From NCBI GenBank assembly GCA_045105615.1, contig JBGCDS010000006.1:3026-67025 (forward strand): DNA of 64,000 bases. The letters are read 5' to 3'. Below, piece by piece: positions 1 to 64,000 of this stretch. The stretch comes from Gammaproteobacteria bacterium. GTDB lineage: Bacteria; Pseudomonadota; Gammaproteobacteria; UBA4575. Every line of letters starts with the position of its first letter. Positions within the stretch are counted from its first letter, which is position 1. The translations under genes were made by a program, and so were the position numbers. Under the pieces are notes generated by a model. That model saw nothing but the letters and a program-made list of their open reading frames with translations, was not told the origin of the DNA and searched no databases.

Positions 1-97
1 CGCTTATTCACCATATTTGTTATTTTTTGTTATTTTTTGGCATTTTTATTGCGTACTAATTAGTAAAAGAAAAGACCGAAATCTACAAGGAGGTTTC

Positions 98-352
98 ATG
101 AAGCCATTAATGTTAGCAACCACTTTATCTATTTCTATGCTGTCGACAAGTCAAGCTTGTGATGAAATGCAAACAACCCAAGCAGTGGTTGATTATGTGT
201 GCAATTACTCATTGGTAAGTAATACCCAATGCAGGATGTGGAAAGAGGATATGCGCCAAATGAGTTATAACAATCGCGTCATCATTGACTCATTCATAAG
301 CTGGGATAAAGATATGGAAGCAGAAAATAATTATGTGGCAGAGACTAACTAG
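98..352 (+). CDS. small secreted Cys-containing hypothetical protein. Start reassigned to the internal ATG, which is preceded by an AAGGAGG RBS
   Basis: RBS aaggagg at 88-94, 4 nt before the ATG at 98. Predicted signal peptide MKPLMLATTLSISMLSTSQA. Mature part has 4 Cys. No recognisable family. Confidence 0.4.
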   Translation: MKPLMLATTLSISMLSTSQACDEMQTTQAVVDYVCNYSLVSNTQCRMWKEDMRQMSYNNRVIIDSFISWDKDMEAENNYVAETN

Positions 353-367
353 CCACTATATTCAACG

Positions 368-396
368 CAAAAAAATCCCCGCATTTAGCGGGGATT
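368..396. terminator. rho-independent terminator (bidirectional), mainly serving the minus-strand molybdoenzyme operon
   Basis: Stem atccccgc / gcggggat (375-382 and 388-395) with a 5-nt loop. Flanked by A7 on the plus strand, which gives a U7 tail on the minus strand. Confidence 0.7.
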
Positions 397-421
397 GATA
401 TCATTTCTTTTTACACTGCGT

Positions 422-1360
422 CTAACACTGCTGTGTACCATGATATAGATTTACTACGTGTCGCGCTTCGGCAAAAAACAACCAGCGCTCTATCATCACA
501 CCAATAAAGCCGCTGATAACCGCAATGGCAAATACGACGTTGATTGGCATTAGACCCACGCCCACCCAAAGAACAAGTGCTGGTATTGCGAATGCAAACA
601 ACAATACTAGCCAACGCAACGCTATTAAACGTGCACGTGCTACTTCATAACCAAACTCTTCAGTTAAGAATGTTCCTGCGGTATGACCGACGTCAAGCAA
701 GCGCACCATACTTCTTGTAAACGAAGTTGCCGTATTGATAGTTGGCCCCGCCGGCGCGCCTATCCAAAAGAAATAAACAATTTTTGCAATCGCGGCAATA
801 ATAATCAAATATGTACTTGTGACAACTAAACCTGTTATCACTGGCTCATACATGGACACAATAAACAAAAATATTAAGCCACCTAACATCGCACCTAATA
901 AAATATAGTTAATAGGCGTTAGCGCGTTATGCCACTGTCTAATTGTTTTCAAGCAAGCGTAAATCATTCCTGTTGAGAAAATCGTAGTAATCGCCCACAA
1001 TGCTGAAAGCATTGAAATTATTGCTAACCAGTTATATCCCCCAATACTTTTCCATATAGTCAGCATATACAAACCAGCAATAGGATAAAACAAAATGGCT
1101 AACAACCCTTCTCGCGCCAACCAAGAGGTACGCACACGACTAAACGCACGCCATGCATTCTTAGGATTAGCTAAATGGAAAGTTGATGAGATCAAGCCAA
1201 AGGTTATTAAGCCCAGTGCAATAGCGCACGACAATAAAATACCTTCGTTGCCTAGCGGGTGTGCCTGACTAATAGAATTATACAAACATGTAATAGCAAA
1301 CAAGCCGTAGCCTGCGCCGGATGTTACCGTAAAAAATATTACTGATAGTGCTGGATGCAT
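422..1360 (-). CDS. NrfD/PsrC-type polytopic membrane anchor subunit of a Mo-bisPGD oxidoreductase (SoeC-like)
   Basis: 312 aa, about 8 predicted TM helices. Immediately downstream of, and co-directional with, the 4Fe-4S and catalytic subunit genes. Confidence 0.7.
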   Translation of the reverse strand: MHPALSVIFFTVTSGAGYGLFAITCLYNSISQAHPLGNEGILLSCAIALGLITFGLISSTFHLANPKNAWRAFSRVRTSWLAREGLLAILFYPIAGLYMLTIWKSIGGYNWLAIISMLSALWAITTIFSTGMIYACLKTIRQWHNALTPINYILLGAMLGGLIFLFIVSMYEPVITGLVVTSTYLIIIAAIAKIVYFFWIGAPAGPTINTATSFTRSMVRLLDVGHTAGTFLTEEFGYEVARARLIALRWLVLLFAFAIPALVLWVGVGLMPINVVFAIAVISGFIGVMIERWLFFAEARHVVNLYHGTQQC

Positions 1361-1378
1361 CGATATTCTTCCTTGATT

Positions 1379-2071
1379 TTATCTTGCCACTAAACGATTA
1401 ACCCAATCTTTCACTGCTTTGATTGACTTCGTTTCATTGACATAGGTATCTACATTTTTCTTTTCGCGCGGGCGTAAATATTTATTTACCGGCTCGTAAC
1501 CCAATTCAGGCATTAACTGCTCACCATTTCTTTCTCGAGAAATAATAGACACCTCTGAATTAGGATCATCAAAGTCACCGAAGTAACGTGCGTGAGACGG
1601 ACATGTCATCACACAGGCAGGCTTGCGCTCGTCTTCAGGTAAATTCTCATCGTAAATACGATCCACACATAAGGTGCACTTCTTCATCACACCATCTTCA
1701 CGATCTAACTCTCGTGCGCCATAAGGACAAGCCCATGCACAGTAGTTACATCCCATGCATTTATCCTGATCAACCAGGACAATGCCATCTTCTTCACGTT
1801 TGTAAGATGCGCCTGTTGGGCACACTGTCACGCACGCAGCATCATCACAATGCATACAAGACATTGGGAAGTGAACTGTTTTGCTGTTCGGATAATCGCC
1901 TACTTCATAGTTTCGAATACGATTAAACCAAACACCCGTTGGGTCTTTACCATAGGGTTCGAAATCTGTCAGTGGGCCAGTTGTTCCAGATGTATTCCAT
2001 TGTTTACACGCAACAGCACAGGCATTGCAGCCAACGCATGTATCTAAATCTATAACCAATCCTAGTTTCAT
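1379..2071 (-). CDS. four-cluster [4Fe-4S] ferredoxin subunit of a molybdopterin oxidoreductase (PsrB/DmsB/SoeB-like)
   Basis: 230 aa. Cys motifs CVGCNAC..C, CMHCDDAAC..CP, CMGCNYCAWACP and CTLC...C..CP. Confidence 0.85.
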   Translation of the reverse strand: MKLGLVIDLDTCVGCNACAVACKQWNTSGTTGPLTDFEPYGKDPTGVWFNRIRNYEVGDYPNSKTVHFPMSCMHCDDAACVTVCPTGASYKREEDGIVLVDQDKCMGCNYCAWACPYGARELDREDGVMKKCTLCVDRIYDENLPEDERKPACVMTCPSHARYFGDFDDPNSEVSIISRERNGEQLMPELGYEPVNKYLRPREKKNVDTYVNETKSIKAVKDWVNRLVAR

Positions 2072-2073
2072 TA

Positions 2074-5001
2074 TTACTTATCCCTCTTTGTATCGCCGCG
2101 CGTTAAAATATCTTTTAGCGAACGATTCAAGCCAACTGCTTTATGTGTTTGGTAACGTAGCTTCTCTTTTGATCTTTCCGACCCAGGTAAAGGCTTGATC
2201 GTTTCAAAGCTTGGCCATACACCTATTTCCCCTTTTTTCGCTGGATATATTTTTACCTGCAAATCATACCAAGCGGCTTGTCCAGTAATCGGGTCCGAGT
2301 TTGTAATTGGTCTTCCTGTATCACCACATGGTAGATGCTCGTTAATCAAATGATTCAACAAGAAGCCTTGATTGGATTCGTTTGCATCAGCATCTAGTCC
2401 CCATGTGCCACGTTGCTTACCAATCGCGTTCCATGTCCAGACGGTGCTTTTCTCAACACCCTCCATCAACTTAACCTGCACACGAATTCGACCAGTCTTT
2501 GATTCTAACCAGATCCAAGATAAATCCTCGATACCCATGTCTTGCGCTTGCTGACGATTCATATACATATAGTTTTGCGCAAGAATTTGGCGCAACCATG
2601 CATTTTGAGAGTCCCACGAGTGATACATCATCATCGGACGTTGAGTAATCGCATGGAATGGATACTCTTCTATAGAAGTACAGCGTTGCTCTAATGGAAT
2701 GTAGAACTCAGGCAACGGATCAAAGAAACGCGCAGTACGATATTGGTCACGCTCATCTTTTGGTTGTGGACCATCGTACAAACCTAAGCCTGCTAATCGG
2801 AATTTCTGCAATGTTTCAGAATACAATTCCATAATGATCGGCTTAGTACTACCAACAAACCCAGCATGTTTAGCGAATTCCAAATAATCTTTATTTGCAA
2901 ATCGATAAAAACGCTCATGCTTTGCTAACTTATATTCAAAGAAGCATTCGTTCTCAACATACTTCTCCCACTGTTTTGGATTCGGCTCACCGCGTAAAGA
3001 TTTCTCACCATCTTTACCACGCCATCCAGCCAAGAAACCAATCCCAGGTGCTTTTTCGTAGTTAACAATAAAGTCTTTATAGCCTTTATATTTTGCAGTG
3101 CCATCTTCATTTGTAAACGCAGGAAATTTTAAGCGCGAAGCAAGCTCAACCATCACTTCTTGCCAAGGACGTACATCCGTTGTTATCTCAACGACTGGCG
3201 CACGTATCGCATCACACACACCATCAGGTTCAGAGATAGGACGATCCAGCATTGATATTGTATCGAATCTTTCTAAGTAAGTTGTATCAGGCAATACCAA
3301 ATCAGCGAATGCCACCATCTCTGAATGGAACGCATCAGCTACTACCAAGAACGGAAGTTTATATTCACCCTTGTCGTCTTTTTCTCGCAGAAGATCTCTG
3401 ATCTTGCCAGTGTTCATGGATGAGTTCCAACTCATATTCGCCATGAAGAAAATCAATGTGTCGATTGGATAGGGGTCTCCATTAACAGCATTGGTAATAA
3501 CCATATGCATCAAACCATGGTTAGCAATCGGTGCTTCCCACGAATAAGCTTTATCTATACGTAATGGCTTACCATTCTCATCAATAACCAAATCTTCGGG
3601 ACAGGTTGGGAATCCCAATGGCGGCCCATCTAATGGCTCCCCTGGTGCTTTAGGCTTTGCTGGTTTAATTGGCGGGCAGACATGCTTAGGGAATGGTGGT
3701 TTTGCTAAATGTCCACCGGGCACATCAACACTACCTAACAATACCTGTAGCAGGTGAATTGCACGACAGGCTTGGAATCCGTTTGAATGCGCTGAAACAC
3801 CACGCATTGCATGCATAGAAACAGGTCGGCCAATAAAGCTATCATGTTTACGTCCCGCCCAATCAGTCCACTCTGTTTTAATTTCAATACTTTCTTCAAA
3901 TGCGACATGCGCCATCTCTAACGCAAGACGTTCAATCACATCTGCGGGAACACCGCAAATCTTTGTAGCATTTTCTGGAGCATACTCATCTGACAAATAG
4001 CGTTCTGCCAACAAGGTAAATGACGTCTTAACTGTTTTGCCCTCGGGTGTTTGGTACTCACCAAACAAAGCTGGCTTAATGTCTGCAAGAGTTGCATCAA
4101 CGAATGTTTCTTTTTCTAAATCCCACGCCAGCGGCTGACCTTCTTCATCACGATAAATAAGACCATCACCCACTTCTTGGGGAGTTTGCACAACAAGCTG
4201 TGTTGCATTGGTATATTGAACAACATAGTCGTAGTCGAATAAATCATTCTTCAATAAAACATGCGCCATTGATAACGCAAGCATGCCATCAGTACCCGGC
4301 TTGATTGGAACCCACTCGTCAGCAATCGCTTGGTAGCCAGTACGAACAGGGTTAATAGAAACAAACTTTGCGCCACGGCGTTTTAATTTCTCTAAACCAA
4401 TTTTAATTGGGTTGGATGAATGATCTTCTGCCACCCCCCACATTAAAAAGTATTTAGTACGGTCCCAATCTGGATCTCCGAATTCCCAAAATGATTGGCC
4501 AGTGGTATACAAACCAGCCGCCGCCATGTTCACAGAACAGAAACCACCGTGAGCCGCCCAGTTAATGGTTCCAAACTGCTGCGCCCAAAAACCTGTTAGT
4601 GCCTGCATCTGGTCTCGGCCAGTAAAGAAAGCCAATTTTTTAGGATCAGTCTTACGAATGTTATCTAAGCGCTTAGTGAGATAATCTAATGCCGTATCCC
4701 AACTTACAGGCTCGAAATCACCCTCACCACGTTCGCTGCCTTTCTTACGCATGAGCGGCTGAGTTAATTTCCCAGGAGAATTTTGTTTCATGATGCCAGC
4801 ATTACCCTTGGCACACAGCACACCCTTATTAATAGGGTGATTCTTATTACCCTGAATAAAGCGAACTAGATTATCTTCGACTGTAACCTTAATGCCGCAG
4901 CGACAGGCGCACATATAGCAAGTCGTAAACTTTTGCTCTTGTTTACTGTGGTCTTCAAATTGAGGTAAATTTTCTGGCACCGATATTCCTTTTGTGGCCA
5001 T
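2074..5001 (-). CDS. molybdopterin (Mo-bisPGD) oxidoreductase catalytic subunit with no Tat signal. Candidate SoeA (sulfite dehydrogenase, quinone)
   Basis: About 975 aa. N-terminal FeS0 motif CYMCACRCG..C. The longest ORF begins at TTG (5013), but ATG at 5001 (MATKGIS...) is the likelier start. An in-frame stop lies 4 codons upstream of the TTG. No RRxFLK motif. Confidence 0.8.
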   Translation of the reverse strand: MATKGISVPENLPQFEDHSKQEQKFTTCYMCACRCGIKVTVEDNLVRFIQGNKNHPINKGVLCAKGNAGIMKQNSPGKLTQPLMRKKGSERGEGDFEPVSWDTALDYLTKRLDNIRKTDPKKLAFFTGRDQMQALTGFWAQQFGTINWAAHGGFCSVNMAAAGLYTTGQSFWEFGDPDWDRTKYFLMWGVAEDHSSNPIKIGLEKLKRRGAKFVSINPVRTGYQAIADEWVPIKPGTDGMLALSMAHVLLKNDLFDYDYVVQYTNATQLVVQTPQEVGDGLIYRDEEGQPLAWDLEKETFVDATLADIKPALFGEYQTPEGKTVKTSFTLLAERYLSDEYAPENATKICGVPADVIERLALEMAHVAFEESIEIKTEWTDWAGRKHDSFIGRPVSMHAMRGVSAHSNGFQACRAIHLLQVLLGSVDVPGGHLAKPPFPKHVCPPIKPAKPKAPGEPLDGPPLGFPTCPEDLVIDENGKPLRIDKAYSWEAPIANHGLMHMVITNAVNGDPYPIDTLIFFMANMSWNSSMNTGKIRDLLREKDDKGEYKLPFLVVADAFHSEMVAFADLVLPDTTYLERFDTISMLDRPISEPDGVCDAIRAPVVEITTDVRPWQEVMVELASRLKFPAFTNEDGTAKYKGYKDFIVNYEKAPGIGFLAGWRGKDGEKSLRGEPNPKQWEKYVENECFFEYKLAKHERFYRFANKDYLEFAKHAGFVGSTKPIIMELYSETLQKFRLAGLGLYDGPQPKDERDQYRTARFFDPLPEFYIPLEQRCTSIEEYPFHAITQRPMMMYHSWDSQNAWLRQILAQNYMYMNRQQAQDMGIEDLSWIWLESKTGRIRVQVKLMEGVEKSTVWTWNAIGKQRGTWGLDADANESNQGFLLNHLINEHLPCGDTGRPITNSDPITGQAAWYDLQVKIYPAKKGEIGVWPSFETIKPLPGSERSKEKLRYQTHKAVGLNRSLKDILTRGDTKRDK

Positions 5002-5298
5002 TCTACTCTTCAATGAGTAGCATTAACGACTAAAGATTGGATTCCTATACGTATAATATAAACAAATAAGTATCATTTAATATTCTTATACACTAACGCT
5101 GTTCGTTTCCATGACGCCAATTAATCTTGCTAATACCCATATATCCAGAGACTCAATAGATAGAAATTGTTTAAAAAGACACCAGGATAGTGCTTAAATC
5201 ATCTCCCAAATGATTGATTTTCATGATTTTATTGCACTATTCGCGTTTTCCTAAGTCATAATGTAGTGTGACTAAAAGAACAGCAGGAGATTAACTCG

Positions 5299-5979
5299 AT
5301 GGAAGCATATGAGGGCCTAATTCAGACCATCGCACTGACCATGGGCGTTGCCTGGGCCAGTGGTATTAACCTATATGGCACCTTAGTCGCGCTTGGCGTG
5401 ATGATGAATTTAGGCTATGTGGAGCTTCCGCCTGACCTACAGGTCGTTGGTGATCCACTGGTCATCGCCGCCGCAGGTTTCATGTATATCGTCGAGTTCT
5501 TTGCCGATAAGGTTCCTGGCGTCGATACCGGCTGGGACACATTACATACGCTAGTCCGCATTCCCGCAGGTGCACTTTTAGCCGCAGGTGCTATTGGCGA
5601 AGTTGGCGCTGGCGCAGAAATTGCGGCCGCCTTGGTTGGCGGCACTATTGCCGCAGGTACTCACTTTACAAAAGCCGGTACGCGCGTACTTATTAATACC
5701 TCCCCTGAACCCTTTTCCAACTGGACGGCTTCCATCGCCGAAGATGTCGCAGTATTTGCAGGCTTATGGGCAGCACTTCAACATCCCCTATTGTTCCTGA
5801 TACTTTTGTTCATCTTCATCATATTGATGATTTGGTTATTACCTAAATTATTTCGTGCCATCAAAAAAGTCTTTCGTTTCTTTATTAACTTCTTCGCAGG
5901 TAAAAAAGAACCCGAGCCTGAGACTAGCTTTGAATCAGCCGCAGATTCAGTTGATCCACCCACCCTCACCAAAGACTAA
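5299..5979 (+). CDS. DUF4126 family membrane protein
   Basis: GVAWASGINLYGTL and VEFFADKVPGVDTGWDTLHTLVRIPAGALLAA motifs typical of DUF4126. RBS caggag. Confidence 0.6.
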   Translation: MEAYEGLIQTIALTMGVAWASGINLYGTLVALGVMMNLGYVELPPDLQVVGDPLVIAAAGFMYIVEFFADKVPGVDTGWDTLHTLVRIPAGALLAAGAIGEVGAGAEIAAALVGGTIAAGTHFTKAGTRVLINTSPEPFSNWTASIAEDVAVFAGLWAALQHPLLFLILLFIFIILMIWLLPKLFRAIKKVFRFFINFFAGKKEPEPETSFESAADSVDPPTLTKD

Positions 5980-6101
5980 CCAAGCCACGCACTTATCTAC
6001 AAGTGGGTGGCTTTAACTACTCACAACTACTTGTTCTAAAACGCCTAATGGCTATGTAAACTAGCTAGCTTTTTAGCATTAGGCAGTCAAAGGTTATTAA
6101 C

Positions 6102-6845
6102 ATGTCAAACTGGATCGACGCAGAAGTTATTGAAAACATTCGCTGGACAGATACGCTTTACTCATTAAGAGTCAAAGGCGATATTGGCGAATATGAAGCA
6201 GGTCAATTTGGCCGCTTAGGATTAATGATTGATGATCAAATTGTTGGCCGTCCTTATTCCTTTGTAAGCGCCCCACATGAAGACTTCTATGAGTTTTATT
6301 CAATTGATGTCGCCGAAGGTCTACTTTCGCCAAAACTAGCAAAGCTAGAAGCAGGCGATCATATTTACCTAGGCAAAAAAGCTAACGGATTCTTAGTGCT
6401 CAATGAAATTCCAGAAAGTGATGACCTATGGATGATTTCAACTGGTACTGGTATTGGTCCATTCTTATCAATTTTAAAAACGGAAAAACCTTGGGAACGC
6501 TTCAAAAAATGCGTATTGGTTCATGCTGTTCGTACTGCCTCTGAACTCACCTACCAAGATTTAATTAACGACGTTAAACAACAGCACCCCGATCAATTTG
6601 AGTACGTGCCATTTGTGAGTCGCGAGAAAACTGATTTCGCTTTACCCGGACGCATCCCTAAGGCATTAAAGAAAGGCAAACTTGAAGAACGAGTTGGCTT
6701 AAAGATTGAAAATGGTAAATCACAAATCATGTTATGCGGCAATCCAGACATGGTAAAAGATGTGCGTGAAACATTAGAAAAACGCGGCATGACTAAAAAC
6801 CTTCGCAAAACACCAGGCAGTATTAGCACAGAAAATTATTGGTAA
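6102..6845 (+). CDS. fpr: ferredoxin/flavodoxin--NADP+ reductase
   Basis: 247 aa, near full-length similarity to E. coli Fpr (NWTD.LFSL, GQF.KLGL, WM.ATGT.IGP.LSIL, MLCGNP.MV, HY/NYW C-terminus). Confidence 0.9.
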   Translation: MSNWIDAEVIENIRWTDTLYSLRVKGDIGEYEAGQFGRLGLMIDDQIVGRPYSFVSAPHEDFYEFYSIDVAEGLLSPKLAKLEAGDHIYLGKKANGFLVLNEIPESDDLWMISTGTGIGPFLSILKTEKPWERFKKCVLVHAVRTASELTYQDLINDVKQQHPDQFEYVPFVSREKTDFALPGRIPKALKKGKLEERVGLKIENGKSQIMLCGNPDMVKDVRETLEKRGMTKNLRKTPGSISTENYW

Positions 6846-6858
6846 TCGCCCAACCAAA

Positions 6859-8010
6859 ATGTTCATATCCAATCATTCACAAAAATCAATTCATTCTATA
6901 AATCTATTTTTACTTGTTCTACTTTTGCAATTAAGCTCACTCGCAATCGCTGAGAATATTTATTCTTCTGATCAACATGATTTCAAACTTACCGAAATTA
7001 CAGACGGCTTAGAACGTCCCTGGGGTTTAGCCTTTCTCCCTAATGGTGATTTCTTGGTTACTGAAAGAGTTGGTCGATTAAGAATAGTTAAATCTGGAAA
7101 ACTTATTGAACAAGAAATTACTGGCCTACCAAAAAATATTTTTGCCAAAGGACAGGGAGGCCTATTAGACGTCGTTATCCATCCTGACTTTAAAGCGAAC
7201 GGCCTGATTTATATTTCATATGCTGGTCGTGGCAAGGGAGGTGCAGGCACTGAAGTCGCTAGAGCTCGACTCACAGACAATCAACTTGTCGACTTAGAAA
7301 CTATTTTTATTGTTGAACCTAAAACACCGGGGAGTCTTCACTATGGCTCAAGATTAGTGTTTGCAAACGATGGGACTTTATTTATTACGACAGGTGATCG
7401 CTACGACCGTTTGCATGAAGCACAAAAGCCTAGCAATCACCTAGGTGCGATTATTCGCATTCACGATGATGGCTCAGTGCCAAATGACAACCCATTTGTT
7501 GATCACGAAAATTACCTGCCTGAAATTTATTCGTACGGCCATCGTAATGCACAGGGTGTCGCCATGCGTATGACTGATCACTCTATTTGGGCACATGAGC
7601 ATGGTCCACGTGGTGGCGATGAAATCAACAAGCTTAAAGCTGGAGCAAACTATGGATGGCCTGCGATTACCTATGGCATTGATTACAGTGGTGCCATTAT
7701 TTCCGAGAAAACTCATGCAGTCGGAATGGAGCAGCCCATTGTTTATTGGGATCCTTCTATTGCACCTAGCGGCATGACTTTCTATTCAGGCGATAATTTT
7801 CCGCAGTGGAAAGGTGATATCTTTGTTGGCGCACTTGTATTAAAGCATTTGCGTCGCTTGAAAATGCAAGGTGACAGGGTTATCAGTCAAGAAATTTTAC
7901 TAGAGGGCATGGCTCGTATTCGCGATGTGCGTAATGGCCCTGATGGCTACTTATATATTCTTACTGATGAAAAAAATGGCAAGCTATTAAGATTAGAGCC
8001 CATAAAATAA
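6859..8010 (+). CDS. PQQ-dependent soluble sugar (aldose/sorbosone) dehydrogenase, YliI/Asd family, with signal peptide
   Basis: Beta-propeller motifs (PWGLAFLPNGDFLVTER, GRLRIV), N-terminal signal peptide. Confidence 0.75.
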   Translation: MFISNHSQKSIHSINLFLLVLLLQLSSLAIAENIYSSDQHDFKLTEITDGLERPWGLAFLPNGDFLVTERVGRLRIVKSGKLIEQEITGLPKNIFAKGQGGLLDVVIHPDFKANGLIYISYAGRGKGGAGTEVARARLTDNQLVDLETIFIVEPKTPGSLHYGSRLVFANDGTLFITTGDRYDRLHEAQKPSNHLGAIIRIHDDGSVPNDNPFVDHENYLPEIYSYGHRNAQGVAMRMTDHSIWAHEHGPRGGDEINKLKAGANYGWPAITYGIDYSGAIISEKTHAVGMEQPIVYWDPSIAPSGMTFYSGDNFPQWKGDIFVGALVLKHLRRLKMQGDRVISQEILLEGMARIRDVRNGPDGYLYILTDEKNGKLLRLEPIK

Positions 8011-8032
8011 CCCTGACCAATTAACGCCATAC

Positions 8033-8410
8033 TTGATGCTGACTTACAATGAATTTAATACCTTTTGTGACTCACTTGCTGTGACATCACATGTAGTTCA
8101 GTGGGGGCATTCTCATGTATGGAAAGTATCAGACAAAGTATTTGCCATTGGTGGCTGGCAAAAAACCGCATCACCAGCATTTACATTTAAAGTCTCAGAG
8201 ATTTCATTTGAGATTTTAAAAGATTTACCAGGGCTACGACCCGCACCTTATTTTGCTTCGCGCGGAATGTCGTGGATTCAGCATTATGATGAACCTGGAT
8301 TACCAAACGATGAGCTTAAGGAATACATACTTGAATCACACCGTATTTTATCACTTGGTTTTTCTAAGAAAAAAAGGAAATCACTGGGGCTTTACTCTAA
8401 CGAACTATAG
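8033..8410 (+). CDS. MmcQ/YjbR family putative DNA-binding protein
   Basis: 125 aa with the YjbR-like fold signature (VFAI..W...F.FK). Confidence 0.5.
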   Translation: MMLTYNEFNTFCDSLAVTSHVVQWGHSHVWKVSDKVFAIGGWQKTASPAFTFKVSEISFEILKDLPGLRPAPYFASRGMSWIQHYDEPGLPNDELKEYILESHRILSLGFSKKKRKSLGLYSNEL

Positions 8411-8500
8411 GTGTAATTATTTATTCAATATGCTGACCTGCTATTCATCATAAGCACAACGAAAACCAATTGAGCCATAGATACTACGTACATTAACAGA

Positions 8501-9001
8501 CTAATTGTCTTTTAATGTTCGCGGCGTCATTAGAGACTTTTTAGTCCCACAGTCAGGACCGATGGATTTCCATTCATCAACAAGCAATTGAATACTATAA
8601 ACTGCACAGGTAGGTAAATTTGAAAGCCGGTCACCTGTTAAATAGTTACATAATTCAGTCAGACCAGGATTATGAGCAATCAGCGCTACATGCTGATCTT
8701 GATCACTCAACTGCTCAATAAATGATACTAAATGAGCCACTGGTGCTAAATATAAGGATTGCTCATAGCAAATACTGTCTTCAGGTAGCGTCAAAAAATG
8801 ATTTAACTCTTGCAGTGTTAGCCTTGCACGATTTGCTTTACTGCAATACAACCTATCAAATGGTTGATTATTAGCAATTAAGTAGTCACCAATTAACTGC
8901 GCATCGCTGCAGCCACGATCATTTAATGCCCTATCAAAATCCCTGCAGCCTGCAGACCAGTCAGATTTAGCATGGCGAATAACACTAAGCTGCTTACTCA
9001 T
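8501..9001 (-). CDS. histidine phosphatase superfamily protein, SixA-like phosphohistidine phosphatase
   Basis: N-terminal VIRHAKS (RHG/RHA catalytic motif) and IAHNPGL (SixA HxP motif). 166 aa. Confidence 0.55.
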   Translation of the reverse strand: MSKQLSVIRHAKSDWSAGCRDFDRALNDRGCSDAQLIGDYLIANNQPFDRLYCSKANRARLTLQELNHFLTLPEDSICYEQSLYLAPVAHLVSFIEQLSDQDQHVALIAHNPGLTELCNYLTGDRLSNLPTCAVYSIQLLVDEWKSIGPDCGTKKSLMTPRTLKDN

Positions 9002-9112
9002 ATAGTCATGTTAATAATTGTTATATAAAATCTCAATGTTTGTTTATTGTAGACAGTGGTAGAACCTGTAAAATGAGCGCCTCAATTAAAATCACTTATA
9101 GGTCTAGATGAT

Positions 9113-9538
9113 ATGCGTATCGCTACTTTAACCATTGCAAGCTTACTGACTTTATCCACAACCCATCTAGCCATAGCAGCTGATAGCGTTTCAATTGAAC
9201 CGGGCTTATGGGAAGTATCTACCACAATGACTTCACCAATGTTTCCTCAGCCGCGCGTTCAAACTCAACAAGAGTGCATGCAAGAATCACAAATCAGCCC
9301 AGAAACTCTCGCTCCTAGCGAAAACGGCGAATGCACTATAGTGGATACTAATATCAGTGGTGACACGCTAAGTTGGTCTATGCGGTGCAGCACCCCTGGC
9401 GGCGTTATGAAGGGTCAGGGCTCATTTGAATCTAAGGGTGATTCTGGTTCTGGCAACATGCAAATGAACATGGATATTGAAGGCCAGTCTTTCTCTATGG
9501 AGTTAGTCTGGAAAGGTCGCCGAGTAGGTTCTTGTTAA
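9113..9538 (+). CDS. DUF3617-like secreted protein
   Basis: Signal peptide, then the PGLWE motif. 141 aa. Confidence 0.5.
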   Translation: MRIATLTIASLLTLSTTHLAIAADSVSIEPGLWEVSTTMTSPMFPQPRVQTQQECMQESQISPETLAPSENGECTIVDTNISGDTLSWSMRCSTPGGVMKGQGSFESKGDSGSGNMQMNMDIEGQSFSMELVWKGRRVGSC

Positions 9539-9637
9539 CTCTCTAGCCTTAGAAATAATTCATACTTAATACACTTTGCGGCAGGATCATGCTGTCGCTT
9601 TATCTTTTTTAAATTAATCTTAAGGAGCATAGTAAAT

Positions 9638-10186
9638 ATGTCAGATCGAATTGTCATGCGCGTAGGCGAATCATTAGTTGCAGGCGGACCTGCTGGTACA
9701 GCAGCAGAACCTGAAGTCATTATCGGCGAGTTAGATGGTCCAGTGGGCACTGCGTTTGCTACTTTATTAGGTGACCAAGTCAAAGGACACTCACGTGTTC
9801 TTGCTATTATGAACACTGATATACAAGTTCGCCCTGCTACTTTAATGGTCAGCAAGGTTACGGTTAAAGATGATCGTTACACAAATATTCTAATGGGTAC
9901 TGTGCAAGCAGCAATTGCTAACGGTGTTTTAGACGCAGTACGTAATGGCGACATTCCTAAAGAAAAAGCTAACGACCTAGGAATCATTGTTTCAGTTTGG
10001 TTAAACCCTATGGTAGCAACTGCTGATGATTTAGATCACAAAATCTTGTTTGATATTCACCGCAAAGCAATGGCGGGCGCAATTCATAAAGCAATGAATA
10101 ATGAGCCTAATATTGATTGGTTATTAGAAAACCAAGAAGAGATTACCCATAAGTATTACCAAATGGGATTAGACGGAAAAATTTAA
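9638..10186 (+). CDS. fae: formaldehyde-activating enzyme (Fae) family protein
   Basis: 182 aa. Aligns along its length with methylotroph Fae (VGE.LVG.G..A....IIG...G..ETAF...L......H..LLA.....P.TLM..KVT). Strong RBS aaggag upstream. Confidence 0.7.
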   Translation: MSDRIVMRVGESLVAGGPAGTAAEPEVIIGELDGPVGTAFATLLGDQVKGHSRVLAIMNTDIQVRPATLMVSKVTVKDDRYTNILMGTVQAAIANGVLDAVRNGDIPKEKANDLGIIVSVWLNPMVATADDLDHKILFDIHRKAMAGAIHKAMNNEPNIDWLLENQEEITHKYYQMGLDGKI

Positions 10187-10221
10187 TCTGTTAGGCCTGC
10201 AAGACAGAGACAGTAAAAATA

Positions 10222-11292
10222 TTGTCTCTGTCTTCACCGCCAAAAGTCTATGTAGCTTTGCTTCTATCTTATTACAAGAAATTCATCTTTACAGTTTTCG
10301 CACTCAGTTGCGTTTTACTCATCACCGGTTGTGAGCCAGAAAAGCCTGGTCCACAGATTACTGGTAGCACAATGGGCACAAGCTATAGTGTTCAGTGGTC
10401 TGATACATCCATCTCACTTTCCACCCCAGAATTAAAAGACTTAATAGAACTACGTCTAGGCCGAATTAATTCGTTAATGTCGACGTATATCCCAAACTCT
10501 CAATTAAGCGGTTTTAATCAGTCGCGTGAAACTGGCTGGCATGCAGTCGATAGTGAATTAGCTAAACTTATAAAATTAGCATTATCGATCAGTGAAAAAA
10601 CCGATGGCGCATTCGACATTACAGTTGGACCATTAGTTAACTTATGGGGATTTGGTCCAAGCGACACAGCTTTTATCTTTCCCACAGACACAGAAATTAA
10701 TATTGCTAAGCGCAGTATTGGTTACCAACATCTTGAAGTGCGCATTGATCCACCTGCGGTGAATAAGAAAATTGCAGACCTGTATGTTGATTTATCCGCC
10801 ATTGCCAAAGGCTATGCGGTTGACGAAATTGCACAGATTCTTGATGACAATCATGTACGAAACTACATGGTTGAAATTGGCGGAGAGGTTAAAGGCAGTG
10901 GTATTGCTCCTCATGGCAACCCATGGCGAATAGGCATTGAAACACCTAACTTTGAGCGCGGGAAAATAGAAAAAATAATTTCTCTACAGAATGTCGGTGT
11001 AGCAACATCTGGCGACTATCGCAATTTCATCAAGCATGAAGGTAAGCGTTATTCACATACCATAGACCCACGTAATGGATATCCTGTCAGCCACAACTTA
11101 GGCTCGGTTACGGTGATACACCAATCTACTGCCATTGCAGATGCTTGGGCAACTGCATTTATAGTGTTAGGCCCAAAGAAAAGCTATCAACTAGCTAGCG
11201 ATAACAATTTATCAGGTGTGCTCATCACACGTGAAGGTATTAATCATACTTCGACCATATTCGGCAAGATGCAATCTTATCTTGCACAATAA
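10222..11292 (+). CDS. apbE: FAD:protein FMN transferase ApbE, lipoprotein
   Basis: GSTMGTSY (GxTMGT) motif, lipobox LLITGC. The start codon is uncertain: TTG at 10222 sits inside a hairpin, and an alternative TTG lies at 10258. Confidence 0.8.
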   Translation: MSLSSPPKVYVALLLSYYKKFIFTVFALSCVLLITGCEPEKPGPQITGSTMGTSYSVQWSDTSISLSTPELKDLIELRLGRINSLMSTYIPNSQLSGFNQSRETGWHAVDSELAKLIKLALSISEKTDGAFDITVGPLVNLWGFGPSDTAFIFPTDTEINIAKRSIGYQHLEVRIDPPAVNKKIADLYVDLSAIAKGYAVDEIAQILDDNHVRNYMVEIGGEVKGSGIAPHGNPWRIGIETPNFERGKIEKIISLQNVGVATSGDYRNFIKHEGKRYSHTIDPRNGYPVSHNLGSVTVIHQSTAIADAWATAFIVLGPKKSYQLASDNNLSGVLITREGINHTSTIFGKMQSYLAQ

Positions 11293-11382
11293 ACTTGCTT
11301 TTTAAAAATCACATCACGACAAATTAATTTGGTCATGGATATATATAACGCTCTAAAAACAACATTTATCACACAGGCATAA

Positions 11383-11412
11383 AAAAGCCGCTGACTCTCA
11401 TCAACGGCTTTT
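11383..11412. terminator. putative bidirectional rho-independent terminator between apbE (+) and the VPLPA-CTERM gene (-)
   Basis: aaaagccg ... cggctttt stem with a 14-nt loop, flanked by A/T runs. Confidence 0.5.
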
Positions 11413-11432
11413 AATCTTTATGGATTAAAGAA

Positions 11433-12104
11433 TTATGCAGTTACTTTTCTAAACCCAAATAGCCCTAACAAGCCCATCAGCATCATTGGCAATGCTGCCG
11501 GTAGTGGCACTGGCGCACCAAAACCAGCAATGTAGAAATCCCTACTCGCATTCCCCGCAGAGCCTGGACCACCAAGTCGTATAAATTGAATTGTGCTTTC
11601 GATTACCTGACTCATTAAAGCTGTCGAAACTGAGGCCAGCGCAAAATTTTGAACAGCACCACCATCAATACTCACACCAAAATTCTCTTCAAAAATAGGA
11701 TCATGGTTACCATTGCGGAAATAAATTTCACCAACACGAATTGGGTCACTTATTGTTAACGTAATAGTTTCACCCTGATTAAGAGCGTCTGAATCATTGC
11801 CTGCACAATTATCAACTGCGCAAACACCTAAGCCACCCGGAAGTAGGGTGCCATTATCATTGAAAGGATCATCCAACCATGAAACAACGCCGCCAGAAAC
11901 ATTAACACCTGTTATTGAAATTCCCGGGTTGGATTGACTCATAAAACCCGCTGTCAATTCACCTTCATCCATTTCTGAAACTTGGAAATTAAAAAGTACA
12001 GCGCCATCAGGAATATCGGTACTTGGGTCTGGAGTGATAGTCGCTGCATTTGTAGTGCCAATTACTAACGCTAGTAGCATTAGCGGCATAAATATATTTT
12101 TCAT
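11433..12104 (-). CDS. secreted protein with a C-terminal VPLPA-CTERM (PEP-CTERM variant) exosortase sorting domain
   Basis: Signal peptide. C-terminus GAPVPLPAALPMMLMGLLGLFGFRKVTA = VPLPA motif + TM helix + basic tail. Confidence 0.65.
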   Translation of the reverse strand: MKNIFMPLMLLALVIGTTNAATITPDPSTDIPDGAVLFNFQVSEMDEGELTAGFMSQSNPGISITGVNVSGGVVSWLDDPFNDNGTLLPGGLGVCAVDNCAGNDSDALNQGETITLTISDPIRVGEIYFRNGNHDPIFEENFGVSIDGGAVQNFALASVSTALMSQVIESTIQFIRLGGPGSAGNASRDFYIAGFGAPVPLPAALPMMLMGLLGLFGFRKVTA

Positions 12105-12450
12105 CTAACCAACCTTAACTTTTTGAATTACAGAGATATATTAAGAATTCAATACTACACGAGGCGGCAAAAATGTGACAGATTTATAATAATTGCCAGA
12201 ATACCAGCAATATTATTAATTTTTAGATACATGTCAGTGAGTTATATTCAGTCTGAACAAATTGCCAAAAAAGCATTTGATTTAAAATTTCAATCATTAG
12301 CCCAACATAGATCCGTCGGATTAAATCACAACAGACATAGACAATTTAAAGACCTCTATTTGGCTAATAAAAATATCTCTACCGCCCATTGTAGTTTTAC
12401 TAAAGTTTGAGTAAATTTAATCAATCTAACATTTATAATCTATTTTACTC

Positions 12451-13350
12451 ATGATTAATTTACCCACGGTTAAACAGCTTCGTTACTTAATAGCACTGGA
12501 GAAACACCTGCACTTTGGCAAAGCTGCCGAAGCTTGCTTTGTCACACAATCGGCATTCAGCGTAGCCATCAAAGAATTAGAAAATACCCTGAATGCCTCT
12601 TTGGTTGACCGCACCAATCGAAGTGTCATATTCACATCAACTGGCACATTGGTAGCCCAGCAAGCGCGACTAGCCATTTTTGATCTTGAAGGCATTATTG
12701 ATATCACTAAATCTAGCCAAGAACCGCTAAGTGGCCCTTTAAAAATGGGTGTTATTCCTACCATTGCTCCTTTTTTGTTGCCACGCATTTTGCCAGTAAT
12801 TCGCAAGCAGTATCCAAAATTAGAACTGTACTTAAAAGAAGAACAAACCAACCGTATTCACCAACTATTACTAGAGGGTGAACTCGACATCTTACTACTC
12901 GCATTACCAATTAATTTAATCAACACAGAATCTGTAAGTATATTCAACGACCCTTTTAAACTTGCTTACCGCAAAGGCACTAACTTAATTGACCCGGAAA
13001 ATTTCTCTCCCAATAAATTAAATGAAGAGTCAATTTTATTATTAGAAGATGGTCACTGCTTACGCGACCATGCAATGAGCGCATGCAGCCTCAGTAAAAA
13101 AGAAAAGATTAGTAAGTTCTCTGCAAGTAGTTTGTATAGCTTAATTCAGATGGTCGATAGCGATCTCGGCATTACTTTCGTACCTAAAATGGCTGTAGAT
13201 AGCGGACTACTCAAGCAAACCAAAGTAGCTACTTCTGAATTAAAAGAAAAGTCTTATCGTGAAATTGGATTAATGTGGAGAAAATCTAGCGTACGCAAGC
13301 CAGAATTTAATTTATTAGCTGATGTGATTCGTAACTGCATGTCTTCTTAA
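12451..13350 (+). CDS. oxyR: LysR-family hydrogen peroxide-inducible genes activator OxyR
   Basis: Strong similarity to E. coli OxyR: SGPL..G.IPT..P.LLP.I.P.....PKLE.YL.E.QT, and LEDGHCLRD.AM..C with both redox Cys (C199/C208 equivalents) conserved. Confidence 0.8.
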   Translation: MINLPTVKQLRYLIALEKHLHFGKAAEACFVTQSAFSVAIKELENTLNASLVDRTNRSVIFTSTGTLVAQQARLAIFDLEGIIDITKSSQEPLSGPLKMGVIPTIAPFLLPRILPVIRKQYPKLELYLKEEQTNRIHQLLLEGELDILLLALPINLINTESVSIFNDPFKLAYRKGTNLIDPENFSPNKLNEESILLLEDGHCLRDHAMSACSLSKKEKISKFSASSLYSLIQMVDSDLGITFVPKMAVDSGLLKQTKVATSELKEKSYREIGLMWRKSSVRKPEFNLLADVIRNCMSS

Positions 13351-13720
13351 GCTGACCATCAACCTCGCCAGGACGTGTTAACAGGTATGCAAGCAACGCG
13401 ATCATTCCAACACCTAACAAGACTAACACTACTACATTAGAAACTATCATTGCTGTTATCACAAACGACGTGATCATCGACGCGCTTGCCAATACCTTTA
13501 CTTTCTGAGGAATGACATGATGTTGCTGCCAATTTTGTATGGATTCTGAAAAGGGTGAATGGTAATACAACCAATCATGAAAACGTGGTGATGACTTACT
13601 AAAAGCCCAAGTCGCCAATAGCATGAAACAGGTTGAGGGTAGTAGCGGTAAAAATGCACCCAGCACACCTAGCACTAACGAAACACCCCCTATTAGTTTT
13701 AGTATTAATATTTTCATCAT
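13307..13720 (-). CDS. DUF454 / YbaN family inner-membrane protein
   Basis: LLPSTCFMLLATWAFSKSSPRFHDWL motif typical of YbaN. 137 aa. The 3' end overlaps the oxyR 3' end (convergent). Confidence 0.7.
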   Translation of the reverse strand: MMKILILKLIGGVSLVLGVLGAFLPLLPSTCFMLLATWAFSKSSPRFHDWLYYHSPFSESIQNWQQHHVIPQKVKVLASASMITSFVITAMIVSNVVVLVLLGVGMIALLAYLLTRPGEVDGQLKKTCSYESHQLIN

Positions 13721-13870
13721 ATTGACCTTGAATGTAATTCACCGACCGACTAGAAATATTTCCGAGGCCCGCTAGATAATGAATTATGTACGAAATACTA
13801 AAATCAGTAAATTGAATTAATTATATTACAATGATTCATCTATTAAATGAGAGGAGAATTACACTATGTC

Positions 13871-13894
13871 AATAAAATAAGCCCCGCAGGGCTT
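13871..13894 (-). terminator. rho-independent terminator for the MATE transporter gene
   Basis: On the minus strand: aagccc-tgcg-gggctt followed by attttatt. Confidence 0.55.
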
Positions 13895-14086
13895 GGGCGA
13901 GGCTTATCAGCTTAAGTCAGAACAGGGAGGCTATTACTGACTATCACTCAATAGTCAGCAATTCTCATACCAAAATTCTTAGACTTTAATATCAACCGCT
14001 TAGCCGCTTTAAGACATATGACTAAACAATTACGCACCAAGTCCGTACTTAATTCGCTTTATTCCAGAGCAGTGTAAAACGACCAA

Positions 14087-15466
14087 CTAATCAATCACTT
14101 TCATTGTTTTCCAAGGTCCTTTATAAAAACGCATAAAAAACACTCCACAGTACAAGATTACATTTAAAGTGATAATGGACCAAAGCACATAAATATTTGC
14201 TTCAAAGTTTTTAATATATAGATAGCAAGGAATCACTAGTAATAATCCAGAAATTATAAAACTCATTTTCATAATGAAACGCGTATCACCAGCCCCTTCT
14301 AATGCACCGAGAAATACTAAAAATAACGCATCAAACATTCCAAAAAATGCAATAAACTTTAACAACACCACAATCATCTCAACACTGCCTTGCATATCAC
14401 CCAAACCATCTTTCAATGTAAATGGATAAATAAACACTTTAGGAATCGATATGTATAGCAACGCCAACACACCAAAAAATGCTAACGCAATATGGACTGC
14501 TGACCATGTTGCCTTCTCAGCCAGCAGCGGTTTATTCTCTCCCAACCTCTGCCCAACTACTACAGCGACCCCAATCATTAAGCCTACCATTGGTAAAAAC
14601 GATAACGCATTAATATTGAATGCAATATTACTTGCAGCAAGTTCGCGCGTTCCCAATGTTCCAATAAACATAAGAAATGCGGTGAATGCGGACATATCAA
14701 TAAACAGTCTCAAACCATTGGGAAAACCAAAATACACCAGGCGGTTGAATAACTTCTTGTCAAATTTCCATGCAGATAATAATTGAAAACGACTTCTATA
14801 CTGACTTTGAAAGATCAATAGCAGTAGAACTATTGATCCTGTAATCACAGCAATATTGGTTGCAGTTGCTGCACCACGAATACCCATTTCAGTAAAGCCA
14901 AATTTCCCGAATATGAAAATGTAATCCAATAGGATATTCATTACGGTAATTAATACACTCACCCACATAATCACCATAGTCTTACCTAGACCCGAGAAGA
15001 AACTAGACAGAGTATTATTTAATACCACGAAGAACGCGGAATACATTAAGATCTTAAAATAATCTACTTCTAATGATTGAAGCGATTCCGAATGATCGAT
15101 TAACGCAAAAAACTCTTCTGCCCAAAGATATGCCGGAATAATAATAAATATAGACAAACCACTAAAGTAAATACCCTGCCAGACTACCGCACCTATTTTT
15201 TGTTCTTCGTTAGCGCCAAAATATTGCGCAACAAATGTATTGACATAGGCAGCCGTCCCTATAAACAAACACATCATGGCAAAGCTAGCCATCCCCGCAG
15301 GCATGGCTGCAGCAATCGCTTCTGACGAATACCAAGACAAAAACATGCGATCTACAAACAGCAATATGCTCCATGCGCCGGTGCTGAGAATTAATGGCAC
15401 AGCAATCACCAATACTTCACGATAGCCACCATCGTCAGACCAACGTGTTTTAAGTGCTTTTAACAT
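14087..15466 (-). CDS. MATE family multidrug efflux transporter (NorM-like)
   Basis: 459 aa, 12 TM, typical MATE N-terminus. Confidence 0.85.
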   Translation of the reverse strand: MLKALKTRWSDDGGYREVLVIAVPLILSTGAWSILLFVDRMFLSWYSSEAIAAAMPAGMASFAMMCLFIGTAAYVNTFVAQYFGANEEQKIGAVVWQGIYFSGLSIFIIIPAYLWAEEFFALIDHSESLQSLEVDYFKILMYSAFFVVLNNTLSSFFSGLGKTMVIMWVSVLITVMNILLDYIFIFGKFGFTEMGIRGAATATNIAVITGSIVLLLLIFQSQYRSRFQLLSAWKFDKKLFNRLVYFGFPNGLRLFIDMSAFTAFLMFIGTLGTRELAASNIAFNINALSFLPMVGLMIGVAVVVGQRLGENKPLLAEKATWSAVHIALAFFGVLALLYISIPKVFIYPFTLKDGLGDMQGSVEMIVVLLKFIAFFGMFDALFLVFLGALEGAGDTRFIMKMSFIISGLLLVIPCYLYIKNFEANIYVLWSIITLNVILYCGVFFMRFYKGPWKTMKVID

Positions 15467-15530
15467 TATGAATTGTGATCCACTGTTCTGCCAGTAGAGA
15501 ATAGTGCTTAGCGTTTGCTTGGACTAATCG

Positions 15531-16556
15531 CTATCTGTTTGAACTGTTATCTATAAAAGGCTGTATACGTTCTTGGGTAGCTGGATGAGTAGACAGATAA
15601 GAAAACGCATCATCTTCATGATCTTCGCCATGCTCTCCAGTAATTTTTTGCAATATGGTTGCAAAGTGATTGGTATCCATATTATGTGCAAGCATATAGT
15701 CTAACGCATATCTATCTGCTTCCAACTCGAATTTACGCGAATAATTTGTTTCCAATAAAATAATGGGCATAGCTGCTGCAAACCCACTTGTAGAACCAAC
15801 ATCACCAGTCACTGCAGTTAATAATAGAGCAATAGCTGAACTCTGCAAGACTGATCTTAAACCATGTTCATGCACAACATGGCCAATCTCATGTGCAAGC
15901 ACGGATAGCACCTCATCATCATGATCTGCAATGTCTACCAATTCATCAGTCACTATTATATGTCCTGAAGGCAATGCAAATGCATTGGCTCCAACCCCCT
16001 GCCTGAACAACAATTGATAATTATGTTCATCATTAGAGTTCTTTACCATGACAGAAAATTTATTTTGTAACCTTTGTTTAGTCTGCTCATCAAGATCAGA
16101 CGCACTCAATATTCCCTCATCTAATATAGACAAAGTGCCTTCGGTGAGTTTTTCGTCAACGCTAACAGGCAATGCCTGTGCAACTGTTTTCGCCAACGCA
16201 GGAATACCATGCACAATCATGCTCCAAGTAAAGCCAGCGACAATCACTGACGCGAGCAATACATAATGCCAACGAGACTCTAAACCATGTAAGTATTGAC
16301 TGATGACAGAGCGAGAATATTGATCCTCTAATCGATTGATCTCTTGGTGGGCATTCGCTTCGCATTTCGCGCCATTAGGCAGCTGCAAACTTCTGACTGT
16401 ATTGCCCAATTGACCACCAACCTTAAGATCTTGCCAATGACAACTATAAGACACTTCAGAACTGATAAAATTAGCTTTACCATTATCACTAACTACAACA
16501 GTCACTAATTTTCCTACCGGATGAACTCCGTCATAATATGTCGCTTCGAATTTCAT
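15531..16556 (-). CDS. M48 family zinc metallopeptidase with N-terminal extra domain
   Basis: HEIGHVVHEHG (HExxH) and a downstream E..EAD motif. 341 aa. Confidence 0.8.
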   Translation of the reverse strand: MKFEATYYDGVHPVGKLVTVVVSDNGKANFISSEVSYSCHWQDLKVGGQLGNTVRSLQLPNGAKCEANAHQEINRLEDQYSRSVISQYLHGLESRWHYVLLASVIVAGFTWSMIVHGIPALAKTVAQALPVSVDEKLTEGTLSILDEGILSASDLDEQTKQRLQNKFSVMVKNSNDEHNYQLLFRQGVGANAFALPSGHIIVTDELVDIADHDDEVLSVLAHEIGHVVHEHGLRSVLQSSAIALLLTAVTGDVGSTSGFAAAMPIILLETNYSRKFELEADRYALDYMLAHNMDTNHFATILQKITGEHGEDHEDDAFSYLSTHPATQERIQPFIDNSSNR

Positions 16557-16558
16557 TA

Positions 16559-17665
16559 TTACATAGCAATATCAATATCTAGGAAGTCACCCATCTCACT
16601 ACCTACAGTACCTACCTGTTCTTGCTGATTGGCTGTAATAACCTTCAAGTCAGCTAACGATGATACATTTACACTTTCAATGCGATATCTAGCGAGTCTT
16701 ATCTTAGCCCAAGGAATCAATAACCCAACACTCAGTATTATTCCTAGCGTATTAGTTAAATAAATAAATAACATTTTGCCTGTGCCTAGTTTTCCATTAA
16801 ACGCCATCAAAGGCACCGTCTGCGCAGTCAGCACATGCGCAGATGCTTTATTTAGTGAAGTGTTAGACCACACGGTATTAAATACATTTGCCTGCACATA
16901 GGCATACGCAAGATAATAACCCATAAAATAAACAACCGTGGCAAACACTATCGACATTGACGCCATTGAAGGCGTAGCAGAGTTAGCCTCAGGATCAGCA
17001 TTCATCGCACCCATTATAGAAGTCATGCTGGCTCCAGACATTACAACAATGATAACTAGAGTTAGTATCATTATTATCAAACCGATAATATGATATTTAT
17101 AAAATGCTTTTATAGAACTTTTGAAATGAAATATATATTGACCAAATCCGTGGTTGTCTACTCGATACTTTTGTATCGCATGAATTAACCATGGGTAAGC
17201 CAAACCAAGCGTAAGAATCACCAATAGAGTTAAACCAATGAATATTTTCACAGCATCCACCAGATTTCTCTGGAATGAAAAATTTAAATTTCGATATGAC
17301 GTATAGCGTGCATTAAACATCATGCTACGCATCACCAACCAGGGGGTAAGCAGAAAGAACAACGCAAAAAATATAAGATTAGCTAACGGATAAAACTGAG
17401 AAAGAATAGACACTGCCACTAATGCCGATACGACAATAATACGCCCTTTTAATATTGCGATAGGACTTGCAGTATATTCAAAAGGCGAACCATCAAGCAC
17501 TGTATTACCGTAAAAATATTGTTTGTTACGTACTTTAGCCCAAGCAGAATAAATACCTAAAGTAATAATACTGAGCAATATATTTACAATCCAAACACGA
17601 AAGTACTCACCAGCCTTACCGTTGAATTCAAGCGTTACTGGCTTGAGCATTTTATCTTCCATCAT
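16559..17665 (-). CDS. DUF898 (YjgN) family inner-membrane protein
   Basis: F.G.AGEYF.VWIVN.LLSIITLGIYSAWAKVR...YFY.NT.LDG..F.Y signature. 2-bp gap to the M48 gene. Confidence 0.75.
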   Translation of the reverse strand: MMEDKMLKPVTLEFNGKAGEYFRVWIVNILLSIITLGIYSAWAKVRNKQYFYGNTVLDGSPFEYTASPIAILKGRIIVVSALVAVSILSQFYPLANLIFFALFFLLTPWLVMRSMMFNARYTSYRNLNFSFQRNLVDAVKIFIGLTLLVILTLGLAYPWLIHAIQKYRVDNHGFGQYIFHFKSSIKAFYKYHIIGLIIMILTLVIIVVMSGASMTSIMGAMNADPEANSATPSMASMSIVFATVVYFMGYYLAYAYVQANVFNTVWSNTSLNKASAHVLTAQTVPLMAFNGKLGTGKMLFIYLTNTLGIILSVGLLIPWAKIRLARYRIESVNVSSLADLKVITANQQEQVGTVGSEMGDFLDIDIAM

Positions 17666-17803
17666 TACGAATCCTCAACACAGTCTAAATAATATTAAAT
17701 ATAAAATTTAATTGAATTTTACAATATTATTTTAATTTTCCTGTAAAACTAGACCTCTAACAGCTCCACATGGCCTGATGAGCAAGCAGACCTACTTAAC
17801 GGT

Positions 17804-18697
17804 CTATTCACGCTGAGTAATTCTATTTGATATCTTGCCAATATTTTCTACTTCACATTCCACTAGGTCACCCGGCATAAGAAACTCTGGTGGTGTGCGC
17901 GCATAACCAACACCACTAGGTGTCCCAGTTGCAATTATATCGCCTGCCTCAAGCTCCATCCCCTGTGATAGCACAGAGATAACATTAGCAATTGAAAAGA
18001 TCTGATGCTTGGTATTGGACGCTTGTTTCAAATCACCATTCACCCAACTTCGCAACTGTAGATCATGAGGGTCTTTTATCTCATCTGCCGTCACAATCAC
18101 TGGCCCCATGGGGCAGCAACCACGGTAACTTTTGCCAATGTAAAATTGTTTGTGCCACTTTTGTCTATCGCGTGCAGTCACATCATTAATCACCGTATAA
18201 CCAAATACATGCTGCATGGCATCTTCCTCACTGATAGCAAAACCAGGTTTGCCAATGATGACACCAAGCTCTGCTTCCCAGTCCATTTTTGCAGATACCT
18301 TGGTATCGATCTCGATATCACTATAAGGCCCATTCATACTATTAGCGGCTTTAGTAAAAACAATCGGCGACCTGGGTAGTTTTACTTCTTCTTGTTTAGC
18401 AGCTGATGTTTCAGAGACGTGATCGACATAATTTAGCCCAAGACAGATGACATTTTGGCGCGGCCTAGGAATAGGTGAGCATAACGTGATTTGCTCACCC
18501 ATTACGCAATGCGCATCTTGCGCCGTTTGGCTAATTGTTACCAAGTTATTCCAGGCTGAATTGCCGGCATCTAACAACGTCAGCATAGAGTCGATAGCAG
18601 CATCCCAGCTTGGGTGTTTATTTGGTAGAAATATGCGCTCACCCTGCTCAACCCCTAACCACACCCTGTTTTCATACTCACAACTAACTAAACGCAT
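17804..18697 (-). CDS. fumarylacetoacetate hydrolase (FAH) family protein
   Basis: 297 aa, FAH C-terminal catalytic domain motifs (ICLGLNY..H, GTPSGVG). Confidence 0.8.
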   Translation of the reverse strand: MRLVSCEYENRVWLGVEQGERIFLPNKHPSWDAAIDSMLTLLDAGNSAWNNLVTISQTAQDAHCVMGEQITLCSPIPRPRQNVICLGLNYVDHVSETSAAKQEEVKLPRSPIVFTKAANSMNGPYSDIEIDTKVSAKMDWEAELGVIIGKPGFAISEEDAMQHVFGYTVINDVTARDRQKWHKQFYIGKSYRGCCPMGPVIVTADEIKDPHDLQLRSWVNGDLKQASNTKHQIFSIANVISVLSQGMELEAGDIIATGTPSGVGYARTPPEFLMPGDLVECEVENIGKISNRITQRE

Positions 18698-18837
18698 AAT
18701 GCCCCTTATCTATCCTTTATTTGTCATTCATCCATTGCTGCTCTAACCGATATTCGGTACAAATCGCAAACACATGATGTAAGCTTGAGCGTCATACACA
18801 GGTCTATTCTGAATGTACATACAACCAAAAGCTTAAC

Positions 18838-20964
18838 GTGAAAAGAATTATAATATTTTTAGTCATCATTGCCTCGATTATTTTTGGCCTGACCTATTTT
18901 GACATTGGTAGCTATCTCACATTCAGCGAACTGAAAGAGCGCCAATCTGAACTACAGTCACTAGTTAGCAACAACCCATTCAAAGCTGCCGCAATATTCT
19001 TTTCTATCTATGTGATTGCCACCGCCATTTCTGTACCAGGTGCTTTTATATTTACACTCGCTGGCGGCGCACTATTTGGTTTAACTCAAGGTACGATATT
19101 AGTATCATTTGCCTCTACCATTGGCGCATTGTTTGCCTATCTAGTGGCTCGCTACTTTCTGCATGATGTTGTACAAAACAAATTTTCTGACCGACTTGGA
19201 CTAATTAACCGCAAAGTTGATGAAGAAGGCGCATTTTATCTATTATTCCTGCGCTTAGTTCCTGTATTTCCTTTTTTCCTGGTGAACTTGGTAATGGCGT
19301 TAACACCGATTCGCGCATTTACTTTTTATTGGGTCAGCCAACTTGGCATGCTTCCTGCCACATTAATATATGTGAATGCAGGTACGCAAATAGCTAAGAT
19401 CTCTTCACCCGGTGACATTGCCTCACCATCATTAATTTTCGCATTGGTGTTACTTGGTATTTTGCCATTCATCACTAAAGGCATTATGTCTATATTAAAA
19501 AGTAAACGCGTATATAAAAAATTTACAAAACCCACTTCATTTGAATACAACACTATCGTTGTTGGCGGCGGCTCTGCTGGCTTGGTTGCGTCTTACACAA
19601 CTAGCACTCTACAAGGCAAGGTCCTATTAGTTGAGAGACATCAAATGGGTGGTGACTGTCTAAACACTGGATGTGTTCCCTCCAAGTCTATTTTACGCAG
19701 CGCAAAGTTTGTCGCTGATTTAAAAGATTTTGAATCCTATGGTTTATCCAAGGCTAATTACGAGCTTGAATTTAAAAATATCATGTCAAGAGTTCATGAC
19801 AAGATTGCAGTGATAGAGCCAAAAGACTCTGTTGCGCGTTACACAGAGTTAGGTGTTGAGTGTGAACAGGGGGATGCAGCTATCATTTCACCATGGCAAG
19901 TAAAAATTAATGACAAAACATTAAACACCAAAAATATTATCATCGCCACTGGTGCTTCTCCAGCATTGCCTGATATTACAGACCTAGATAAAATTCCTTA
20001 CTATACAACTGACACCGTCTGGTCAATAACTGAGGCGCCTAAAAAATTATTAGTCATTGGCGCTGGGCCCATTGGTTGTGAACTAGGGCAGGCCTTTGCA
20101 CGATTGGGTTCTGATGTTTCTATCGCGAATAATCACGCAACAATCTTACCTAACGAAGATGCTGAAGCAGCCAAGATCGTTGAGGCATCACTATTAAAAG
20201 ACGACATCACACTATTGAATAACTTCAAGTCTGATAAATTCATCAATGACTTCGACAATTACTCTTTAGTTGGTACACAAGACGATTCAATTACCAATAT
20301 CAGCTTTACACACTTATTAATCGCCACTGGTCGAAAAGCAAACATTGAAGGTATGGATGCCCTTGATTTAGAAATTAACGATCAGGGCCGCATAGAAACT
20401 AACGCAACATTACAAACAATGTATCCTAATGTTTATGCCTGCGGCGATGTCACTAGTTCTATGCAGTATACGCATACGGCTTCTCATCAAGCCTGGTATG
20501 CAGCATTCAATGCATTATTTCATCCGATAAAGAAATTTAAGTGCACGCTAAACAATATACCTCGTGCTGTATTCACTGATCCTGAAATCACTAGCGTGGG
20601 TATTACCGAGCAACAAGCGATCGACCAGGGTATAAACCATCAAGTCACTACTTTTCCTATGGATGATATTGATCGCGCAATTACCGATAATGCTACAGCA
20701 GGATTTGTTAAAGTTATCACTCCGGTAAATAGTGATGAAATACTAGGCGTATGCATTGTCGGCGAACATGCTAGCGAATTAATTGCTGAATTTGTACTCG
20801 CCAAAACCAATGGCCTAGGTTTGAATAAAATATTGAAAACAGTACACATCTACCCAACCAGAAGTGAAATCAACCGAATGGTTGCTGGAAAATGGCGTCG
20901 CTCTAAATTAACTGCACGCACTCTTGATATACTAAAAAAATTCCAATCATGGAGACTAGGTTAA
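18838..20964 (+). CDS. fusion protein: N-terminal DedA/TVP38/TMEM64 membrane domain + C-terminal class I pyridine nucleotide-disulfide (flavoprotein disulfide) reductase
   Basis: GTG start. About 230-aa polytopic DedA-like N-terminus. Then GGGSAGL FAD motif, redox-active GGDCLNTGCVPSK (CxxxxC), a second Rossmann GAGPIGCE, and C-terminal HIYPTRSE His-Glu dyad. No MerA-type C-terminal Cys pair. Confidence 0.8.
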   Translation: MKRIIIFLVIIASIIFGLTYFDIGSYLTFSELKERQSELQSLVSNNPFKAAAIFFSIYVIATAISVPGAFIFTLAGGALFGLTQGTILVSFASTIGALFAYLVARYFLHDVVQNKFSDRLGLINRKVDEEGAFYLLFLRLVPVFPFFLVNLVMALTPIRAFTFYWVSQLGMLPATLIYVNAGTQIAKISSPGDIASPSLIFALVLLGILPFITKGIMSILKSKRVYKKFTKPTSFEYNTIVVGGGSAGLVASYTTSTLQGKVLLVERHQMGGDCLNTGCVPSKSILRSAKFVADLKDFESYGLSKANYELEFKNIMSRVHDKIAVIEPKDSVARYTELGVECEQGDAAIISPWQVKINDKTLNTKNIIIATGASPALPDITDLDKIPYYTTDTVWSITEAPKKLLVIGAGPIGCELGQAFARLGSDVSIANNHATILPNEDAEAAKIVEASLLKDDITLLNNFKSDKFINDFDNYSLVGTQDDSITNISFTHLLIATGRKANIEGMDALDLEINDQGRIETNATLQTMYPNVYACGDVTSSMQYTHTASHQAWYAAFNALFHPIKKFKCTLNNIPRAVFTDPEITSVGITEQQAIDQGINHQVTTFPMDDIDRAITDNATAGFVKVITPVNSDEILGVCIVGEHASELIAEFVLAKTNGLGLNKILKTVHIYPTRSEINRMVAGKWRRSKLTARTLDILKKFQSWRLG

Positions 20965-20968
20965 CAAT

Positions 20969-21964
20969 ATGCGCGAAACTAAACATTTGTTATTCCCTGG
21001 CAACTTCCCTGTAATTAAAAGAAGCAATCTAACCACATTACAAGTCAACCTTGGTTACAAGTGCAATCAGTCCTGTACACACTGTCATGTTAATGCTGGG
21101 CCTAATCGCACTGAAATGATGGATGATGCAACGCTAGATTTAATCATCAAATACATCTCTGAAAATAATGTATCGCTACTCGATGTCACTGGCGGCGCAC
21201 CAGAACTTCACCCACGATTTCGCGAGCTAGTCATCGCTGCAAGAAAAGCTGGCGTGACTTTACGTGACCGATGTAATCTAACTATTCTGTTTGAACCTAA
21301 CCAAGAAGATCTGGCACAGTTTTTGGCCGATAATCATGTTGAAATAGTTGCGTCTCTCCCCTGTTACACAGAAGACACTGTCAACAAGCAGCGCGGCAAA
21401 GGTGTATTCACGCTAAGCATTGAAGCTTTACAACAACTAAACACACTTGGCTATGCTACGGACAGCGCACTCAATTTACACTTAGTCTTCAATCCTAGTG
21501 GCCCAGTATTACCACCCTCTCAGGTAGAACTAGAAAAGCAGTACAAGGAACGTCTATTAGAAGATCATAACGTTAGGTTTAATGACCTCTTTGTCATTAC
21601 TAATATGCCTATTCAGCGCTTTGGTAGCAGTCTACTTTCTACTGGCCATTTTGATGGTTATATGGATACCTTACGCGCTAATCACCAAGACGATAATCTT
21701 GACACCGTCATGTGTAGAGACACAGTCAGCATTGACTGGCAGGGTAACGTGTATGACTGCGACTTTAACCAAATGCTAGAAGAACCTGTGTATTCAAAAG
21801 AGAAACAGGCATTACATATACGTGATTTATTTGCTACTAATCTCAGTGATTTATCGATAAAGACTGGCAACCATTGTTTTGGTTGTACTGCCGGCCAGGG
21901 TAGCAGCTGTTCTGGTGCATTATCTGACGCACTATTAGACACAGCCGCCGAATCCGTAAATTAG
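20969..21964 (+). CDS. radical SAM protein with C-terminal Cys-rich domain (ArsS-like, TIGR04167-type)
   Basis: CNQSCTHC (CxxxCxxC) radical SAM cluster motif and C-terminal CFGCTAGQGSSC Cys cluster. 4-bp gap after the upstream gene, GGAG RBS. Confidence 0.7.
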   Translation: MRETKHLLFPGNFPVIKRSNLTTLQVNLGYKCNQSCTHCHVNAGPNRTEMMDDATLDLIIKYISENNVSLLDVTGGAPELHPRFRELVIAARKAGVTLRDRCNLTILFEPNQEDLAQFLADNHVEIVASLPCYTEDTVNKQRGKGVFTLSIEALQQLNTLGYATDSALNLHLVFNPSGPVLPPSQVELEKQYKERLLEDHNVRFNDLFVITNMPIQRFGSSLLSTGHFDGYMDTLRANHQDDNLDTVMCRDTVSIDWQGNVYDCDFNQMLEEPVYSKEKQALHIRDLFATNLSDLSIKTGNHCFGCTAGQGSSCSGALSDALLDTAAESVN

Positions 21965-22051
21965 CATCAACCTTATCTTCTCTAATACACTATATATAGT
22001 ACTTGTGTAGTGTATGTATTCTGCGTGTATAAGGTACAATCACTACTATTC

Positions 22052-23107
22052 ATGAATAAATTAATCAAATATACAGGGATCGTATTATTACTAATCATTA
22101 GTGTTAGTACGCTTTATGCCGCTGGCCCCCCTGCCCGAGTTAAACCTGTTGTGGTTGATACCGCACAACTGCGTGCACTAGCCCCTACTGCAGAATATTC
22201 TGGCACAGTCATCAGTAAAGATGACGCACGCATTTCATCTGAAGTTGAAGGGCGCTTAACCTGGGTTGCTGATGTCGGCACCGTAGTGAAGAAAGGTGAT
22301 GTAGTTGCCAAGCTTGATGATATATTTTTACAACAGCAGCGTTCTGAAGAATCAGCCGTCATCCAAAGCGAACAGGCCAAACTCACTTTATACAATAAAG
22401 AAGTAAAACGATTCCAACGCTTAATCAAACAGAACAGCATTGCCCAAAACGAATTAGACCAATCTATTTCCGATCGTGCTGTTGCCAATAGCAATATTAT
22501 CGCTGCACGTGCAAGGCTCGCTCAAATTGAAGAACGTATTTCACGATCAAACTTGCGCGCACCTTTTGACGGCGTCATAAGCGAACGTTTTGCTCAATCA
22601 GGCGAATGGACACAAAATGGAAATCCTTTAGTCCGTTTAATCAATTTCAATAATCCTGAAATTCAGGTACGCGTACCGCAAAGCATCTATTCGTTAATCG
22701 CGCTTAATAGCATGCTTAAAGTCCGCAACGCAGACCAAACCATTGAAGCCAAAGTTCAAACAATTGTCCCGGTGGGTACAACTGCGTCACGCTTATTTGA
22801 ATTACGCTTAAAACCACAACAACCATTACCACCAGGAATACTAGTACGCATTTCAATTCCAACCGCTAAAGCCCGCGAAGTAGTTTCTATCCATAGAGAT
22901 GCATTAGTTCTTAGAAAAGGTAGCATAAGTGTATTTCGTATTAATGATGAAAACATTTCCGAACAACTTAGCGTAGAGGTCGGCATTGGTGATGGTGATT
23001 ACGTTGAAGTAATTGGCGACATTAATCCTGACGATCGTATCGTCACTAGAGGTGGAGAACGTTTACGCCCTGGTGAGACTGTCAAAATTTCCAATGAGTC
23101 CAACTAA
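22052..23107 (+). CDS. RND efflux periplasmic adaptor (membrane fusion protein)
   Basis: Signal/anchor MNKLIKYTGIVLLLIISVSTLYAAG, coiled-coil and beta-barrel MFP domains. The listed ORF starts at GTG 22010, but ATG 22052 is the likelier start. Confidence 0.8.
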   Translation: MNKLIKYTGIVLLLIISVSTLYAAGPPARVKPVVVDTAQLRALAPTAEYSGTVISKDDARISSEVEGRLTWVADVGTVVKKGDVVAKLDDIFLQQQRSEESAVIQSEQAKLTLYNKEVKRFQRLIKQNSIAQNELDQSISDRAVANSNIIAARARLAQIEERISRSNLRAPFDGVISERFAQSGEWTQNGNPLVRLINFNNPEIQVRVPQSIYSLIALNSMLKVRNADQTIEAKVQTIVPVGTTASRLFELRLKPQQPLPPGILVRISIPTAKAREVVSIHRDALVLRKGSISVFRINDENISEQLSVEVGIGDGDYVEVIGDINPDDRIVTRGGERLRPGETVKISNESN

Positions 23108-26100
23108 ACTTGCACTAAGTAATCCCACTGCAGGCTTAGTGGCTGCATTACTGATTGTATTGTTTGGGTTCTTAGCTTTACGCGCATTACCGATTCAGCT
23201 CACACCTGAAGTTGAACGCCCAGAAATCACCATCACCACGGCTTGGCGCGGATCTGCGCCTGAAGAAGTCGAAGCAGAAATTATTGAACCCCAGGAAGAT
23301 CAGTTACGCGGCTTACCTGGAATGACTGAGCTATTATCAGAAGCCACTCAGGGTTCAGGAAAAATTACTATTTCATTTGATGTAGACTTCAGCCTCGACC
23401 GCGCATTAATCGAAGTCATTAATCGACTCAACCGAGTACCGCAGTACCCCATCGATGCCGACGAACCCATACTTAGCACTGCGGGCGGACGAAGTCGCCC
23501 AATTGCATGGTTCATTATAAAACCTGGTGAAGGCAACCAAACTCAAATAGAAGATTACCGCGATTATATTGAAGAAGTCGTTCAATCACGTTTTGAACGC
23601 GTTGCCGGAGTTGCGCTATCAGAAGTACGCGGTGGTAATGAGCGAGAAGTGCGTATTACAGTTGACCCATACAAAGCAGCAGGCATGGGCATCGATATTA
23701 TTGATGCTGCCAGAACGGTTGGCAATAACGAAGATGTCTCTGGTGGCACTGTCGATGTGGGAAAACGTAGATACATCTTACGCTACACTGGCGCACTAGA
23801 TCCTCAAGACTTACAGAAACTCGTTCTCGAATGGCGCGATGGGCAACCAGTTTATCTACGCGATATTGCAAACGTTACTGTACAGCCAGCTGATCGAGAT
23901 AATTTTGTCATCACTCGCGGAGAACCAGCGATTGCCGTCAATGCTTATCGTGAAGCAGGCGTGAATGTTTTAGAAGTCATGGCAGATCTACAGCAGGCCA
24001 TGTCTGAATTGAAAGCCGGCCCACTACAACGATCCAACTTAACAATAGAACAGGTCTATGATGAAACTGTCTACATAGACAGCGCTATCGAATTATTAAC
24101 TAGCAACCTAGGATTAGGCGTTGTACTCGCGGTGTTTATCCTCTGGTGGTTCCTACGCCGTTTACGAGCAACACTAGTAGTCACTATTACTATCCCGCTA
24201 TGTTTATGCGCTGCCTTCGTTGTCATTCTAGCAGCAGGCAAGTCCATTAACGTTATCTCACTTGCCGCCATGGCATTTGCGGTGGGCATGGTAATGGATG
24301 CCGCCATTATTGTGCTCGAAAATATTGTGCGTCTAAAAGAGAAGGGCGAATCTAATTTTAATGCTGCGCTTAAAGGCACTACCCAAGTCTGGCCAGCTTT
24401 GCTTGCCTCTACCGCCACAACAGTTGCCATTTTTTTACCAGTACTTTTCTTAAAAGATCAAAGCGGGCAACTCTTTGCTGATTTATCTATCGCCATTACC
24501 GCAGCAATCATCGCATCACTATTTGTCGCCACCGTATTGATTCCAGTTGCTAGCATGGTGTGGCTAAAGAAAACAACTTTTGTTGATCATCACAGCAGTA
24601 TTTGGGATTCAATAACTAATAAGATTTCCAACGTTACTCAAACTGGTAAATCGCGCATTGTCATTATTGCGCTACTGATCACCGTGCCAATTGCTAGCTC
24701 AATATTCCTTTTCCCAGATCGTGATTACTTGCCTACAGGTAATCGCAATTTAGTATTTGGTTTTGTCTTACCCCCGCCTGGCGTCAACGTTTCCCATATT
24801 AAAGATGAGATGGGTGATGTAATTGCTGACCGCATTGCACCTTATTTAAGCGGCGAAAAACAACCTAAGATTAAACATTACTTTTTTGTCGCCAGGTCTG
24901 GCTCAATCTTTATTGGTGGGCGCGCAGAAGATCCGAAAAAAGTAAATGAACTCGTCGGCGTACTCAATCAAGTTGTCAGCGGCTTCCCTGACACATTCGC
25001 CATTGTTACAAAAGCATCTTTATTTTCAGGTTTTGGTGCCAATCGAGAAATCGAAGTAAATGTTCAAGGCCAAAACATAGATGCCTTAATAGAAACAGCG
25101 TTAGCAGGTTTCATTGCGATCCCACAAAAACTTCCTGGCGCAAGAGTGCGCCCACGCCCAGGACTAGAATTAGCCGAACCAGAATTACAACTTGCACCGC
25201 TAGATGATCGCTTAAGAGAAGCAGGATGGAATCGAGAAACCCTCGCACAGGTATCCAGAATATTTGGTGATGGCATGCAGGTGGGAGAGTATTTTGATGG
25301 TGATGAACGCCTAGATATATTAGTGCGCATTCCAGAATGGCAAACACCCGAACAGCTAACCGCCATTCCTCTGCATACACCGAATGCTGGTGTCGTTCCA
25401 TTTGGAGAACTAGTGGACATTATCAGAACCGCTGGCCCAAATACTATTCGTCGCTTAGACCGTAGACGCACCATTACGCTAGAAGTCACGCCACCTGAAG
25501 ATGTTCCACTGGAACAGGCGCTAGAAGTCATTCAATCTGAAGTCGCACCCATCATGGAACCATTATTACCCAACGATGGCGTGATTCGTTATGGCGGTTC
25601 CGCAGATAATCTAAAAGTCGCTATTAATAATTTAAGTAGCAGCTTTATTGTTGCACTGATTATCCTATTACTATTAATGGCTGCCTTATTTAGATCTTTC
25701 TTTGACAGCTTATTAGTCATGCTGGCATTACCTCTTGCAACGATAGGCGGAGTTGTTGCGCTTAAGCTGATGGGTTTATCCGCTGATCTGCTGACGTTAA
25801 TAGGATTCATTATTTTACTTGGGCTTGTAGTCAACAATGCAATACTGCTTGTCTACCAGGCACGTAGTTCCGAGCGTGAAGGCCTTGCACGCGCAGAGGC
25901 AATTAAAGATGCTGTACGCACTCGTATCAGACCGATACTCATGAGTACATCTACTACTGTATTTGGAATGTTGCCTTTAATTATATTTGCAGGTGCAGGA
26001 ACAGAACTTTATCGAGGGTTAGCTGCTGTGATTGTTGGCGGCATGATAATGAGCACCTTCTTTACTCTAGTCCTTATTCCTAGTTTACTGCAATTAAAGA

Positions 26101-26132
26101 TAACCTCTAAAGATCACAAACAATCAGCATAA
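23094..26132 (+). CDS. RND family efflux transporter permease (AcrB/HAE-type)
   Basis: About 1010 aa, 12-TM RND architecture. The ATG at 23094 overlaps the MFP stop by 14 nt. Confidence 0.85.
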   Translation: MSPTKLALSNPTAGLVAALLIVLFGFLALRALPIQLTPEVERPEITITTAWRGSAPEEVEAEIIEPQEDQLRGLPGMTELLSEATQGSGKITISFDVDFSLDRALIEVINRLNRVPQYPIDADEPILSTAGGRSRPIAWFIIKPGEGNQTQIEDYRDYIEEVVQSRFERVAGVALSEVRGGNEREVRITVDPYKAAGMGIDIIDAARTVGNNEDVSGGTVDVGKRRYILRYTGALDPQDLQKLVLEWRDGQPVYLRDIANVTVQPADRDNFVITRGEPAIAVNAYREAGVNVLEVMADLQQAMSELKAGPLQRSNLTIEQVYDETVYIDSAIELLTSNLGLGVVLAVFILWWFLRRLRATLVVTITIPLCLCAAFVVILAAGKSINVISLAAMAFAVGMVMDAAIIVLENIVRLKEKGESNFNAALKGTTQVWPALLASTATTVAIFLPVLFLKDQSGQLFADLSIAITAAIIASLFVATVLIPVASMVWLKKTTFVDHHSSIWDSITNKISNVTQTGKSRIVIIALLITVPIASSIFLFPDRDYLPTGNRNLVFGFVLPPPGVNVSHIKDEMGDVIADRIAPYLSGEKQPKIKHYFFVARSGSIFIGGRAEDPKKVNELVGVLNQVVSGFPDTFAIVTKASLFSGFGANREIEVNVQGQNIDALIETALAGFIAIPQKLPGARVRPRPGLELAEPELQLAPLDDRLREAGWNRETLAQVSRIFGDGMQVGEYFDGDERLDILVRIPEWQTPEQLTAIPLHTPNAGVVPFGELVDIIRTAGPNTIRRLDRRRTITLEVTPPEDVPLEQALEVIQSEVAPIMEPLLPNDGVIRYGGSADNLKVAINNLSSSFIVALIILLLLMAALFRSFFDSLLVMLALPLATIGGVVALKLMGLSADLLTLIGFIILLGLVVNNAILLVYQARSSEREGLARAEAIKDAVRTRIRPILMSTSTTVFGMLPLIIFAGAGTELYRGLAAVIVGGMIMSTFFTLVLIPSLLQLKITSKDHKQSA

Positions 26133-26166
26133 ATTAGCTAATTGCTTGTGATTAGATATTTAGAAT

Positions 26167-26571
26167 TTAATAATTTATCGCGCGAGGAAGTTCTTTAGCC
26201 TGCTTCACCCAGTCTTCTACCTGTGATGCAGAAGGAACCTGACGTACTAATTTTTTCTCTTCGTTGACGCTAGCCATTTTCTCATGAAGGTTAGCTGCGT
26301 TACGCTGCGCTAATTCAGGCACGGTATCCACACCAGCACATTCTAGTAAGTCTGCATACTGAGTGCTAACACCTTTAATGCGTGCTAGGTCTGCACGGTT
26401 TACCCAGTTAAGCACTAGCTTTTCACTAATATCACATTTAGTTGCGATCTCTTGGCGACCTTTCTTTTCAGCGCCTGCTTCTAGTAATTTTTCAATTGAA
26501 GATATGCCACCTTCTTCTAATTTTTTTGAATAAACTTCGCCGATACCTTCAATCTCTGCTAACTTTGTCAT
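26167..26571 (-). CDS. DUF4332 (helix-hairpin-helix) domain protein
   Basis: 134 aa. Repeated HhH-like segments (LAEIEGIG, LARIKGVS). Confidence 0.55.
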   Translation of the reverse strand: MTKLAEIEGIGEVYSKKLEEGGISSIEKLLEAGAEKKGRQEIATKCDISEKLVLNWVNRADLARIKGVSTQYADLLECAGVDTVPELAQRNAANLHEKMASVNEEKKLVRQVPSASQVEDWVKQAKELPRAINY

Positions 26572-26699
26572 ATAGACCCCTCATTTAATTAGATTTATTT
26601 AGTTGGGTAAAATTAAAATGTTGAATAAAACTCGCAATGTATGACTTACCTGTTGCGTCATGAGTTCACTTTATTTTTTTACTGTTTTTTAGTCAATCA

Positions 26700-27575
26700 C
26701 TATTTGTCCTTAACTAGCATTTCACGCAAATCATCAAAACGCTTTTTAGCTTTCTCATCCACACGTGGGTAGTGCATATTCAAAGATTCCATCGTTTCAG
26801 CAATTATTTTTGCTACTGTATATCTCATGTATGGCTTGTTATCGGCAGGAATTGAATACCATGGTGCCCACGACCTTGACGTTTCACTTAATGCTTTTTC
26901 ATAGGCTTTCATGTAGTCATCCCAATGACCGCGTTCTTTAATATCAGATTCTGAAAATTTCCAGTTTTTCTCCGGCTCGTCAATACGGCTTAAAAAGCGA
27001 TTGCACTGTTCTTCCTTAGACACGTTCAACCAAAACTTTAATACTACCGTGCCATTATGTGCCAAGTGTTTTTCAAAGCTACGGATAGATTCATAACGTT
27101 GCGACCATATTTCTTTTTCGTTTGGCTTATCTGGTAACTTCTGGAAATTCAAAATCTCAGGATGTACGCGCACCACTAATACTTCTTCATAATAGCTGCG
27201 GTTAAACACTCCAATACGACCGCGTTCCGGCAAGCGTGTTGTCGTTCTCCATAGATAGTCATGATCCAGCTCGTTATCTGATGGCTGCTTAAATGAAAAC
27301 ACCTGACAACCTGCTGGGTTAACGCCTGTTAGCACATGGCGAATTGTGCTGTCTTTTCCTGCTGCATCCATTGCTTGAAAAACTAACAACAAAGAATGAC
27401 AATCATGCGCATACATTATGCGTTGCAAGTCATGAATTTTCTCTGTCTGCTTTTTCAGTTTCTTTTTATATTCTTTATCATCTAACTGCTTTTCATTAAT
27501 ACTAGTGATGACATCTTTGGTTTTAAAAGAACCGTCAAAGGGAACTAAGTATGGGTGATCTATCGCATTAAACAT
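26700..27575 (-). CDS. polyphosphate kinase 2 (PPK2) family polyphosphate:nucleotide phosphotransferase
   Basis: Walker A-like [11 protein letters not shown], lid motifs. 291 aa single PPK2 domain. Confidence 0.85.
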
Positions 27576-27587
27576 TTAACTGTCCTT

Positions 27588-28004
27588 TTATTTAGCTTCA
27601 ACGGTGTTATTACCCTGAGCTATCCAAGCTTTAATTCCGCCTGTTACGTTATAAACACTTTCATAACCATGTTGTTTAATCAAAAAATCCCCAACAACCT
27701 TGCTACGCTTGCCAGTGCGACAAATAATCGCAACCTGTTTGTCTGGAGTAATATATTCTGATGACTGCTGCATCCATACTTGTACATGCGGCTGACCCAT
27801 TCCATCAAAGAACATAATAGGAATGCTACCTTCAACAATCCCTGTTTTTTTCCACTCGCTTGGCGTCCTAACATCAATGACGGTCACTCCTGAAGCCATT
27901 AGCTTTTCAAGGCCCTGCACGTCAACCTCTACCATTTCTGCCGCGTATACTGACTGAAGCATGAATAAAGAAAATACTATCAACCTTGTTTTAATTCCCA
28001 ACAT
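27588..28004 (-). CDS. periplasmic single-domain rhodanese (sulfurtransferase)
   Basis: Signal peptide. Active-site loop CRTGKRS. 138 aa. Confidence 0.8.
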   Translation of the reverse strand: MLGIKTRLIVFSLFMLQSVYAAEMVEVDVQGLEKLMASGVTVIDVRTPSEWKKTGIVEGSIPIMFFDGMGQPHVQVWMQQSSEYITPDKQVAIICRTGKRSKVVGDFLIKQHGYESVYNVTGGIKAWIAQGNNTVEAK

Positions 28005-28041
28005 TATATTGCCTCGTTACATAAAATTTATTATTTCAACA

Positions 28042-28533
28042 TCAACAATTCTTTTCTAAATATAATCGCAATCGATTTTTTTTAGATTCCACTCGACTCT
28101 CATCAATATAAACTCGTTCACCATCTTCATCCAAGTCGTAATATAAAATTCCGCCTTGATTCATATCTGCCAGTTCTGCACCCGCCGAGTTACACTTTGA
28201 AATTAAGTCAGCTCTCTTCTGCTTGACCTTTTCGCGCTTTTCTTTTCGCTCTAGCCTTTCTGACTGCAAGTAGTCTGAGTACTTGCTTTGCCTTTCTTGC
28301 AAACTAGCAGTACTGCTTTTGTTAACACTCGACGAATTTGTTGCGCTATTTTTTAGTTTTACTTTTTCAGCATCTTTATAGGGTGGAAATTGAGAAAATT
28401 GAACACGGCCATTCTCATCATATGTCTTATAAACATTATCAGCTTGTATATAAGTTATACTCAGAAAACAAGAAACAACGAAGCATCTTGCTAGCATCTT
28501 GCTGACTAGCCGCTTATTAAGCTTGCTTAGCAA
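28042..28533 (-). CDS. DUF4124 domain protein
   Basis: N-terminal YKTYDENGRVQFSQFPP motif, then a coiled, charged C-terminus. The 5' end overlaps the gshA 3' end by 17 nt. Confidence 0.55.
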   Translation of the reverse strand: MLSKLNKRLVSKMLARCFVVSCFLSITYIQADNVYKTYDENGRVQFSQFPPYKDAEKVKLKNSATNSSSVNKSSTASLQERQSKYSDYLQSERLERKEKREKVKQKRADLISKCNSAGAELADMNQGGILYYDLDEDGERVYIDESRVESKKNRLRLYLEKNC

Positions 28534-30094
28534 AGTAATCTTCTAAAAATTCTGTGAAATTCTTATTGTCACTTTTCTCTAGCTCTTTTTGTTCTCGCAA
28601 GCTTTCCTCAACTGCTTTTAAAATATCACTTGAAGTCTTCTCACATTTTTCACTAGAAGAATAAAACTGACAGTACTGCTTACCTAGGCTTTCAATATAT
28701 TGGTAATAAGATAAATTATTGTCGCGCATCGCACTCAATATTTTTGCAGAAAATGTTTCTTCTACAGACTCTACACTAGTGTAGAACTGATTGATTGATT
28801 GAACAAACAGATTGTTGCCACTGTTTTTATCCATGCATTCTGCAATTTTCAATAACCCTGCAAATATTTCTCCACACCATTCCTGCAACGAAATGCTTTT
28901 ACCTTTTTTGCGCAGATGCAATTCAGGATTACGCCCATGATGAGATACCTCATGCGCATTGATATCAATTTCTTCTCGTTCTTTACGGTCGATTAAACTG
29001 TCGTCACCCAATAAACAGTAAACAAACAATATTTCAATAAAACGTAACTGTTCGATACTGACACCAAAGGGTGAAAATGGATTTAAATCTAACGAACGTA
29101 TCTCCACGTATTGGACGCCTCGATCCAACAGCGCTTGTGTCGGCTTTTCATTACGACGTGCCACCTGCTTAGGCCGCACTGTACTGTAGTACTCATTTTC
29201 TATTTGCAGAATATTGGCATTCAATTGTCTATATTCACCATTTACCTTCACACCGATTTCCTCGTAAGGAACATAGGGTTTTTCAATTGCGCGGGTTAAA
29301 CAACTCACATAGTCTGGCAGGTTGTCATAACATGCCTTCACACCAATTTCATTTTCACGGTGATTGGTGTAACCGATATCACCTAAGCGTAACGAGGTTG
29401 CATACTCTTCATAGTGCGTGTCTTCATCAAAACGCTGTAAATCTTTAACACCTTGATGGCTAAAACTTTTATCCACCGCGGGAGATGCACCAAACAAGTA
29501 GGGCACCAACCAACCGACACGTTGCAGATTACGTATTAATTTGAAGTACTGTTGATTAACAAAGTCCTGTGAATTGCTTGTATCTCCAAGTGCAGCTTGC
29601 CAGCCTGGCCAAAATTCTTCTGGCATAGATAAATTCACATGTATGCCTGAAATCACCTGCATTACTTTACCGTAGCGATAACCTAAACCACGACGATATA
29701 CATTTTTCATCTGACCTAGGTTGCTAGTGCCGTATTCCGCAATGCGTATACTTTGTTCGCCGTCCAGCTTGCATGGCATGCTTGCCGGCCATAGGCATTC
29801 ATTACCTATGTTTGGATAGACAAACTGATGTATTTGTCCCAAGAATTTGATTGCCTGTTCTGCTGTGTCCAATGGCGGCGTGACGAATTCTAATAATGCT
29901 TCAGAATAGTCTGTGGTGATATGCGGGTGCATCAATGCGGAACCCAGTGCAACAGGATGATCTGTATTGGCAATCACTCCCCGCTTATCAGTGCGTAGAG
30001 ATTCTTTCTCAATGCCAACTTTACCAATATGAAGTGAGGACTCCATATTGTATTTACTGATGAGATTTAGATTGTCTTCGATCGCTTGATACAT
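28517..30094 (-). CDS. gshA: glutamate--cysteine ligase
   Basis: 525 aa, E. coli GshA-like (GSALMHPHITTDYSEALLEFVTPP). Confidence 0.9.
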   Translation of the reverse strand: MYQAIEDNLNLISKYNMESSLHIGKVGIEKESLRTDKRGVIANTDHPVALGSALMHPHITTDYSEALLEFVTPPLDTAEQAIKFLGQIHQFVYPNIGNECLWPASMPCKLDGEQSIRIAEYGTSNLGQMKNVYRRGLGYRYGKVMQVISGIHVNLSMPEEFWPGWQAALGDTSNSQDFVNQQYFKLIRNLQRVGWLVPYLFGASPAVDKSFSHQGVKDLQRFDEDTHYEEYATSLRLGDIGYTNHRENEIGVKACYDNLPDYVSCLTRAIEKPYVPYEEIGVKVNGEYRQLNANILQIENEYYSTVRPKQVARRNEKPTQALLDRGVQYVEIRSLDLNPFSPFGVSIEQLRFIEILFVYCLLGDDSLIDRKEREEIDINAHEVSHHGRNPELHLRKKGKSISLQEWCGEIFAGLLKIAECMDKNSGNNLFVQSINQFYTSVESVEETFSAKILSAMRDNNLSYYQYIESLGKQYCQFYSSSEKCEKTSSDILKAVEESLREQKELEKSDNKNFTEFLEDYFAKQA

Positions 30095-30133
30095 GAGAGA
30101 TTTGATTTTTATCTATAAGCAGATGATTAATTA

Positions 30134-30859
30134 ATGCTTTGTTACACTAAGCTGATGTTTAAGCTCAGATTATATCAAAGCATGCCCTATAGCTGCCCAT
30201 ATATTCCCAACTATTGCGCACAGCACCATACGACTGAGCCAAGCGCCACATTAACCAGCAATTTATATAGTGAATTAATCAATATAGGCTTTCGACGCGC
30301 GGGCAGTCGGATACATCGGCCTAACTGCCTGCATTGTACGCAATGTGTTTCTTTGCGTATTCCTATGAGTGATTTTCGTGCTAATCGCAGCCAACGGCGC
30401 ATATTCAACAAGAATAGCAACCTTAGCGTAGCTGTGGTCATTAATCCTGACTACTCAAATTATCTATCACTATATGAACAATATATTCGTCATCGGCATC
30501 CCGAATCTGAAAGCATGCAAGAAGCGTTGAATACATTTGAAGATTTTTTATTCAGTCCCTGGTCAAATACTTTCGCCATTGAATTTCGTTTGCCCAACCA
30601 GCAGCTTGTCTGTGTTGCTATCTGCGATCCATTAATTCAAGGCTGGTCGGCAGTCTACACATTTTATGATATTGAATATTCCAATCTCAGTCTTGGGACA
30701 TTTTCTATTCTTAAACAAATTGAATTATTAAAACAGCGCAACTTAGACTATTTATATTTAGGGTATTGGATTAATGATTGCGATAAAATGAATTATAAAA
30801 CTCAATTCAAACCCTGTCAGGGGTTTACTAATGAACAGTGGATAACCATTAATGAGTAA
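30134..30859 (+). CDS. bpt: arginyltransferase-family aspartate/glutamate leucyltransferase
   Basis: ATE N/C domains: CPY.P, FRRAG...RP.C..C, YLGYWI. The true start may be the internal Met at 30158. Confidence 0.75.
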   Translation: MLCYTKLMFKLRLYQSMPYSCPYIPNYCAQHHTTEPSATLTSNLYSELINIGFRRAGSRIHRPNCLHCTQCVSLRIPMSDFRANRSQRRIFNKNSNLSVAVVINPDYSNYLSLYEQYIRHRHPESESMQEALNTFEDFLFSPWSNTFAIEFRLPNQQLVCVAICDPLIQGWSAVYTFYDIEYSNLSLGTFSILKQIELLKQRNLDYLYLGYWINDCDKMNYKTQFKPCQGFTNEQWITINE

Positions 30860-31175
30860 TCAGAAAAACTTTGGGGCCGACTTTAACAATTTGCTAGACA
30901 CGAGTCATTTAAAAAGCATCACATTATCAGACATGAGTTCAGGCACATCGTTTAGAGTTGACAATATCCCAGGCAAACAGGCTTCAGTAAAAATTCTTTA
31001 CGCAATTTCACAGGCTAATGATTTTAAAATCAGTAGGGATCAGGCGAGAACTGGCGTTAGTTTATTTGGTGACTATGCAGAAGAAGAGAAGCAGCAACCC
31101 GGTGCACACCCAAACATCAAGCTGCTTTTTGATATCATTGAAAATAATCAAGTATGGATGGTTGAAGTAAGTTAG
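30852..31175 (+). CDS. hypothetical protein (107 aa) translationally coupled to bpt
   Basis: Start overlaps the bpt stop. No recognisable family. Confidence 0.4.
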   Translation: MSNQKNFGADFNNLLDTSHLKSITLSDMSSGTSFRVDNIPGKQASVKILYAISQANDFKISRDQARTGVSLFGDYAEEEKQQPGAHPNIKLLFDIIENNQVWMVEVS

Positions 31176-31723
31176 CTTAAGAAATTGCTAAGCCTATTCC
31201 AATCAAAAGCAGGGCCAGGATCTGTCTTACGTCCTGGTGCAATATCACAGTGACCAACAACATGCCCATTAGCATTTAACCCAGAATAAGTCATCTGCAA
31301 ACATAAGATCACCGCTTGCAACACACGGTATTGCTCATCGGTATAATCAATATTATCCGCCCCTTCCAATTCAATTCCAATCGAGAAATCATTACAACAC
31401 TCTCTCCCCTCATAACAAGAAGCACCCGCATGCCAAGCACGTTGATTAAACGGCACAAACTGAATTAACTTTCCTGATCGTTCAATAAAGAGATGACTTG
31501 ACACTTCCATGCCTTTAATTTCTTTAAAATAAGGATGGATGCTTGGGTCGAGTGTATTTTGGAATAACTCTTTCACATAACCACCACCGAACTCATTCGG
31601 TGGCAGACTAATGTTATGCACAACAATTAAATCAATATCTGCATCATCAGGACGCTCATCGTAATTAGGTGATTCGATGAACTCAGCACCGACGATGACA
31701 TGAAAATTAGGATCTATACGCAT
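31172..31723 (-). CDS. ampD: 1,6-anhydro-N-acetylmuramyl-L-alanine amidase
   Basis: 183 aa, amidase_2 motifs (NYDERP, VVHNISLPP, WHAG, GHCDIAPGRKTDPG). Confidence 0.9.
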   Translation of the reverse strand: MRIDPNFHVIVGAEFIESPNYDERPDDADIDLIVVHNISLPPNEFGGGYVKELFQNTLDPSIHPYFKEIKGMEVSSHLFIERSGKLIQFVPFNQRAWHAGASCYEGRECCNDFSIGIELEGADNIDYTDEQYRVLQAVILCLQMTYSGLNANGHVVGHCDIAPGRKTDPGPAFDWNRLSNFLS

Positions 31724-31923
31724 GCAAACATTTTAACTTAATTTATTAGATAATTTCACACAAGCGCTTATTTTTACTCAAGTTAGTTTCTTTTAAACAG
31801 AGCAGATTGATAGCTGGTTCATTACTTGTTTAACGTTTGCACAATAAGTTCATTATTTACAACTAGACTACTAACATCATAATCTGCTACAAATACTTGA
31901 AGTTTTGTTACTAGGGACCATTA

Positions 31924-32757
31924 ATGGAGCTCAACCTTGATACAGGACGCCTCATTGTGTTTATTGGCGGCCTGCTAATCTTTGCAATTATTGAATCACT
32001 CTTTGCAAAACGAAGCTGGGATAAGCTGCGTGTAAAAAGGTTTGCGTTCCATGCTGGCGTTGCCGCATTTAATACCGTGCTTATCCGCATGTTTATCTAC
32101 GTCCCCATGTTGCTGTGGATTGTGTATGTCGAAGAAGAAGGCTGGGGTTTATCGCGTTGGTTAGGTTTACATGGCATTACTGAAATTATCATTTCATTAA
32201 TTGTATTGGATGCATTTGATTACTTCTGGCATCGCGCCAATCATCGCGTTGGATTTTTATGGCGCTTCCATAAAGCCCATCATGCCGATACACATATGGA
32301 TGTTTCTACCGCTCTTCGCTTTCACCCGGGCGAATTGATCATCTCATCCTTAGTCAAAGCCACATGGATTGTTATATGGGGCCCAACGGTAATTGCTTGG
32401 TTTGTATTTGAAGCCCTAGTTAGTCTTAGCGCACAGTTTCATCATAGTAACTTCGACTTTCCAAATAAACTCGAAAAAATATTGTCACCGATTGTCGTCA
32501 CGCCACGCTATCATGCATCACACCATGCGGTAGATAGAAACTATGGTGATGCAAACTTTTCAACCATTTTTAGTCTTTGGGATAGGATATTTTTTTCCTA
32601 CCAAAAACCAGCAGTAGGAGGAAGCACCACACTAGCAAAGGACTCTATAGGTTTACCCGAAAATCGCTCACAGGCATTTTCAGTGATAGCCTGGATTACA
32701 GAACCTTTTACCTCGCGTAATTTACACTTAGGCAACCAAGCATCTAACAAATCTTAA
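31924..32757 (+). CDS. fatty acid hydroxylase / sterol desaturase family membrane protein
   Basis: His boxes HRANH, HKAHH, HASHH. Confidence 0.7.
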   Translation: MELNLDTGRLIVFIGGLLIFAIIESLFAKRSWDKLRVKRFAFHAGVAAFNTVLIRMFIYVPMLLWIVYVEEEGWGLSRWLGLHGITEIIISLIVLDAFDYFWHRANHRVGFLWRFHKAHHADTHMDVSTALRFHPGELIISSLVKATWIVIWGPTVIAWFVFEALVSLSAQFHHSNFDFPNKLEKILSPIVVTPRYHASHHAVDRNYGDANFSTIFSLWDRIFFSYQKPAVGGSTTLAKDSIGLPENRSQAFSVIAWITEPFTSRNLHLGNQASNKS

Positions 32758-32789
32758 CGTTAACTCTTAAACCAAAAAGGGGAATACAT

Positions 32790-32936
32790 ATGAAATTTAT
32801 TGCACTTGCATTATTACTCTTACCTTTGTCTTTATTCGCTGGCGAGCACGCTGGCAAGAAAGCTGAACATGCCGGTGAAAAAGCAGAGCATGCGGGTAAA
32901 GAAGCGGAGCACGCAGGCAAAGCCGCTGAAAACTAA
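32790..32936 (+). CDS. unannotated small secreted peptide (48 aa) with 4 tandem A-E-H-A-G-K repeats
   Basis: RBS aaaaagggga 9 nt upstream of the ATG. Signal peptide MKFIALALLLLPLSLFAG. Mature part EHAGKKAEHAGEKAEHAGKEAEHAGKAAEN. Below the 60-aa ORF-track cutoff. Confidence 0.6.
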   Translation: MKFIALALLLLPLSLFAGEHAGKKAEHAGEKAEHAGKEAEHAGKAAEN

Positions 32937-32962
32937 TCTCACTCTGATTTAAAGGTAAATAT

Positions 32963-33436
32963 ATGCGACTCCTCATTCAAATTAATACAAAGATAGTTTT
33001 TATCTTATTAATGCTTTGGGGAGTTTCACCATTTGCTAATGAGGCGAATACGACTGACAACCAACCCGCGAAAAAATATTATGTGCATGACATTAAAAAT
33101 GCCATGAATGATCACATTGCTAAAAGCATCGATGAGAATGGTGTATTTACCATTGAAGATGATAAAACTGGTGAAATCTTATCTTTAAAATTTGTAAAAA
33201 TTCATGACCCCGTACGCGTCATTGATGGCCGCACCTATTTCGCTTGCACTGACTTTCATGTCATCGGTAACAAAAAGAAACTTTATGACCTAGACTTCTG
33301 GATGAGCCCCGTCGACGGTAAACTAAAAATCTTCAAAGCAAAAATTCACAAAGAACCACGGAAATCCTTAATTTACGGCTGGTATAAACAACCACGCTAT
33401 ACCTTTGTTGACGATAAAATCGTAGAGCTTTACTAA
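32963..33436 (+). CDS. secreted hypothetical protein (157 aa)
   Basis: Signal peptide. 26 nt downstream of the repeat peptide and co-directional with it. Confidence 0.55.
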   Translation: MRLLIQINTKIVFILLMLWGVSPFANEANTTDNQPAKKYYVHDIKNAMNDHIAKSIDENGVFTIEDDKTGEILSLKFVKIHDPVRVIDGRTYFACTDFHVIGNKKKLYDLDFWMSPVDGKLKIFKAKIHKEPRKSLIYGWYKQPRYTFVDDKIVELY

Positions 33437-33717
33437 ATCTCTCCCATTCTTTTTCTTTGCTTGCTTTTCAAGCCCCCAAAGCAAGCCCTTGTCGTCGATA
33501 TAAAATGATATCTTTGTTAAGCTCACCTCAAATTATTGGTGGAAAGCGGTCTATCAAATCAATTAAGAATAGTGTTCTTTGAGCGACCAAAATACACTAT
33601 TCATAATACCCATATAATTTCAGAATACCTGTAAAATTAATCCACTCTACTGTTTAGACATTCAAACTCTCCAAATTCAGCGGGAAGAAAATCTTACAAA
33701 GCAATAATAGAGGGGGC

Positions 33718-33873
33718 TTACCCTCGTTGAGTGGGCATGATCAAACTTAGCTGGGACAATCCAGCGTGCCATCCTGGTAACACTCTGGTCAGTTCACCCG
33801 ATTTCAATTCATCACGACATGTGTAGGCAGGCAAAGCCACAATGCCTAACCCGGCAATCGCCGCTTGTTTCAT
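33718..33873 (-). pseudogene. remnant of a LysR-family regulator C-terminus (51 codons)
   Basis: Minus-strand translation MKQAAIAGLGIVALPAYTCRDELKSGELTRVLPGWHAGLSQLSLIMPTQRG* matches the LysR C-terminal consensus (AA.AGLGIA.LP......L..G.L..VLP.W......L..P..R). No RBS and no N-terminal HTH or substrate domain. Confidence 0.5.
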
Positions 33874-33943
33874 AGAAAACGTAAAGAAACTTAAAATTAT
33901 TTTAAAAATGCCAAGATAGCATAGTTAACTTTTACACCTTCCA

Positions 33944-33972
33944 TAAAAAAAGCCTCGCAATGCGAGGCTTTT
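33944..33972 (-). terminator. rho-independent terminator of groESL
   Basis: GC-rich hairpin gcctcgca/tgcgaggc, followed on the minus strand by T7. Confidence 0.8.
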
Positions 33973-33998
33973 AATTTAAAGCTAGGAAGCTTGATGAA

Positions 33999-35657
<1,659 letters not shown>

Positions 35658-35709
35658 TTAAATTTTATTTAATTCAAAAAATTCTGATTAGCAATCAGAC
35701 CAGAGTTAA

Positions 35710-36000
35710 CTAGCCTTCGATGACGGCCATGATGTCGTCTTCACGCATCACTAATAAATCATCGCCGTCTACTTTCACTTCAGTACCAGAATATTTTCCG
35801 AACAGAACGGTATCGCCTACTTTGACGTCAAGTGCTTGCACTTTGCCGCTATCGCTTGCTTTGCCGTTACCAACAGCTAGTACTTCACCTTTAATAGGCT
35901 TCTCAGTTGCAGAATCAGGAATGACGATGCCACCAGGACTGGTACGCTCTTCTTCCATTCGCTTAATTACTACACGATCGTGTAAAGGTCTTAATTTCAT
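35710..36000 (-). CDS. groS: co-chaperonin GroES
   Basis: 96 aa. [11 protein letters not shown]... Confidence 0.97.
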
Positions 36001-36066
36001 GTCGTATATCTCCTGACAATTAAAAATCTTAAAATTCTTTATAAATTCATAGGGTTGCTAAATTTG

Positions 36067-36093
36067 TTAGCACTCTAGTCGAATGAGTGCCAA
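36067..36093. promoter_or_regulatory. CIRCE-like inverted repeat (HrcA operator consensus) upstream of groES
   Basis: TTAGCACTC-N9-GAGTGCCAA, 17/18 match to TTAGCACTC-N9-GAGTGCTAA. Located 67-93 nt upstream of the groES start. Confidence 0.6.
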
Positions 36094-36120
36094 TGATACG
36101 GTTCGGCCTAGCGTTGTCAA
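36093..36120 (-). promoter_or_regulatory. sigma70-like promoter of groESL (-35 TTGACA, 16-nt spacer, -10 TATCAT), immediately upstream of and abutting CIRCE
   Basis: Minus strand: CTTGACA-N16-TATCAT, then the CIRCE palindrome. No CCCCATNT sigma32 -10 element seen. Confidence 0.45.
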
Positions 36121-36131
36121 GGCACAAATTG

Positions 36132-36602
36132 TTACTTGTTCTGGTCATAGGGCTCTTTATCGTTTTCTATAATTTCGCCTTCGATGACGTCAGGATCACG
36201 CGGCCTAGCAGTCGGTCCAGCGCTATTAAATCCGCCCGTCGTCACCTTCATGTTCTTGATTGCCCAGGCAATAATCGCTTGACGAGTAAACGGAATTAGA
36301 CATAGAAAACCGATGCTATCAGTGAGAAACCCTGGCGTTAACAACAATGCACCGCCAATTATTAATGCCACGCCTTCTAACATAGTGGTGGCTGGCAATT
36401 GCCCTGTACCGACTTCCTGTTGGAATTTCGCCATAGTGTTGAATCCCTGCGCACGCAGCAGAGACACACCGATTATTGCGGTGACTATAATCAAAAGTAC
36501 GGTCGGTAACGCACCAATCAACCCACCTAGTTCTATGAATAGGTAGATTTCTATTAACGGGATGCCAATAAATAACGCTGCAGCAACTGGAAAGCCCCGC
36601 AT
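36132..36602 (-). CDS. fxsA: FxsA family cytoplasmic membrane protein
   Basis: MRGFPVAAALFIGIPLIEIYLFIELGG signature. Same fxsA-groES-groL arrangement as in enterics. Confidence 0.85.
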   Translation of the reverse strand: MRGFPVAAALFIGIPLIEIYLFIELGGLIGALPTVLLIIVTAIIGVSLLRAQGFNTMAKFQQEVGTGQLPATTMLEGVALIIGGALLLTPGFLTDSIGFLCLIPFTRQAIIAWAIKNMKVTTGGFNSAGPTARPRDPDVIEGEIIENDKEPYDQNK

Positions 36603-36703
36603 TAGAGTTTGCTAGTGTTTATAACCATTACCCCTATATAGTGACGCCCATGCCGCTTTACAATGGCTAATGAAATATTTATCTGAAAATCCCTAGCGAT
36701 ACC

Positions 36704-37036
36704 ATGCCTACAATAGATCAGCAGAAAATGCTGTTAGTTATGACCACAATCCCTGACATCGATAAGGGAAAGTTGCTCGCCCGTCAGATAATCGAAGAAC
36801 GACTGGTTGCTTGTTGCAACATAGTGCCTGGAATGACGTCTATTTATCGCTGGAAAGATGAACTGTGTGAAGACCAAGAGTGTCTATTAGTAATGAAAAC
36901 GCTAAAAACCCGGTATACACAGTTAAGTAAGTTTATTCTTCAACAACATCCTTACGACACCCCAGAATTAATCGCCTTACCAATTACACAAAGCACAGAA
37001 GAGTATTTATCATGGGTCACCAAAGAAACCAGTTAA
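36704..37036 (+). CDS. cutA: divalent-cation tolerance protein CutA
   Basis: 110 aa CutA1 fold, adjacent to dsbD as in E. coli. Confidence 0.85.
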   Translation: MPTIDQQKMLLVMTTIPDIDKGKLLARQIIEERLVACCNIVPGMTSIYRWKDELCEDQECLLVMKTLKTRYTQLSKFILQQHPYDTPELIALPITQSTEEYLSWVTKETS

Positions 37037-38898
37037 TTCACCAATCTATTTGGGCAAGTTTATTAGCGCTATTTCTACTATTAAGTGCATCAAGCCAATC
37101 ATTTGCTGCCGGCAACCCCTTTGGGAATAGCAGTGAAGAAGACGAAGAATTCCTGACGGTTGATGAAGCATTTCAATTAACCGCTACCAGCAATTCAGCC
37201 AACGAAATAAAGTTATTTTGGAATGTTGCGGATGAATACTATCTATACAGAAAGCGCCTTAGCGTTAGCAGCAACGATGCCAGCGTAGTAATTGGCGAAT
37301 TAGGTTTGCCGACAGGTAGAAATCTACATGACGAATTTTTTGGTGACGTTGAAATATATGAACATAGCCTAGATGTCAGCGTGCCCATTTCTGCCAACAC
37401 TAATACGGTTGAACTGATAGTTGGATACCAGGGCTGCGCTCATGCTGGCCTATGCTATCCACCGGTGAAAAAGACTATCAACGTGACACTGCCAGGTAAT
37501 GCTGGTGGCTCAGGCACGAACATTGCCAAATCCATGAGTACGGGCGATTCTACCAATACCAAAGCAGCAAAACCGGTCAATGAGCAGGATAGTATTTTAG
37601 ATAATCTTAAAAATGCAAATCCTCTCGTGGCGATTATGCTCAGTTTAGGCTTTGGCCTGCTGGTGGCTTTCACCGCGTGCATGTACCCAATGATTCCAAT
37701 CTTAACATCGTTGATTATGGGACAGGGCGAAAAGATAACCACATTCAGAGCCTTTAGCCTGTCGCTTAGTTACACGCAGGGTATCGCACTTACCTTTGGC
37801 GTGCTTGGCGCAATCATGGCAGTTGTAGGAGAGGCTTTAGGTATTCAAGGCAGCTTACAAACTCCTTGGATTTTGATCCCATCAGCTTTATTATTTATTG
37901 GCTTAGCATTTTCTATGTTCGGCTTTTATGAAATCCAAGTCCCAAGCGCATTACAAAGCAAGCTAAACGAAAAGAGTAACCAGCAGAAAGGTGGCTCTCT
38001 ATTTGGCGTTGGCTTAATGGGTGTATTGTCTGCACTTATTGTTGGTCCATGTGGCGGCCCAGTATTATTAGCTGTGCTTGCATTTGCCGCTCAATCACAA
38101 AGTCCATTGGCTGGATTCTTATACTTATGGGTATTCGGCACTGGCATGGGCTTACCACTCCTCATTATGGGCTCAGGTGGAGGTGCTCTATTGCCTAAAG
38201 CCGGTACCTGGATGGACATTGTTAAAGCCACCGGCGGTGTAATTATGATCGGTTTAGCAATTAGCTTTTTAGAACGTCTTAGCCCAACTTATATACCTAC
38301 CTCCATTATCATGCTGATGTGGGCAGCATTGCTTATTATCGTCGCTGTATATTTAGGCGCTTTAAAATCGTTATCGGACGATTGCAGTGGCTGGAGCAAG
38401 TTATGGAAAGGGCTAGGTTTAATCCTGCTCATCTATGGTGCTATGTTCTTAGTCGGCCTTGCGGCTGGCGGAAAAGACACATTGAAGCCATTGACTGGGG
38501 TTATCTCAAGCGGACAACATGCCACCAGCCAACAACATGTTGCTCATAAACGCATCAAGACAGTGGATGATCTCAATAGTGAATTAACAGCAGCCAAAGC
38601 GGCTGGTAAGCCTGTCATGTTGGATTTTTACGCAGATTGGTGTGCGTATTGCAAAGTCATGGAAAAGAAAGTATTTCCTGATCCCGCAGTCGTTGCCGCT
38701 TTAGACAATGTTGTGTTCTTACAGGCTGACATTACCGTCCAAGATAATGCTGATAAAGAATTAGCGCGTCATTTGGATATGTCTGCTCCACCCATGCTGT
38801 ACTTTTGGGATGCAGATGGCACTGACTTAAGAAGCAGTCGGTTAACCGGGAGTGTCACCGCTGAGCAGTTAGCAGACCATTTAAACACCCTATTTTAA
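37012..38898 (+). CDS. dsbD: thiol:disulfide interchange protein DsbD
   Basis: 628 aa. N-terminal DsbD-alpha domain, central 8-TM domain with CGGP-type Cys, C-terminal thioredoxin-like domain (WCAYC). Confidence 0.9.
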   Translation: MGHQRNQLIHQSIWASLLALFLLLSASSQSFAAGNPFGNSSEEDEEFLTVDEAFQLTATSNSANEIKLFWNVADEYYLYRKRLSVSSNDASVVIGELGLPTGRNLHDEFFGDVEIYEHSLDVSVPISANTNTVELIVGYQGCAHAGLCYPPVKKTINVTLPGNAGGSGTNIAKSMSTGDSTNTKAAKPVNEQDSILDNLKNANPLVAIMLSLGFGLLVAFTACMYPMIPILTSLIMGQGEKITTFRAFSLSLSYTQGIALTFGVLGAIMAVVGEALGIQGSLQTPWILIPSALLFIGLAFSMFGFYEIQVPSALQSKLNEKSNQQKGGSLFGVGLMGVLSALIVGPCGGPVLLAVLAFAAQSQSPLAGFLYLWVFGTGMGLPLLIMGSGGGALLPKAGTWMDIVKATGGVIMIGLAISFLERLSPTYIPTSIIMLMWAALLIIVAVYLGALKSLSDDCSGWSKLWKGLGLILLIYGAMFLVGLAAGGKDTLKPLTGVISSGQHATSQQHVAHKRIKTVDDLNSELTAAKAAGKPVMLDFYADWCAYCKVMEKKVFPDPAVVAALDNVVFLQADITVQDNADKELARHLDMSAPPMLYFWDADGTDLRSSRLTGSVTAEQLADHLNTLF

Positions 38899-39101
38899 TC
38901 TCAATTTTGCTTAATATTGGCTAGGCGCATGAGCCCTGTGCTTAGCCAACTTGCCACTCGCACAAACTATCATCTTGTAGCAAACCTCTGAAAATTTGCT
39001 GCTAAATTCGCCTATCTTGTTGTATATTAGACAGCTCGTTATTTTTACGGCACAATACTTCTAGAGCTAAAATACAATCCAACAAAGAGTTCACCTGGCT
39101 A

Positions 39102-39542
39102 ATGAGCAAAATCCTTCTTCTAAATGGCCCAAATTTAAATCTATTGGGTTCTAGAGAACCTGATGTCTATGGTTACGACACGCTAGACCAGATTGTGGAG
39201 AATGCATCCGCACATGCCAAATCGTTAGGACATGAATTGGTGCATCTGCAATCCAATGCTGAGCATGAGCTCATCAATCGATTGCATGCCGCCAAGCAAG
39301 AAAATGTTGAATTCATTGTTATCAACCCAGGCGCATTTACTCACACGAGTATTGCTTTACGAGATGCATTTCTGGGTGTCGCTATTCCGTTCATTGAAAT
39401 ACACATTTCCAATGTATTTGCGCGAGAAGAATTTCGACAGGTGTCTTATTTATCAGATGTTGCGGTGGGGATTATTTCTGGCATGGGTACCTATGGATAC
39501 CAACTTGCCATCAGCGCCGCGCACAACCAGTTAACCAAATAA
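39102..39542 (+). CDS. aroQ: 3-dehydroquinate dehydratase type II
   Basis: 146 aa. [16 protein letters not shown]... Confidence 0.95.
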
Positions 39543-39556
39543 AAAGAACTAAGCAC

Positions 39557-40012
39557 ATGGATATACGAAAAGTAAAAAAACTAATTGAGTTACTAGAAGA
39601 GTCTGGCATTGCCGAGATTGAAATCAAAGAAGGTGAAGAGTCAGTACGCATTAGTCGCGACAACCCCAACGCTCCTATTATGCCAATGCAATATGCAGCA
39701 GCTCCGGCTCCGGCTCCTATGCCAGCTGCCACAACCGCCCCAGCAGAAAATACTAGCACTGAGCCTGCCATTGTTAGCGGGCATCAAGTAACCTCACCCA
39801 TGGTAGGTACGTTCTATGAAGCCTCCTCACCAGGAGCAACGCCTTTCGCTGAAGTTGGCAAACAGGTTAAAGAAGGCGATGTGCTCTGCATTATTGAAGC
39901 AATGAAAATGCTTAACCAAATTGAAAGCGATAAGTCAGGCACAGTTAAAGCGGTGCTTGCTGAGAATGGTCAACCAGTTGAATTCGGACAACCACTTTTT
40001 GTCATTGAATAA
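39557..40012 (+). CDS. accB: acetyl-CoA carboxylase biotin carboxyl carrier protein
   Basis: Ala/Pro-rich linker, biotinyl motif EAMKM. Confidence 0.95.
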
Positions 40013-40107
40013 ATTCACTGCTTAACTATATTGACGAGCTACTTGCCACTGAATAACAAGATGTTTAGCCATTTGTAAAACATCACAAAAAGAAGAATAA
40101 CCGAGCC

Positions 40108-41454
40108 ATGTTAGAAAAAGTTGTTATTGCCAACCGCGGTGAAATTGCTCTACGCATATTGCGTGCATGCCGCGAGCTTGGAATTAAAACCGTTGCAGTG
40201 CATTCCACTGTTGACCGCGAATTAAAACACGTAAAACTTGCTGATGAATCTGTCTGTATTGGCCCCCCTCCATCGACAGAAAGTTATTTAAATATTCCTG
40301 CCATTATTAGTGCAGCAGAATTAACTGACGCATCAGCAATTCACCCTGGTTATGGATTTTTATCTGAAAACGATGACTTTGCTGAACGCGTTGAATCTAG
40401 CGGCTTTGTTTTCATAGGCCCAACAGCAGACACTATTCGTCGCATGGGTGACAAAATTTCTGCCAAGAACGCCATGCAAGAAGCAGGTGTTCCCTGCGTA
40501 CCCGGCTCCGCAGAACCGTTGACTGATGACTTCGCTAGCAACTCCAAGTTAGCCAATGAAATTGGCTACCCGGTTATCGTTAAAGCAGCTGGCGGTGGTG
40601 GTGGTCGCGGCATGAGAGTGGTTCGTGGTGATGATGAACTAGCAGATTCAGTCTCTTTAACTAGAGCCGAAGCAACTGCCGCATTTAATAACGGCACGTT
40701 GTATATGGAGAAGTTTTTAGAAACACCACGTCATATTGAAATCCAAGTGTTATCTGATACTCACGGTAATGCTATTTATTTAGCAGAACGTGATTGTTCA
40801 ATGCAGCGTCGCCATCAAAAAGTTATTGAAGAAGCACCTGCACCTGGCTTAACCGATGAAGAACGTGACTTTATTGGTACTCGCTGCACAGATGCATGCA
40901 AACTCATTGGCTACCGAGGCGCGGGAACGTTTGAATTCTTATATGAAAATGGTGAATTCTTTTTCATTGAAATGAACACGCGTGTGCAAGTAGAACATCC
41001 GGTTACTGAATACATCACTGGTATTGATATTGTGAAGCAGCAGCTGTTAATCGCTTCTGGTGAAGAATTATCTATCCGCCAAGAAGACGTAAAGATTACT
41101 GGCCATGCTATGGAATGTCGTTTGAATGCTGAAGACTCAGATTCATTCATCCCAAGCCCAGGAAAGATTACGCGTTACCATAGCGCTGGTGGTTTTGGTG
41201 TTCGAGTTGATTCACATATTTATTCTGGTTATACCGTGCCGCCTAATTACGATTCTATGATTGGCAAATTAATCACGCATGGTGAAGATCGTGCCACTGC
41301 GATTAAGCGCATGCAGGGTGCGTTACAAGAAATGATTATTGATGGCATCAAAACTAACATCCCATTACAACTCAGATTGATGGCCGATGCAGAGTTTGGC
41401 AAAGGACAGGTTGATATCCATTACTTGGAACGTCTGCTCGAAAGCCAAAAGTAG
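40108..41454 (+). CDS. accC: acetyl-CoA carboxylase biotin carboxylase subunit
   Basis: 448 aa ATP-grasp. [17 protein letters not shown]... Confidence 0.97.
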
Positions 41455-41466
41455 TTTTAATTACGC

Positions 41467-42333
41467 ATGCTCCAGTTACGCGTACAGATAACTCCTCAAT
41501 CTGCTGAACATATTGAAGAGTTATTATTTACCTGTGGTGCCGTTAGTGTTTCTTACGAAGACGCTGCAGACGAACCAATATTAGAACCCAATATTGGCGA
41601 CCATCCTCTATGGTCTAATCTTTTCTTACAAGCCCATTTTACGACTGAACAATCTATTCAGCTTGCTACTAAAGCATTGGAAAACGATCCTTCTGTTAGC
41701 CAACAAATTGTTTTGGCGCAAATAGAAGATCAAGATTGGCAGGCCAATTTTCAACAACAGTTTAGTGCTATGCAATTCGGTCCTTTATGGATTTATCCAT
41801 CCTGGGAAAAGAATCCTGCACCCGATGGTATTAGCTTACAACTAGACCCTGGGCTTGCATTTGGCACCGGGCATCATGCTACGACTAGTTTGTGTTTAAG
41901 CTGGTTGGGTAATACAACATTAAAAGATTTAAGCGTGATTGATTTTGGCTGTGGCAGCGGCATTCTAGCGTTAGCTGCTTCTTGCTTGGGTGCTAGTCAT
42001 GTGCATGCCGTGGACATTGATCCGCAGGCTGTCACTGCCACACACGATAATATTGGTCGCAATCATCTGGATGTCAGTCGCTTTACAGTAGGGACTAGCG
42101 ACTGCTTAGCCAATGTCACCAGTGATATTATTATTGCTAACATTCTTGCCGCGCCGCTAGTAGAACTTCGCGATGTGTTTCTAAAGCACCTGAAACCCCG
42201 CGGCAAACTAGTCGTATCTGGAATTTTAGATAGTCAAACAGATTCGATTTGCCAAAATTACTCACAGAACTTCCATTGTGACCAGGTCTATCAGCGCGAA
42301 GAATGGGCGTGTATTTCATTTACGCGAATCTGA
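41467..42333 (+). CDS. prmA: ribosomal protein L11 methyltransferase
   Basis: 288 aa. DFGCGSGILA SAM motif. Confidence 0.9.
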   Translation: MLQLRVQITPQSAEHIEELLFTCGAVSVSYEDAADEPILEPNIGDHPLWSNLFLQAHFTTEQSIQLATKALENDPSVSQQIVLAQIEDQDWQANFQQQFSAMQFGPLWIYPSWEKNPAPDGISLQLDPGLAFGTGHHATTSLCLSWLGNTTLKDLSVIDFGCGSGILALAASCLGASHVHAVDIDPQAVTATHDNIGRNHLDVSRFTVGTSDCLANVTSDIIIANILAAPLVELRDVFLKHLKPRGKLVVSGILDSQTDSICQNYSQNFHCDQVYQREEWACISFTRI

Positions 42334-42356
42334 GTATGAGCTGGTAAACTGACCCT

Positions 42357-43253
42357 ATGTTCACTCGTTGCCCCAGCTGCCGTGCTGCCTTTAGCATTAC
42401 CACCCAACAGTTAGAAATTGCTGCTGGCATGGTGCGTTGTGGTATGTGTGAGCACGTATTTGATGCGCGACTGTACCTGTTCGACCAACCCAATGAAGAT
42501 ATGTATGAAACCGTGGATGTTGAACTGGGCGAAGAGGAAGCATCTGCAATCGATCTAGAGTTTTTAGATCGAGAGTTACATGGTACTCACCCACACCTAC
42601 CTGAACCGCCAAAAATCAATCTTCCATCTGCCTTTGATAATGCTCAGCAATATAGCGATGAAGATATTCAAAAAGATAACGCAGAAGATATTGTCGAAGA
42701 GGCGGTGGAAGAACGCGAAGAGATTGAACAAAACTCTGTACCCAAAATTATCGCTGATGATGTTTCCAATCTAGATAATGAAAGCGCCAATATTCAGCCT
42801 GTAAAATGGCTTGCTGGCATTACCTGTATCGGTCTCGTTGTGGCGTTGTTATTACAGATTATCGCCTCAGTCAAAATAGACCTTATTCCACCGCAGTATC
42901 GTTCTAAACTTTGCACATGGATAACTTGCACCATTGAAATACCACGAGCAGTCAACAGGATAGAGGTGCTTAACCGAAGTATCTATACTCATCCCGGTGA
43001 AAAACAGGCATTGATGGTGACGCTCACAATTATTAATAGAGCAGAATTTTCTCAGCCTTACCCACTGATTCAACTACGCTTTTTAAATATTGCCGGCGAT
43101 GTGATTGCCGCTAGGCAGTTTGCAGGCAATCACTACTTGAAAGGCAAATCTGCATCTAAACAGCTAATGGAACAGAACATACCGCTATCCATCAAGCTTG
43201 AGGTACACGACGTCGGCGAAGAAGTTGTCAGTTATGACTTTGAATTTTTATAG
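42357..43253 (+). CDS. zinc-ribbon (MJ0042-type) + DUF3426 domain protein
   Basis: N-terminal CPSCRAAF...CGMCEHVF zinc ribbon, acidic linker, one TM, C-terminal DUF3426-like domain. Confidence 0.6.
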   Translation: MFTRCPSCRAAFSITTQQLEIAAGMVRCGMCEHVFDARLYLFDQPNEDMYETVDVELGEEEASAIDLEFLDRELHGTHPHLPEPPKINLPSAFDNAQQYSDEDIQKDNAEDIVEEAVEEREEIEQNSVPKIIADDVSNLDNESANIQPVKWLAGITCIGLVVALLLQIIASVKIDLIPPQYRSKLCTWITCTIEIPRAVNRIEVLNRSIYTHPGEKQALMVTLTIINRAEFSQPYPLIQLRFLNIAGDVIAARQFAGNHYLKGKSASKQLMEQNIPLSIKLEVHDVGEEVVSYDFEFL

Positions 43254-43268
43254 TCACGTTAGCCCTAA

Positions 43269-44267
43269 TTGAATATCACTATGCAGATTGGTCCATACAC
43301 TATATCTAATAATCTATTCCTTGCCCCGATGGCAGGCGTCACTGATTTGGTGTTCCGCAAGTTATGTCGCCAATTAGGCGCAGGCTACACGGTGACAGAG
43401 ATGATTAGCGCGGATAGCAAGTTGTGGAATACTAATAAATCAAGAATCAGACGTCAGCACATGGATGAGCCAACACCACGTGTAGTGCAGATTGTTGGCT
43501 CAAACCCTCAGCAACTTGCCCAGGCCGCTGTATTTAATGTCGAACAGGGTGCTGATATTATCGATATCAACATGGGTTGCCCGGCTAAAAAGGTATGTAA
43601 AGTACTGGCCGGCTCAGCATTATTGGCTGACGAAGAGTTGGTTAAAAAAATTCTCACCGAGGTAGTCAATGCCGCGGGTGTTCCAGTAACATTGAAAATA
43701 CGCACTGGCAGCGATGTAGAAAATCGTAATGGTGTGCAGATAGCTAAAATTGCAGAAGATTGCGGAATACAAATGTTGACAGTTCACGGCCGAACTCGCG
43801 CCTGTCGCTTCCGTGGTCAAGCAGAATACAAAACAATTTGCAACATAAAAAAATCGGTCAATATCCCTGTGGTTGCGAACGGAGACATAAATTCTCCAGA
43901 AAAAGCAAAAAAGGTCTTGGCAATTACCAACGCAGATGCGATTATGATCGGACGCGCGGCACAGGGTCAGCCGTGGCTTTTTCGCCAAATAGACCACTAT
44001 CTAAAATTCAATGAAAAATTAGAAAATCCGCCCCAAGCGGAGATGCGTACTATTGTATTGAATCACTTAGAAGAATTGTATTCCCTGTATGGAAAACAAC
44101 AAGGAGTGCGAATTGCGCGTAAACATATTGGCTGGTACTTAGATAATATGCATGGCTCACAACAATTCAAACAGAAAGTGTTCTCTGTAGCCGAGGCAGA
44201 TGTTCAGATCAATATGGTACGCAGTTATTTGCAAGACGCAGAATTAAAAATGGAGAACGTTGCATGA
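43269..44267 (+). CDS. dusB: tRNA-dihydrouridine synthase B
   Basis: LAPMAGVTD, TIM-barrel Dus motifs. dusB-fis operon arrangement. Confidence 0.93.
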   Translation: MNITMQIGPYTISNNLFLAPMAGVTDLVFRKLCRQLGAGYTVTEMISADSKLWNTNKSRIRRQHMDEPTPRVVQIVGSNPQQLAQAAVFNVEQGADIIDINMGCPAKKVCKVLAGSALLADEELVKKILTEVVNAAGVPVTLKIRTGSDVENRNGVQIAKIAEDCGIQMLTVHGRTRACRFRGQAEYKTICNIKKSVNIPVVANGDINSPEKAKKVLAITNADAIMIGRAAQGQPWLFRQIDHYLKFNEKLENPPQAEMRTIVLNHLEELYSLYGKQQGVRIARKHIGWYLDNMHGSQQFKQKVFSVAEADVQINMVRSYLQDAELKMENVA

Positions 44268-44545
44268 ATAACCCAGTTACAAACCTTAATGTTTCAGAGC
44301 TACACCCAGTAACACCGACTCAAACTCTTAGAGAGTCTGTTGCAGATTCACTGCGCAGCTATTTCAGCAAGTTAGATGGACATGCGCCTGATGACTTATA
44401 TCGCATGGTGATAGAAGAAGTAGAAAAGCCTTTGTTAGAGTCAGTAATGAATTACTGCGGTGGCAATCAAACTAAGGCTGCTAAATGCCTTGGCTTAAAC
44501 CGTGGAACACTACGCAAGAAGTTAAAGCACTACGACGTTCGTTAG
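44264..44545 (+). CDS. fis: DNA-binding protein Fis
   Basis: 93 aa. C-terminal [27 protein letters not shown]. Confidence 0.95.
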
Positions 44546-44549
44546 TCGT

Positions 44550-46115
44550 ATGCCGTTAAACACTAGCCGACAAATTCAACGTGCATTAATAAGTGTTTCT
44601 GATAAGTCCGGTCTAGAACAGTTTGCCTCTGAGTTACACCATGCAGGCATACATATCCTTTCCACTGGTGGTACCGCTGCACAGCTTAGTGCAGCAGGTA
44701 TACCTGTGACTGATGTCAGTGAACACACACAGTTTCCTGAAATTATGGGTGGTCGTGTTAAAACACTACATCCAAAAGTTCATGGCGGTATCCTTGGACG
44801 TGCTGAAGTTGATGATGCTGTTATGCAGGAGCATGGTATTGATGCCATCGACTTAGTGGTCGTAAATCTTTATCCATTCGCTCAAACTATTGCTAAGCAA
44901 GATTGCACTTTAGATCTCGCTATCGAAAACATAGATATCGGCGGTCCTGCCATGTTGCGCGCTGCAGCAAAAAATCATGCGCGTGTTGGCGTAGTGGTAG
45001 ATCCTGCGGACTATGCTCAGTTACTCGAAGACCTTAAAGCCAACGACGGGTGTCTAACGTATGAAACGCGCTTTAATCTTGCGCGCAAAGCGTTTAGCCA
45101 TACCGCTGAATATGATGGCATGATCGCGAATTATCTCGGTCAGCAAAATGAAACAGCTTTCCCTGAAACATTACATTTAGCCTTCAACAAGAAGCAGGCA
45201 ATGCGATATGGTGAAAACCCTCATCAAAGTGCTAGCTTCTATGCCGAACGCAATCCCAGCGAAGGTTCAGTTGCCGCTGCTAAATTTATTCAAGGCAAAG
45301 AGTTATCCTTCAATAACATCGCTGACACCGATGCAGCATTGCAGTGCGTAAAACAATTCACTACACCAGCTTGCGTGATTGTTAAGCATGCGAATCCTTG
45401 TGGCGTTGCAGTGGCAGAGTCGATTACAGATGCATACCAAAAAGCTTACACCACGGATCCAACGTCTGCCTTTGGTGGCATTATCGCTTTCAATCGTCCA
45501 CTTGATGCAAATACTGCAAAACAAATACTCGATCAACAGTTTGTCGAAGTAATCATTGCACCAGGGATAGAATCAGGCGTGACTGATATCCTCAGCACTA
45601 AACCAAATACACGCGTGCTTGATTGCACAAATACGAATTCAGTTAATAGTGGATTTGATTTACGCAAAGTAAGCGGAGGCATTTTAGTTCAAGATCAAGA
45701 TAATGCAGCAGTTGATGCTGCTGACTTAAAAATTGTGACTAAACGTCAGCCCAGCGAACAAGAAATTTGTGATTTATTATTCGCCTGGAAGATCGCCAAA
45801 TTTGTAAAATCTAACGCTATTGTTTATGTGCGTGACGAACGCTCGATTGGCATTGGCGCCGGCCAAATGAGTCGAGTGTATTCAGCTAAAATTGCTGGGA
45901 TTAAAGCTAGTGACGAGAATTTAATGGTTGAAGGTTCTGTGATGGCTTCAGATGCATTCTTCCCATTCAGAGACGGACTAGATGCCGCTAACCAGGCAGG
46001 GATCACAGCTGTGATTCAGCCAGGCGGCTCACGTAATGATGCAGAAATTATTGCCGCTGCTGACGAACATGATATGGCCATGGTATTTACTGGCATTCGT
46101 CACTTCCGCCATTAA
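44550..46115 (+). CDS. purH: bifunctional AICAR transformylase / IMP cyclohydrolase
   Basis: 521 aa. [10 protein letters not shown]-terminus, C-terminal FRH. Confidence 0.95.
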
Positions 46116-46163
46116 AAGGCTTTTCTCAAAGCACAATTCTCTGGGTATCTTTTAGCAAAGCAT

Positions 46164-47054
46164 ATGTCCATAGCAATTCAAATTGGACAGATCATGTTCC
46201 CATTAATTGCTATTGTTAGTATGGGTATCTTTATCGGTGTACGTAAGCATCCCGAACTTGACTCCATCAATGACATAAACCTACATGTATTTATTCCAGC
46301 GTTAGTATTTTCATCATTACTGCAGCAACAATTTGAATTTAAAGAATTCGCCTTACTCGGGCTAAGCGGGCTGGTCTTAGTGCTATTGACCGCTGTCATT
46401 GCCATTCCCTTTGCACGTTTATTTAATATTCAATATCACACCATAGCACCACCCATGATGTTTCATAATGCCGGTAATATAGGACTGCCGTTAATGAGTC
46501 TTGCTCTAGGCACCAAAGGCTTAGCTGCAGGTTTAATTCTTTTTTTAGTTGGCAACATTACTCACTTTGGTTTGGGCTCATACATGCTTGACCAGAATGC
46601 AAAATGGATTCGCAGCATTACCTCTCCAGCAATACTCGCTGCCATTCTCGCACTATTTTTACAATCACAAAATATTCAGCTATCCAGTTTTATTATTCTG
46701 CCTATTCATATGCTTGGCAGTATTGCGGTACCATTAATGCTGTTCTCACTTGGCGTGCAACTGACAAAAGCGAACTTTGATTTTTGGAGATTAGGCTTAC
46801 TCGTTGCCATCCTCACACCTGCCATTGGTGTTGCTTTAGCATTAATCATCGCCGCTTTTGTGCCATTAGAAAAAACTCAAATAGGTGCATTAATCTTATT
46901 CGGCGCATTACCCCCAGCAGTGATGAATTTTCTATTTGCAAAACGCTACCAGCAAGAACCAACAAAAGTTTCTGCTATAGTATTAGTTGGCAACTTGCTG
47001 GCAATCATCACGCTACCATTAGCATTATTATTCGTATTACCACGATTCAGTTAA
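46164..47054 (+). CDS. AEC (auxin efflux carrier) family transporter
   Basis: 296 aa, about 10 TM. Inserted between purH and purD. Confidence 0.65.
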   Translation: MSIAIQIGQIMFPLIAIVSMGIFIGVRKHPELDSINDINLHVFIPALVFSSLLQQQFEFKEFALLGLSGLVLVLLTAVIAIPFARLFNIQYHTIAPPMMFHNAGNIGLPLMSLALGTKGLAAGLILFLVGNITHFGLGSYMLDQNAKWIRSITSPAILAAILALFLQSQNIQLSSFIILPIHMLGSIAVPLMLFSLGVQLTKANFDFWRLGLLVAILTPAIGVALALIIAAFVPLEKTQIGALILFGALPPAVMNFLFAKRYQQEPTKVSAIVLVGNLLAIITLPLALLFVLPRFS

Positions 47055-47067
47055 GTATGAGAAAGTT

Positions 47068-48345
47068 ATGAAGAATATTTTAGTCATTGGCAGTGGCGGC
47101 AGAGAACATGCACTTGCATGGAAACTCATTCAGTCGACACACACAGAAAAAGTTTATGTGGCACCAGGAAATGCCGGCACAGCACTAGAAGATAACATTG
47201 AGAATGTTGCCATCTCCAGCGACGATATCACCGCTTTAATCACCTTTGCTAAAGATAAAAATATTGATTTAACTATTGTCGGCCCCGAAGCACCTTTAGT
47301 TGCTGGTGTTGTTGATCAATTCACTGCACAGGGATTAGCTATTTTCGGACCCAAGCAATTCAATGCGCAACTAGAGGGGTCAAAAAGTTTTGCAAAACAA
47401 TTTATGCATAGCTGCAATATTCCAACTGCAAGCTACCAAGAGTTCACTGATGTAACTCAGGCGACTAATTACCTTGCAGAACAGTCTTTCCCTATCGTTA
47501 TAAAGGCAGATGGCCTCGCTGCAGGAAAAGGTGTTGTCATTGCTCAGAATAATTTAGAAGCGGTGGATGCTGTCACTTCTATGCTAACTGACGGTGCACA
47601 TGGCGAAGCAGGAAAAAAGATTGTCATTGAAGAATTTATTCAAGGCGAAGAAGTAAGTTTTATTTGTTTAGTTGATCACGACACTATCGTTCCGTTAGCC
47701 AGTTCTCAAGATCACAAGGCGCGTGACAATGGTGACTTAGGTCCCAACACTGGCGGCATGGGTGCATACTCGCCAGCACCGTTAGTCACAGATGCATTAC
47801 ACGCAAGAATTATTTCTGATGTTATTCAGCCGACAGTTCAAGGCTTTATTGACGCCGGACATCCTTACCAGGGTTTTTTATACGCAGGCTTAATGATTAC
47901 TACGGAAGGCGTACCTAAAGTACTAGAATTCAACTGCCGCTTTGGCGATCCTGAAACCCAACCAATATTGATGCGCTTACAAAGTGATTTATCGCAACTA
48001 TGTTGGGATGCTGCACACAATCAATTAAAACAACAGACTCTCGATTGGAACCCACAAACTGCACTAGGAGTAGTAATGGCGGCAGGTGGCTATCCATTTG
48101 ATTATGCTAAAGGCGAAACGATTAGCGGTATCGAAAATATTACTGCTAGCCATACAAAAGTCTTCCACGCAGGGACCCATTTATATGATGACGTAATCGC
48201 TACCTCTGGGGGGCGAGTGCTCTGTGTGACTTCGCTAGGAGAGGATATTAAAACTGCACAGCAAAATGCTTATCAGGGTGTCAATGCAATTAGCTGGAAA
48301 GATATGTACTATCGTGACGATATTGGCTTTAAAGCAATTAAGTAG
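47068..48345 (+). CDS. purD: phosphoribosylamine--glycine ligase
   Basis: 425 aa. MKNILVIGSGGREHALAWKL. Confidence 0.95.
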   Translation: MKNILVIGSGGREHALAWKLIQSTHTEKVYVAPGNAGTALEDNIENVAISSDDITALITFAKDKNIDLTIVGPEAPLVAGVVDQFTAQGLAIFGPKQFNAQLEGSKSFAKQFMHSCNIPTASYQEFTDVTQATNYLAEQSFPIVIKADGLAAGKGVVIAQNNLEAVDAVTSMLTDGAHGEAGKKIVIEEFIQGEEVSFICLVDHDTIVPLASSQDHKARDNGDLGPNTGGMGAYSPAPLVTDALHARIISDVIQPTVQGFIDAGHPYQGFLYAGLMITTEGVPKVLEFNCRFGDPETQPILMRLQSDLSQLCWDAAHNQLKQQTLDWNPQTALGVVMAAGGYPFDYAKGETISGIENITASHTKVFHAGTHLYDDVIATSGGRVLCVTSLGEDIKTAQQNAYQGVNAISWKDMYYRDDIGFKAIK

Positions 48346-48373
48346 CGTTAATTACTTTGATATAATTAACGCT
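48344..48373. terminator. putative bidirectional terminator/palindrome between purD and rho
   Basis: Perfect 11-bp inverted repeat agcgttaatta / taattaacgct with an 8-nt loop. AT-rich stem, so strength is uncertain. Confidence 0.4.
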
Positions 48374-48386
48374 TAACTTTAAATTT

Positions 48387-49643
48387 CTATCGTTTCATTG
48401 CATCAAAGAATTCAACATTATTTTTACTAGACTGCATACGTCCTAGCATAAACTCCATTGCTTCTATCTCATCCATAGAATGCAAGAACTTGCGCAGGAT
48501 CCACATCTTTTGCAGTACTTCAGGCTCAATCAGTAACTCTTCACGACGCGTACCTGATCGATTGATATTCATTGATGGATAAATACGTTTTTCTGCAACA
48601 CGGCGATCCAAGTGGATTTCCATATTACCTGTCCCTTTAAATTCTTCGTAGATCACTTCATCCATTTTAGAACCAGTATCAATAAGCGCTGTGGCTAAAA
48701 TTGTTAAGCTACCGCCTTCCTCAATATTTCTTGCCGCACCAAAGAACCTCTTTGGTCGAGTCAATGCATTAGCTTCAACACCACCTGATAGTACTTTTCC
48801 AGAGGACGGTGCAACTGTGTTGTATGCACGCGCTAGTCGAGTAATTGAATCTAACAAAATGACTACGTCACGTTTATGTTCAACTAAACGCTTAGCTTTT
48901 TCGATAACCATCTCAGCGACCTGTACATGTCGACTTGCTGGCTCATCAAATGTACTTGAAACGACTTCGCCTTGAACCATGCGTTGCATTTCAGTCACTT
49001 CTTCCGGGCGCTCATCAATTAGCAAAACTATCAAATAACAATCCGGGTTGTTTGCAGTGATGCTCTGAGCAATATTTTGCAGCATAATTGTTTTACCCGC
49101 TTTTGGCGGAGAAACAACTAAACCACGTTGACCTTTACCGATAGGCGCACAGACATCGATGATGCGTGCAGTAATATCTTCCGTACTACCATTACCGCGT
49201 TCTAGATTGAGAAGCTCATCTGGATGTAATGGTGTTAGATTTTCAAAAAGAACTTTTGTTTTGGCATTTTCTGGCGTGTCGAAGTTAATCTTATCGACCT
49301 TAAGCATCGCGAAGTATCGCTCGCTGTCTTTAGGAGGGCGTATCTTGCCCGCGACTGTATCGCCAGTGCGCAAACCAAAACGTCTAATTTGACTTGGTGA
49401 AACGTATATATCATCTGGCCCAGCTAAATATGAGCAGTCTGCTGAACGCAAAAAACCAAATCCATCTTGTAATATTTCAAGTACTCCATCACCAAAAATA
49501 TCTTCGCCACTTTTTGCATGTGCCTTTAAGATTGTAAAAATAATATCTTGCTTACGCATGCGGGCCATATTATCGATGCCCATTTCTCCGGCTAGCTCGA
49601 CGAGCTCAGCGGCGGATTTAACTTTTAATTCGGTGAGATTCAT
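48387..49643 (-). CDS. rho: transcription termination factor Rho
   Basis: 418 aa, highly conserved (MNLTELK..., Walker A GQRGLIVAPPKAGKT-like). Confidence 0.97.
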
Positions 49644-49919
49644 AAATTAGATTTTTGGTTTTGTGTGGTTTTAAAGGGTATAGGGTATTTATAGAGTTTT
49701 ATTGATAGCACTTAGATATAGAGAATGCGTGTTCTAAGTGATTAGAAACTTGTTTACTTGCCGAATTTAGTCGGTTCTTTAGTGATAGAAACTGTTATTT
49801 ATTAAGTAATTATTTTGGAATCGATCTTGGGCAAGGCGCTACTTGGTAGCGTAATAACTGCCAAGTTAGCACTAATTTTTAAGGGCGTCTAGTATATTTG
49901 ATGCCCTTCAGTCTGAGTT

Positions 49920-50246
49920 TTAAATACTCTGATCTATAAACGCTGTTAATTGTGATTTTGATAGCGCGCCCACTTTAGTCGACTGCACATCTCCACCCTT
50001 AAAGATCATTAACGTAGGTATGCCACGTATACCGAACTTCGGTGGTGTAGCTGGATTATCATCGATATTCAGCTTAGTAATTTTTAATTTGCCTTCGTAA
50101 TCAGCTGCTATTTCATCAAGGATCGGCGCAATCATTTTGCATGGTCCACACCACTCTGCCCAGTAATCTACTAATACTGGTACATCACTTTGTAGTACTT
50201 CTTGTTCAAACGATGAATCTGTAATGTGCGTGATATTGTCACTCAC
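49920..50246 (-). CDS. trxA: thioredoxin 1
   Basis: 108 aa, WCGPC active site. trxA-rho linkage as in E. coli. Confidence 0.97.
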
Positions 50247-50404
50247 TTATGGACGCTCCTAATGAATTAATGGTGGATTTATTCAGACTTTGGTGAAATA
50301 TAATTGTATATTTAACGCATATTTGAGGTGAAAACAAGCCTAGTTTTATCTGCACACAGTCAGCAGTTACTCACAGACTGAATGATGAATACCACGTTAT
50401 ACTA

Positions 50405-51313
50405 ATGAATATGGCAATTAAAGGATTAATCGGCGTTATCGGCGGAAGCGGCTTCGTGGGAAGCGAATTATGTGCTCAGCTCATATCGTCAGGATATTCC
50501 GTTAAACTACTGACGCGTAACACTGATAAGTGCCGCCACCTCAAGGTATTACCATCACTTTCCATCGTCCAAATTAAAGATTATCAATCAAACACCCTTA
50601 CCGCGGCGCTTAAAGATTGCCACGCACTGATTAATTTAATCGGCATACTTAATGAAAGAGGCAATGATGGCAAAGAATTTCATCGCATCCATGTTGGTAT
50701 CACTCGCAATGCTTTGAAAGCCTGTGAAAATGCGAAAATCCCACGACTGCTACAAATGAGTGCATTAAATGCGCATCCAGACGCACCCAGCCATTATCTT
50801 CGCAGTAAAGGTAAAGCTGAGAACTACCTCAAGACCTTCTCTGCATCGCAGGTGAACTACACCATATTCCAACCCTCAGTAATTTTTGGCGAGGGTGACA
50901 GCTTTTTAAATCGGTTTGCGGATCTACTAAAGATAGTGCCGGGAATATTTCCTTTAGCCTGCCCCAATGCACGATTTGCACCTGTCTATGTCGGCGATGT
51001 TGCCAATAAAATGATAACCGCCATTGAAGATAAAGCCAGCTACAACCAGTCTTATGAACTCTGTGGACCGAACATTTACAGCTTAAAAGAGCTGGTACAA
51101 TACACCGCAAATATTTGTGGCTATAAGCGGACAGTACTTGGCCTACCTATGTTTTTATCTAAACTTCAAGCCACTGTATTTGAATACGTCCCTGGCAAAC
51201 CACTTTCAAAAGATAACTTTAACTCGTTAAAGCTCGATAGTGTGTGCAAACAATGCCCTCCCTGCACAACGTCGTTATCGGCTATCGCTCCCACATACCT
51301 AGCTAATAGATAG
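50405..51313 (+). CDS. NAD(P)H-binding NmrA/NDUFA9-like SDR family protein
   Basis: GGSGFVGSEL Rossmann motif. About 300 aa atypical SDR. True start likely the Met at 50411. Confidence 0.7.
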   Translation: MNMAIKGLIGVIGGSGFVGSELCAQLISSGYSVKLLTRNTDKCRHLKVLPSLSIVQIKDYQSNTLTAALKDCHALINLIGILNERGNDGKEFHRIHVGITRNALKACENAKIPRLLQMSALNAHPDAPSHYLRSKGKAENYLKTFSASQVNYTIFQPSVIFGEGDSFLNRFADLLKIVPGIFPLACPNARFAPVYVGDVANKMITAIEDKASYNQSYELCGPNIYSLKELVQYTANICGYKRTVLGLPMFLSKLQATVFEYVPGKPLSKDNFNSLKLDSVCKQCPPCTTSLSAIAPTYLANR

Positions 51314-51317
51314 TTGT

Positions 51318-52415
51318 TTACTCAGGCTCAACCCGACGACATTTTCCACTATGTAAAAACTCGATTCTCTGCTGATCACTTAATCGTTGCGTACTCTCTA
51401 TTACACGATAAAACTCATCATAATTTTTATTGCATGCTTCGAACAAAAGAATGAAATCAGGCACTAGTGCCTGGTACGTTGAAAAAGCATTTAATTTTGC
51501 ATTATTCATATCTTCTATAAGCCATTGTCGATACTTTTTAAGTTTCTCCCACTGTTCTAGTTTGCTCACTACTTGTTTTTCATACGACACAAACGCTTCT
51601 TGTTTAAGACGTAGTTTTTCTGGCCGAGCTAATGATGAGCTATATATCTCTACAAGCTGCTGACGAAAATCTTCTACAATGACATATAGCTGTTTTTTTT
51701 CTTGTATCGACTGTAAATAACGTTGCAGCTTAGCCGGTTTTTTTTCGGCCTCTAACCAAGCAATTACACCTAACTGGGCTATAGCAGAGGCAAATGCTTC
51801 ATTAAAACTAGTATCATTTTTTATATATAGTTGTTGATGCGCCAGTTCATGAAAAATATATTCAGCTGTTACTAATTCACCCCTATCTAACATGCTGCTT
51901 AGTAGCGGATCACTAAACCAACCTAAAGTTGAATAGGCTGGCACGGGCGCAATATAGACTTCCAACTGTTGCAGCTTAAGTTGATTAGCGAACTGTTGCG
52001 CTTTACTTTGATCATAATACCCTCTATACGGAACACAGCCTACCACCCAAAAACACCATGACTCAGCTTGCAGAGACAATTGCGGTGTCGCGAATACTAC
52101 CCATGTAACATAGTCACGATCGAGATCGACATAACTAGTGTAACTTTTATTATCAGGTAGATGTAAATGGCTGGAAGCAAATTCACGTATGATTAAAAAT
52201 CTTTTAAATTTGTTTTTTTGTACTTGATCAATATTCTCATCTTCAAGCAAGCTTGATATCGGCTGCCGATCACTCATTAATTTAAGGTGACCACTGCTGG
52301 TATGAGCAATATATCCGAGCGTAGAACAGGCAGTTAACTGAAATATACAACTCAAGAGTAGAATTCGAGGCAGGATTCGAGACAAAATTCGAGTTAGAAT
52401 AGTTTTATTAAACAC
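51318..52415 (-). CDS. putative zinc-dependent aminopeptidase (HExxH) with lipoprotein-type signal
   Basis: HELAHQQ HExxH motif, N-terminal hydrophobic signal with Cys. Confidence 0.55.
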
Positions 52416-52433
52416 ATTAGTTGGCCATTAATA

Positions 52434-53567
52434 ATGCAAAAATATTTGGTTGGCGGGGCAGTTCGAGATCGCTTATTAAGTTTACCAGTACACGAGCAGG
52501 ACTGGGTAGTCGTCGGTTCTACTCCGCAAGAAATGCTCGACCTAGGTTACCGTCAAGTCGGCAAGGATTTTCCAGTGTTCTTGCACCCACAGTCATCGGA
52601 AGAATATGCACTTGCTCGCACAGAACGTAAATCTGGAAAAGGCCACAAAGGCTTTCAAGTATTCAGCTCGCCTAATATTTCTCTAGAAGAAGATCTACTA
52701 CGACGTGACTTAACCATCAATGCCATTGCTGAAGATGAACATGGCAATTTAATCGACCCTTATGACGGATTAGACGATATTAAAAATCGTGTTTTGCGCC
52801 ACATCTCACCTGCATTCTCCGAAGACCCTTTACGCGTACTCAGAGTCGCAAGGTTTGCAGCACGGTTTTGGCATTTAGGCTTTACTATTGATGCTAGTAC
52901 TTTAGCGCTAATGTCCTCAATCAGTCATAGCGATGAGTTAGAACAACTTTCAAAAGAACGTATCTGGCGAGAAACTCAGCGCGCATTAGTCACAAACCAC
53001 CCTGAAATTTATATACTGATTCTATTACATGTAGGCGCGTTAGAAAAAATTGCGCCCTCTCTCAATGATGCCTTGCAAACTAAGCAGCCATTATTGAGAT
53101 TATCTAAACTACGCGACATTAGTGATTATGAATTTAAATACGCAGGCTTAGTGATGGTCGCTAGCGAAAGAGATGGTGCATTTGATCCAGAAATTGCTAG
53201 CGATATAAGCCAACATTTTGCGTGCCCAAACTCATTACAAGAACTGGCAATCGTTACCAATAATAATTTCATCGATTGTTGCAATGCGCTTTCTAATAAC
53301 AGTGATGATATTTATAATATGCTACAAAAGCTAGATGCTTTTCGCCGTCAATCACGCTGCCTATCTATTTTAGACTGCATGCAAGCCATGTTAACTTTAT
53401 TTGAACAACCACCTTCGCCTTCTTTAGATTTTCTTTCCAACATTGTGCCGCAAATAAATACTGTTAAGCTTGATGACAAGTATCAGAAAACATTGCGTGG
53501 CAAAGAAATAGGTGATGCATTGATTGCTGCGCGTAAGCAGCTTATAGAAAAAAAGATGAAGGGTTAA
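52434..53567 (+). CDS. cca: CCA-adding tRNA nucleotidyltransferase (short, polymerase-head type)
   Basis: [15 protein letters not shown], nucleotidyltransferase GG.VRD motif. 377 aa. Confidence 0.85.
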
Positions 53568-53570
53568 TAG

Positions 53571-54362
53571 CTAAATAAACGCAAACAAAAGCACGCCCAA
53601 GAATAACCGATATATTACAAACGGCATCATTCCGATAACATTCACTAGCCTTACAAAAGCTTCTATGCATATGTATGCAACCACACCAGACAACGCAAAC
53701 ACAGTTAACGCGGGGAAGATATCCATTTGCACTTGAGACGACATCAGCTGCATTGATTTATATGAAATCGCGGCAAGAATCGTAGGGATAGATAATAAAA
53801 ATGAGAAGCGCGCTGCGGCCACCTTTGACAGACCCATCATTAAACCTGCTGTCATGGTAACGCCCGACCTTGAAGTACCAGGAATTAAAGCAAATATCTG
53901 TGCACAGCCAATAAATATAATTCCTTTCCAACAGAGCTTATATTCATCATGCAGTTCTTTTCCCATTTTATCCGCATAGGCTAATGCTAATGCAAACAGA
54001 ATTGTAGTTATTGCAATCACATGCGCACTACGAAGGTATTGCTCTATAAAGTCTGCTAGCAATAAACCTGCAACAACTATCGGTATTGTAGCAATTATAA
54101 TCGCTGAGATTAAACTCAGCGTCTCCTGATTTTCCTGTGCCTTGGGATTCAACACTGCGCGAACCATTGCTTGCAGCTCTTTTCTAAAATAAACCATGAC
54201 CGCAACTAAGCTTCCTGCATGAGCAGCCACATCCATGAATAAGCCCTGATCTTTCCAGCCCATCACAATTGAGATTAACACTAAATGCGCTGAACTCGAC
54301 ACGGGTAAAAATTCAGTTAGCCCCTGAATAATGCCCAACGCAATTATTTGTATTACATCCAT
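53571..54362 (-). CDS. uppP: undecaprenyl-diphosphate phosphatase
   Basis: 263 aa, 8 TM, BacA motifs (GTSRSG). Confidence 0.9.
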   Translation of the reverse strand: MDVIQIIALGIIQGLTEFLPVSSSAHLVLISIVMGWKDQGLFMDVAAHAGSLVAVMVYFRKELQAMVRAVLNPKAQENQETLSLISAIIIATIPIVVAGLLLADFIEQYLRSAHVIAITTILFALALAYADKMGKELHDEYKLCWKGIIFIGCAQIFALIPGTSRSGVTMTAGLMMGLSKVAAARFSFLLSIPTILAAISYKSMQLMSSQVQMDIFPALTVFALSGVVAYICIEAFVRLVNVIGMMPFVIYRLFLGVLLFAFI

Positions 54363-54374
54363 TATTTATTATTT

Positions 54375-55553
54375 CTATAAGCGATAAAGCATATCTCGAC
54401 CTGTGAACTGCTCAGAAGAGAATTCAATATTTTTAGTTAGCACCATCACTTGAAATCGTTCGCCCATTTCTGCAGGCATGATTAAGCGCTTGATTTCTGC
54501 CTGCTGCTCAAGTGTCATAGCATTCTGATTTTCAGTCATAACTTTTTCCAGCGCATGACTCGCCAGTAAGAAATGTGTTTGCGTACTATAAGAACTCACA
54601 TTTAAACCGCAATGCACGCTAGCCTCAGCTAATGCAGTGAAATCAACATTACATGATATATCTTGCAAACCAGGCCAGAGCAATGGCTGTTCGTTGGCCA
54701 CATGTCGATAGTGGCAAATCAATGTCCCCATTGAGCGTTGCTCATGATAGTACTCACTGCGAGCATAACCATAGTCGATATAAAAAAATATCCCCTGATT
54801 CACAAATGAAGCAATTTGCTTGATGAAGTCATCCAATAATAGATTAATATCGCAAATATAAGGGCCATCTGTTTTATTTAGCACTGAGATCGGCAACCGC
54901 TTACTCATCAGCTCGGCTAAGCTTTTATCTGCAGGAATATCAACAAACTGAAAATTGCCTTTGTCGTCAACGTTAACGCAGCGTTCTGAAATCTTATTGT
55001 CTTCGACTGAAAGCAGCTTAACAGGCAATGCATCAAGCACTTCATTGGCAATCACTATTCCGCATTCAATAGGTTTATCCAGATCTTCTATCCATTCAAT
55101 ATTACAGTCAGTCTGAACAGTTTCTAAATAGGCCTGTTGACGTCGGCTCAATTCAGCACTTTTTTCGACAATGTAATAACACTGAGGCAGACAATCATCT
55201 TGTTTCATCGCACGAATTAAATCAGCAGCAAATTTACCGCTGCCAGCGCCAATCTCAATCACAGAAAACGAGCCTAGTTCTTGCTCAATTGATTTAATAT
55301 GTGCTGCGAAAGCTAATGCAAAAAAATTGCTGCGTTCAGGACTGGTGGTGAAATCACCTTTTGCGCCAAAAATATCGCTACCGCTTTCGTAATACCCCAC
55401 CTGCTCAGTGTACAAGCATAGTTGCATATAACGCTGGAAACTAATCGGTTGTTGACTACGCTTAATTTCGTCAACAATAATCTGCTGACAACGTTGACTA
55501 CGTTGTTTTTCTTGTTCAGAAGGAGGTGGCATCTCAACATGCATTATGTACAA
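54375..55553 (-). CDS. class I SAM-dependent methyltransferase, MidA/NDUFAF7 (DUF185) family
   Basis: VIEIGAGSGKFAADL SAM motif. MidA-like length and motifs. Confidence 0.65.
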   Translation of the reverse strand: MYIMHVEMPPPSEQEKQRSQRCQQIIVDEIKRSQQPISFQRYMQLCLYTEQVGYYESGSDIFGAKGDFTTSPERSNFFALAFAAHIKSIEQELGSFSVIEIGAGSGKFAADLIRAMKQDDCLPQCYYIVEKSAELSRRQQAYLETVQTDCNIEWIEDLDKPIECGIVIANEVLDALPVKLLSVEDNKISERCVNVDDKGNFQFVDIPADKSLAELMSKRLPISVLNKTDGPYICDINLLLDDFIKQIASFVNQGIFFYIDYGYARSEYYHEQRSMGTLICHYRHVANEQPLLWPGLQDISCNVDFTALAEASVHCGLNVSSYSTQTHFLLASHALEKVMTENQNAMTLEQQAEIKRLIMPAEMGERFQVMVLTKNIEFSSEQFTGRDMLYRL

Positions 55554-55617
55554 CCCAATTAAATGCCAGTAACAAACTACTCATGACGATATGGTACATT
55601 AAACAAAATTTTAATCG

Positions 55618-56373
55618 TTGGGATTATTTATGGAACAGTCATCTAATCGTGTGGCTTTAGTCACCGGCTCCGCGAAACGCATAGGCGCAGAAGTGGTACG
55701 TAGACTACATGCTGAAGGCCTATGCGTGATACTACATTACAACGGCTCGCAAGGTGCAGCACAGGCTATTGCAGATGAGCTAAATGCAATACGCAAGGAT
55801 AGCGTAGCAATCATCCAGTTCAACCTTCTCGATATAGATCAATTAGAGTCTTTCGCTAAACAAATAACAGACCTATGGGGAAGGTTAGATATATTGGTAA
55901 ATAACGCTTCTACTTTTTACCCCACCCCTATGCAAGAGATCAGCGTAGACCAATGGAATGATTTGATTGGTGTAAACCTGCAAGCACCTCTATTCCTAAG
56001 CAAAGCTCTCGCTCCAACTCTGACTCAACACAAAGGTTGTATTGTTAATATTGTTGACATCCATTCTGAACGTCCATTAAAAGGCTATACCGTTTACTGT
56101 ATTGCTAAAGCAGGCTTGGGCATGTTGACTAAGTCTCTGGCACGGGAATTAGCCCCCGCAGTGAGAGTGAATGGCGTCTCGCCGGGTGCCATTATATGGC
56201 CTGAGATTGAGGACTATGAGCCGGTGCATAAAGAGATCATTGAGCGTACCGCCTTGAAGAGAGAAGGTGATCCTAAAGATATTGCTGACACTGTTTGGTT
56301 TCTAGCTAATTCGGCTAATTATATTACTGGCCAAATCGTTGCTGTTGATGGCGGACGGACTTTAAGCAATTAA
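55618..56373 (+). CDS. folM: pteridine reductase (FolM/PTR1-like SDR)
   Basis: VALVTGSAKRIG Rossmann motif, YxxxK (YTVYCIAK). About 245 aa. Adjacent to folK and folB. Confidence 0.7.
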   Translation: MGLFMEQSSNRVALVTGSAKRIGAEVVRRLHAEGLCVILHYNGSQGAAQAIADELNAIRKDSVAIIQFNLLDIDQLESFAKQITDLWGRLDILVNNASTFYPTPMQEISVDQWNDLIGVNLQAPLFLSKALAPTLTQHKGCIVNIVDIHSERPLKGYTVYCIAKAGLGMLTKSLARELAPAVRVNGVSPGAIIWPEIEDYEPVHKEIIERTALKREGDPKDIADTVWFLANSANYITGQIVAVDGGRTLSN

Positions 56374-56407
56374 CTTTATGCCAATCGGGATTCTCTCCCC
56401 AGTCAAA

Positions 56408-56665
56408 CTAGCTAGCGTTAATAACAAATTGCTTTGGCGTAAATCTAATCCGGCTAACCTCTTCATCAGTCACTGCTAATACCAGCTCATCCGGCAGCCC
56501 TGCAAATTTTTCTATACCCATTTCAGTTAAAGAGGCACCCTTGGCAGTGAGCTGAATGCTGATTTTATGACATTTTTCTAAAGCGTGCTTAACTAAATAT
56601 TTTAGATGCATCAATTGCCGGGCATAAACGAAAATCAACACAGCGATAATGGCAATGGCCAACAA
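56408..56665 (-). CDS. small membrane-anchored hypothetical protein (85 aa)
   Basis: Single N-terminal TM helix, soluble C-terminal domain. No confident family. Confidence 0.4.
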   Translation of the reverse strand: MLAIAIIAVLIFVYARQLMHLKYLVKHALEKCHKISIQLTAKGASLTEMGIEKFAGLPDELVLAVTDEEVSRIRFTPKQFVINAS

Positions 56666-56854
56666 TAAAAATATAATTGATATTTATATCTAACATTTTG
56701 TTAACCACTCACTAAATACTCGCCCAACTAAATTATAGTCTGCACTCTACTTACGCTACTAAAAATGTTATGTACAGAATACTAATAAGTCACCACCATG
56801 AAACTCGAATATGATGTACTATCTTACTTACTAAATATAGACAATTATTGAACT

Positions 56855-57286
56855 ATGATACCCTGCCGTTTAATATACCGAAGCATTGCTAGCGATGAAA
56901 TTCTCATCCCTGAAAAGCTGTCTAAACTCGCTAATGAAGCTTCGATCTACAATAGAAGGGTAGGCTTACACGGTATCCTTGCTTTATCAGACAACAAGTT
57001 CTTACAGTTATTAGAAGGACCCTCGAGATTTGTTAATGAATTATTTTGCAACATAATTCAAGACCCTAGACATCATCAAATAGAATTGATTAGTTTTGAA
57101 AATAGCGTGCGGCCAGAATTTAACGACTGGTCTATGCAGTTACTAGAACTAGATAAAATAGATGCCAGCATGCAATCTTTCCTTCGCAAGAAATATCCCA
57201 TGAAGGGCGATCAATTTGAATTTCCCAATGAGTCATTTTTAATGACTTCTTTTTTGATGGACTTAAAGTATATTTTATCGGACTGA
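56855..57286 (+). CDS. short BLUF-domain blue-light photoreceptor
   Basis: Conserved Tyr (LIYRS), N...GI.G.L......FLQLLEG (photoactive Gln), D.RHH, and WSMQ (semi-conserved Trp/Met). 143 aa with a short C-terminal extension. Confidence 0.85.
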   Translation: MIPCRLIYRSIASDEILIPEKLSKLANEASIYNRRVGLHGILALSDNKFLQLLEGPSRFVNELFCNIIQDPRHHQIELISFENSVRPEFNDWSMQLLELDKIDASMQSFLRKKYPMKGDQFEFPNESFLMTSFLMDLKYILSD

Positions 57287-57344
57287 GTGTTTTATTGTTA
57301 ACGCGGTCATATCTACCTAGGCACTGTCACTTCAAACGTTGGCA

Positions 57345-57827
57345 TTACTCGACTAGTTTTAAATCTATATTACGTTTATCAAAATCTTCCCATAGCCGAG
57401 TAAATGATGTCTTTAATATTGGATGACGCATATCACCCGCAATATCTACCAACGGCTTTAAAACAAATGCGTATTTTGTAATATCAGAGCTAGGCACGTG
57501 AACGCCATCTTTATTAATTTTTGACTTGCCATATAACAATTGATCCAAATCGATTGTTCGCGAAATATATTGATTTTTACTATCTCTCACACGTCCATGC
57601 TGCGCTTCTAACTCACGTAGATATTGACGCATTGCGGGTGGGGAAATATCCGTATCTAAACCAACTACTAGATTATGAAAGTCATCACCCTCGAATCCTT
57701 CAGAAGCAGTTTCATAAATGGGTGATATTTGCAGTTCACCAAATTTTTCTGCCAATTCCTCAAGTACTTGAGGAATATGTATATGCTTATCAATATTACT
57801 ACCGATGCCGATAAATACTTTTTCCAC
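57345..57827 (-). CDS. folK: 2-amino-4-hydroxy-6-hydroxymethyldihydropteridine pyrophosphokinase
   Basis: 160 aa HPPK. IGIGSN... Confidence 0.9.
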   Translation of the reverse strand: MEKVFIGIGSNIDKHIHIPQVLEELAEKFGELQISPIYETASEGFEGDDFHNLVVGLDTDISPPAMRQYLRELEAQHGRVRDSKNQYISRTIDLDQLLYGKSKINKDGVHVPSSDITKYAFVLKPLVDIAGDMRHPILKTSFTRLWEDFDKRNIDLKLVE

Positions 57828-57830
57828 TAG

Positions 57831-58187
57831 CTACACTCTTTCTCCGCGTTCTATTGTTACCCCCACAGCGGCAGATCCTCTTACTGCACCTGGTTTTGCA
57901 ATCGAAATGCGTAGCCAAGGAATATTAAATTCTTGCATTACAGTAGTGGCAATGAGCTCAATCAAGGTCTCAACCAATTTTGGTTGATTTTCATCCACCA
58001 ATCCACGGATTCTCTGAGAAATTGCTTTATAATCAAGGGTATATTCTAGATCATCGGTGTCTGCAGCCTTAGATATATCGGTTGCCATCTCTAAATTGAT
58101 GGTGATTTTCTGATGTACCTGACGTTCCCACCCAAATACACCAATAACGGCATCCATGCTTAAATCACGTATAAATACTGTGTCCAT
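57831..58187 (-). CDS. folB: dihydroneopterin aldolase
   Basis: 118 aa. FIRDL..DAVIGV..WER. Confidence 0.9.
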   Translation of the reverse strand: MDTVFIRDLSMDAVIGVFGWERQVHQKITINLEMATDISKAADTDDLEYTLDYKAISQRIRGLVDENQPKLVETLIELIATTVMQEFNIPWLRISIAKPGAVRGSAAVGVTIERGERV

Positions 58188-58321
58188 AGTCGAGCTGAGT
58201 TTCCTTTTTAATTATCTAGTCGGCTAATCGGCATTCGATCGCCTCTATATATTGTCTACCATATACCTTTCTGTTAAGGTACGCCGCCCATACGTATTAT
58301 ACAAACACAAGAAATTTTACA

Positions 58322-58558
58322 ATGTCTAGAGTATGTCAAGTTACCGGTAAGCGCCCCGTTGCAGGAAACAACGTGTCGCACGCGCATAATAAAACGCGCC
58401 GAAGATTTCTTCCAAACCTACACACCCATAGATTTTGGGTAGAAAGCGAAGGCCGTTGGGTCAAATTACGTCTATCTACCAAGGGTATGCGAATTATTGA
58501 TAAAAAAGGGATCGATGTTGTTCTAGCGGACATCCGTTCTCGCGGTGAAACTGCTTAA
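58322..58558 (+). CDS. rpmB: 50S ribosomal protein L28
   Basis: [13 protein letters not shown]... 78 aa. Confidence 0.97.
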
Positions 58559-58590
58559 ACAGCACACTGCTAAACGACTGAGACAAAATC

Positions 58591-58746
58591 ATGCGAGATA
58601 AAATTAAGTTAGTTTCTACAGCAGATACTGGTCACTACTACACGACCACTAAGAACAAGCGCACCATGCCAGACAAGATGGAGATCAAAAAGTACGATCC
58701 CGTTGTTCGTAAACACGTGCTCTACAAAGAAGCTAAGATCAAATAA
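58591..58746 (+). CDS. rpmG: 50S ribosomal protein L33 (51 aa, below ORF-track cutoff)
   Basis: Translation [51 protein letters not shown]. Follows rpmB as in the rpmBG operon. Confidence 0.92.
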
Positions 58747-58761
58747 ATAAGCTCATCATTG

Positions 58762-58784
58762 TGCCTGGCCTCTCTGGCTAGGCA
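58762..58784. terminator. putative bidirectional terminator between rpmG and the desaturase gene
   Basis: tgcctggcc-tctct-ggctaggca hairpin (9 bp including one G-U), with T-rich flanks on both strands. Confidence 0.5.
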
Positions 58785-59968
58785 TGATTGTATATCGGTT
58801 GCAGCGAATAACTACGCAAAGACCGAGCAAACTCCACTAATACCCTTATTCCTGTCGCTTCTGCCTGCTGACACCATTCAGTCACTGCTTTAAGCATTCC
58901 TTCGTTATTCTTGTATCGACGCGTCCACACCTCTGTCAGGCGTTGTTGATAGTCATAGACCGTCTTAAGTTGCAAATTATCATGTAGGATCTGATTGAGA
59001 TGCTCCATCTGTGGTGCAGTAATAAGACTACGCTCTCGAATGATAGCTTTTTGTACACGCTTCAAAGTAGTTCTAGAATTTCCATTAGCCTGCCCTATTT
59101 CAGCTTTTAGCACTGGTAAAGTCACCTGCTTGGCATAGTCTGCCATGACATGAAGCTTACTGGTCAACATCGCGCGAACTGAATCAAGGTCGAGTAGCTC
59201 TTTCTCTTCATTTTGTTGTTTTGGCCTAGGAGCCACTTTTTTCACTTTCGCTAACCCCAACGCACTAAGTAACCGAATATACATCCAGCCAATATCAAAT
59301 TCCCACCAATGCACTGAAAAGCGCGCTGAGCTTGGATAGGCATGGTGATTATTATGCAGCTCTTCGCCACCAATAATAATGCCGATGTTGGTCAAGTTTG
59401 TAGAGCCATCCTGTGGTTCAAAATTACGGTAGCCCCAATAGTGACCTGCACCGTTGACAAGCCCAGCAGCAAAGATAGGAATCCAGGCCAATTGAATTGC
59501 CCAATATGTGAGTCCAATTGGTCCAAATAAAGCCAGGTAAACAAACAGACAGATTCCCATACCCGTGAAGCTATAAGACTTATAAATCTTGTGCTCGATC
59601 CAATCATCAGGCGTGCCGTGTCCGTATTCTTCACTTACCTGTGGGTCAAATGCTGAGATTCGATAAAGCTCCGCACCTTCGAGCAATACTTTTTTTATGC
59701 CATGCACATAGGGACTGTGGGGATCATTTTCACTCTCAGTATGCGCATGGTGTTTGCGATGAACTGCGACCCATTCTTTTGTGTTTTGCCCAGTAGTAAA
59801 CCATAACCAAAATCGGAAAATGTGACTAACAAACGGATGCAGAGTAATCGCATGGTGTGCCTGGCAGCGATGCAGGTATAAAGTCACCGAGACAATTGTA
59901 AGGTGGGTAGCGAGTAATACGCAGATTAAATCACCCCACCAAGGTAATTGTAAAAGTCCATCTAGCAT
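58778..59968 (-). CDS. membrane-bound acyl-CoA (delta-9-type) fatty acid desaturase
   Basis: His boxes HRCQAHH, HRKHHAH, HNNHHAYP. 396 aa with a C-terminal extension. Confidence 0.85.
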   Translation of the reverse strand: MLDGLLQLPWWGDLICVLLATHLTIVSVTLYLHRCQAHHAITLHPFVSHIFRFWLWFTTGQNTKEWVAVHRKHHAHTESENDPHSPYVHGIKKVLLEGAELYRISAFDPQVSEEYGHGTPDDWIEHKIYKSYSFTGMGICLFVYLALFGPIGLTYWAIQLAWIPIFAAGLVNGAGHYWGYRNFEPQDGSTNLTNIGIIIGGEELHNNHHAYPSSARFSVHWWEFDIGWMYIRLLSALGLAKVKKVAPRPKQQNEEKELLDLDSVRAMLTSKLHVMADYAKQVTLPVLKAEIGQANGNSRTTLKRVQKAIIRERSLITAPQMEHLNQILHDNLQLKTVYDYQQRLTEVWTRRYKNNEGMLKAVTEWCQQAEATGIRVLVEFARSLRSYSLQPIYNHA

Positions 59969-60053
59969 CTAATTCATTCCTTCAAAATCGATAACAACCT
60001 GTATCGACAAATCATACGTGGGCTTAGGGACAACCGGCAAGTTCTATCAGAAA

Positions 60054-62018
60054 TTAAGGACAATCCGCATACAATTGCAGATGAATATGCCCATACTCAG
60101 TCACCTTCGCATGCCAAGCTTTTTCTACATACAAAGTGCCAGAATCATCTAACACAATACAAGGACCTGTCAGTACTTGATCACCAACCAGTTGTCGACG
60201 CGAATATACGGGCACCGGCGTATCTATGCCGGCAACAACTGTGAACTCTATTGGCTCAGCTGCCGTACCCTGCTTGATGAGAGTGGGTGTTAATTCAGGA
60301 GTGTCTTGGTAAGCCCAAACCCTTAGGGTAACTAGCTCGATATTCTCTTGCTCTAAACTGAATCCATAACGTTGTTCATGGGCCGTTTGAAACTCTGTCT
60401 TTATATCCTCACCTGGCCACTGCAAACTGATCACACTAGACTGACCACGATAGCGCAGATCCAACCATCGGCTAATACGAGTACACTTAATACTCGCCTC
60501 GGTAAGTTGCTGCTTCGCCTCGCAATTTAGCTGTTCAAATATCGCTTCCAGTTGATCATTATTTAACTGTGACCAGAGCTGGCATAGTGATTTAGACATC
60601 ATCTGTCCCACTGGCGCCATTAACATTCCCTGTGCAGATAACAATCCGGCATTGACGGGCACCAATATAGTATTCATTCCCAACTCTTCTGCCACAGCAC
60701 ACATATGAAGACCGCCGGCACCACCAAAGGGGAAAAGACTGAAATCGCAGGGATTATATCCACGTTGAATTGATATCACCCTGAGCGCCTGCACCATATG
60801 TGCATTCGCTAACTGTACGATGCCCAATGCAGCCTGTTCTATGCCACAATTCATTTCTTCGGCAATCAGTTTGAGTGCTTGTTGCGCAGCAGCCTTATCT
60901 AACTTCAAACCACTGGCCCAGGCATCAGTCACAGGCAAATGCCCCAATACAACATTCGCATCGGTAATCGTCGCTTGACTACCCCCATGCCCATAACAGG
61001 CTGGACCCGGCTGCGCACCAGCTGACTCCGGCCCAACATGTAACCCTCCAGCCTCATCAATGCGTGCAATTGAACCACCGCCTGCGCCGATGGTATGAAT
61101 ATCTAGCATCGGTATAGCCAAGGGAAATTCAGCCACCTTTCCATCATTGGTATAACGCGGCTGTTGGTCGATTAACGACACATCGGTCGAAGTGCCGCCC
61201 ATATCCAGAGTTAATAATTTTCCATGACCACTGCTTTTAGCAATATCAGTTGCTGCCACCACGCCACCCGCAGGCCCTGATAACAATAAACGGACTGCCT
61301 GCTTTCCGGCACTGGCAGCCGGTAGCGTGGTGGCATCGCTCTGCATGACGTGGATCGTCGATGTCAGCGTAGACTGCAAATCCTGTAGATAACGTTGAGT
61401 AACGGGCCCTAAAAAACTATTCAGCCAGGTCACTACGGCGCGTTCATACTCTCTTTGCTCGGGCAGTATCTCGCTAGAACGCGACATAAATAGGTCTTCT
61501 TGCAACGCACGCTCAATGGCCAGCTCGTGAGAGTTATTTAAAAATGAAAACAACATACAGATAGCAACAGCTTCTACGCCTTCTTCATTGAGCTTATTTT
61601 TCAGCTCATGTAATTGCTGATCATTAATCGGCGTAAGCTGACGACCATCGGCCTGCAAGCGACCCTCAAGTTCAAAGCACAGTTCACGCGCGACTAGCTG
61701 ACGATCACGCTGCGGGCATAGGCTATATAATTGAGAACGTGCTTGGCGGCCAATATGAAGTAAATCTTTCAGGCCTTGATTAGTCACAAAAGCAGTTTTT
61801 GCGCCTTTGCCTTCTAGCAGCGCGTTAGTAGCAACCGTAGTACCATGGACAAGGTGCGCTTGTTCAAGCTCTATGTTTAGATGTTTTAAGCCAGCAACAA
61901 TAGCCTGCTCAGGAGCATCTGGGGTAGAGGGAATTTTATAACTAACAAATGATCCATTTTTATATAAAATAAAATCTGTAAATGTCCCACCTGTATCAAT
62001 ACCCACTAACTCGGACAT
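60054..62018 (-). CDS. hydantoinase/oxoprolinase HyuA-family protein (A subunit only)
   Basis: N-terminal VGIDTGGTFTDF ASKHA fold. 654 aa. No hyuB-like partner in the window. Confidence 0.75.
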   Translation of the reverse strand: MSELVGIDTGGTFTDFILYKNGSFVSYKIPSTPDAPEQAIVAGLKHLNIELEQAHLVHGTTVATNALLEGKGAKTAFVTNQGLKDLLHIGRQARSQLYSLCPQRDRQLVARELCFELEGRLQADGRQLTPINDQQLHELKNKLNEEGVEAVAICMLFSFLNNSHELAIERALQEDLFMSRSSEILPEQREYERAVVTWLNSFLGPVTQRYLQDLQSTLTSTIHVMQSDATTLPAASAGKQAVRLLLSGPAGGVVAATDIAKSSGHGKLLTLDMGGTSTDVSLIDQQPRYTNDGKVAEFPLAIPMLDIHTIGAGGGSIARIDEAGGLHVGPESAGAQPGPACYGHGGSQATITDANVVLGHLPVTDAWASGLKLDKAAAQQALKLIAEEMNCGIEQAALGIVQLANAHMVQALRVISIQRGYNPCDFSLFPFGGAGGLHMCAVAEELGMNTILVPVNAGLLSAQGMLMAPVGQMMSKSLCQLWSQLNNDQLEAIFEQLNCEAKQQLTEASIKCTRISRWLDLRYRGQSSVISLQWPGEDIKTEFQTAHEQRYGFSLEQENIELVTLRVWAYQDTPELTPTLIKQGTAAEPIEFTVVAGIDTPVPVYSRRQLVGDQVLTGPCIVLDDSGTLYVEKAWHAKVTEYGHIHLQLYADCP

Positions 62019-62052
62019 ATTGTCCCCACTATATTAAATTAAGCTGATCTGC

Positions 62053-62973
62053 ATGGAACCAATTATTCAGGCCACCAATATTAGCCATCACTATCGCAAG
62101 CAGTCTTCTGTGAAGGCACTTAGCTTAACGTTAGCGCATGGTGAAGTCATGGCTTTACTGGGAACGAATGGTGCTGGAAAAACCACCACCCTACGTCTAC
62201 TGACGGGTGACCTTGCGCCAGATGCAGGACAAATTAAGATTAATAATGTTGATTTAAATTTACATCCAATAGAGGCAAAAAAGAGTCTGGGTTACTTACC
62301 TGATACCGCGCCTTTATATGATGACTTAACTATCGATGAATATTTAAACTATTGCGCGCGTATTCGTAGCATGAATCGAGAGCAGACGCGTGAGCGTGTA
62401 CAGACGGTAAAAACTTTTTGTGAGCTACAGTCCGTTAGCCACCGTTTGATTAAAAAATTATCCAAGGGGTATCAGCAAAGAATTGGCATTGCCCAGGCAA
62501 TTATCCATGAGCCCAAAGCTATCATCCTGGATGAACCCACCAATGGATTAGATCCAACACAGATACACGAAATGCGTGATCTGATACTGCACCTACGAAA
62601 CGATGCGGCAGTATTATTATCAACCCACCACCTCAACGATGTAGAACAGGTCTGTGATCGCGTTCATATGCTAAAGCAGGGACGCACGATATTTTGCAAA
62701 AATATTGATGACCTTCAGCAGGCAAGCCGAGTACGCATGCGTTTCAATAAAACGCCACCGATAGAAGATCTAAAAAACATTCAAACAGTAGAAAGAGTAC
62801 ATACTATTAGTGACAATACAATTGAGTTGATCATCAACGAAAATCTAGACACCGTAAAAAGCAGTCTGTTGGAAATGTCGCAATCCTATGCCTGGGGTTT
62901 GGTAGAAATATATGACATACGTGAAACCTTAGAAAATATATTCGTCTCTGAAGTGTTAAGAGGAATTCACTAG
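62053..62973 (+). CDS. ABC transporter ATP-binding protein (ABC-2 / GldA-like)
   Basis: Walker A GTNGAGKTT, signature LSKGYQQR, Walker B ILDEP. Confidence 0.85.
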   Translation: MEPIIQATNISHHYRKQSSVKALSLTLAHGEVMALLGTNGAGKTTTLRLLTGDLAPDAGQIKINNVDLNLHPIEAKKSLGYLPDTAPLYDDLTIDEYLNYCARIRSMNREQTRERVQTVKTFCELQSVSHRLIKKLSKGYQQRIGIAQAIIHEPKAIILDEPTNGLDPTQIHEMRDLILHLRNDAAVLLSTHHLNDVEQVCDRVHMLKQGRTIFCKNIDDLQQASRVRMRFNKTPPIEDLKNIQTVERVHTISDNTIELIINENLDTVKSSLLEMSQSYAWGLVEIYDIRETLENIFVSEVLRGIH

Positions 62974-62975
62974 CT

Positions 62976-63728
62976 ATGGTTGCAATCACTATTCTATTTA
63001 ATGAAATGCGTCGCATTTGGATGCAGCCTTTAGTCTGGATAGTACTTGGCTTAACGTTCATTGTGATCGCTTTGTTGTTCTTAGTACTACTCAATAATTT
63101 TTATTTAGACATTCAGGTCAAATTCGCCGGCAACGATAATGCACCAGGTGTGACTGATTCTGTATTTTATCCAATGCTGTTCTGGAGTTCGATAATTGGC
63201 TCACTGATGATGCCTATCTTTACTCTACGCATCGTGACAGAAGAAAAAATTCGTCGCCAAGACACCTTGCTAAACAGCGCGCCAATTAAATGCACCACTA
63301 TTATCATAACCAAATTATTAGCCATTGCTTCTGTTGCCTTTGGTTTCGCACTGTTGAATTTGATATTCCCGCTGACCATGTCCACCACAGTGACTTTAGA
63401 CTGGGGTAAAATTGCTGCGGGCATTGTAGGCATGCTGTTATTCCAAACGAGTTATGCTGCTATATGTGTATGGATAGCGACATTAACTCAAAACATCATG
63501 TTTACCCTGCTTAGCTGCTTGGGCATGTTTTTGCTTTCGTTTATTTTATTTTACTCTGCCACTTCAAAGCAAAGTACCAGCAGTGCTTTTTTATACATAT
63601 CGAGCTTTACTCATCTGCTTTCTCCGCTATCCGGATTAGTCACTAGCGCCGATATTTTTTACTTCCTAGTCGTGACATTACTATTTAGCACTTTATCTAT
63701 CATCCATTTACGCTTCAAAAGAGATTAG
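62976..63728 (+). CDS. ABC-2 type transporter permease (GldF-like)
   Basis: 250 aa, 6 TM. Translationally coupled to the ATPase. Confidence 0.7.
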   Translation: MVAITILFNEMRRIWMQPLVWIVLGLTFIVIALLFLVLLNNFYLDIQVKFAGNDNAPGVTDSVFYPMLFWSSIIGSLMMPIFTLRIVTEEKIRRQDTLLNSAPIKCTTIIITKLLAIASVAFGFALLNLIFPLTMSTTVTLDWGKIAAGIVGMLLFQTSYAAICVWIATLTQNIMFTLLSCLGMFLLSFILFYSATSKQSTSSAFLYISSFTHLLSPLSGLVTSADIFYFLVVTLLFSTLSIIHLRFKRD

Positions 63729-63732
63729 ATAC

Positions 63733-64000
63733 TTTGCCTAAGATTAATTACAAACGTCGCTCCCGAATAAGTTTATATGCTTATTCATTTTTATGCCTTG
63801 CCATTTGTTTTTTCTTGCTGTGGTTAAATAGCTTAAACAACTGGCAAACAGATTGGACAGCTGGATCACGTAACACAATTAACCAGTCTAGCATTGAATT
63901 GCTAAAAAACATGGAAGGTCCAATCGCCTTACAGGCTTATTTTAATAGCGACAGTCAAAGCCGCCAGCAGGTCAGTCGCTTTATTGATAAGTACACACGC
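63733..64000 (+). CDS. GldG-like ABC-transport auxiliary component (N-terminal fragment, runs off the window)
   Basis: TTG start 4 nt after the permease stop. N-terminal TM, then ...PIALQAYFNSDSQ... resembling the GldG family N-terminus. Confidence 0.45.

Follow-up and report, generated by a model that had tools for sequence, protein, structure and literature searches.

Does the three-gene operon near the start of this window (the whole 64,000-nucleotide stretch of DNA analyzed here) encode a cytoplasm-facing SoeABC complex, as was originally predicted, or a related molybdoenzyme with another location, substrate or direction? The very likely product of the locus, in our view, is a sulfite dehydrogenase (quinone) of the SoeABC type (EC 1.8.5.6). 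The candidacy is supported by the A-B-C gene order, the absence of leaders on the A and B subunits, a predicted inverted membrane anchor, a cysteine aligned with a known Mo ligand, conserved quinone-site residues in SoeC, and clade membership.

Gene organization and operon boundaries

The open reading frames agree with the predicted three-gene set on the minus strand (5001-422) in both size and position. They are soeA (2074..5001; 975 aa from the ATG, 110.4 kDa) for the catalytic Mo-bisPGD subunit, soeB (1379..2071; 230 aa, 26.0 kDa) for the electron-transfer subunit, and soeC (422..1360; 312 aa, 34.3 kDa) for the haem-less quinone-binding membrane anchor. The A-B-C order is kept in 79 of the 80 best-matching homologous loci. 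The soeB start lies 2 nt past the soeA stop, with a Shine-Dalgarno site (AGAGGG) within the soeA 3' end, and the 18 nt spacer between soeB and soeC contains another (AAGGAAG). A terminator scan and direct reading of the sequence identified an intrinsic terminator hairpin (374..396, minus strand), AATCCCCGC-TAAAT-GCGGGGATT followed by TTTTTGCG, located 26 nt past the soeC stop. The three genes are tightly coupled, in the manner of translational coupling, and the operon is closed by the terminator. The hairpin is usable on the plus strand too, where it would serve a convergent small ORF (17-352, plus strand).

Upstream of soeA is an AT-rich intergenic region of 297 bp (5002..5298, minus strand), presumably its promoter and 5' UTR. 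Neither a consensus sigma-70 or promoter-like site nor an Rfam match at the gathering score, including any riboswitch, was found in this region. A DUF4126 gene (5299-5979, plus strand) diverges from soeA across the same region, and Fpr-like and Fae genes are also neighbors of the operon.

Absence of leaders, cofactor sites and the membrane anchor

The soeA gene begins with an ATG at 5001, preceded by a Shine-Dalgarno-like GAAGAG site. An alternative TTG start at 5013 would add four residues (979 aa), and an in-frame TAA at 5025-5023, the stop predicted to lie upstream of the longest start, caps any N-terminal extension there. The first cysteine of the FS0 [4Fe-4S] motif (C28-x2-C31-x3-C35...C63) is residue 28, so there is no space for a Tat leader on SoeA, and none appears under any start. 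SoeB, also predicted to be leaderless, starts MKLGLVIDLDT, 11 residues ahead of its first Cys motif, and the form M(K/R)LGLVIDLDT is conserved in 79 loci. Even in the longest possible frame, an RR motif ahead of the first cluster cysteine is found in none of the best 80 homologous loci, while E. coli DmsA (with SRRGLV) and the related proteins P0129, P0168 and P0246 have a twin-arginine motif. Because no locus can encode the motif, absence of a Tat leader is, judging from these frames, a property of the family and not chance.

SoeA matches the Pfam domains Molybdop_Fe4S4, Molybdopterin and Molydop_binding. Its Cys155 aligns with the Mo ligand of PsrA (Cys173), is invariant in 61 sequences of the SoeA family, and is the predicted Mo ligand. 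The AF2 model of SoeA (pLDDT 82, pTM 0.86) has ArrA, PcrA and PsrA as its nearest solved folds, at 17-20% identity (Foldseek), with PsrA ranked a little lower than the other two. SoeB matches Pfam Fer4_11 and has 16 cysteines in four cluster motifs (counted by eye in the translation), which would serve four [4Fe-4S] clusters. Its NCBIfam matches are DmsB, ArrB and NrfC-like models, each under the equivalog cut-off, and its identity is 60% with the B subunit of Azospirillum and 39% with DmsB of E. coli.

The anchor was predicted to be of NrfD type, which stands at the level of the superfamily and not at that of the Pfam family. SoeC matches Pfam DmsC (PF04976, E 2e-22) and did not match Pfam NrfD. 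It is therefore a DmsC-type anchor inside the NrfD-like superfamily, to which anchors of this type belong (PMC8076601). Eight transmembrane helices are predicted. By a crude hydropathy and charge calculation using the positive-inside rule, lysine plus arginine residues are distributed 15 versus 1 across the membrane, with the 15 on the N-terminal side, compared with 4 versus 8 in the E. coli DmsC control. The same bias occurs in 75 of 77 SoeC family members. The predicted topology is thus N-in/C-in, inverted relative to E. coli DmsC, and this orientation fits a cytoplasm-facing enzyme. SoeC residues H62, S79 and E84 are invariant (80/80), and S6 and T130 are nearly so (78/80). These conserved positions match, at an offset of -2/-3, the quinone-site residues listed for SoeC of Aquifex aeolicus (PMC8076601).

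A Tat leader overlooked through a wrong start or a sequence error would make this a periplasmic reductase of the Psr/Phs/Ttr/Arr type, and the top NCBIfam and PDB sequence matches of SoeA, PhsA and PsrA respectively, point that way. We give this almost no credence, given the limit of four extra residues, the leaderless orthologous frames, an anchor charge bias opposite to that of DmsC, and only 18-20% identity to solved ArrA and PsrA. Moreover, SoeA does not approach the equivalog cut-off of PhsA (219 bits against 694), TtrA (103 against 1750), ArrA (101 against 1600), PsrA or DmsA. The periplasmic reading is refuted by the sequence, and 80 independent loci argue against a hidden, frameshifted leader.

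Family placement and comparison with known systems

SoeA is 69-96% identical to its counterparts in the best 80 genomic loci. Identity is 69-74% to operons named soeABC in the literature, those of Thioalkalivibrio (PMC6382920), 'Ca. Albibeggiatoa' WS_Bin3 (a Beggiatoaceae MAG, locus L043; PMC11172852) and Thiorhodospira sibirica (locus L048; PMC6397845). Homologues from Ectothiorhodospira and A. sulfuriphilus fall within the same range, and published work reports soeABC in further species of Acidithiobacillus (PMC6335251). Identity is 60-64% to proteins from Burkholderiales annotated by JGI as 'sulfite dehydrogenase (quinone) subunit SoeA', and 12 SoeA matches of gammaproteobacterial type are labeled by JGI by COG only. 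The Azospirillum brasilense p4 operon, with 57% identity in SoeA and identical active-site motifs, adjoins xsc and a pta-like gene, the same arrangement as soeCBA-pta of Ruegeria pomeroyi (PMC4334477). NCBIfam has no SoeA model, hence no curated threshold is applicable.

In a neighbor-joining tree of catalytic subunits, the window protein is nested within a Tat-less SoeA clade that also contains the literature-named operons, the JGI-named proteins and the xsc-linked Azospirillum operon. Within this clade it belongs to a subclade of gammaproteobacterial and Acidithiobacillia sulfur oxidizers with 68-77% mutual identity, whose placement relative to SoeA of A. vinosum is a matter of dispute in the literature. 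A. vinosum is absent among the best 80 and the best 120 matches. In an independent phylogeny, bacterial SreA and SoeA have been described as a separate MopB family, cytoplasmic, Cys-ligated and highly conserved (PMC10100899).

The sister group in the tree is an uncharacterized family of larger proteins (P0126, 1074 aa; P0129, 1183 aa; P0168, 1452 aa), 100-480 residues longer than SoeA. Outside Soe they are its nearest relatives (pairwise identity 32-39% by BLASTP and 36-44% by phmmer), and they share the HGGFC Mo-Cys loop and the AMRGxxxHSNGFQ, DRPIS and DPxTGQ motifs. However, several motifs invariant in SoeA are altered (HGxMH to HRxxS/T, and MYHSWDSQNAW to xYHxWxxxNPW). P0129 (RRRHFLQ) and P0168 (TRRDFLK) have clear twin-arginine leaders; P0126 lacks an RR motif, and its start looks truncated.

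Comparison by description with SoeABC of Allochromatium vinosum (Alvin_2491-2489), R. pomeroyi (SPO3559-3557) and A. aeolicus (anchor aq_1231) indicates the same gene order, an A subunit of ~110 kDa with Mo-bisPGD, FS0 and Cys as Mo ligand, a B subunit of ~26 kDa with four clusters, and no Tat signal on either. The anchors are also alike (~34 kDa, eight-helix, haem-less, predicted inverted, quinone site facing the cytoplasm). PsrABC/PhsABC (Thermus thermophilus, 2VPW) and ArrAB (6CZ7) share the architecture and fold of complex iron-sulfur molybdoenzymes (CISM; Foldseek E 1e-36 to 1e-40, TM 0.73-0.78 on target), Cys-ligated Mo, a four-cluster B subunit and, in Psr, an NrfD-like anchor. In contrast, Psr and Arr are Tat-exported, periplasm-facing and ~200 residues shorter than the window protein, and the window anchor is predicted to be oriented opposite to the Psr type (judged with DmsC as control). 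The window operon lacks the adjacent xsc/pta of R. pomeroyi and Azospirillum and the adjacent sHdr cluster of A. caldus.

Substrate, direction and the source of sulfite

The nearest Thioalkalivibrio homologue (locus L015, strain ARh2) is soeC2B2A2 (G372_RS0108330-40), a copy of the universal soeABC of that genus. This corresponds to group I of Berben et al. and to 'cluster 2 / Soe-like' of Ahn et al. Identity to the window operon is 73-74% for A, 76-77% for B and 48-51% for C, with the same gene order, motifs and lack of leaders. The Thioalkalivibrio operon is moaA-flanked and arsenite-induced, whereas that of the window has DUF4126, Fpr-like and Fae flanks. Induction of soeC2B2A2 by As(III) was seen in two arsenite-oxidizing strains, one without a known arsenite oxidase, and cluster 2 was placed apart from the A. 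vinosum cluster, without a proven substrate (Ahn et al., PMC6620896). It is thus conceivable, although improbable, that the window encodes a 'Soe-like' paralogue of the same cytoplasm-facing architecture for detoxifying oxidation of arsenite or thioarsenate, alone or with sulfite. The arsenite role is based on transcriptomics only, and Berben et al. took the opposite view, grouping cluster 2 with SoeA of other sulfur oxidizers. The same copy is universal (75/75 Thioalkalivibrio strains) and the sole candidate sulfite oxidizer in 12 (PMC6382920); the ARh2 protein and that of the single-copy strain ALJ3 share 99% identity. Also counting against arsenite are the active-site motifs shared with the xsc-linked Azospirillum enzyme, the similar identity of Thiorhodospira and Beggiatoaceae soeABC to the window protein, and the co-occurrence of soeABC with every dsr- or hdr-positive sulfur oxidizer surveyed (PMC6397845). 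Genes for ars, arx and aio were not found in the window by Pfam scans.

We think it very unlikely that the complex runs in reverse, using quinol to reduce elemental sulfur, polysulfide or tetrathionate on the cytoplasmic side. The sulfite/sulfate couple has a very low potential, which strongly favors oxidation toward quinone. The family is linked to sulfite producers (xsc, the A. caldus sHdr cluster, and co-occurrence with Dsr/sHdr) and not to genes for anaerobic respiration. The case for a reductase draws on PhsA (NCBIfam) and T. thermophilus PsrA as the best sequence matches outside the family, and on the placement of SoeA in one family with bacterial SreA, the cytoplasmic, Cys-ligated enzyme of Aquifex (PMC10100899). 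The A. aeolicus enzyme, which clusters with SoeA, was first described as a 'sulfur reductase'. However, this complex (anchor aq_1231) is now called sulfite:quinone oxidoreductase (Boughanemi 2020, as cited in PMC8076601).

Returning to SoeABC, we infer its substrate (sulfite), its quinone type and the way electrons flow through it from homology to the enzymes of A. vinosum and R. pomeroyi (genetic evidence) and A. aeolicus (biochemical evidence), as the literature describes them. The origin of the sulfite is a separate matter. Catabolism of sulfonates, DMSP or taurine had been suggested, an idea that finds no support here; among named organisms, the closest relatives are lithotrophic sulfur oxidizers and not sulfonate degraders, and in such oxidizers SoeABC pairs with rDsr or sHdr (PMC6397845). 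In Pfam scans, the annotated ORFs of the 64 kb include none for dsr, sox or apr and, as predicted, no sulfonate genes. Nor was a sulfite-generating pathway found in the window or within 10 kb on either side of the operon in close relatives. The window itself gives no clue either way on the sulfite source.

In the proposed mechanism, SoeA and SoeB, having no Tat leader, would fold and gain their cofactors in the cytoplasm and not leave it. Their docking site would be the cytoplasmic side of SoeC, whose eight helices form an NrfD/DmsC-like anchor predicted to sit in the membrane in an orientation opposite to that of DmsC or PsrC. Sulfite bound at the Cys155-ligated Mo-bisPGD center of SoeA would be converted to sulfate, its electrons would pass to quinone, and the resulting quinol would supply the respiratory chain. 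The operon is an ordinary SoeABC of an uncultured marine gammaproteobacterium, from a family that is already well known and very conserved. By this mechanism, the enzyme would both clear toxic cytoplasmic sulfite and harvest its electrons.

Operon organization and export signals

We identified three adjacent genes on the minus strand that very probably, judging from their sequences, encode a SoeABC-type sulfite dehydrogenase (quinone). The soeA gene (positions 2074-5001) encodes the catalytic subunit A, of 975 aa from the ATG and 110.4 kDa, with the Pfam domains Molybdop_Fe4S4, Molybdopterin and Molydop_binding. The soeB gene (1379-2071) encodes subunit B, of 230 aa and 26.0 kDa (Pfam Fer4_11), whose translation contains 16 Cys in four cluster motifs (CxxCxxCxxxC, CxxCx4CxxxCP, CxxCxxCxxxCP and CxxCx17CxxxCP). 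The soeC gene (422-1360) encodes the membrane anchor C, of 312 aa and 34.3 kDa (Pfam DmsC PF04976, E 2e-22). The catalytic-ferredoxin-anchor order and the subunit sizes given in the original prediction are therefore confirmed across 5001-422, and the A-B-C order is kept in 79 of the 80 closest homologous loci, which are the closest matches in a scan of species-representative genomes.

The three genes are translationally coupled, with a 2 nt gap between soeA and soeB and an AGAGGG site within the 3' end of soeA, and with an 18-nt gap between soeB and soeC that carries AAGGAAG. A G+C-rich hairpin of nine pairs, with a T-run after it, was located 26 nt past the stop of soeC by a terminator scan and reading of the sequence. 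A promoter scan identified no consensus promoter upstream of soeA, and no Rfam element reached its gathering score anywhere in the 64-kb window (no tRNA, rRNA or riboswitch, the Moco riboswitch included).

Different layouts were seen in a few relatives. In a Thiotrichaceae MAG (L035:3910-7473), soeA and soeB are separated by four pairs of small genes in tandem (about 141 + 131 aa, the second member of each pair being PIN-like), which look like a toxin-antitoxin array within the soe operon. In a Thiomargarita MAG (L044:12916-15542), the soeA-soeB junction is broken by two ORFs, of 531 and 190 aa. The 10 kb downstream of soeA (72% identical to window A) in Thiorhodospira sibirica ATCC 700588 (L048) contain neither soeB nor soeC, whereas soeABC has been reported for this strain (PMC6397845).

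The start region of soeA comprises an ATG at 5001 with a GAAGAG Shine-Dalgarno-like sequence upstream, an alternative TTG four codons ahead of the ATG, and a TAA in the same frame at 5025-5023. The stop allows at most four extra residues and the first cluster Cys is residue 28; thus, a Tat leader cannot be accommodated on A. A leader under another start was sought and none was found, given the limit of four residues set by the TAA. None of the 80 A frames from the homologous loci, extended to the preceding stop, contains an RR motif before the first cluster Cys (median of 31.5 residues ahead of this Cys, with the conserved sequence LPxFEDHxxQExKxTTCYMCACRCG). The start of B, M(K/R)LGLVIDLDT, is also conserved and lies 11 residues ahead of the first Cys motif; the five RR "hits" for B all fall in artificially extended frames, and in G+C-rich genomes only. 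Positive controls behaved as such: in E. coli DmsA, SRRGLV precedes a first Cys that lies past residue 60, and canonical leaders are present in three SoeA-related proteins from a representative-protein search (P0129, P0168 and P0246). The earlier proposals that A has no twin-arginine leader downstream of the in-frame stop, and that the ferredoxin has none either, are borne out. The lack of Tat and Sec signals on SoeA and SoeB is an expected feature of SoeABC, and is predicted for both subunits here.

Active site, membrane anchor and proposed mechanism

Scoring of A against NCBIfam equivalog models, one of the checks proposed at the outset, gave 219.6 for PhsA (cut-off 694), 102.6 for TtrA (1750), 100.6 for ArrA (1600) and 132.5 for DmsA-YnfE (777.7), so that no cut-off for a periplasmic reductase was reached. 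We rejected assignment to the periplasmic Psr/Phs enzymes, and also to TtrA, ArrA and DmsA, because these scores are far under the cut-offs and a twin-arginine leader is lacking. The other cytoplasm-facing complex iron-sulfur molybdoenzyme is NarGHI, in which NarG has about 1,240 aa and an Asp ligand and the anchor NarI is a dihaem cytochrome b. This was also rejected, as the narG score is 40.5 bits against a cut-off of 1084 and the anchor is of DmsC type. There is apparently no NCBIfam model for SoeA, and SoeA genes consequently carry only generic database names. SoeA-type proteins appear at NCBI as "molybdopterin oxidoreductase family protein", "formate dehydrogenase" or "nitrate reductase". 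In JGI the gammaproteobacterial type is named by COG only ("anaerobic selenocysteine-containing dehydrogenase", 12/12), and most betaproteobacterial ones are named "sulfite dehydrogenase (quinone) subunit SoeA".

We know of no solved SoeABC structure. Among solved structures, T. thermophilus PsrA is the best sequence match to A (E 4e-45, over the N-terminal third only). Cys155 of A aligns with PsrA Cys173, the Mo ligand in the 2VPW structure, and is invariant in a family alignment of 61 sequences (mean column identity 60%). Cys is thus the predicted Mo ligand of A, and SoeA is listed as Cys-ligated (PMC10100899). An AlphaFold2 model of A (pLDDT 82, pTM 0.86) has its best fold matches in ArrA, PcrA and PsrA, at 17-20% identity. 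The invariant motifs of the active site are TCYMCACRCG, NWAAHGGFCSVNMA, AMRGxSAHSNGFQ, DKAYSWEAPxxxHGxMH, MANMxWNSxMN, QRPMxMYHSWDSQNAWLRQ and NSDPITGQAAWYDL. They are essentially the same in window A and in an Azospirillum A encoded beside xsc, and differ in P0125 and in the family of P0126, P0129 and P0168, all SoeA-related proteins from the representative search.

Subunit C, a predicted haem-less anchor, has eight helices by simple hydropathy segmentation; its N-terminal-side loops contain 15 Lys and Arg, and those across the membrane contain 1. The same charge bias is found in 75/77 members of the C-subunit family (median 16 vs 1). For E. coli DmsC, the partner subunits of which are periplasmic, the count is 4 vs 8. 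Read by the positive-inside rule, this bias predicts an N-in/C-in anchor. We therefore predict that C is inverted relative to DmsC and PsrC, with its termini and quinone site facing the cytoplasm, an orientation also predicted for SoeC in a review of NrfD proteins (PMC8076601). The description of the anchor as NrfD-type in the original prediction holds at the superfamily level, because both DmsC and SoeC are counted in the NrfD-like superfamily in that review (PMC8076601), but the Pfam family matched is DmsC and not NrfD.

The quinone site of A. aeolicus SoeC comprises Ser6, His65, Ser82, Ser85, Glu87 and Thr132 (PMC8076601). Counterparts in window C, mapped by a constant offset and not by alignment to aq_1231, are S6, H62, S79, (A82), E84 and T130, and these sit within or beside predicted cytoplasmic loops. 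Across 80 C sequences, including distant copies from Azospirillum and Paraburkholderia, H62, S79 and E84 are present in all 80, S6 and T130 in 78, and position 82 is Ser in 53.

Sulfite would be oxidized to sulfate at the Cys155-ligated Mo-bisPGD center on the cytoplasmic side, and electrons would pass via FS0 (the [4Fe-4S] cluster at the N-terminus of A) and the four further [4Fe-4S] clusters to a quinone near the cytoplasmic face of the inverted anchor. Sulfite as substrate, the direction of electron flow and the type of quinone would apply here by analogy with the A. vinosum, R. pomeroyi and A. aeolicus enzymes that have been described. These characterized enzymes were compared by description; the sequence identities we report are to operons designated soeABC and to JGI-named SoeA.

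Relatives and the Thioalkalivibrio paralogues

Neither SoeA nor SoeB of the window had an exact match on record. The closest proteins to A in a large protein database are metagenomic, with up to 93% identity. The next matches, at 70-74% over the full length, are from Thioalkalivibrio, Acidihalobacter, Thermithiobacillus, Acidithiobacillus, Ectothiorhodospira, Alkalilimnicola and Thioflexithrix. In the genome scan (80 closest loci), Thiotrichales and other gammaproteobacterial MAGs have 78-96% identity in A, followed at 69-74% by sulfur oxidizers and the marine heterotrophs Billgrantia, Aliamphritea, Pontibacterium, Motiliproteus, Granulosicoccus and Arenicella. Homologues from Thioalkalivibrio, T. 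sibirica (L048), "Ca. Albibeggiatoa psychrophila" WS_Bin3 (L043), Ectothiorhodospira and Acidithiobacillus are all 69-74% identical to A. The WS_Bin3 locus has been called soeABC (PMC11172852), and soeABC is reported to be "completely conserved" in dsr- or hdr-positive sulfur oxidizers, Thiorhodospira sibirica included (PMC6397845). In A. caldus, soeABC is at the head of a cluster with rhd-tusA-dsrE-hdr (PMC6335251).

A search seeded with P0121, a SoeA-related protein that is 63% identical to window A, returned Burkholderiales and not Chromatiaceae. Many of these Burkholderiales matches are JGI-named "sulfite dehydrogenase (quinone) subunit SoeA", and are 60-64% identical to window A. A tblastn search of plasmids identified A homologues at 52-57% in Azospirillum, Paraburkholderia, Burkholderia and Rhizobium. 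On A. brasilense p4, the A-B-C operon (A 57% identical to window A) directly adjoins a pta-like gene and xsc, the gene for sulfoacetaldehyde acetyltransferase, which releases sulfite. This layout mirrors that of R. pomeroyi, in which soeCBA (SPO3557-3559) adjoins pta (SPO3560) and tauR (SPO3562) (PMC4334477).

Within MopB, the bSreA/SoeA proteins have been described as a family of their own, cytoplasmic and Cys-ligated, with 1,354 hits and so conserved that clustering at 50% drops almost every member (PMC10100899). Our representative search agrees with this conservation, as it returned one full-length protein above 50% identity (P0121) and then proteins at 43-44%; it yielded mostly fragments, and so serves to define the family boundaries and not a full tree. 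A phylogeny of Mo-bisPGD catalytic subunits had been suggested as a check, and in our neighbor-joining tree window A is nested within a Tat-less clade, with Thiothrix as its nearest named neighbor. From the outside inwards, this clade comprises P0125, Paraburkholderia, Azospirillum, betaproteobacterial SoeA, and a group of gammaproteobacterial and Acidithiobacillia sulfur oxidizers that includes window A. Its sister group consists of the larger proteins P0126, P0129 and P0168.

These three proteins (1074-1452 aa) are 32-39% identical to window A by BLASTP and 36-44% by phmmer. P0129 and P0168 have clear Tat leaders; none is visible in P0126, which looks truncated at its N-terminus. The HGGFC Mo-Cys loop is retained in these proteins, several SoeA-invariant motifs are altered, and no NCBIfam equivalog cut-off is reached by any of the three. 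Apparently, they represent an uncharacterized periplasmic enzyme family that is sister to SoeA. P0125 (898 aa, 40-43% identity) is Tat-less and has VDGACASN in place of HGGFCSVN and MIAGGDGGAPW in place of MYHSWDSQNAW. It may be a divergent or non-catalytic offshoot.

All 75 Thioalkalivibrio strains have soeABC, as determined with A. vinosum SoeABC as the query (PMC6382920). Ahn et al. (2019) divided Thioalkalivibrio SoeA into two clusters, of which cluster 1 groups with A. vinosum and cluster 2 is "Soe-like", without a Tat leader (PMC6620896). Strain ARh2 has soeA1B1C1 (G372_RS0102930-40) and soeC2B2A2 (G372_RS0108330-40), and strain ALM2 has the cluster 2 type only (PMC6620896). The Tv. thiocyanoxidans ARh2 locus in our scan (L015) is reversed on its contig, reading C-B-A in record coordinates, and is 99% identical to the copy (L039) of the single-copy strain ALJ3. 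Because of this identity, L015 is the universal copy and corresponds to Ahn's cluster 2, and the Thioalkalivibrio homologue nearest to window A is thus the "Soe-like" copy. Berben et al. (2019) placed group I, with one sequence per strain, with SoeA of other sulfur oxidizers, and described group II, which consists of extra copies (about 55% similar), as "more distantly related" (PMC6382920). The two studies are at odds over the Thioalkalivibrio paralogue that groups with A. vinosum SoeA.

Cluster 2 is arsenite-induced and its substrate is not proven (PMC6620896), which suggests that an enzyme of the window type, having its nearest Thioalkalivibrio homologue in this cluster, could oxidize arsenite. 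We assign this a low probability. The universal type is 68-77% identical to soeA of Thiorhodospira and WS_Bin3 and to homologues from Acidithiobacillus, Thiothrix and Thiomargarita, and it shares active-site motifs with the xsc-linked alphaproteobacterial enzyme. Given these identities and shared motifs, the arsenite idea is no ground to withhold the SoeABC assignment. That assignment, put forward as a candidate in the original prediction, is supported by the gene order, the lack of a Tat leader, the predicted inversion of the anchor, the predicted Cys ligand and the placement of A in a Tat-less clade with soeABC operons.

Gene neighborhood and the source of sulfite

The rest of the window (G+C about 41%) holds housekeeping and miscellaneous genes, which encode a DUF4126 protein, an Fpr-like reductase, a sorbosone-dehydrogenase-like protein, Fae, ApbE, a MATE pump, an AcrB-type pump, PPK2, glutamate-cysteine ligase, GroEL, DsbD, acetyl-CoA carboxylase subunits, purine biosynthesis enzymes and Rho. 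Pfam scans of the 64 kb identified no dsr, sox, apr, hdr or sulfonate genes, in line with the earlier reading that sulfonate genes are missing from the window. No pathway that generates sulfite in the cytoplasm (such as rDsr, sHdr, Xsc, SuyAB or CuyA) was identified in the 64-kb window, or within 10 kb on either side of the operon in close relatives. There is no conserved partner beyond A, B and C; neighbor families recur in at most 16 of the 80 closest loci, and thus we infer that the soe operon is self-contained. By Pfam, the recurrent neighbors in Thioalkalivibrio and Acidithiobacillus include the Moco biosynthesis genes moaA and moaC; the other recurrent neighbors are unrelated. Acidithiobacillus sulfuriphilus (L045), for example, has moaC upstream and moaA downstream of the operon, and Thioalkalivibrio sp. 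ALJ7 (L018) has moaA upstream. L045 also has an ORF for an HdrC-like ferredoxin, a candidate hdr gene, about 6 kb downstream of the operon.

A block of genes upstream of soeA (6102-11292, plus strand) encodes an Fpr-like NAD-binding reductase, a histidine phosphatase, Fae (formaldehyde-activating enzyme) and ApbE. The block is syntenic with soe down to 78% SoeA identity (L083, L088) and is lost at 74%. Fifteen loci have the Fpr-like gene close to soeA; where inspected (L083, L088 and L089), it is divergent and directly upstream. We read the association of this block with soe as lineage synteny; the Fae gene is a hint that the lineage has H4MPT-linked C1 metabolism.

When C1-sulfonates (e.g., methanesulfonate) are broken down, formaldehyde and sulfite are set free together in the cytoplasm; if the conserved Fae-Fpr-soeABC neighborhood reflected such catabolism, a methylotroph-type formaldehyde system would be tied to SoeABC. 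The synteny of Fae and soe does not support such a pathway, as the flanks contain no monooxygenase or sulfonate genes and the synteny is gone at 74%. It is very unlikely that either this neighborhood serves C1-sulfonate catabolism or the window-type enzyme is, instead of a dedicated sulfite dehydrogenase, a broader oxyanion oxidase (e.g., one that co-oxidizes arsenite or thioarsenate).

Supply of sulfite to the SoeABC-type enzyme by sulfonate or DMSP catabolism, as the original prediction proposed, is possible. The nearest named relatives of the window SoeA are lithotrophic sulfur oxidizers, and the xsc-linked version belongs to a more distant branch (57%). In lithotrophic sulfur oxidizers the partner of SoeABC is rDsr or sHdr (PMC6397845).

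Two further features of the window were noted. A 396-aa ORF (58778-59968, minus strand) joins a fatty-acid desaturase (residues 9-225) to a C-terminal part of an ISL3-family DDE transposase (273-387), and looks like an IS insertion or a fusion that truncates the desaturase. At 18838-21964 (plus strand), a fusion of an N-terminal VTT membrane domain with a pyridine-nucleotide disulfide oxidoreductase is followed by a radical-SAM/DUF3641 protein, and this pair is syntenic in relatives.

SoeABC of the window is a further member of a known family that is widespread and highly conserved, occurs in more than 1,000 genomes and serves as a standard marker in surveys of the sulfur cycle. The window comes from an uncultured marine gammaproteobacterial lineage, to which the nearest genomes are Thiotrichales and other gammaproteobacterial MAGs; a search with the window GroEL returned gammaproteobacterial MAGs only, including a 98% match. 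The operon indicates that this organism handles sulfite in its cytoplasm and passes the electrons into the quinone pool, which is useful for metabolic reconstruction and not surprising.

Follow-up and report, generated by a model that had tools for sequence, protein, structure and literature searches.

ArsS-type radical SAM enzymes, MerA-type flavoprotein reductases and fusions of DedA domains with disulfide reductases are the described proteins to which the first two genes of the locus presented here are most readily compared. ArsS is documented to adenosylate DMAs(III) into DDMAA, in a redox-neutral reaction for which no reductase is known to be required (PMC13598754), and a GxxU motif is listed for the corresponding family, TIGR04167 (PMC13188914). 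In Synechocystis, arsM and arsS are co-transcribed. The 'arsenosugar biosynthesis' neighbourhood of NCBI associates ArsS with the TIGR04283 glycosyltransferase and the TIGR04282 (DUF2064) transferase, with or without ArsM, and in many beta- and gammaproteobacteria it also holds orthologues of the radical SAM protein (rSAM) and of the fusion protein described below. The 'arsenosugar' label of TIGR04282 and TIGR04283 comes from their gene neighbourhood, and we know of no experimental demonstration of it.

The ubiquitous DedA proteins are poorly understood. Todor et al. (mBio 2023, PMC10127716) report the association of a COG0398-type DedA/TVP38 domain with PF07992/PF02852 as the commonest fusion of the subfamily. 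Their survey relates this DedA-reductase fusion in general terms to aerobic metabolism, without assigning it a function or connecting it to ArsS or arsenic genes. A literature search that had many subscription journals outside its reach yielded no publication in which ArsS, TIGR04167 or DUF3641 is connected with DedA or with mercuric reductase.

Organization of the locus

The window, i.e., the whole stretch of DNA that was analysed, consists of 64,000 nt from a Gammaproteobacteria bacterium (UBA4575; assembly GCA_045105615.1, contig JBGCDS010000006.1, positions 3,026-67,025 of the forward strand). Among housekeeping genes, it contains four co-directional ORFs, all located on the + strand like every feature of the window given with coordinates below: a gene for a DedA/VTT-flavoprotein disulfide reductase fusion (18838-20964, 708 aa, with a GTG start replaced by ATG at the same codon in relatives), an rSAM gene of the ArsS family, TIGR04167 (20969-21964, 331 aa, including a C-terminal Cys-rich DUF3641 domain), an RND periplasmic adaptor or MFP (22052-23107, 351 aa, ATG start) and an RND permease (23094-26132, 1012 aa, ATG start). 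ORFs and domain profiles thus recover all four genes of the preliminary description, on one strand and at the positions it gave. Its account of the spacing is accurate for the 4 nt between fusion and rSAM and for the 14-nt overlap between MFP and permease, but the gap between rSAM and MFP measures 87 nt instead of 88. This AT-rich spacer (21965-22051) was found by a promoter/terminator scan to be devoid of terminator-like and consensus promoter-like sites. According to gene coordinates and alignment, it varies from 76 to 125 nt in relatives of the lineage and its sequence is not conserved; alignments over five of these relatives revealed no conserved element in either intergenic region. No riboswitch or other RNA element upstream of the cluster was detected when the window was scanned with Rfam and for tRNAs.

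The rSAM protein matches the TIGR04167 ArsS equivalog model over its full length (2-303 of 303) with 438.5 bits for a cutoff of 300, matches DUF3641 (PF12345) with 180 bits, and retains every invariant cysteine. It is 55-56% identical to homologues from Cyanobium (L040 and L069), whose flanks are too short for gene context. The radical SAM cluster motif CX3CX2C occurs as CNQSCTHC (21062-21085), and the C-terminal HCFGCTAGQGSSC motif (21872-21910) displays C314, encoded by TGT, at the GxxU position occupied by selenocysteine in some members of the family. Both motifs, together with the above-cutoff TIGR04167 match and the DUF3641 domain, bear out the ArsS/TIGR04167 architecture that had been proposed for this gene. 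A search for TGA/Sec codons in homologues, which had been suggested along with it, showed that none of 80 rSAM homologues has a TGA in frame at the GxxC/U motif. Judged by its sequence, the protein thus resembles Synechocystis ArsS in passing the equivalog HMM, in its CX3CX2C motif and in its DUF3641 Cys-rich domain with a GxxC/U site. Its gene differs from the Synechocystis one in its surroundings, since it is located beside neither arsM nor the TIGR04282/04283 transferases, and has the DedA-reductase fusion upstream and the RND pump downstream.

As previously stated, no ArsM or ars operon is adjacent to the cluster. Using tblastn and HMMs built from 80 loci, neither ArsM nor TIGR04283, TIGR04282, MTAP, DUF547 or DUF3047 was detected anywhere in the 64-kb window, which the locus-derived rSAM HMM, taken as a positive control, matches at 611 bits; ars resistance genes were likewise absent within 10 kb and among the larger window ORFs scanned. 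The TIGR04283/TIGR04282 transferases were not found at the loci of the lineage relatives (L001, L086-L090) either. Compared to the NCBI arsenosugar neighbourhood, the window and its lineage thus keep only the rSAM and the fusion. The locus had been put forward as a candidate undescribed system. The literature search yielded no description of the association itself; the components belong to known families, and the whole looks like a cut-down form of the widespread ArsS/TIGR04283/TIGR04282 neighbourhood rather than a wholly separate system.

A MerA-like reductase tethered to a DedA domain

The fusion protein is composed of an N-terminal polytopic DedA/VTT domain (approximately residues 1-232) linked to a class-I FAD/NAD(P)H pyridine-nucleotide disulfide oxidoreductase or PNDR (approximately residues 233-708), with Pfam matches to VTT_dom/DedA PF09335 (78.2 bits for a gathering threshold of 33.9), Pyr_redox_2 (184 bits) and Pyr_redox_dim (107 bits). 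A protein from an NCBI gammaproteobacterial MAG (P0121), named 'FAD-dependent oxidoreductase', is 100% identical to it. The DedA/VTT domain (18838-19533), with PF09335 located at residues 70-183, is wholly helical in the AF2 model of the fusion (pLDDT 85, pTM 0.78). Searched alone, it gave no NCBIfam match, and its membership of the COG0398 subfamily is taken from the literature. Its residues R105, R139 and N150 are invariant across the aligned fusion homologues, in which no conserved cysteine occurs in this domain; a DsbD-like electron relay across the membrane to the periplasmic DUF547 protein was dropped for that reason. The domain architecture is identical to that of the fusions surveyed by Todor et al. 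(PMC10127716), to which the link with an ArsS neighbourhood is added here.

In the PNDR half, the CxxxxC redox pair noticed earlier is present as C274/C279 in the motif GGDCLNTGCVPSK (19648-19686), where the Asp preceding the first Cys constitutes a subfamily signature: the fusion has GGDC where lipoamide dehydrogenase (LipDH) and MerA have GGTC. The His-Glu dyad that had been assigned to the protein is in fact missing. The motif reads HIYPTRSE (20845-20868) and keeps Glu677, and the position of the catalytic His is occupied by Tyr672. In residue-level alignments this Tyr falls opposite the catalytic His in lipoamide dehydrogenase ('hpHptlsE' in 2eq6) and opposite the Tyr in MerA ('apYltmaE' in 5x1y), and it is invariant in an alignment of 69 fusion homologues. 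In agreement with the earlier statement that no MerA-type C-terminal Cys pair occurs, the protein ends in ...KKFQSWRLG and the tail is Cys-free in 69/69 homologues.

MerA 5x1y was the top match of the fusion in a sequence search of the PDB, and Foldseek, run with the AF2 model, reconfirmed the LipDH/MerA fold with lipoamide dehydrogenase 6uzi and MerA 5x1y as best matches. With MerA (5x1y, 1zk7) the fusion shares the class-I FAD/NAD(P)H disulfide reductase fold, the CxxxxC motif, and the Tyr in place of His followed by a conserved Glu. It differs from MerA by the lack of the C-terminal Cys-Cys pair, which delivers Hg(II) to the active site in MerA, and of the NmerA domain, by its N-terminal DedA membrane domain and conserved Trp-containing C-terminal tail, and by a score under the MerA TIGR02053 cutoff (344.3 vs 454.45). 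Dihydrolipoyl dehydrogenase displays H-P-T-x-x-E, with His at the position of Tyr672, and its model TIGR01350 is not reached either (372.5 vs 408.8); with respect to glutathione-type reductases, the fusion falls far under the cutoffs of all GR, mycothione and RclA models. On these sequence grounds, the reductase active site is MerA-like (Tyr) and not a His-Glu disulfide-exchange site, so that a soft metal or metalloid substrate would fit better than simple disulfide exchange.

Recurrence of the fusion-rSAM pairing and the place of the RND pump

The distribution of the pairing was assessed in 80 rSAM-centred loci, taken from one genome per species. Flanks of 5 kb or more on each side are available for 54 of them, from beta- and gammaproteobacteria. 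In 29 of these 54 well-flanked loci (54%) the rSAM has the fusion, or else DedA and PNDR as an unfused pair, at most 10 kb away, for a chance expectation below ~1% for a single-copy gene. Within the same distance TIGR04283 occurs in 47/54 loci, TIGR04282 in 45/54, MTAP in 8/54 and an ArsM-family gene in 7/54 (13-15% for the latter two), the cluster methyltransferases scoring under the cutoffs of all ArsM models. Where the fusion is present, it is usually part of a cluster with the TIGR04283 and TIGR04282 transferases, and in some cases with an ArsM-family methyltransferase, MTAP, DUF547 and DUF3047. The pairing was encountered in Burkholderiales, Rhodocyclales, Competibacteraceae, Microbulbifer and marine gammaproteobacteria. 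Depending on the locus, the fusion is located downstream or upstream of the rSAM, divergent from it, or beyond a single intervening gene that is unknown (c5); PNDR and DedA are separate genes in L044, and L018 and L051 contain a standalone PNDR with the GGDC/Y-P-T signature. Co-localisation at 54% of loci, in several orders and gene arrangements, is far above chance and is not specific to one strain. The fusion-rSAM pair of the preliminary description is accordingly real and recurrent. Of the two observations that were to count against it, one is made, since roughly every second locus has an rSAM without the fusion; the other is not, the pairing being by no means unique to this strain.

A second sample, centred on the fusion, comprised 80 metagenome loci, 33 of them well-flanked. 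An rSAM occurs in 25/80, at least one of rSAM, TIGR04283, TIGR04282, ArsM and MTAP in 43/80, and a partner in 57/80 when DUF547, DUF3047 and c5 are included. In four loci (L092, L095, L106, L126) the fusion is directly followed by an ArsM-family methyltransferase in the absence of any rSAM, which points to a step common to ArsM and ArsS, both being users of trivalent arsenicals. In Neptuniibacter (L083), an ArsM-family gene, DUF2064/TIGR04282 and two genes resembling PNP/MTAP and TIGR04283 are neighbours of the fusion, together with a different rSAM. The earlier idea of a metalloid substrate fits these associations of the fusion with ArsM-family methyltransferases, MTAP and TIGR04282/04283 transferases.

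That the fusion and the rSAM have no functional link is improbable. Such independence would account for the fusions devoid of recognisable partners, i.e., that of Emcibacter (L085) and those of 10/33 well-flanked metagenome loci, for the housekeeping surroundings in the window, and for the treatment of the fusion as a generic COG0398 DedA feature in the literature (PMC10127716). It is at odds with the co-localisation found at 54% of the rSAM loci with sufficient flanks, which extends over several orders and gene arrangements and includes unfused versions, and with the confinement of DUF547 (13/13) and, for the most part, DUF3047 (13/15) to fusion-bearing loci of the rSAM-centred sample. Fusion loci without a partner, together with the half or so of rSAM loci without the fusion, may indicate a broader role of the fusion.

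The adaptor and the permease belong to a different level of conservation. The MFP matches TIGR01730 with 191.6 bits; the permease reaches 630 bits with ACR_tran and 557 bits with NF033617 (cutoff 1250), remains under every specific cutoff and appears as a generic HAE-type pump. The 14-nt MFP-permease overlap is the typical arrangement of tripartite RND efflux systems, and the closest models are generic (RND_permease_2, RND adaptor). In contrast to such systems, no outer-membrane factor is adjacent and all named-pump cutoffs are missed; its absence, already pointed out in the first description, extends to 10 kb from the cluster and to the larger window ORFs scanned. An outer-membrane factor can be encoded elsewhere in the genome, as in the case of TolC.

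A reading of all four genes as one system, whose fusion and rSAM would modify a membrane-associated or toxic substrate for export by the MFP-RND pump as dedicated exporter, is unlikely. The single strand, the short distances (4 nt, 87 nt and -14 nt) and the spacer without a terminator-like site speak for it, as does the persistence of the block in relatives with fusion identities as low as 53-65% and with different downstream genes (DUF4332/PPK2 in some relatives, rhodanese/GshA directly in others); in addition, an unrelated second case (L127) shows a fusion followed by an MFP and two RND genes. On the other hand, RND/MFP genes are next to the rSAM in 1/80 species-level loci, corresponding to the marine gammaproteobacterial lineage of the window, and next to the fusion in 1/80 metagenome loci, which does not exceed the expectation for a many-copy gene family and argues against the pump as a member of the system. 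The unconserved spacer always intervenes between rSAM and MFP, and the pump matches generic multidrug models only and is not accompanied by an outer-membrane factor. Since the pump is conserved in the lineage along with the flanking housekeeping genes, the upstream FAA-hydrolase and MatE genes being equally conserved, plain synteny by descent is an adequate explanation for its adjacency. The MFP-RND pair is thus best regarded as a lineage-specific neighbour, which might export the product although the evidence does not require it.

Possible function and significance

Our preferred, still tentative reading is that the core of the locus is a two-gene module, made of an ArsS-family rSAM and a membrane-tethered MerA-like DedA-PNDR reductase serving ArsS, and that it represents a reduced cluster of the arsenosugar/organoarsenical type. 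With regard to the substrate of the PNDR half and the role of the DedA domain, what follows is entirely what we infer. Electrons from NAD(P)H would pass through FAD to the C274/C279 dithiol of the cytoplasmic PNDR half, and this dithiol would hold a soft metalloid in a trivalent, thiol-bound state, e.g., by converting dimethylarsenate into DMAs(III), or would re-reduce Cys/Sec sites of partner enzymes. The DedA half would anchor the reductase in the membrane and may bind or translocate an anionic or lipid-linked arsenical. By analogy with the reaction established for its family, the ArsS protein would then transfer the 5'-deoxyadenosyl group of SAM onto DMAs(III), yielding 5'-deoxy-5'-dimethylarsinoyl-adenosine. 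Because the methyltransferase and the downstream transferases are missing from the neighbourhood, the module of the window lineage would use exogenous methylated arsenic, or its partners would be located elsewhere in the genome. Points against this reading are the missing arsenic-related genes of the window, the small share of rSAM loci with an ArsM-family gene or MTAP, the sub-cutoff scores of the methyltransferases, the neighbourhood-based origin of the 'arsenosugar' label, the fusion and rSAM loci that lack the other partner, and the redox-neutral reaction of ArsS, for which no reductase is known to be required.

It is less probable, though worth serious attention, that the same conserved module handles another adenosyl- or ribosyl-derived membrane compound, such as a lipid-linked sugar or an analogue containing sulfur or selenium, the ArsS and arsenosugar names having been over-extended from one characterised cyanobacterial enzyme. 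Most rSAM loci (about 85%) contain both transferases without any ArsM-family gene within 10 kb, and arsenic genes are entirely missing from the window; TIGR04283 is weakly similar to polyprenyl-phosphate glycosyltransferases, DedA proteins have been tied to lipid or polyprenyl-phosphate flipping (PMC10127716), and selenoproteins occur among the TIGR04167 family members. Against this stand the score of the rSAM far over the ArsS equivalog cutoff and its 55-56% identity to cyanobacterial members, the recurrence of ArsM-family methyltransferases and MTAP in the clusters, also directly beside the fusion, and a MerA-like Tyr-type site that suits a metalloid.

The linkage to ArsS, to ArsM-family genes and to the putative arsenosugar transferases represents the first functional lead for the uncharacterised DedA-PNDR fusion. 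It takes the form of a hypothesis that can be tested in culture, namely that a membrane-tethered MerA-like reductase takes part in organoarsenical metabolism. The proteobacterial 'arsenosugar' neighbourhood gains conserved uncharacterised members, i.e., the fusion, the periplasmic DUF547 protein, DUF3047 and an unnamed family of ~350 aa, and planktonic marine gammaproteobacteria retain it in a reduced form of two genes. Should the arsenic link fail, the locus would serve as a warning that the ArsS and arsenosugar names propagated by annotation pipelines are over-extended; should it be true, it would bear on which organisms make or transform organoarsenicals in the ocean. In a bolder and quite unlikely version, the fusion would be a dedicated membrane-bound organoarsenical reductase/translocase, and together with ArsS and the RND pump it would form a self-contained pathway by which abundant marine gammaproteobacteria take up dimethylarsenate from seawater, reduce it, adenosylate it and export the product. 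Such a pathway, if true, would add to the marine arsenic cycle a new branch in which neither ArsM nor glycosyltransferases are needed.

Domain architecture of the locus

The locus consists of four co-directional genes that lie exactly where the preliminary description had placed them. The first, with a GTG start (18838-20964), encodes a 708-aa fusion protein in which a complete class-I pyridine-nucleotide disulfide oxidoreductase or PNDR (Pyr_redox_2, 184 bits; Pyr_redox_dim, 107 bits) comes after a DedA/VTT domain (PF09335, 78 bits). It is followed after 4 nt by the gene of a radical SAM enzyme (rSAM, 20969-21964) and, after a spacer of 87 nt rather than the 88 bp originally given, by the genes of an RND adaptor (MFP, 22052-23107) and an RND permease (23094-26132), which overlap by 14 nt and match generic efflux models only. 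Two marine-type read assemblies and a gammaproteobacterial MAG at NCBI each contain a protein 100% identical to the fusion.

The His-Glu dyad initially ascribed to the fusion has to be corrected, since the motif reads HIYPTRSE (20845-20868) and Tyr672 occupies the position of the catalytic His. Residue-level alignments place Tyr672 opposite the catalytic His in lipoamide dehydrogenase (2eq6) and opposite the Tyr in mercuric reductase (5x1y), the top-scoring solved structure for the fusion by sequence. Tyr672, C274, C279 and the unusual Asp of GGDCLNTGCVPSK are invariant in 69 fusion homologues. The C-terminal tail is devoid of a Cys pair, as had been noticed from the outset, and contains conserved Trp residues, namely the invariant W686 and the almost invariant W705. 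The protein falls under the cutoff of all named NCBIfam models, including MerA, lipoamide dehydrogenase, the glutathione and mycothione reductases and RclA. In a confident AF2 model (pLDDT 85, pTM 0.78), the N-terminal domain is helical throughout and the body resembles LipDH and MerA. At residues about 424-441 (window region 19900-20100), strand β2 of the second Rossmann fold ends with VSIANNHATILPNED; most relatives possess an Arg at this end (V-T-I-V-x-R-x-x-R-I-L) and the Burkholderiales members read V-T-Q-V-E. The clades may differ in which nicotinamide cofactor they prefer.

The ArsS-like assignment of the rSAM is upheld by a score of 438.5 bits (cutoff 300) on TIGR04167, the arsenosugar biosynthesis radical SAM (seleno)protein ArsS, together with a DUF3641 match of 180 bits. 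The chemistry of ArsS, which adenosylates DMAs(III) to DDMAA, is established (PMC13598754). An rSAM homologue from a Burkholderiales MAG (L070:10001-10936) lacks the conserved ...GQGSSCGGAL ending and reads GQGVELRRGA..., probably owing to a frameshift or assembly error close to the 3' end.

Genomic surroundings

No outer-membrane factor or ars gene was found within 10 kb or among the larger ORFs scanned in the 64-kb window, and both ArsM and the TIGR04282/TIGR04283 transferases are absent from the window. The other genes, among the larger ORFs scanned, are of the housekeeping type, e.g., GroEL, DsbD, AccBC, PrmA, GshA and PPK2. Thiol-metabolism genes surround the locus at 26167-30094 (-) and 37012-38898 (+), comprising a rhodanese (27588-28004, -), the glutamate-cysteine ligase GshA (28517-30094, -) and DsbD (37012-38898, +). 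In three loci of the same marine lineage (L086, L088, L090) rhodanese and GshA occur immediately 3' of the RND gene; this clustering may be synteny only. A conserved pair of DUF898 and M48-peptidase/DUF7092 genes (15531-17665, -) is located between the MatE and FAA-hydrolase genes; among the relatives, L086 and L089 have it, and L088 and L090 lack it. Three ORFs have no Pfam family: 11433-12104 (-, 223 aa) and 32963-33436 (+, 157 aa), both without match in domain scans, and 28042-28533 (-, 163 aa), whose counterpart in L081 is called as a shorter gene with a 151-aa product and no precomputed family. A three-gene molybdoenzyme set (422-5013, -), syntenic in L088 and L090, is made of a 979-aa molybdopterin oxidoreductase, a 4Fe-4S subunit and a DmsC-type anchor; its top model, the thiosulfate reductase PhsA, scores 220 bits, far below the cutoff of 694, and the ArrA, Ynf and Ttr models are weaker still.

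Linkage of the fusion, the rSAM and the RND pump

An alignment of 19 rSAM homologues was used for a scan that yielded, with one genome per species, 80 loci, all of which were searched for the proteins of the window and for the commonest neighbour families. Partners were counted within 10 kb in the 54 loci flanked by at least 5 kb on either side. The fusion, or an adjacent DedA and PNDR pair, accompanies the rSAM in 29 of these 54 loci, the TIGR04283 glycosyltransferase in 47, the TIGR04282 (DUF2064) transferase in 45, MTA phosphorylase (MTAP) in 8 and an ArsM-family methyltransferase in 7. Of the proposed association of fusion, rSAM and RND pump, the first two members thus recur but the pump does not (1/54). 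Cultivable bacteria with the full cluster include Microbulbifer rhizosphaerae, M. okhotskensis and Caldimonas manganoxidans. Depending on the locus, the fusion lies downstream, upstream or divergent, or is separated from the rSAM by one unknown gene. In L044 (7001-8931), PNDR and DedA are separate adjacent genes in reverse order adjoining DUF547 and the rSAM, and a stand-alone PNDR abuts the rSAM in L018 (2534-3952) and L051 (8509-9954). The GGDC and Y-P-T/S signature of the fusion recurs in these unfused PNDRs, which have GGDC...GCVPSK and H-x-Y-P-[TS] in common, the latter motif ending with Gln, not Glu.

Three uncharacterised families travel with the fusion in the ArsS clusters of several loci (among L002-L079; examples L037:15660-16502, L004:16350-17081 and L042:10881-11957). 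Among the 80 rSAM loci, DUF547, which carries a signal peptide and the CxxxxC motif NCASIGC, is confined to loci with the fusion (13/13); DUF3047, also with a signal peptide, occurs together with it in 13/15, and a family of about 350 aa without any Pfam or NCBIfam match in 11/15.

The reciprocal sample comprised 80 metagenome loci retrieved with a fusion alignment headed by a distant alphaproteobacterial member. A TIGR04167-type rSAM occurs in 25 of them, at least one of rSAM, TIGR04283, TIGR04282, ArsM and MTAP in 43, and at least one partner in 57 once DUF547, DUF3047 and the ~350-aa family are added. In L092 (6473-9813), L095, L106 and L126 (9998-13292), an ArsM-family methyltransferase, whose top matches are all ArsM models, every one below cutoff, lies directly 3' of the fusion, and no ArsS-type rSAM was found within the locus DNA retrieved; the pair makes up a two-gene module of a second type. 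In L083 (10109-14337; Neptuniibacter sp., ERZ25071824), the fusion gene faces a variant cluster of a TIGR04283-like glycosyltransferase, a PNP/MTAP-like phosphorylase, a 303-aa rSAM, an ArsM-family methyltransferase and DUF2064. This rSAM, devoid of DUF3641, scores 53 bits on TIGR04167 and best matches the Rv1681 family, below cutoff; a different rSAM thus appears to occupy the ArsS slot.

A main rival reading is that the fusion and the rSAM stand together by coincidence, without functional link. Ten of the 33 well-flanked fusion loci, and likewise Emcibacter L085, contain no partner, so the linkage is strong but not obligatory. We regard the conserved functional link of the flavoreductase, MerA-like and membrane-tethered, to an ArsS-family enzyme as robust.

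The preliminary description favoured another main rival, a four-gene export system. In its support, the block formed by the FAA-hydrolase gene (-) and fusion-rSAM-MFP-RND is conserved within the lineage, down to 53% fusion identity, but as a general partner the pump does not hold, RND adjacency amounting to one case per 80-locus sample: L001, the nearest relative of the window, among the rSAM loci, and L127 among the fusion loci. The latter (7229-16833), a high-GC metagenome contig and the sole case outside the lineage, has no rSAM; here one adaptor and two RND permeases, forming an MdtABC-like set, come after the fusion, together with a metallo-β-lactamase-fold protein. The upstream housekeeping genes are conserved in the lineage too, and the genes 3' of the block differ. 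The rSAM-MFP spacer, always about 76-125 nt, is not conserved in sequence and has neither a predicted terminator nor a predicted consensus promoter. Owing to this rarity outside the lineage, the conserved synteny inside it and the unconserved spacer, the pump is best treated as a lineage-specific neighbour.

Proposed role and significance

The fusion-ArsS link sits inside a neighbourhood labelled arsenosugar biosynthesis by NCBI. The sole partner of the fusion is ArsS in the lineage of the window and an ArsM-family enzyme in other lineages; since both ArsS and ArsM act on trivalent arsenicals, a reductase role is suggested for the fusion. Most economically, it would keep arsenicals, or the Cys/Sec sites of the ArsS/ArsM enzymes, reduced, the substrate being one that we wholly infer; the DedA half would hold the protein at the membrane and might also help to handle the substrate. 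As a caveat to this role, ArsM and the transferases are absent from the window, and the arsenosugar naming of the TIGR04282/TIGR04283 transferases is associative. In the third main rival, the whole module would act on a substrate other than arsenic.

The DedA-PNDR architecture is the commonest COG0398 DedA fusion, noted without function (PMC10127716), and no paper tying it to ArsS or arsenic genes was found in the literature searched. Every component belongs to a known family, and the cluster type is known too, although largely uncharacterised; the locus is thus a reduced variant of it, flanked by a pump. What makes the locus valuable is the testable functional lead that it offers for the DedA-reductase fusion.

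What the first reader, a model, noticed from the sequence alone, without database searches (positions are those of the whole stretch)
32790..33436. Unannotated 48-aa secreted peptide with four tandem AEHAGK repeats, plus downstream secreted protein
A short ORF was missed by the 60-aa cutoff. It has a good RBS, a canonical signal peptide, and a mature peptide made almost entirely of the repeat (A)EHAG(K/E). It has four evenly spaced His flanked by Glu/Lys. That resembles small periplasmic metal-binding or stress peptides (ZraP, KGG-repeat, YmgD-like), but the repeat itself looks novel. It is followed 26 nt later by a 157-aa secreted protein of unknown family, suggesting a two-gene periplasmic module. 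It could be metal (Zn/Ni/Cu) buffering.
Basis: seen in the sequence. Interest (0 to 1): 0.55.

Follow-up and report, generated by a model that had tools for sequence, protein, structure and literature searches.

The report
Secreted EHxG histidine-repeat peptide module
The 48-residue reading frame is a real, conserved gene for a small exported histidine-repeat peptide that always travels with (or is fused to) an uncharacterised periplasmic domain and a membrane hydroxylase, most likely as a metal-capturing tail, though no metal binding has been shown.

Summary
ORF48 (32790-32936, +) encodes a signal peptide plus four AEHAGKx heptads, and ORF157 starts 26 nt later. It is not a chance ORF. All differences between its EHAG codons are synonymous.

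- **Conservation:** an equivalent signal-peptide + EH[G/A/P]G-repeat ORF sits directly upstream of every ORF157 homologue with enough upstream DNA (67 loci, low to high GC).
- **Fusion:** in 10 loci labelled Neomarinimicrobiota, Lentisphaeria or Oligoflexia, the repeats are fused in-frame to the ORF157 domain.
- **Third gene:** an FA_hydroxylase-family membrane enzyme lies immediately upstream in 63 loci. A reciprocal scan seeded with that enzyme found the domain gene downstream in 62 of 62 informative loci.
- **N-terminus:** about 95% of family members have His at position 3 after the predicted cleavage site (NH2-X-X-His, ATCUN-type).
- **Family status:** neither peptide nor domain reaches any Pfam or NCBIfam threshold. 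The nearest match is a sub-threshold hit to SmbP.
- **Structure:** the domain models confidently as one helix plus an eight-stranded sheet, with no significant PDB match. The repeats model as disordered.

Metal capture, probably Cu(II)/Ni(II), is the best reading but remains inferred. The identical peptide is already annotated at NCBI as a hypothetical protein.

The parts
31924..32757 (+). FA_hydroxylase-family (sterol desaturase-like) integral membrane di-iron enzyme, the first gene of the conserved cluster
   Evidence: PF04116 at 92.8 bits against a cutoff of 31. All His-box histidines are invariant in a 12-sequence alignment. It lies upstream on the same strand in 63 of the loci seeded with ORF157. 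In the reciprocal scan seeded with this enzyme, the domain gene followed in 62 of 62 informative loci.
32777..32783 (+). Shine-Dalgarno-like AAGGGGA for ORF48. The 32-nt gap after the hydroxylase stop leaves little room for a separate promoter
   Evidence: Sequence read. The motif is conserved (GAGGGGA) in the 91%-identity relative L002. The promoter scan found nothing in the gap.
32790..32936 (+). ORF48, precursor of the EHxG-repeat peptide (48 aa)
   Evidence: The identical protein is P0269 at NCBI.
32790..32840 (+). Predicted Sec signal peptide MKFIALALLLLPLSLFA, with cleavage predicted after LFA
   Evidence: Based on the -3/-1 rule applied by regex and by eye; no signal-peptide predictor was run. 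The same A-x-A|X-X-H arrangement occurs in about 95% of family members.
32841..32924 (+). Four 21-nt units encoding GEHAGKK / AEHAGEK / AEHAGKE / AEHAGKA. The predicted mature N-terminus Gly-Glu-His is an ATCUN-type X-X-His
   Evidence: There is an in-frame 105-nt (5-unit) copy-number difference from L002.
32963..33436 (+). ORF157, an exported protein of an uncharacterised alpha/beta domain family. The signal peptide covers residues 1-25 and the conserved domain residues 40-157 (33080-33433)
   Evidence: 595 homologues at E<=1e-3, the 120 best listed at 54-91% identity, none with a Pfam domain. 818 clusters at 50% identity at E<=1e-3. AF2 pLDDT is 87.7 overall and about 97 in the core. No PDB match below E 0.027.
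33459..33486 (+). Stem-loop (9 bp) after ORF157. It could be a transcript end or stabiliser; it has no T-run
   Evidence: -12.6 kcal/mol, z = -3.3. The consensus scan did not call it a terminator.

Best explanation
ORF48 encodes a Sec-exported, intrinsically disordered 31-residue peptide built from four E-H-A-G-centred heptads. It is the shortest member of a family of EH[G/A/P]G-repeat proteins. These proteins are the detached form of an N-terminal repeat tail that in other phyla is covalently fused to the ORF157-type periplasmic domain.

Signal-peptide cleavage is predicted to leave NH2-Gly-Glu-His, an ATCUN-type site for Cu(II) or Ni(II). Each further E-H-x-G unit offers an imidazole, a carboxylate and backbone amides as weaker sites.

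The most likely role is a periplasmic metal-capturing or buffering tail. It would present metal to, or be read by, the ORF157 domain, which has invariant His81, Cys95, Asp109, Asp111 and His129. The pair acts together with the membrane di-iron FA_hydroxylase-family enzyme encoded 33 nt upstream in the same operon.

Shown here: the gene is real, selection acts on the protein sequence, the three genes are obligately linked, fused and split forms both exist, and the repeats are predicted to be disordered.

Inferred: metal binding, which metal, any hand-over to the domain, and what the periplasmic pair does for the hydroxylase.
For: - **Co-occurrence.** A repeat ORF lies directly upstream of the domain gene in all 67 split loci with enough upstream DNA, across low- and high-GC genomes.
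- **Fusion.** The repeats are fused in-frame to the domain in 10 loci labelled Neomarinimicrobiota, Lentisphaeria or Oligoflexia and in many metagenomic representatives.
- **What is conserved.** Only E-H-[GAP]-G is constant, while the period varies (5, 7, 8 or 10 residues). This fits a short linear motif rather than a folded repeat.
- **Position of the first His.** It sits at +3 of the predicted mature chain in 57 of 60 Sec-type proteins and in 3 of 3 two-motif proteins. Several fused forms show the same.
- **Protein-level selection.** All codon differences within the core are synonymous.
- **Weak family similarity.** Sub-threshold similarity to PF16785 SMBP (20.3 and 16.4 bits) and to the prion copper octarepeat (17.5 bits).
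- **Fusions of the domain elsewhere.** Metal_resist PF13801 in P0130, at 29.3 bits against a cutoff of 29.2. YHS in the P0138 subfamily, which JGI names 'YHS domain-containing protein', with PF04945 precomputed for some members.
- **Tandem-domain relatives.** They keep one EHPG or EHGG motif in the linker before the second, intact domain.
- **Met-containing repeat variants** such as MEHGG and EHGGKEMK, and poly-His C-terminal tails.
- **Predicted disorder.** In the AF2 model of fused P0131 the repeats have pLDDT 51-58 and no secondary structure, while the domain is about 98.
- **Precedent.** The disordered N-terminal His-rich tail of CopI binds Cu(II) (PMC13308877).
Against: - No experiment and no significant homology ties either protein to a metal.
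- The only conserved neighbour is a lipid-type hydroxylase. By the positive-inside rule (my reading of the sequences), its di-iron site faces the cytoplasm, so the periplasmic pair cannot load it directly.
- No metal-homeostasis gene or regulator is conserved nearby. None is conserved around the tandem-domain or fused relatives either.
- Five hydroxylase + domain loci lack the repeat gene altogether, so the peptide is dispensable in some lineages.
- AF2 gives no confident docking of the repeats on the domain.
- Three family members, including the cultured Congregibacter variabilis, lack the X-X-His N-terminus.
- Cleavage sites were predicted with the -3/-1 rule only.
Confidence: 0.5

Rival explanations
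1. This is a lipid-centred module with no metal role. The ORF157 domain is the periplasmic partner of the membrane hydroxylase, acting as a carrier for substrate or product, or as a regulator or stabiliser. The EHxG repeats are a flexible polyampholyte tether or multivalent docking motif for that domain. The His residues would serve recognition or pH sensing rather than metal binding.
For: - The hydroxylase-domain link is the tightest one seen: 62 of 62 loci in the reciprocal scan and 63 loci in the forward scan.
- Five loci keep hydroxylase + domain but lack the repeat gene.
- The predicted periplasmic segments of the hydroxylase are invariant (N-terminal MxLxLDxG, the EEQGWGISRWLGL loop, the WGP turn). 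That would suit a docking surface.
- The best structural matches, though weak, are NTF2-like or cystatin-like small-molecule binders.
- No metal genes lie nearby.
Against: - The domain with its EHxG tail is widespread without any hydroxylase: the fused form in loci labelled Neomarinimicrobiota, and the soil YHS tandem subfamily.
- Strict conservation of His, and of His at +3 of the mature chain, is hard to explain for a simple tether.
- The domain's invariant residues are polar (His, Cys, Asp), not a hydrophobic pocket signature.
- Fusions to Metal_resist and YHS point to metals.
Confidence: 0.25
2. ORF48 is a precursor that is cut between units into several short X-Glu-His peptides, each with its own ATCUN N-terminus. 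These would be a ribosomal metallophore-like or signalling product. ORF157, with its Cys/His/Asp residues, would be the processing enzyme.
For: - Every unit begins with X-E-H, so cutting before each unit would create multiple ATCUN peptides.
- Copy number is free to vary, for example 4 against 9 motifs between relatives whose ORF157 is 91% identical.
- The domain is unusually strongly conserved for a binding protein and has invariant Cys, His and Asp.
Against: - In many phyla the repeats are covalently fused to the domain, often on a lipoprotein. This argues for a tail that stays attached.
- Spacer length and sequence between motifs are not conserved, so there is no consistent cleavage site.
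- The fold is not that of a known peptidase.
- Some family members have only two motifs far apart.
Confidence: 0.07
3. ORF48 is simply a divergent member of an already described small periplasmic family: SmbP, ZraP/CpxP/Spy, KGG-repeat or YmgD-like.
For: - The window peptide has a heptad period like SmbP.
- Longer homologues give weak PF16785 hits of 16.4 and 20.3 bits.
Against: - All hits are below the gathering cutoff of 29, and the window peptide gives none.
- NCBIfam gives nothing relevant.
- The repeat period is not conserved in the family (5 to 10 residues).
- Gly or Pro inside the motif, together with the AF2 model, predicts disorder rather than a helical protein.
- No hit to Metal_resist/LTXXQ, KGG or YmgD models for ORF48 or ORF157.
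Confidence: 0.05
4. This is a spurious ORF created by a DNA tandem repeat in an intergenic spacer.
For: - The ORF is short (48 aa).
- Overlapping ORFs in other frames and on the opposite strand also appear in the repeat.
Against: - Only this frame is conserved, from low-GC to high-GC genomes, with a signal peptide and EHxG units.
- All core codon differences are synonymous.
- The copy-number difference from L002 is in frame.
- Fusion to the downstream domain occurs in other phyla.
Confidence: 0.01

Closest known systems
[quoted passage not shown] 2004, pmid 15366930, cited in PMC12955753)
   Same: - Small, Sec-exported and periplasmic.
- Many evenly spaced His flanked by Ala, Glu and Lys, with a seven-residue repeat like the window peptide.
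- From my own knowledge, it binds several Cu(II) and other divalent ions.
- It gave the best, though sub-threshold, Pfam hit to long family members.
   Different: - Scores of 16-20 bits are below the cutoff of 29, and the window peptide gives no hit.
- The repeat here has Gly or Pro after His and a variable period (5-10 residues).
- It is predicted to be disordered, whereas SmbP is, from my own knowledge, a folded helical protein.
- It is obligately paired with, or fused to, a second domain and linked to a membrane hydroxylase. I am not aware of either for SmbP.
ATCUN motif (NH2-X-X-His), as in serum albumin and other extracellular peptides
   Same: The predicted mature N-terminus Gly-Glu-His has a free amine, His at position 3 and no Pro at position 2. 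The arrangement is conserved in about 95% of the family.
   Different: Cleavage is predicted, not shown. The motif is followed by several internal E-H-x-G units that are not ATCUN sites. Lipoprotein paralogues and three Sec-type members lack it.
Disordered His-rich (or His/Met-rich) periplasmic copper-binding regions: the CopI N-terminal tail (PMC13308877) and the PcoB N-terminal disordered region (PMC12509749). From my own knowledge, PcoE and SilE belong in the same class
   Same: A disordered His-rich segment attached to, or working with, a folded periplasmic or outer-membrane protein. The CopI tail DAGHDHGSAHAGAHAHDA contains H-A-G and H-x-G units and binds Cu(II) through imidazoles and amide nitrogens. 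Some family members here add Met.
   Different: There is no sequence homology. The partner domain here is not a cupredoxin or a porin. No cop or pco genes lie nearby. The strict E-H-x-G unit and its modular repetition are distinctive.
Prion protein octarepeat PHGGGWGQ (Pfam PF03991)
   Same: The H-G-G unit is repeated in a disordered region. One family member gave a weak hit of 17.5 bits.
   Different: The hit is below the cutoff of 32. There is no Pro before His and no Trp. The context is bacterial and periplasmic. This is an analogy only.
FA_hydroxylase / sterol desaturase family (PF04116), e.g. the ornithine-lipid hydroxylase OlsE. This applies to the upstream gene only
   Same: Clear membership by score and by intact His boxes.
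   Different: Only 54.7 bits against the OlsE equivalog cutoff of 475, so the substrate is unknown. I know of no FA_hydroxylase described with dedicated periplasmic partners.

Membership tests
SmbP (Pfam PF16785) | Score at or above the Pfam gathering cutoff (29 bits) | tested here: not met
   The window peptide gives no hit. Long homologues score 20.3 and 16.4 bits.
SmbP (Pfam PF16785) | Seven-residue His-containing repeat | tested here: inconclusive
   The window peptide has period 7. The family period varies between 5, 7, 8 and 10 residues.
SmbP (Pfam PF16785) | Folded helical protein | tested here: not met
   AF2 of the fused relative P0131 gives pLDDT 51-58 for the repeat region with no helix. 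This is a prediction only.
SmbP (Pfam PF16785) | Binds multiple divalent metal ions | not testable with these tools
   Needs ITC, ESI-MS or EPR on the peptide.
ATCUN motif | Free N-terminal amine, His at position 3, residue 2 not Pro | tested here: met
   Predicted cleavage LFA|GEH in the window. 57 of 60 Sec-type homologues have A-x-A|X-X-H, and so do 3 of 3 two-motif proteins. The cleavage site comes from the -3/-1 rule, not from experiment.
ZraP/CpxP/Spy (PF13801 Metal_resist, PF07813 LTXXQ) | Pfam model match or LTXXQ motifs | tested here: not met
   No hit for ORF48 or ORF157. Only the distant fused relative P0130 carries an N-terminal Metal_resist domain (29.3 bits).
KGG-repeat or YmgD-like stress proteins | Pfam or NCBIfam model match | tested here: not met
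   No such family appears at E<=1.
Prion copper octarepeat (PF03991) | Score at or above the cutoff (32 bits) | tested here: not met
   17.5 bits for the L075 homologue only.
FA_hydroxylase (PF04116), upstream gene | Model match above the cutoff and conserved His boxes (HxxxH, HxxHH, HxxHH) | tested here: met
   92.8 bits against 31. H103, H107, H116, H119, H120, H197, H200 and H201 are invariant in 12 sequences.
OlsE ornithine-lipid hydroxylase (NF052566), upstream gene | Equivalog cutoff of 475 bits | tested here: not met
   54.7 bits.
NTF2-like or cystatin-like fold, ORF157 | Significant structural match to solved members | tested here: inconclusive
Any Pfam-A or NCBIfam family, ORF157 | Model match above the cutoff | tested here: not met
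   No hit above the cutoff for 119 family members, none for the window protein in Pfam or NCBIfam, and no PDB sequence relative.

The most novel reading that the evidence does not exclude
The ORF157 domain may be a previously undescribed, widely distributed periplasmic sensor or receptor domain (at least 818 clusters at 50% identity). It would read the metal-loaded state of EHxG motifs, supplied either in cis (fused tail) or in trans (ORF48-type peptide). In the Gammaproteobacteria it would couple that signal across the membrane to a dedicated di-iron lipid hydroxylase. Periplasmic metal status would then directly control membrane-lipid hydroxylation. This would be a new kind of envelope stress circuit that needs no transcription factor.
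Probability: 0.15. Interest if true: 0.8.

Novelty: new variant of a known kind. Interest (0 to 1): 0.58.

Why it matters
If the reading is right, three things follow.

- It defines a new, widespread family pair, EHxG-repeat tail plus an unnamed alpha/beta domain. The pair is absent from Pfam and NCBIfam and occurs in abundant uncultured marine and freshwater bacteria labelled Gammaproteobacteria, Neomarinimicrobiota, Lentisphaeria and Oligoflexia.
- It offers a clean natural example of a disordered metal-binding tail that evolution has detached into its own mini-gene.
- It links periplasmic metal chemistry to a membrane lipid hydroxylase of unknown substrate.

The peptide is short enough to synthesise, so the central claim can be tested cheaply. 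Even if metals are not involved, the obligate hydroxylase-domain pairing gives a handle on an uncharacterised bacterial FA_hydroxylase subfamily.

Tried and rejected
- **Family scans.** Pfam and NCBIfam scans of ORF48, ORF157, long repeat homologues and 119 domain homologues gave nothing above a cutoff.
- **PDB sequence searches.** A domain profile and a long repeat protein gave only noise, including designed helical repeats and Adhiron.
- **Plasmids.** tblastn of ORF157 and of tandem-domain P0138 against 72,556 plasmids found no match, so the family is not a plasmid-borne metal-resistance item.
- **Promoter footprinting.** Aligning the hydroxylase promoter region across 7 relatives showed conservation only between the window and its 91% relative. 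No Fur-, Zur- or CueR-like box was evident. The consensus promoter and terminator scan was at background.
- **Context of other subfamilies.** Gene context of the tandem YHS subfamily and of several fused forms was variable and uninformative: VWA, DUF3617, a TonB receptor, a PhnD-like ABC system, a BlaI/CopY-family repressor and a trypsin-like protease.
- **Docking.** AF2 of a fused relative, run to see whether an EHxG unit docks on the domain, left the repeats at low confidence.
- **Literature.** String searches for the motif and for a sterol-desaturase/metal link found nothing relevant.
- **Local synteny.** The neighbouring genes (gshA, ate, DUF2322, ampD, groESL, fxsA) were rejected as functional evidence. 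They are housekeeping genes, and no neighbour other than the hydroxylase is conserved beyond about 11 loci.
Full report
**1. Observation**

- ORF48 (32790-32936, +) is MKFIALALLLLPLSLFA|GEHAGKK AEHAGEK AEHAGKE AEHAGKA AEN.
- An AAGGGGA ribosome-binding site lies with 7 nt between its G-run and the ATG.
- The first gene ends at 32757, so only 32 nt separate it from ORF48.
- ORF157 (32963-33436, +) starts 26 nt after the ORF48 stop. It has its own AAAGG site and a signal peptide (…SPFA|NE).
- The window is 41.5% GC.

The repeat is not a chance or slippage artefact.
- EH[GAP]G occurs five times in the whole six-frame translation of the 64 kb, four of them here.
- 17 of 24 pairwise comparisons of the four core codons differ, and every difference is synonymous. 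The Ala codon uses all four GCN codons.
- At the DNA level the array is only 78% self-matching.

The ORFs on other frames and on the opposite strand across the array are by-products of the repeat and are not conserved elsewhere.

The identical 48-aa protein already exists at NCBI as a hypothetical protein on a 112-kb gammaproteobacterial MAG contig.

**2. ORF157 is a strongly conserved, unnamed family**
- The homology search found 595 proteins at E<=1e-3. The 120 best listed are 54-91% identical, all are 'hypothetical', and none has a Pfam domain.
- A profile search of 1.84 billion cluster representatives found 818 clusters at E<=1e-3 and 244 at E<=1e-10.
- Pfam, NCBIfam and PDB sequence searches give nothing above threshold, even when 119 members are scanned individually.
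- Invariant residues across both split and fused forms include H81, P83, R85 (the IHDPVR segment), Y92, F93, C95, F98 (YFACTDF), D109, D111, F112, W113 (YDLDFW), H129, K130 (IHK) and R145.
- AlphaFold2 with 119 sequences gives pLDDT 87.7, about 97 over residues 40-157. The model has one helix (41-55) packed on an eight-stranded antiparallel sheet.

**3. The small ORF is conserved with ORF157**

I fetched 80 genomic loci encoding ORF157 relatives.
- Every split-type locus with enough upstream DNA has, directly upstream on the same strand, a 48-121-aa ORF. It consists of a signal peptide followed by 2 to 12 or more E-H-[G/A/P]-G units (62 loci, 5 more). Four truncated contigs are uninformative.
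- This holds from roughly 40% GC to much more GC-rich genomes. The record titles include Congregibacter, Halieaceae, Oceanococcaceae, Thiotrichales, Pseudomonadales and Ectothiorhodospiraceae MAGs, plus the cultured Congregibacter variabilis IMCC43200.
- Only the E-H-x-G core is constant. Seen here are QEHGG (period 5), AEHAGKx (7, the window), KEHGGEAA (8) and EKKEHAGDAA (10).
- The window peptide is the shortest family member.
- Its closest relative, L002, has an ORF157 that is 91% identical. The two repeat genes differ by a clean in-frame 105-nt indel, giving 4 against 9 motifs.

**4. Fusion evidence**
- In 10 loci labelled Neomarinimicrobiota, Lentisphaeria or Oligoflexia, the repeats are in the same reading frame as the domain, on a lipoprotein: …VWTCSSK…QEHGGQEHGGKEHGG…FTAAEIKGAM…KIHDPVRKIEGKGYFACTDF….
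- Many metagenomic representatives have the same layout, a signal peptide or lipobox, then (EHxG)n, then the domain.
- A soil subfamily with 935 hits, which JGI names 'YHS domain-containing protein', has a YHS-like module followed by two tandem copies of the domain. The linker PWWWIPASEHPG places one EHPG motif before the second, intact copy. The first copy has lost the His and Cys residues.
- The split gene pair in the window is therefore one arrangement of an association that is usually a fusion.

**5. A third partner**
- Clustering all ORFs of the loci showed that only one neighbour is conserved. It is an FA_hydroxylase-family membrane protein, upstream on the same strand in 63 loci and ending 206-731 nt before the domain gene. 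No other neighbour occurs in more than 11 loci.
- In the window this is 31924-32757 (PF04116, 92.8 bits). All His-box histidines are invariant.
- One fused-type metagenomic gene (P0159) also overlaps by 4 nt the end of a hydroxylase that is 51% identical to the window's.
- A reciprocal scan of metagenome contigs seeded with the hydroxylase returned 80 loci. All 62 with enough downstream DNA carry the domain gene. Fifteen more show the repeat ORF before the contig ends, and three are too short.
- Five of the 62 (L107, L153, L156, L161, L164) have hydroxylase followed directly by the domain gene with no repeat ORF. The peptide is therefore an accessory part in a minority of lineages.
- By the positive-inside rule, which is my inference, the His boxes face the cytoplasm. 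The short predicted periplasmic segments (N-terminal MxLxLDxG, the EEQGWGISRWLGL loop, the WGP turn) are invariant.

**6. Clues to what the peptide does**

(a) Position of the first His.
- In 57 of 60 Sec-type repeat proteins the first His lies exactly three residues after an A-x-A-type cleavage site. Examples are A|GEH, A|AEH, A|DEH, A|AGH, A|DGH and G|GGH.
- The same holds for 3 of 3 two-motif proteins and for several fused forms.
- The predicted mature N-terminus is thus NH2-X-X-His, the ATCUN arrangement. Established bioinorganic chemistry shows this binds Cu(II) and Ni(II) tightly.
- The exceptions are L053, L064 and L066.
- Seven further copies carry a lipobox, mostly as second copies (…LVAC|SSDNHEH…), and lack the arrangement.
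- Cleavage sites rest on the -3/-1 rule only.

(b) Weak family similarity. Long homologues give sub-threshold hits to SmbP (20.3 and 16.4 bits against a cutoff of 29) and to the prion copper octarepeat (17.5 against 32).

(c) Sequence variants. Some contain Met (MEHGG, EHGGKEMK, GEMAHGD) or end in poly-His (EEKHHHHDH).

(d) Fusions of the domain elsewhere. One relative carries an N-terminal Metal_resist domain (P0130, 29.3 bits against 29.2). The tandem subfamily carries YHS-like modules, weak in my scan but precomputed as PF04945 for some members.

(e) Predicted disorder. AlphaFold2 of the fused relative P0131 leaves the repeat region at pLDDT 51-58 with no secondary structure, while the domain is about 98. 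There is no confident docking.

(f) Precedent. CopI carries a disordered N-terminal His-rich tail (DAGHDHGSAHAGAHAHDA) that binds Cu(II) through imidazoles and amide nitrogens (PMC13308877). PcoB has a comparable disordered region (PMC12509749).

**7. Best explanation and its limits**

I take ORF48 to be a periplasmic, disordered metal-capturing tail supplied in trans to the ORF157 domain. It would have an ATCUN-type Cu(II)/Ni(II) site at its N-terminus and weaker His/Glu sites at each repeat.

My confidence is about 0.5 for metal binding and lower for copper specifically. Several points count against this reading.
- There is no significant homology to any metalloprotein.
- No metal gene or regulator lies in the window or is conserved in relatives.
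- The hydroxylase's metal site is cytoplasmic.
- Some lineages lack the repeat gene.

The main rival (0.25) is a lipid-centred module. In it the domain partners the hydroxylase, and the repeats are a tether or docking motif. A processed-precursor model (0.07), membership of a known family (0.05) and a spurious ORF (0.01) are less likely, for the reasons given under the rival explanations.

**8. Comparison with known families, and novelty**
- The peptide works most like SmbP and like disordered His-rich periplasmic copper-binding regions. It fails the membership tests for SmbP, ZraP/CpxP, KGG and the prion repeat.
- The ORF157 domain matches no curated family and no solved structure.
- The three-gene arrangement did not turn up in the literature searches I ran.
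- I rate it a new variant of a known kind (periplasmic His-rich metal-binding peptides) attached to an uncharacterised domain family.
- It is of moderate to good interest because the family is widespread, the fused-versus-split evidence is clean, and the key claim can be tested cheaply.

Noticed in passing
window 33718-33873 (-): A 50-aa ORF matches only positions 143-191 of the LysR_substrate domain (PF03466, 32.7 bits). It appears to be a relic of a LysR-type regulator stranded between ORF157 and groEL. The same fragment is called as a gene on an identical Logan contig (L001).
   Followed up: partly
window 32860-32925 compared with L002 4820-4925: The repeat array differs from the closest relative by a clean in-frame 105-nt (five-heptad) indel, 4 against 9 EHAG units, while the flanks are almost identical. 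Copy number is evolutionarily labile.
   Followed up: yes
L004 3156-3386, L011 4447-4653, L012 4429-4626, L018 2579-2812, L019 4427-4624, L022 4500-4694: Some loci (several labelled Thiotrichales) carry two repeat genes between the hydroxylase and the domain gene. The first is a lipoprotein version (…LVAC|SSDNHEHAG…) without the X-X-His N-terminus. The second is the usual Sec version.
   Followed up: partly
L107, L153, L156, L161, L164 (metagenome loci): Here the hydroxylase is followed directly by the domain gene with no EHxG ORF. The domain protein begins …AFA|GEAQRPEEP…, as if a former GEH start had lost its His.
   Followed up: partly
P0124, P0126, P0137, P0138, P0144 and the 935-member subfamily; loci L082-L086: A soil subfamily (Steroidobacteraceae, Hyphomicrobium, Rhodanobacteraceae) has a YHS-like module plus two tandem copies of the domain, joined by a conserved PWWW(I/L)PA(S/Q)EHPG linker. 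The first copy has lost the His and Cys residues. There is no hydroxylase nearby. VWA and DUF3617 genes recur next to it in two loci.
   Followed up: partly
L070-L079, L065, L068: The fused lipoproteins in loci labelled Neomarinimicrobiota or Lentisphaeria carry an extra Cys/His motif (…AE(T/S)C..(T/V)(A/T)C(E/V)NP(E/D)H(K/H)H…) before the QEHGG repeats. In 9 loci they are followed by a roughly 339-aa lipoprotein that I read as transglutaminase-like from its GNCTDFHALF segment; no family search was run on it.
   Followed up: no
P0275, L170 2857-3090, L135 2304-2528, L158: Some repeat proteins end in a short poly-His tail (…EEKHHHHDH, …EEKHHHDH, …KEKHEH), which adds a second kind of His-rich site.
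   Followed up: no
window 31924-32757 and alignment A5: The hydroxylase's predicted periplasmic segments (N-terminal MxLxLDxG, the loop EEQGWGISRWLGL, the WGP turn) are as invariant as its catalytic His boxes. This is unusual for exposed loops and would suit a partner-docking surface.
   Followed up: partly
L023, L027, L039, L041, L029 (record titles): Several MAGs carrying the module are titled 'Klebsiella pneumoniae' or 'Klebsiella sp.', and one (L033) 'Mycobacterium sp.'. The module was not found in the plasmid collection, and Klebsiella genomes were not checked. The taxonomic labels look unreliable.
   Followed up: no
window 33459-33486 (+): A 9-bp stem-loop (GCUUGCUUU…AAAGCAAGC, -12.6 kcal/mol, z = -3.3) lies 22 nt after the ORF157 stop and has no U-run. 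It may mark the 3' end of the operon transcript.
   Followed up: partly
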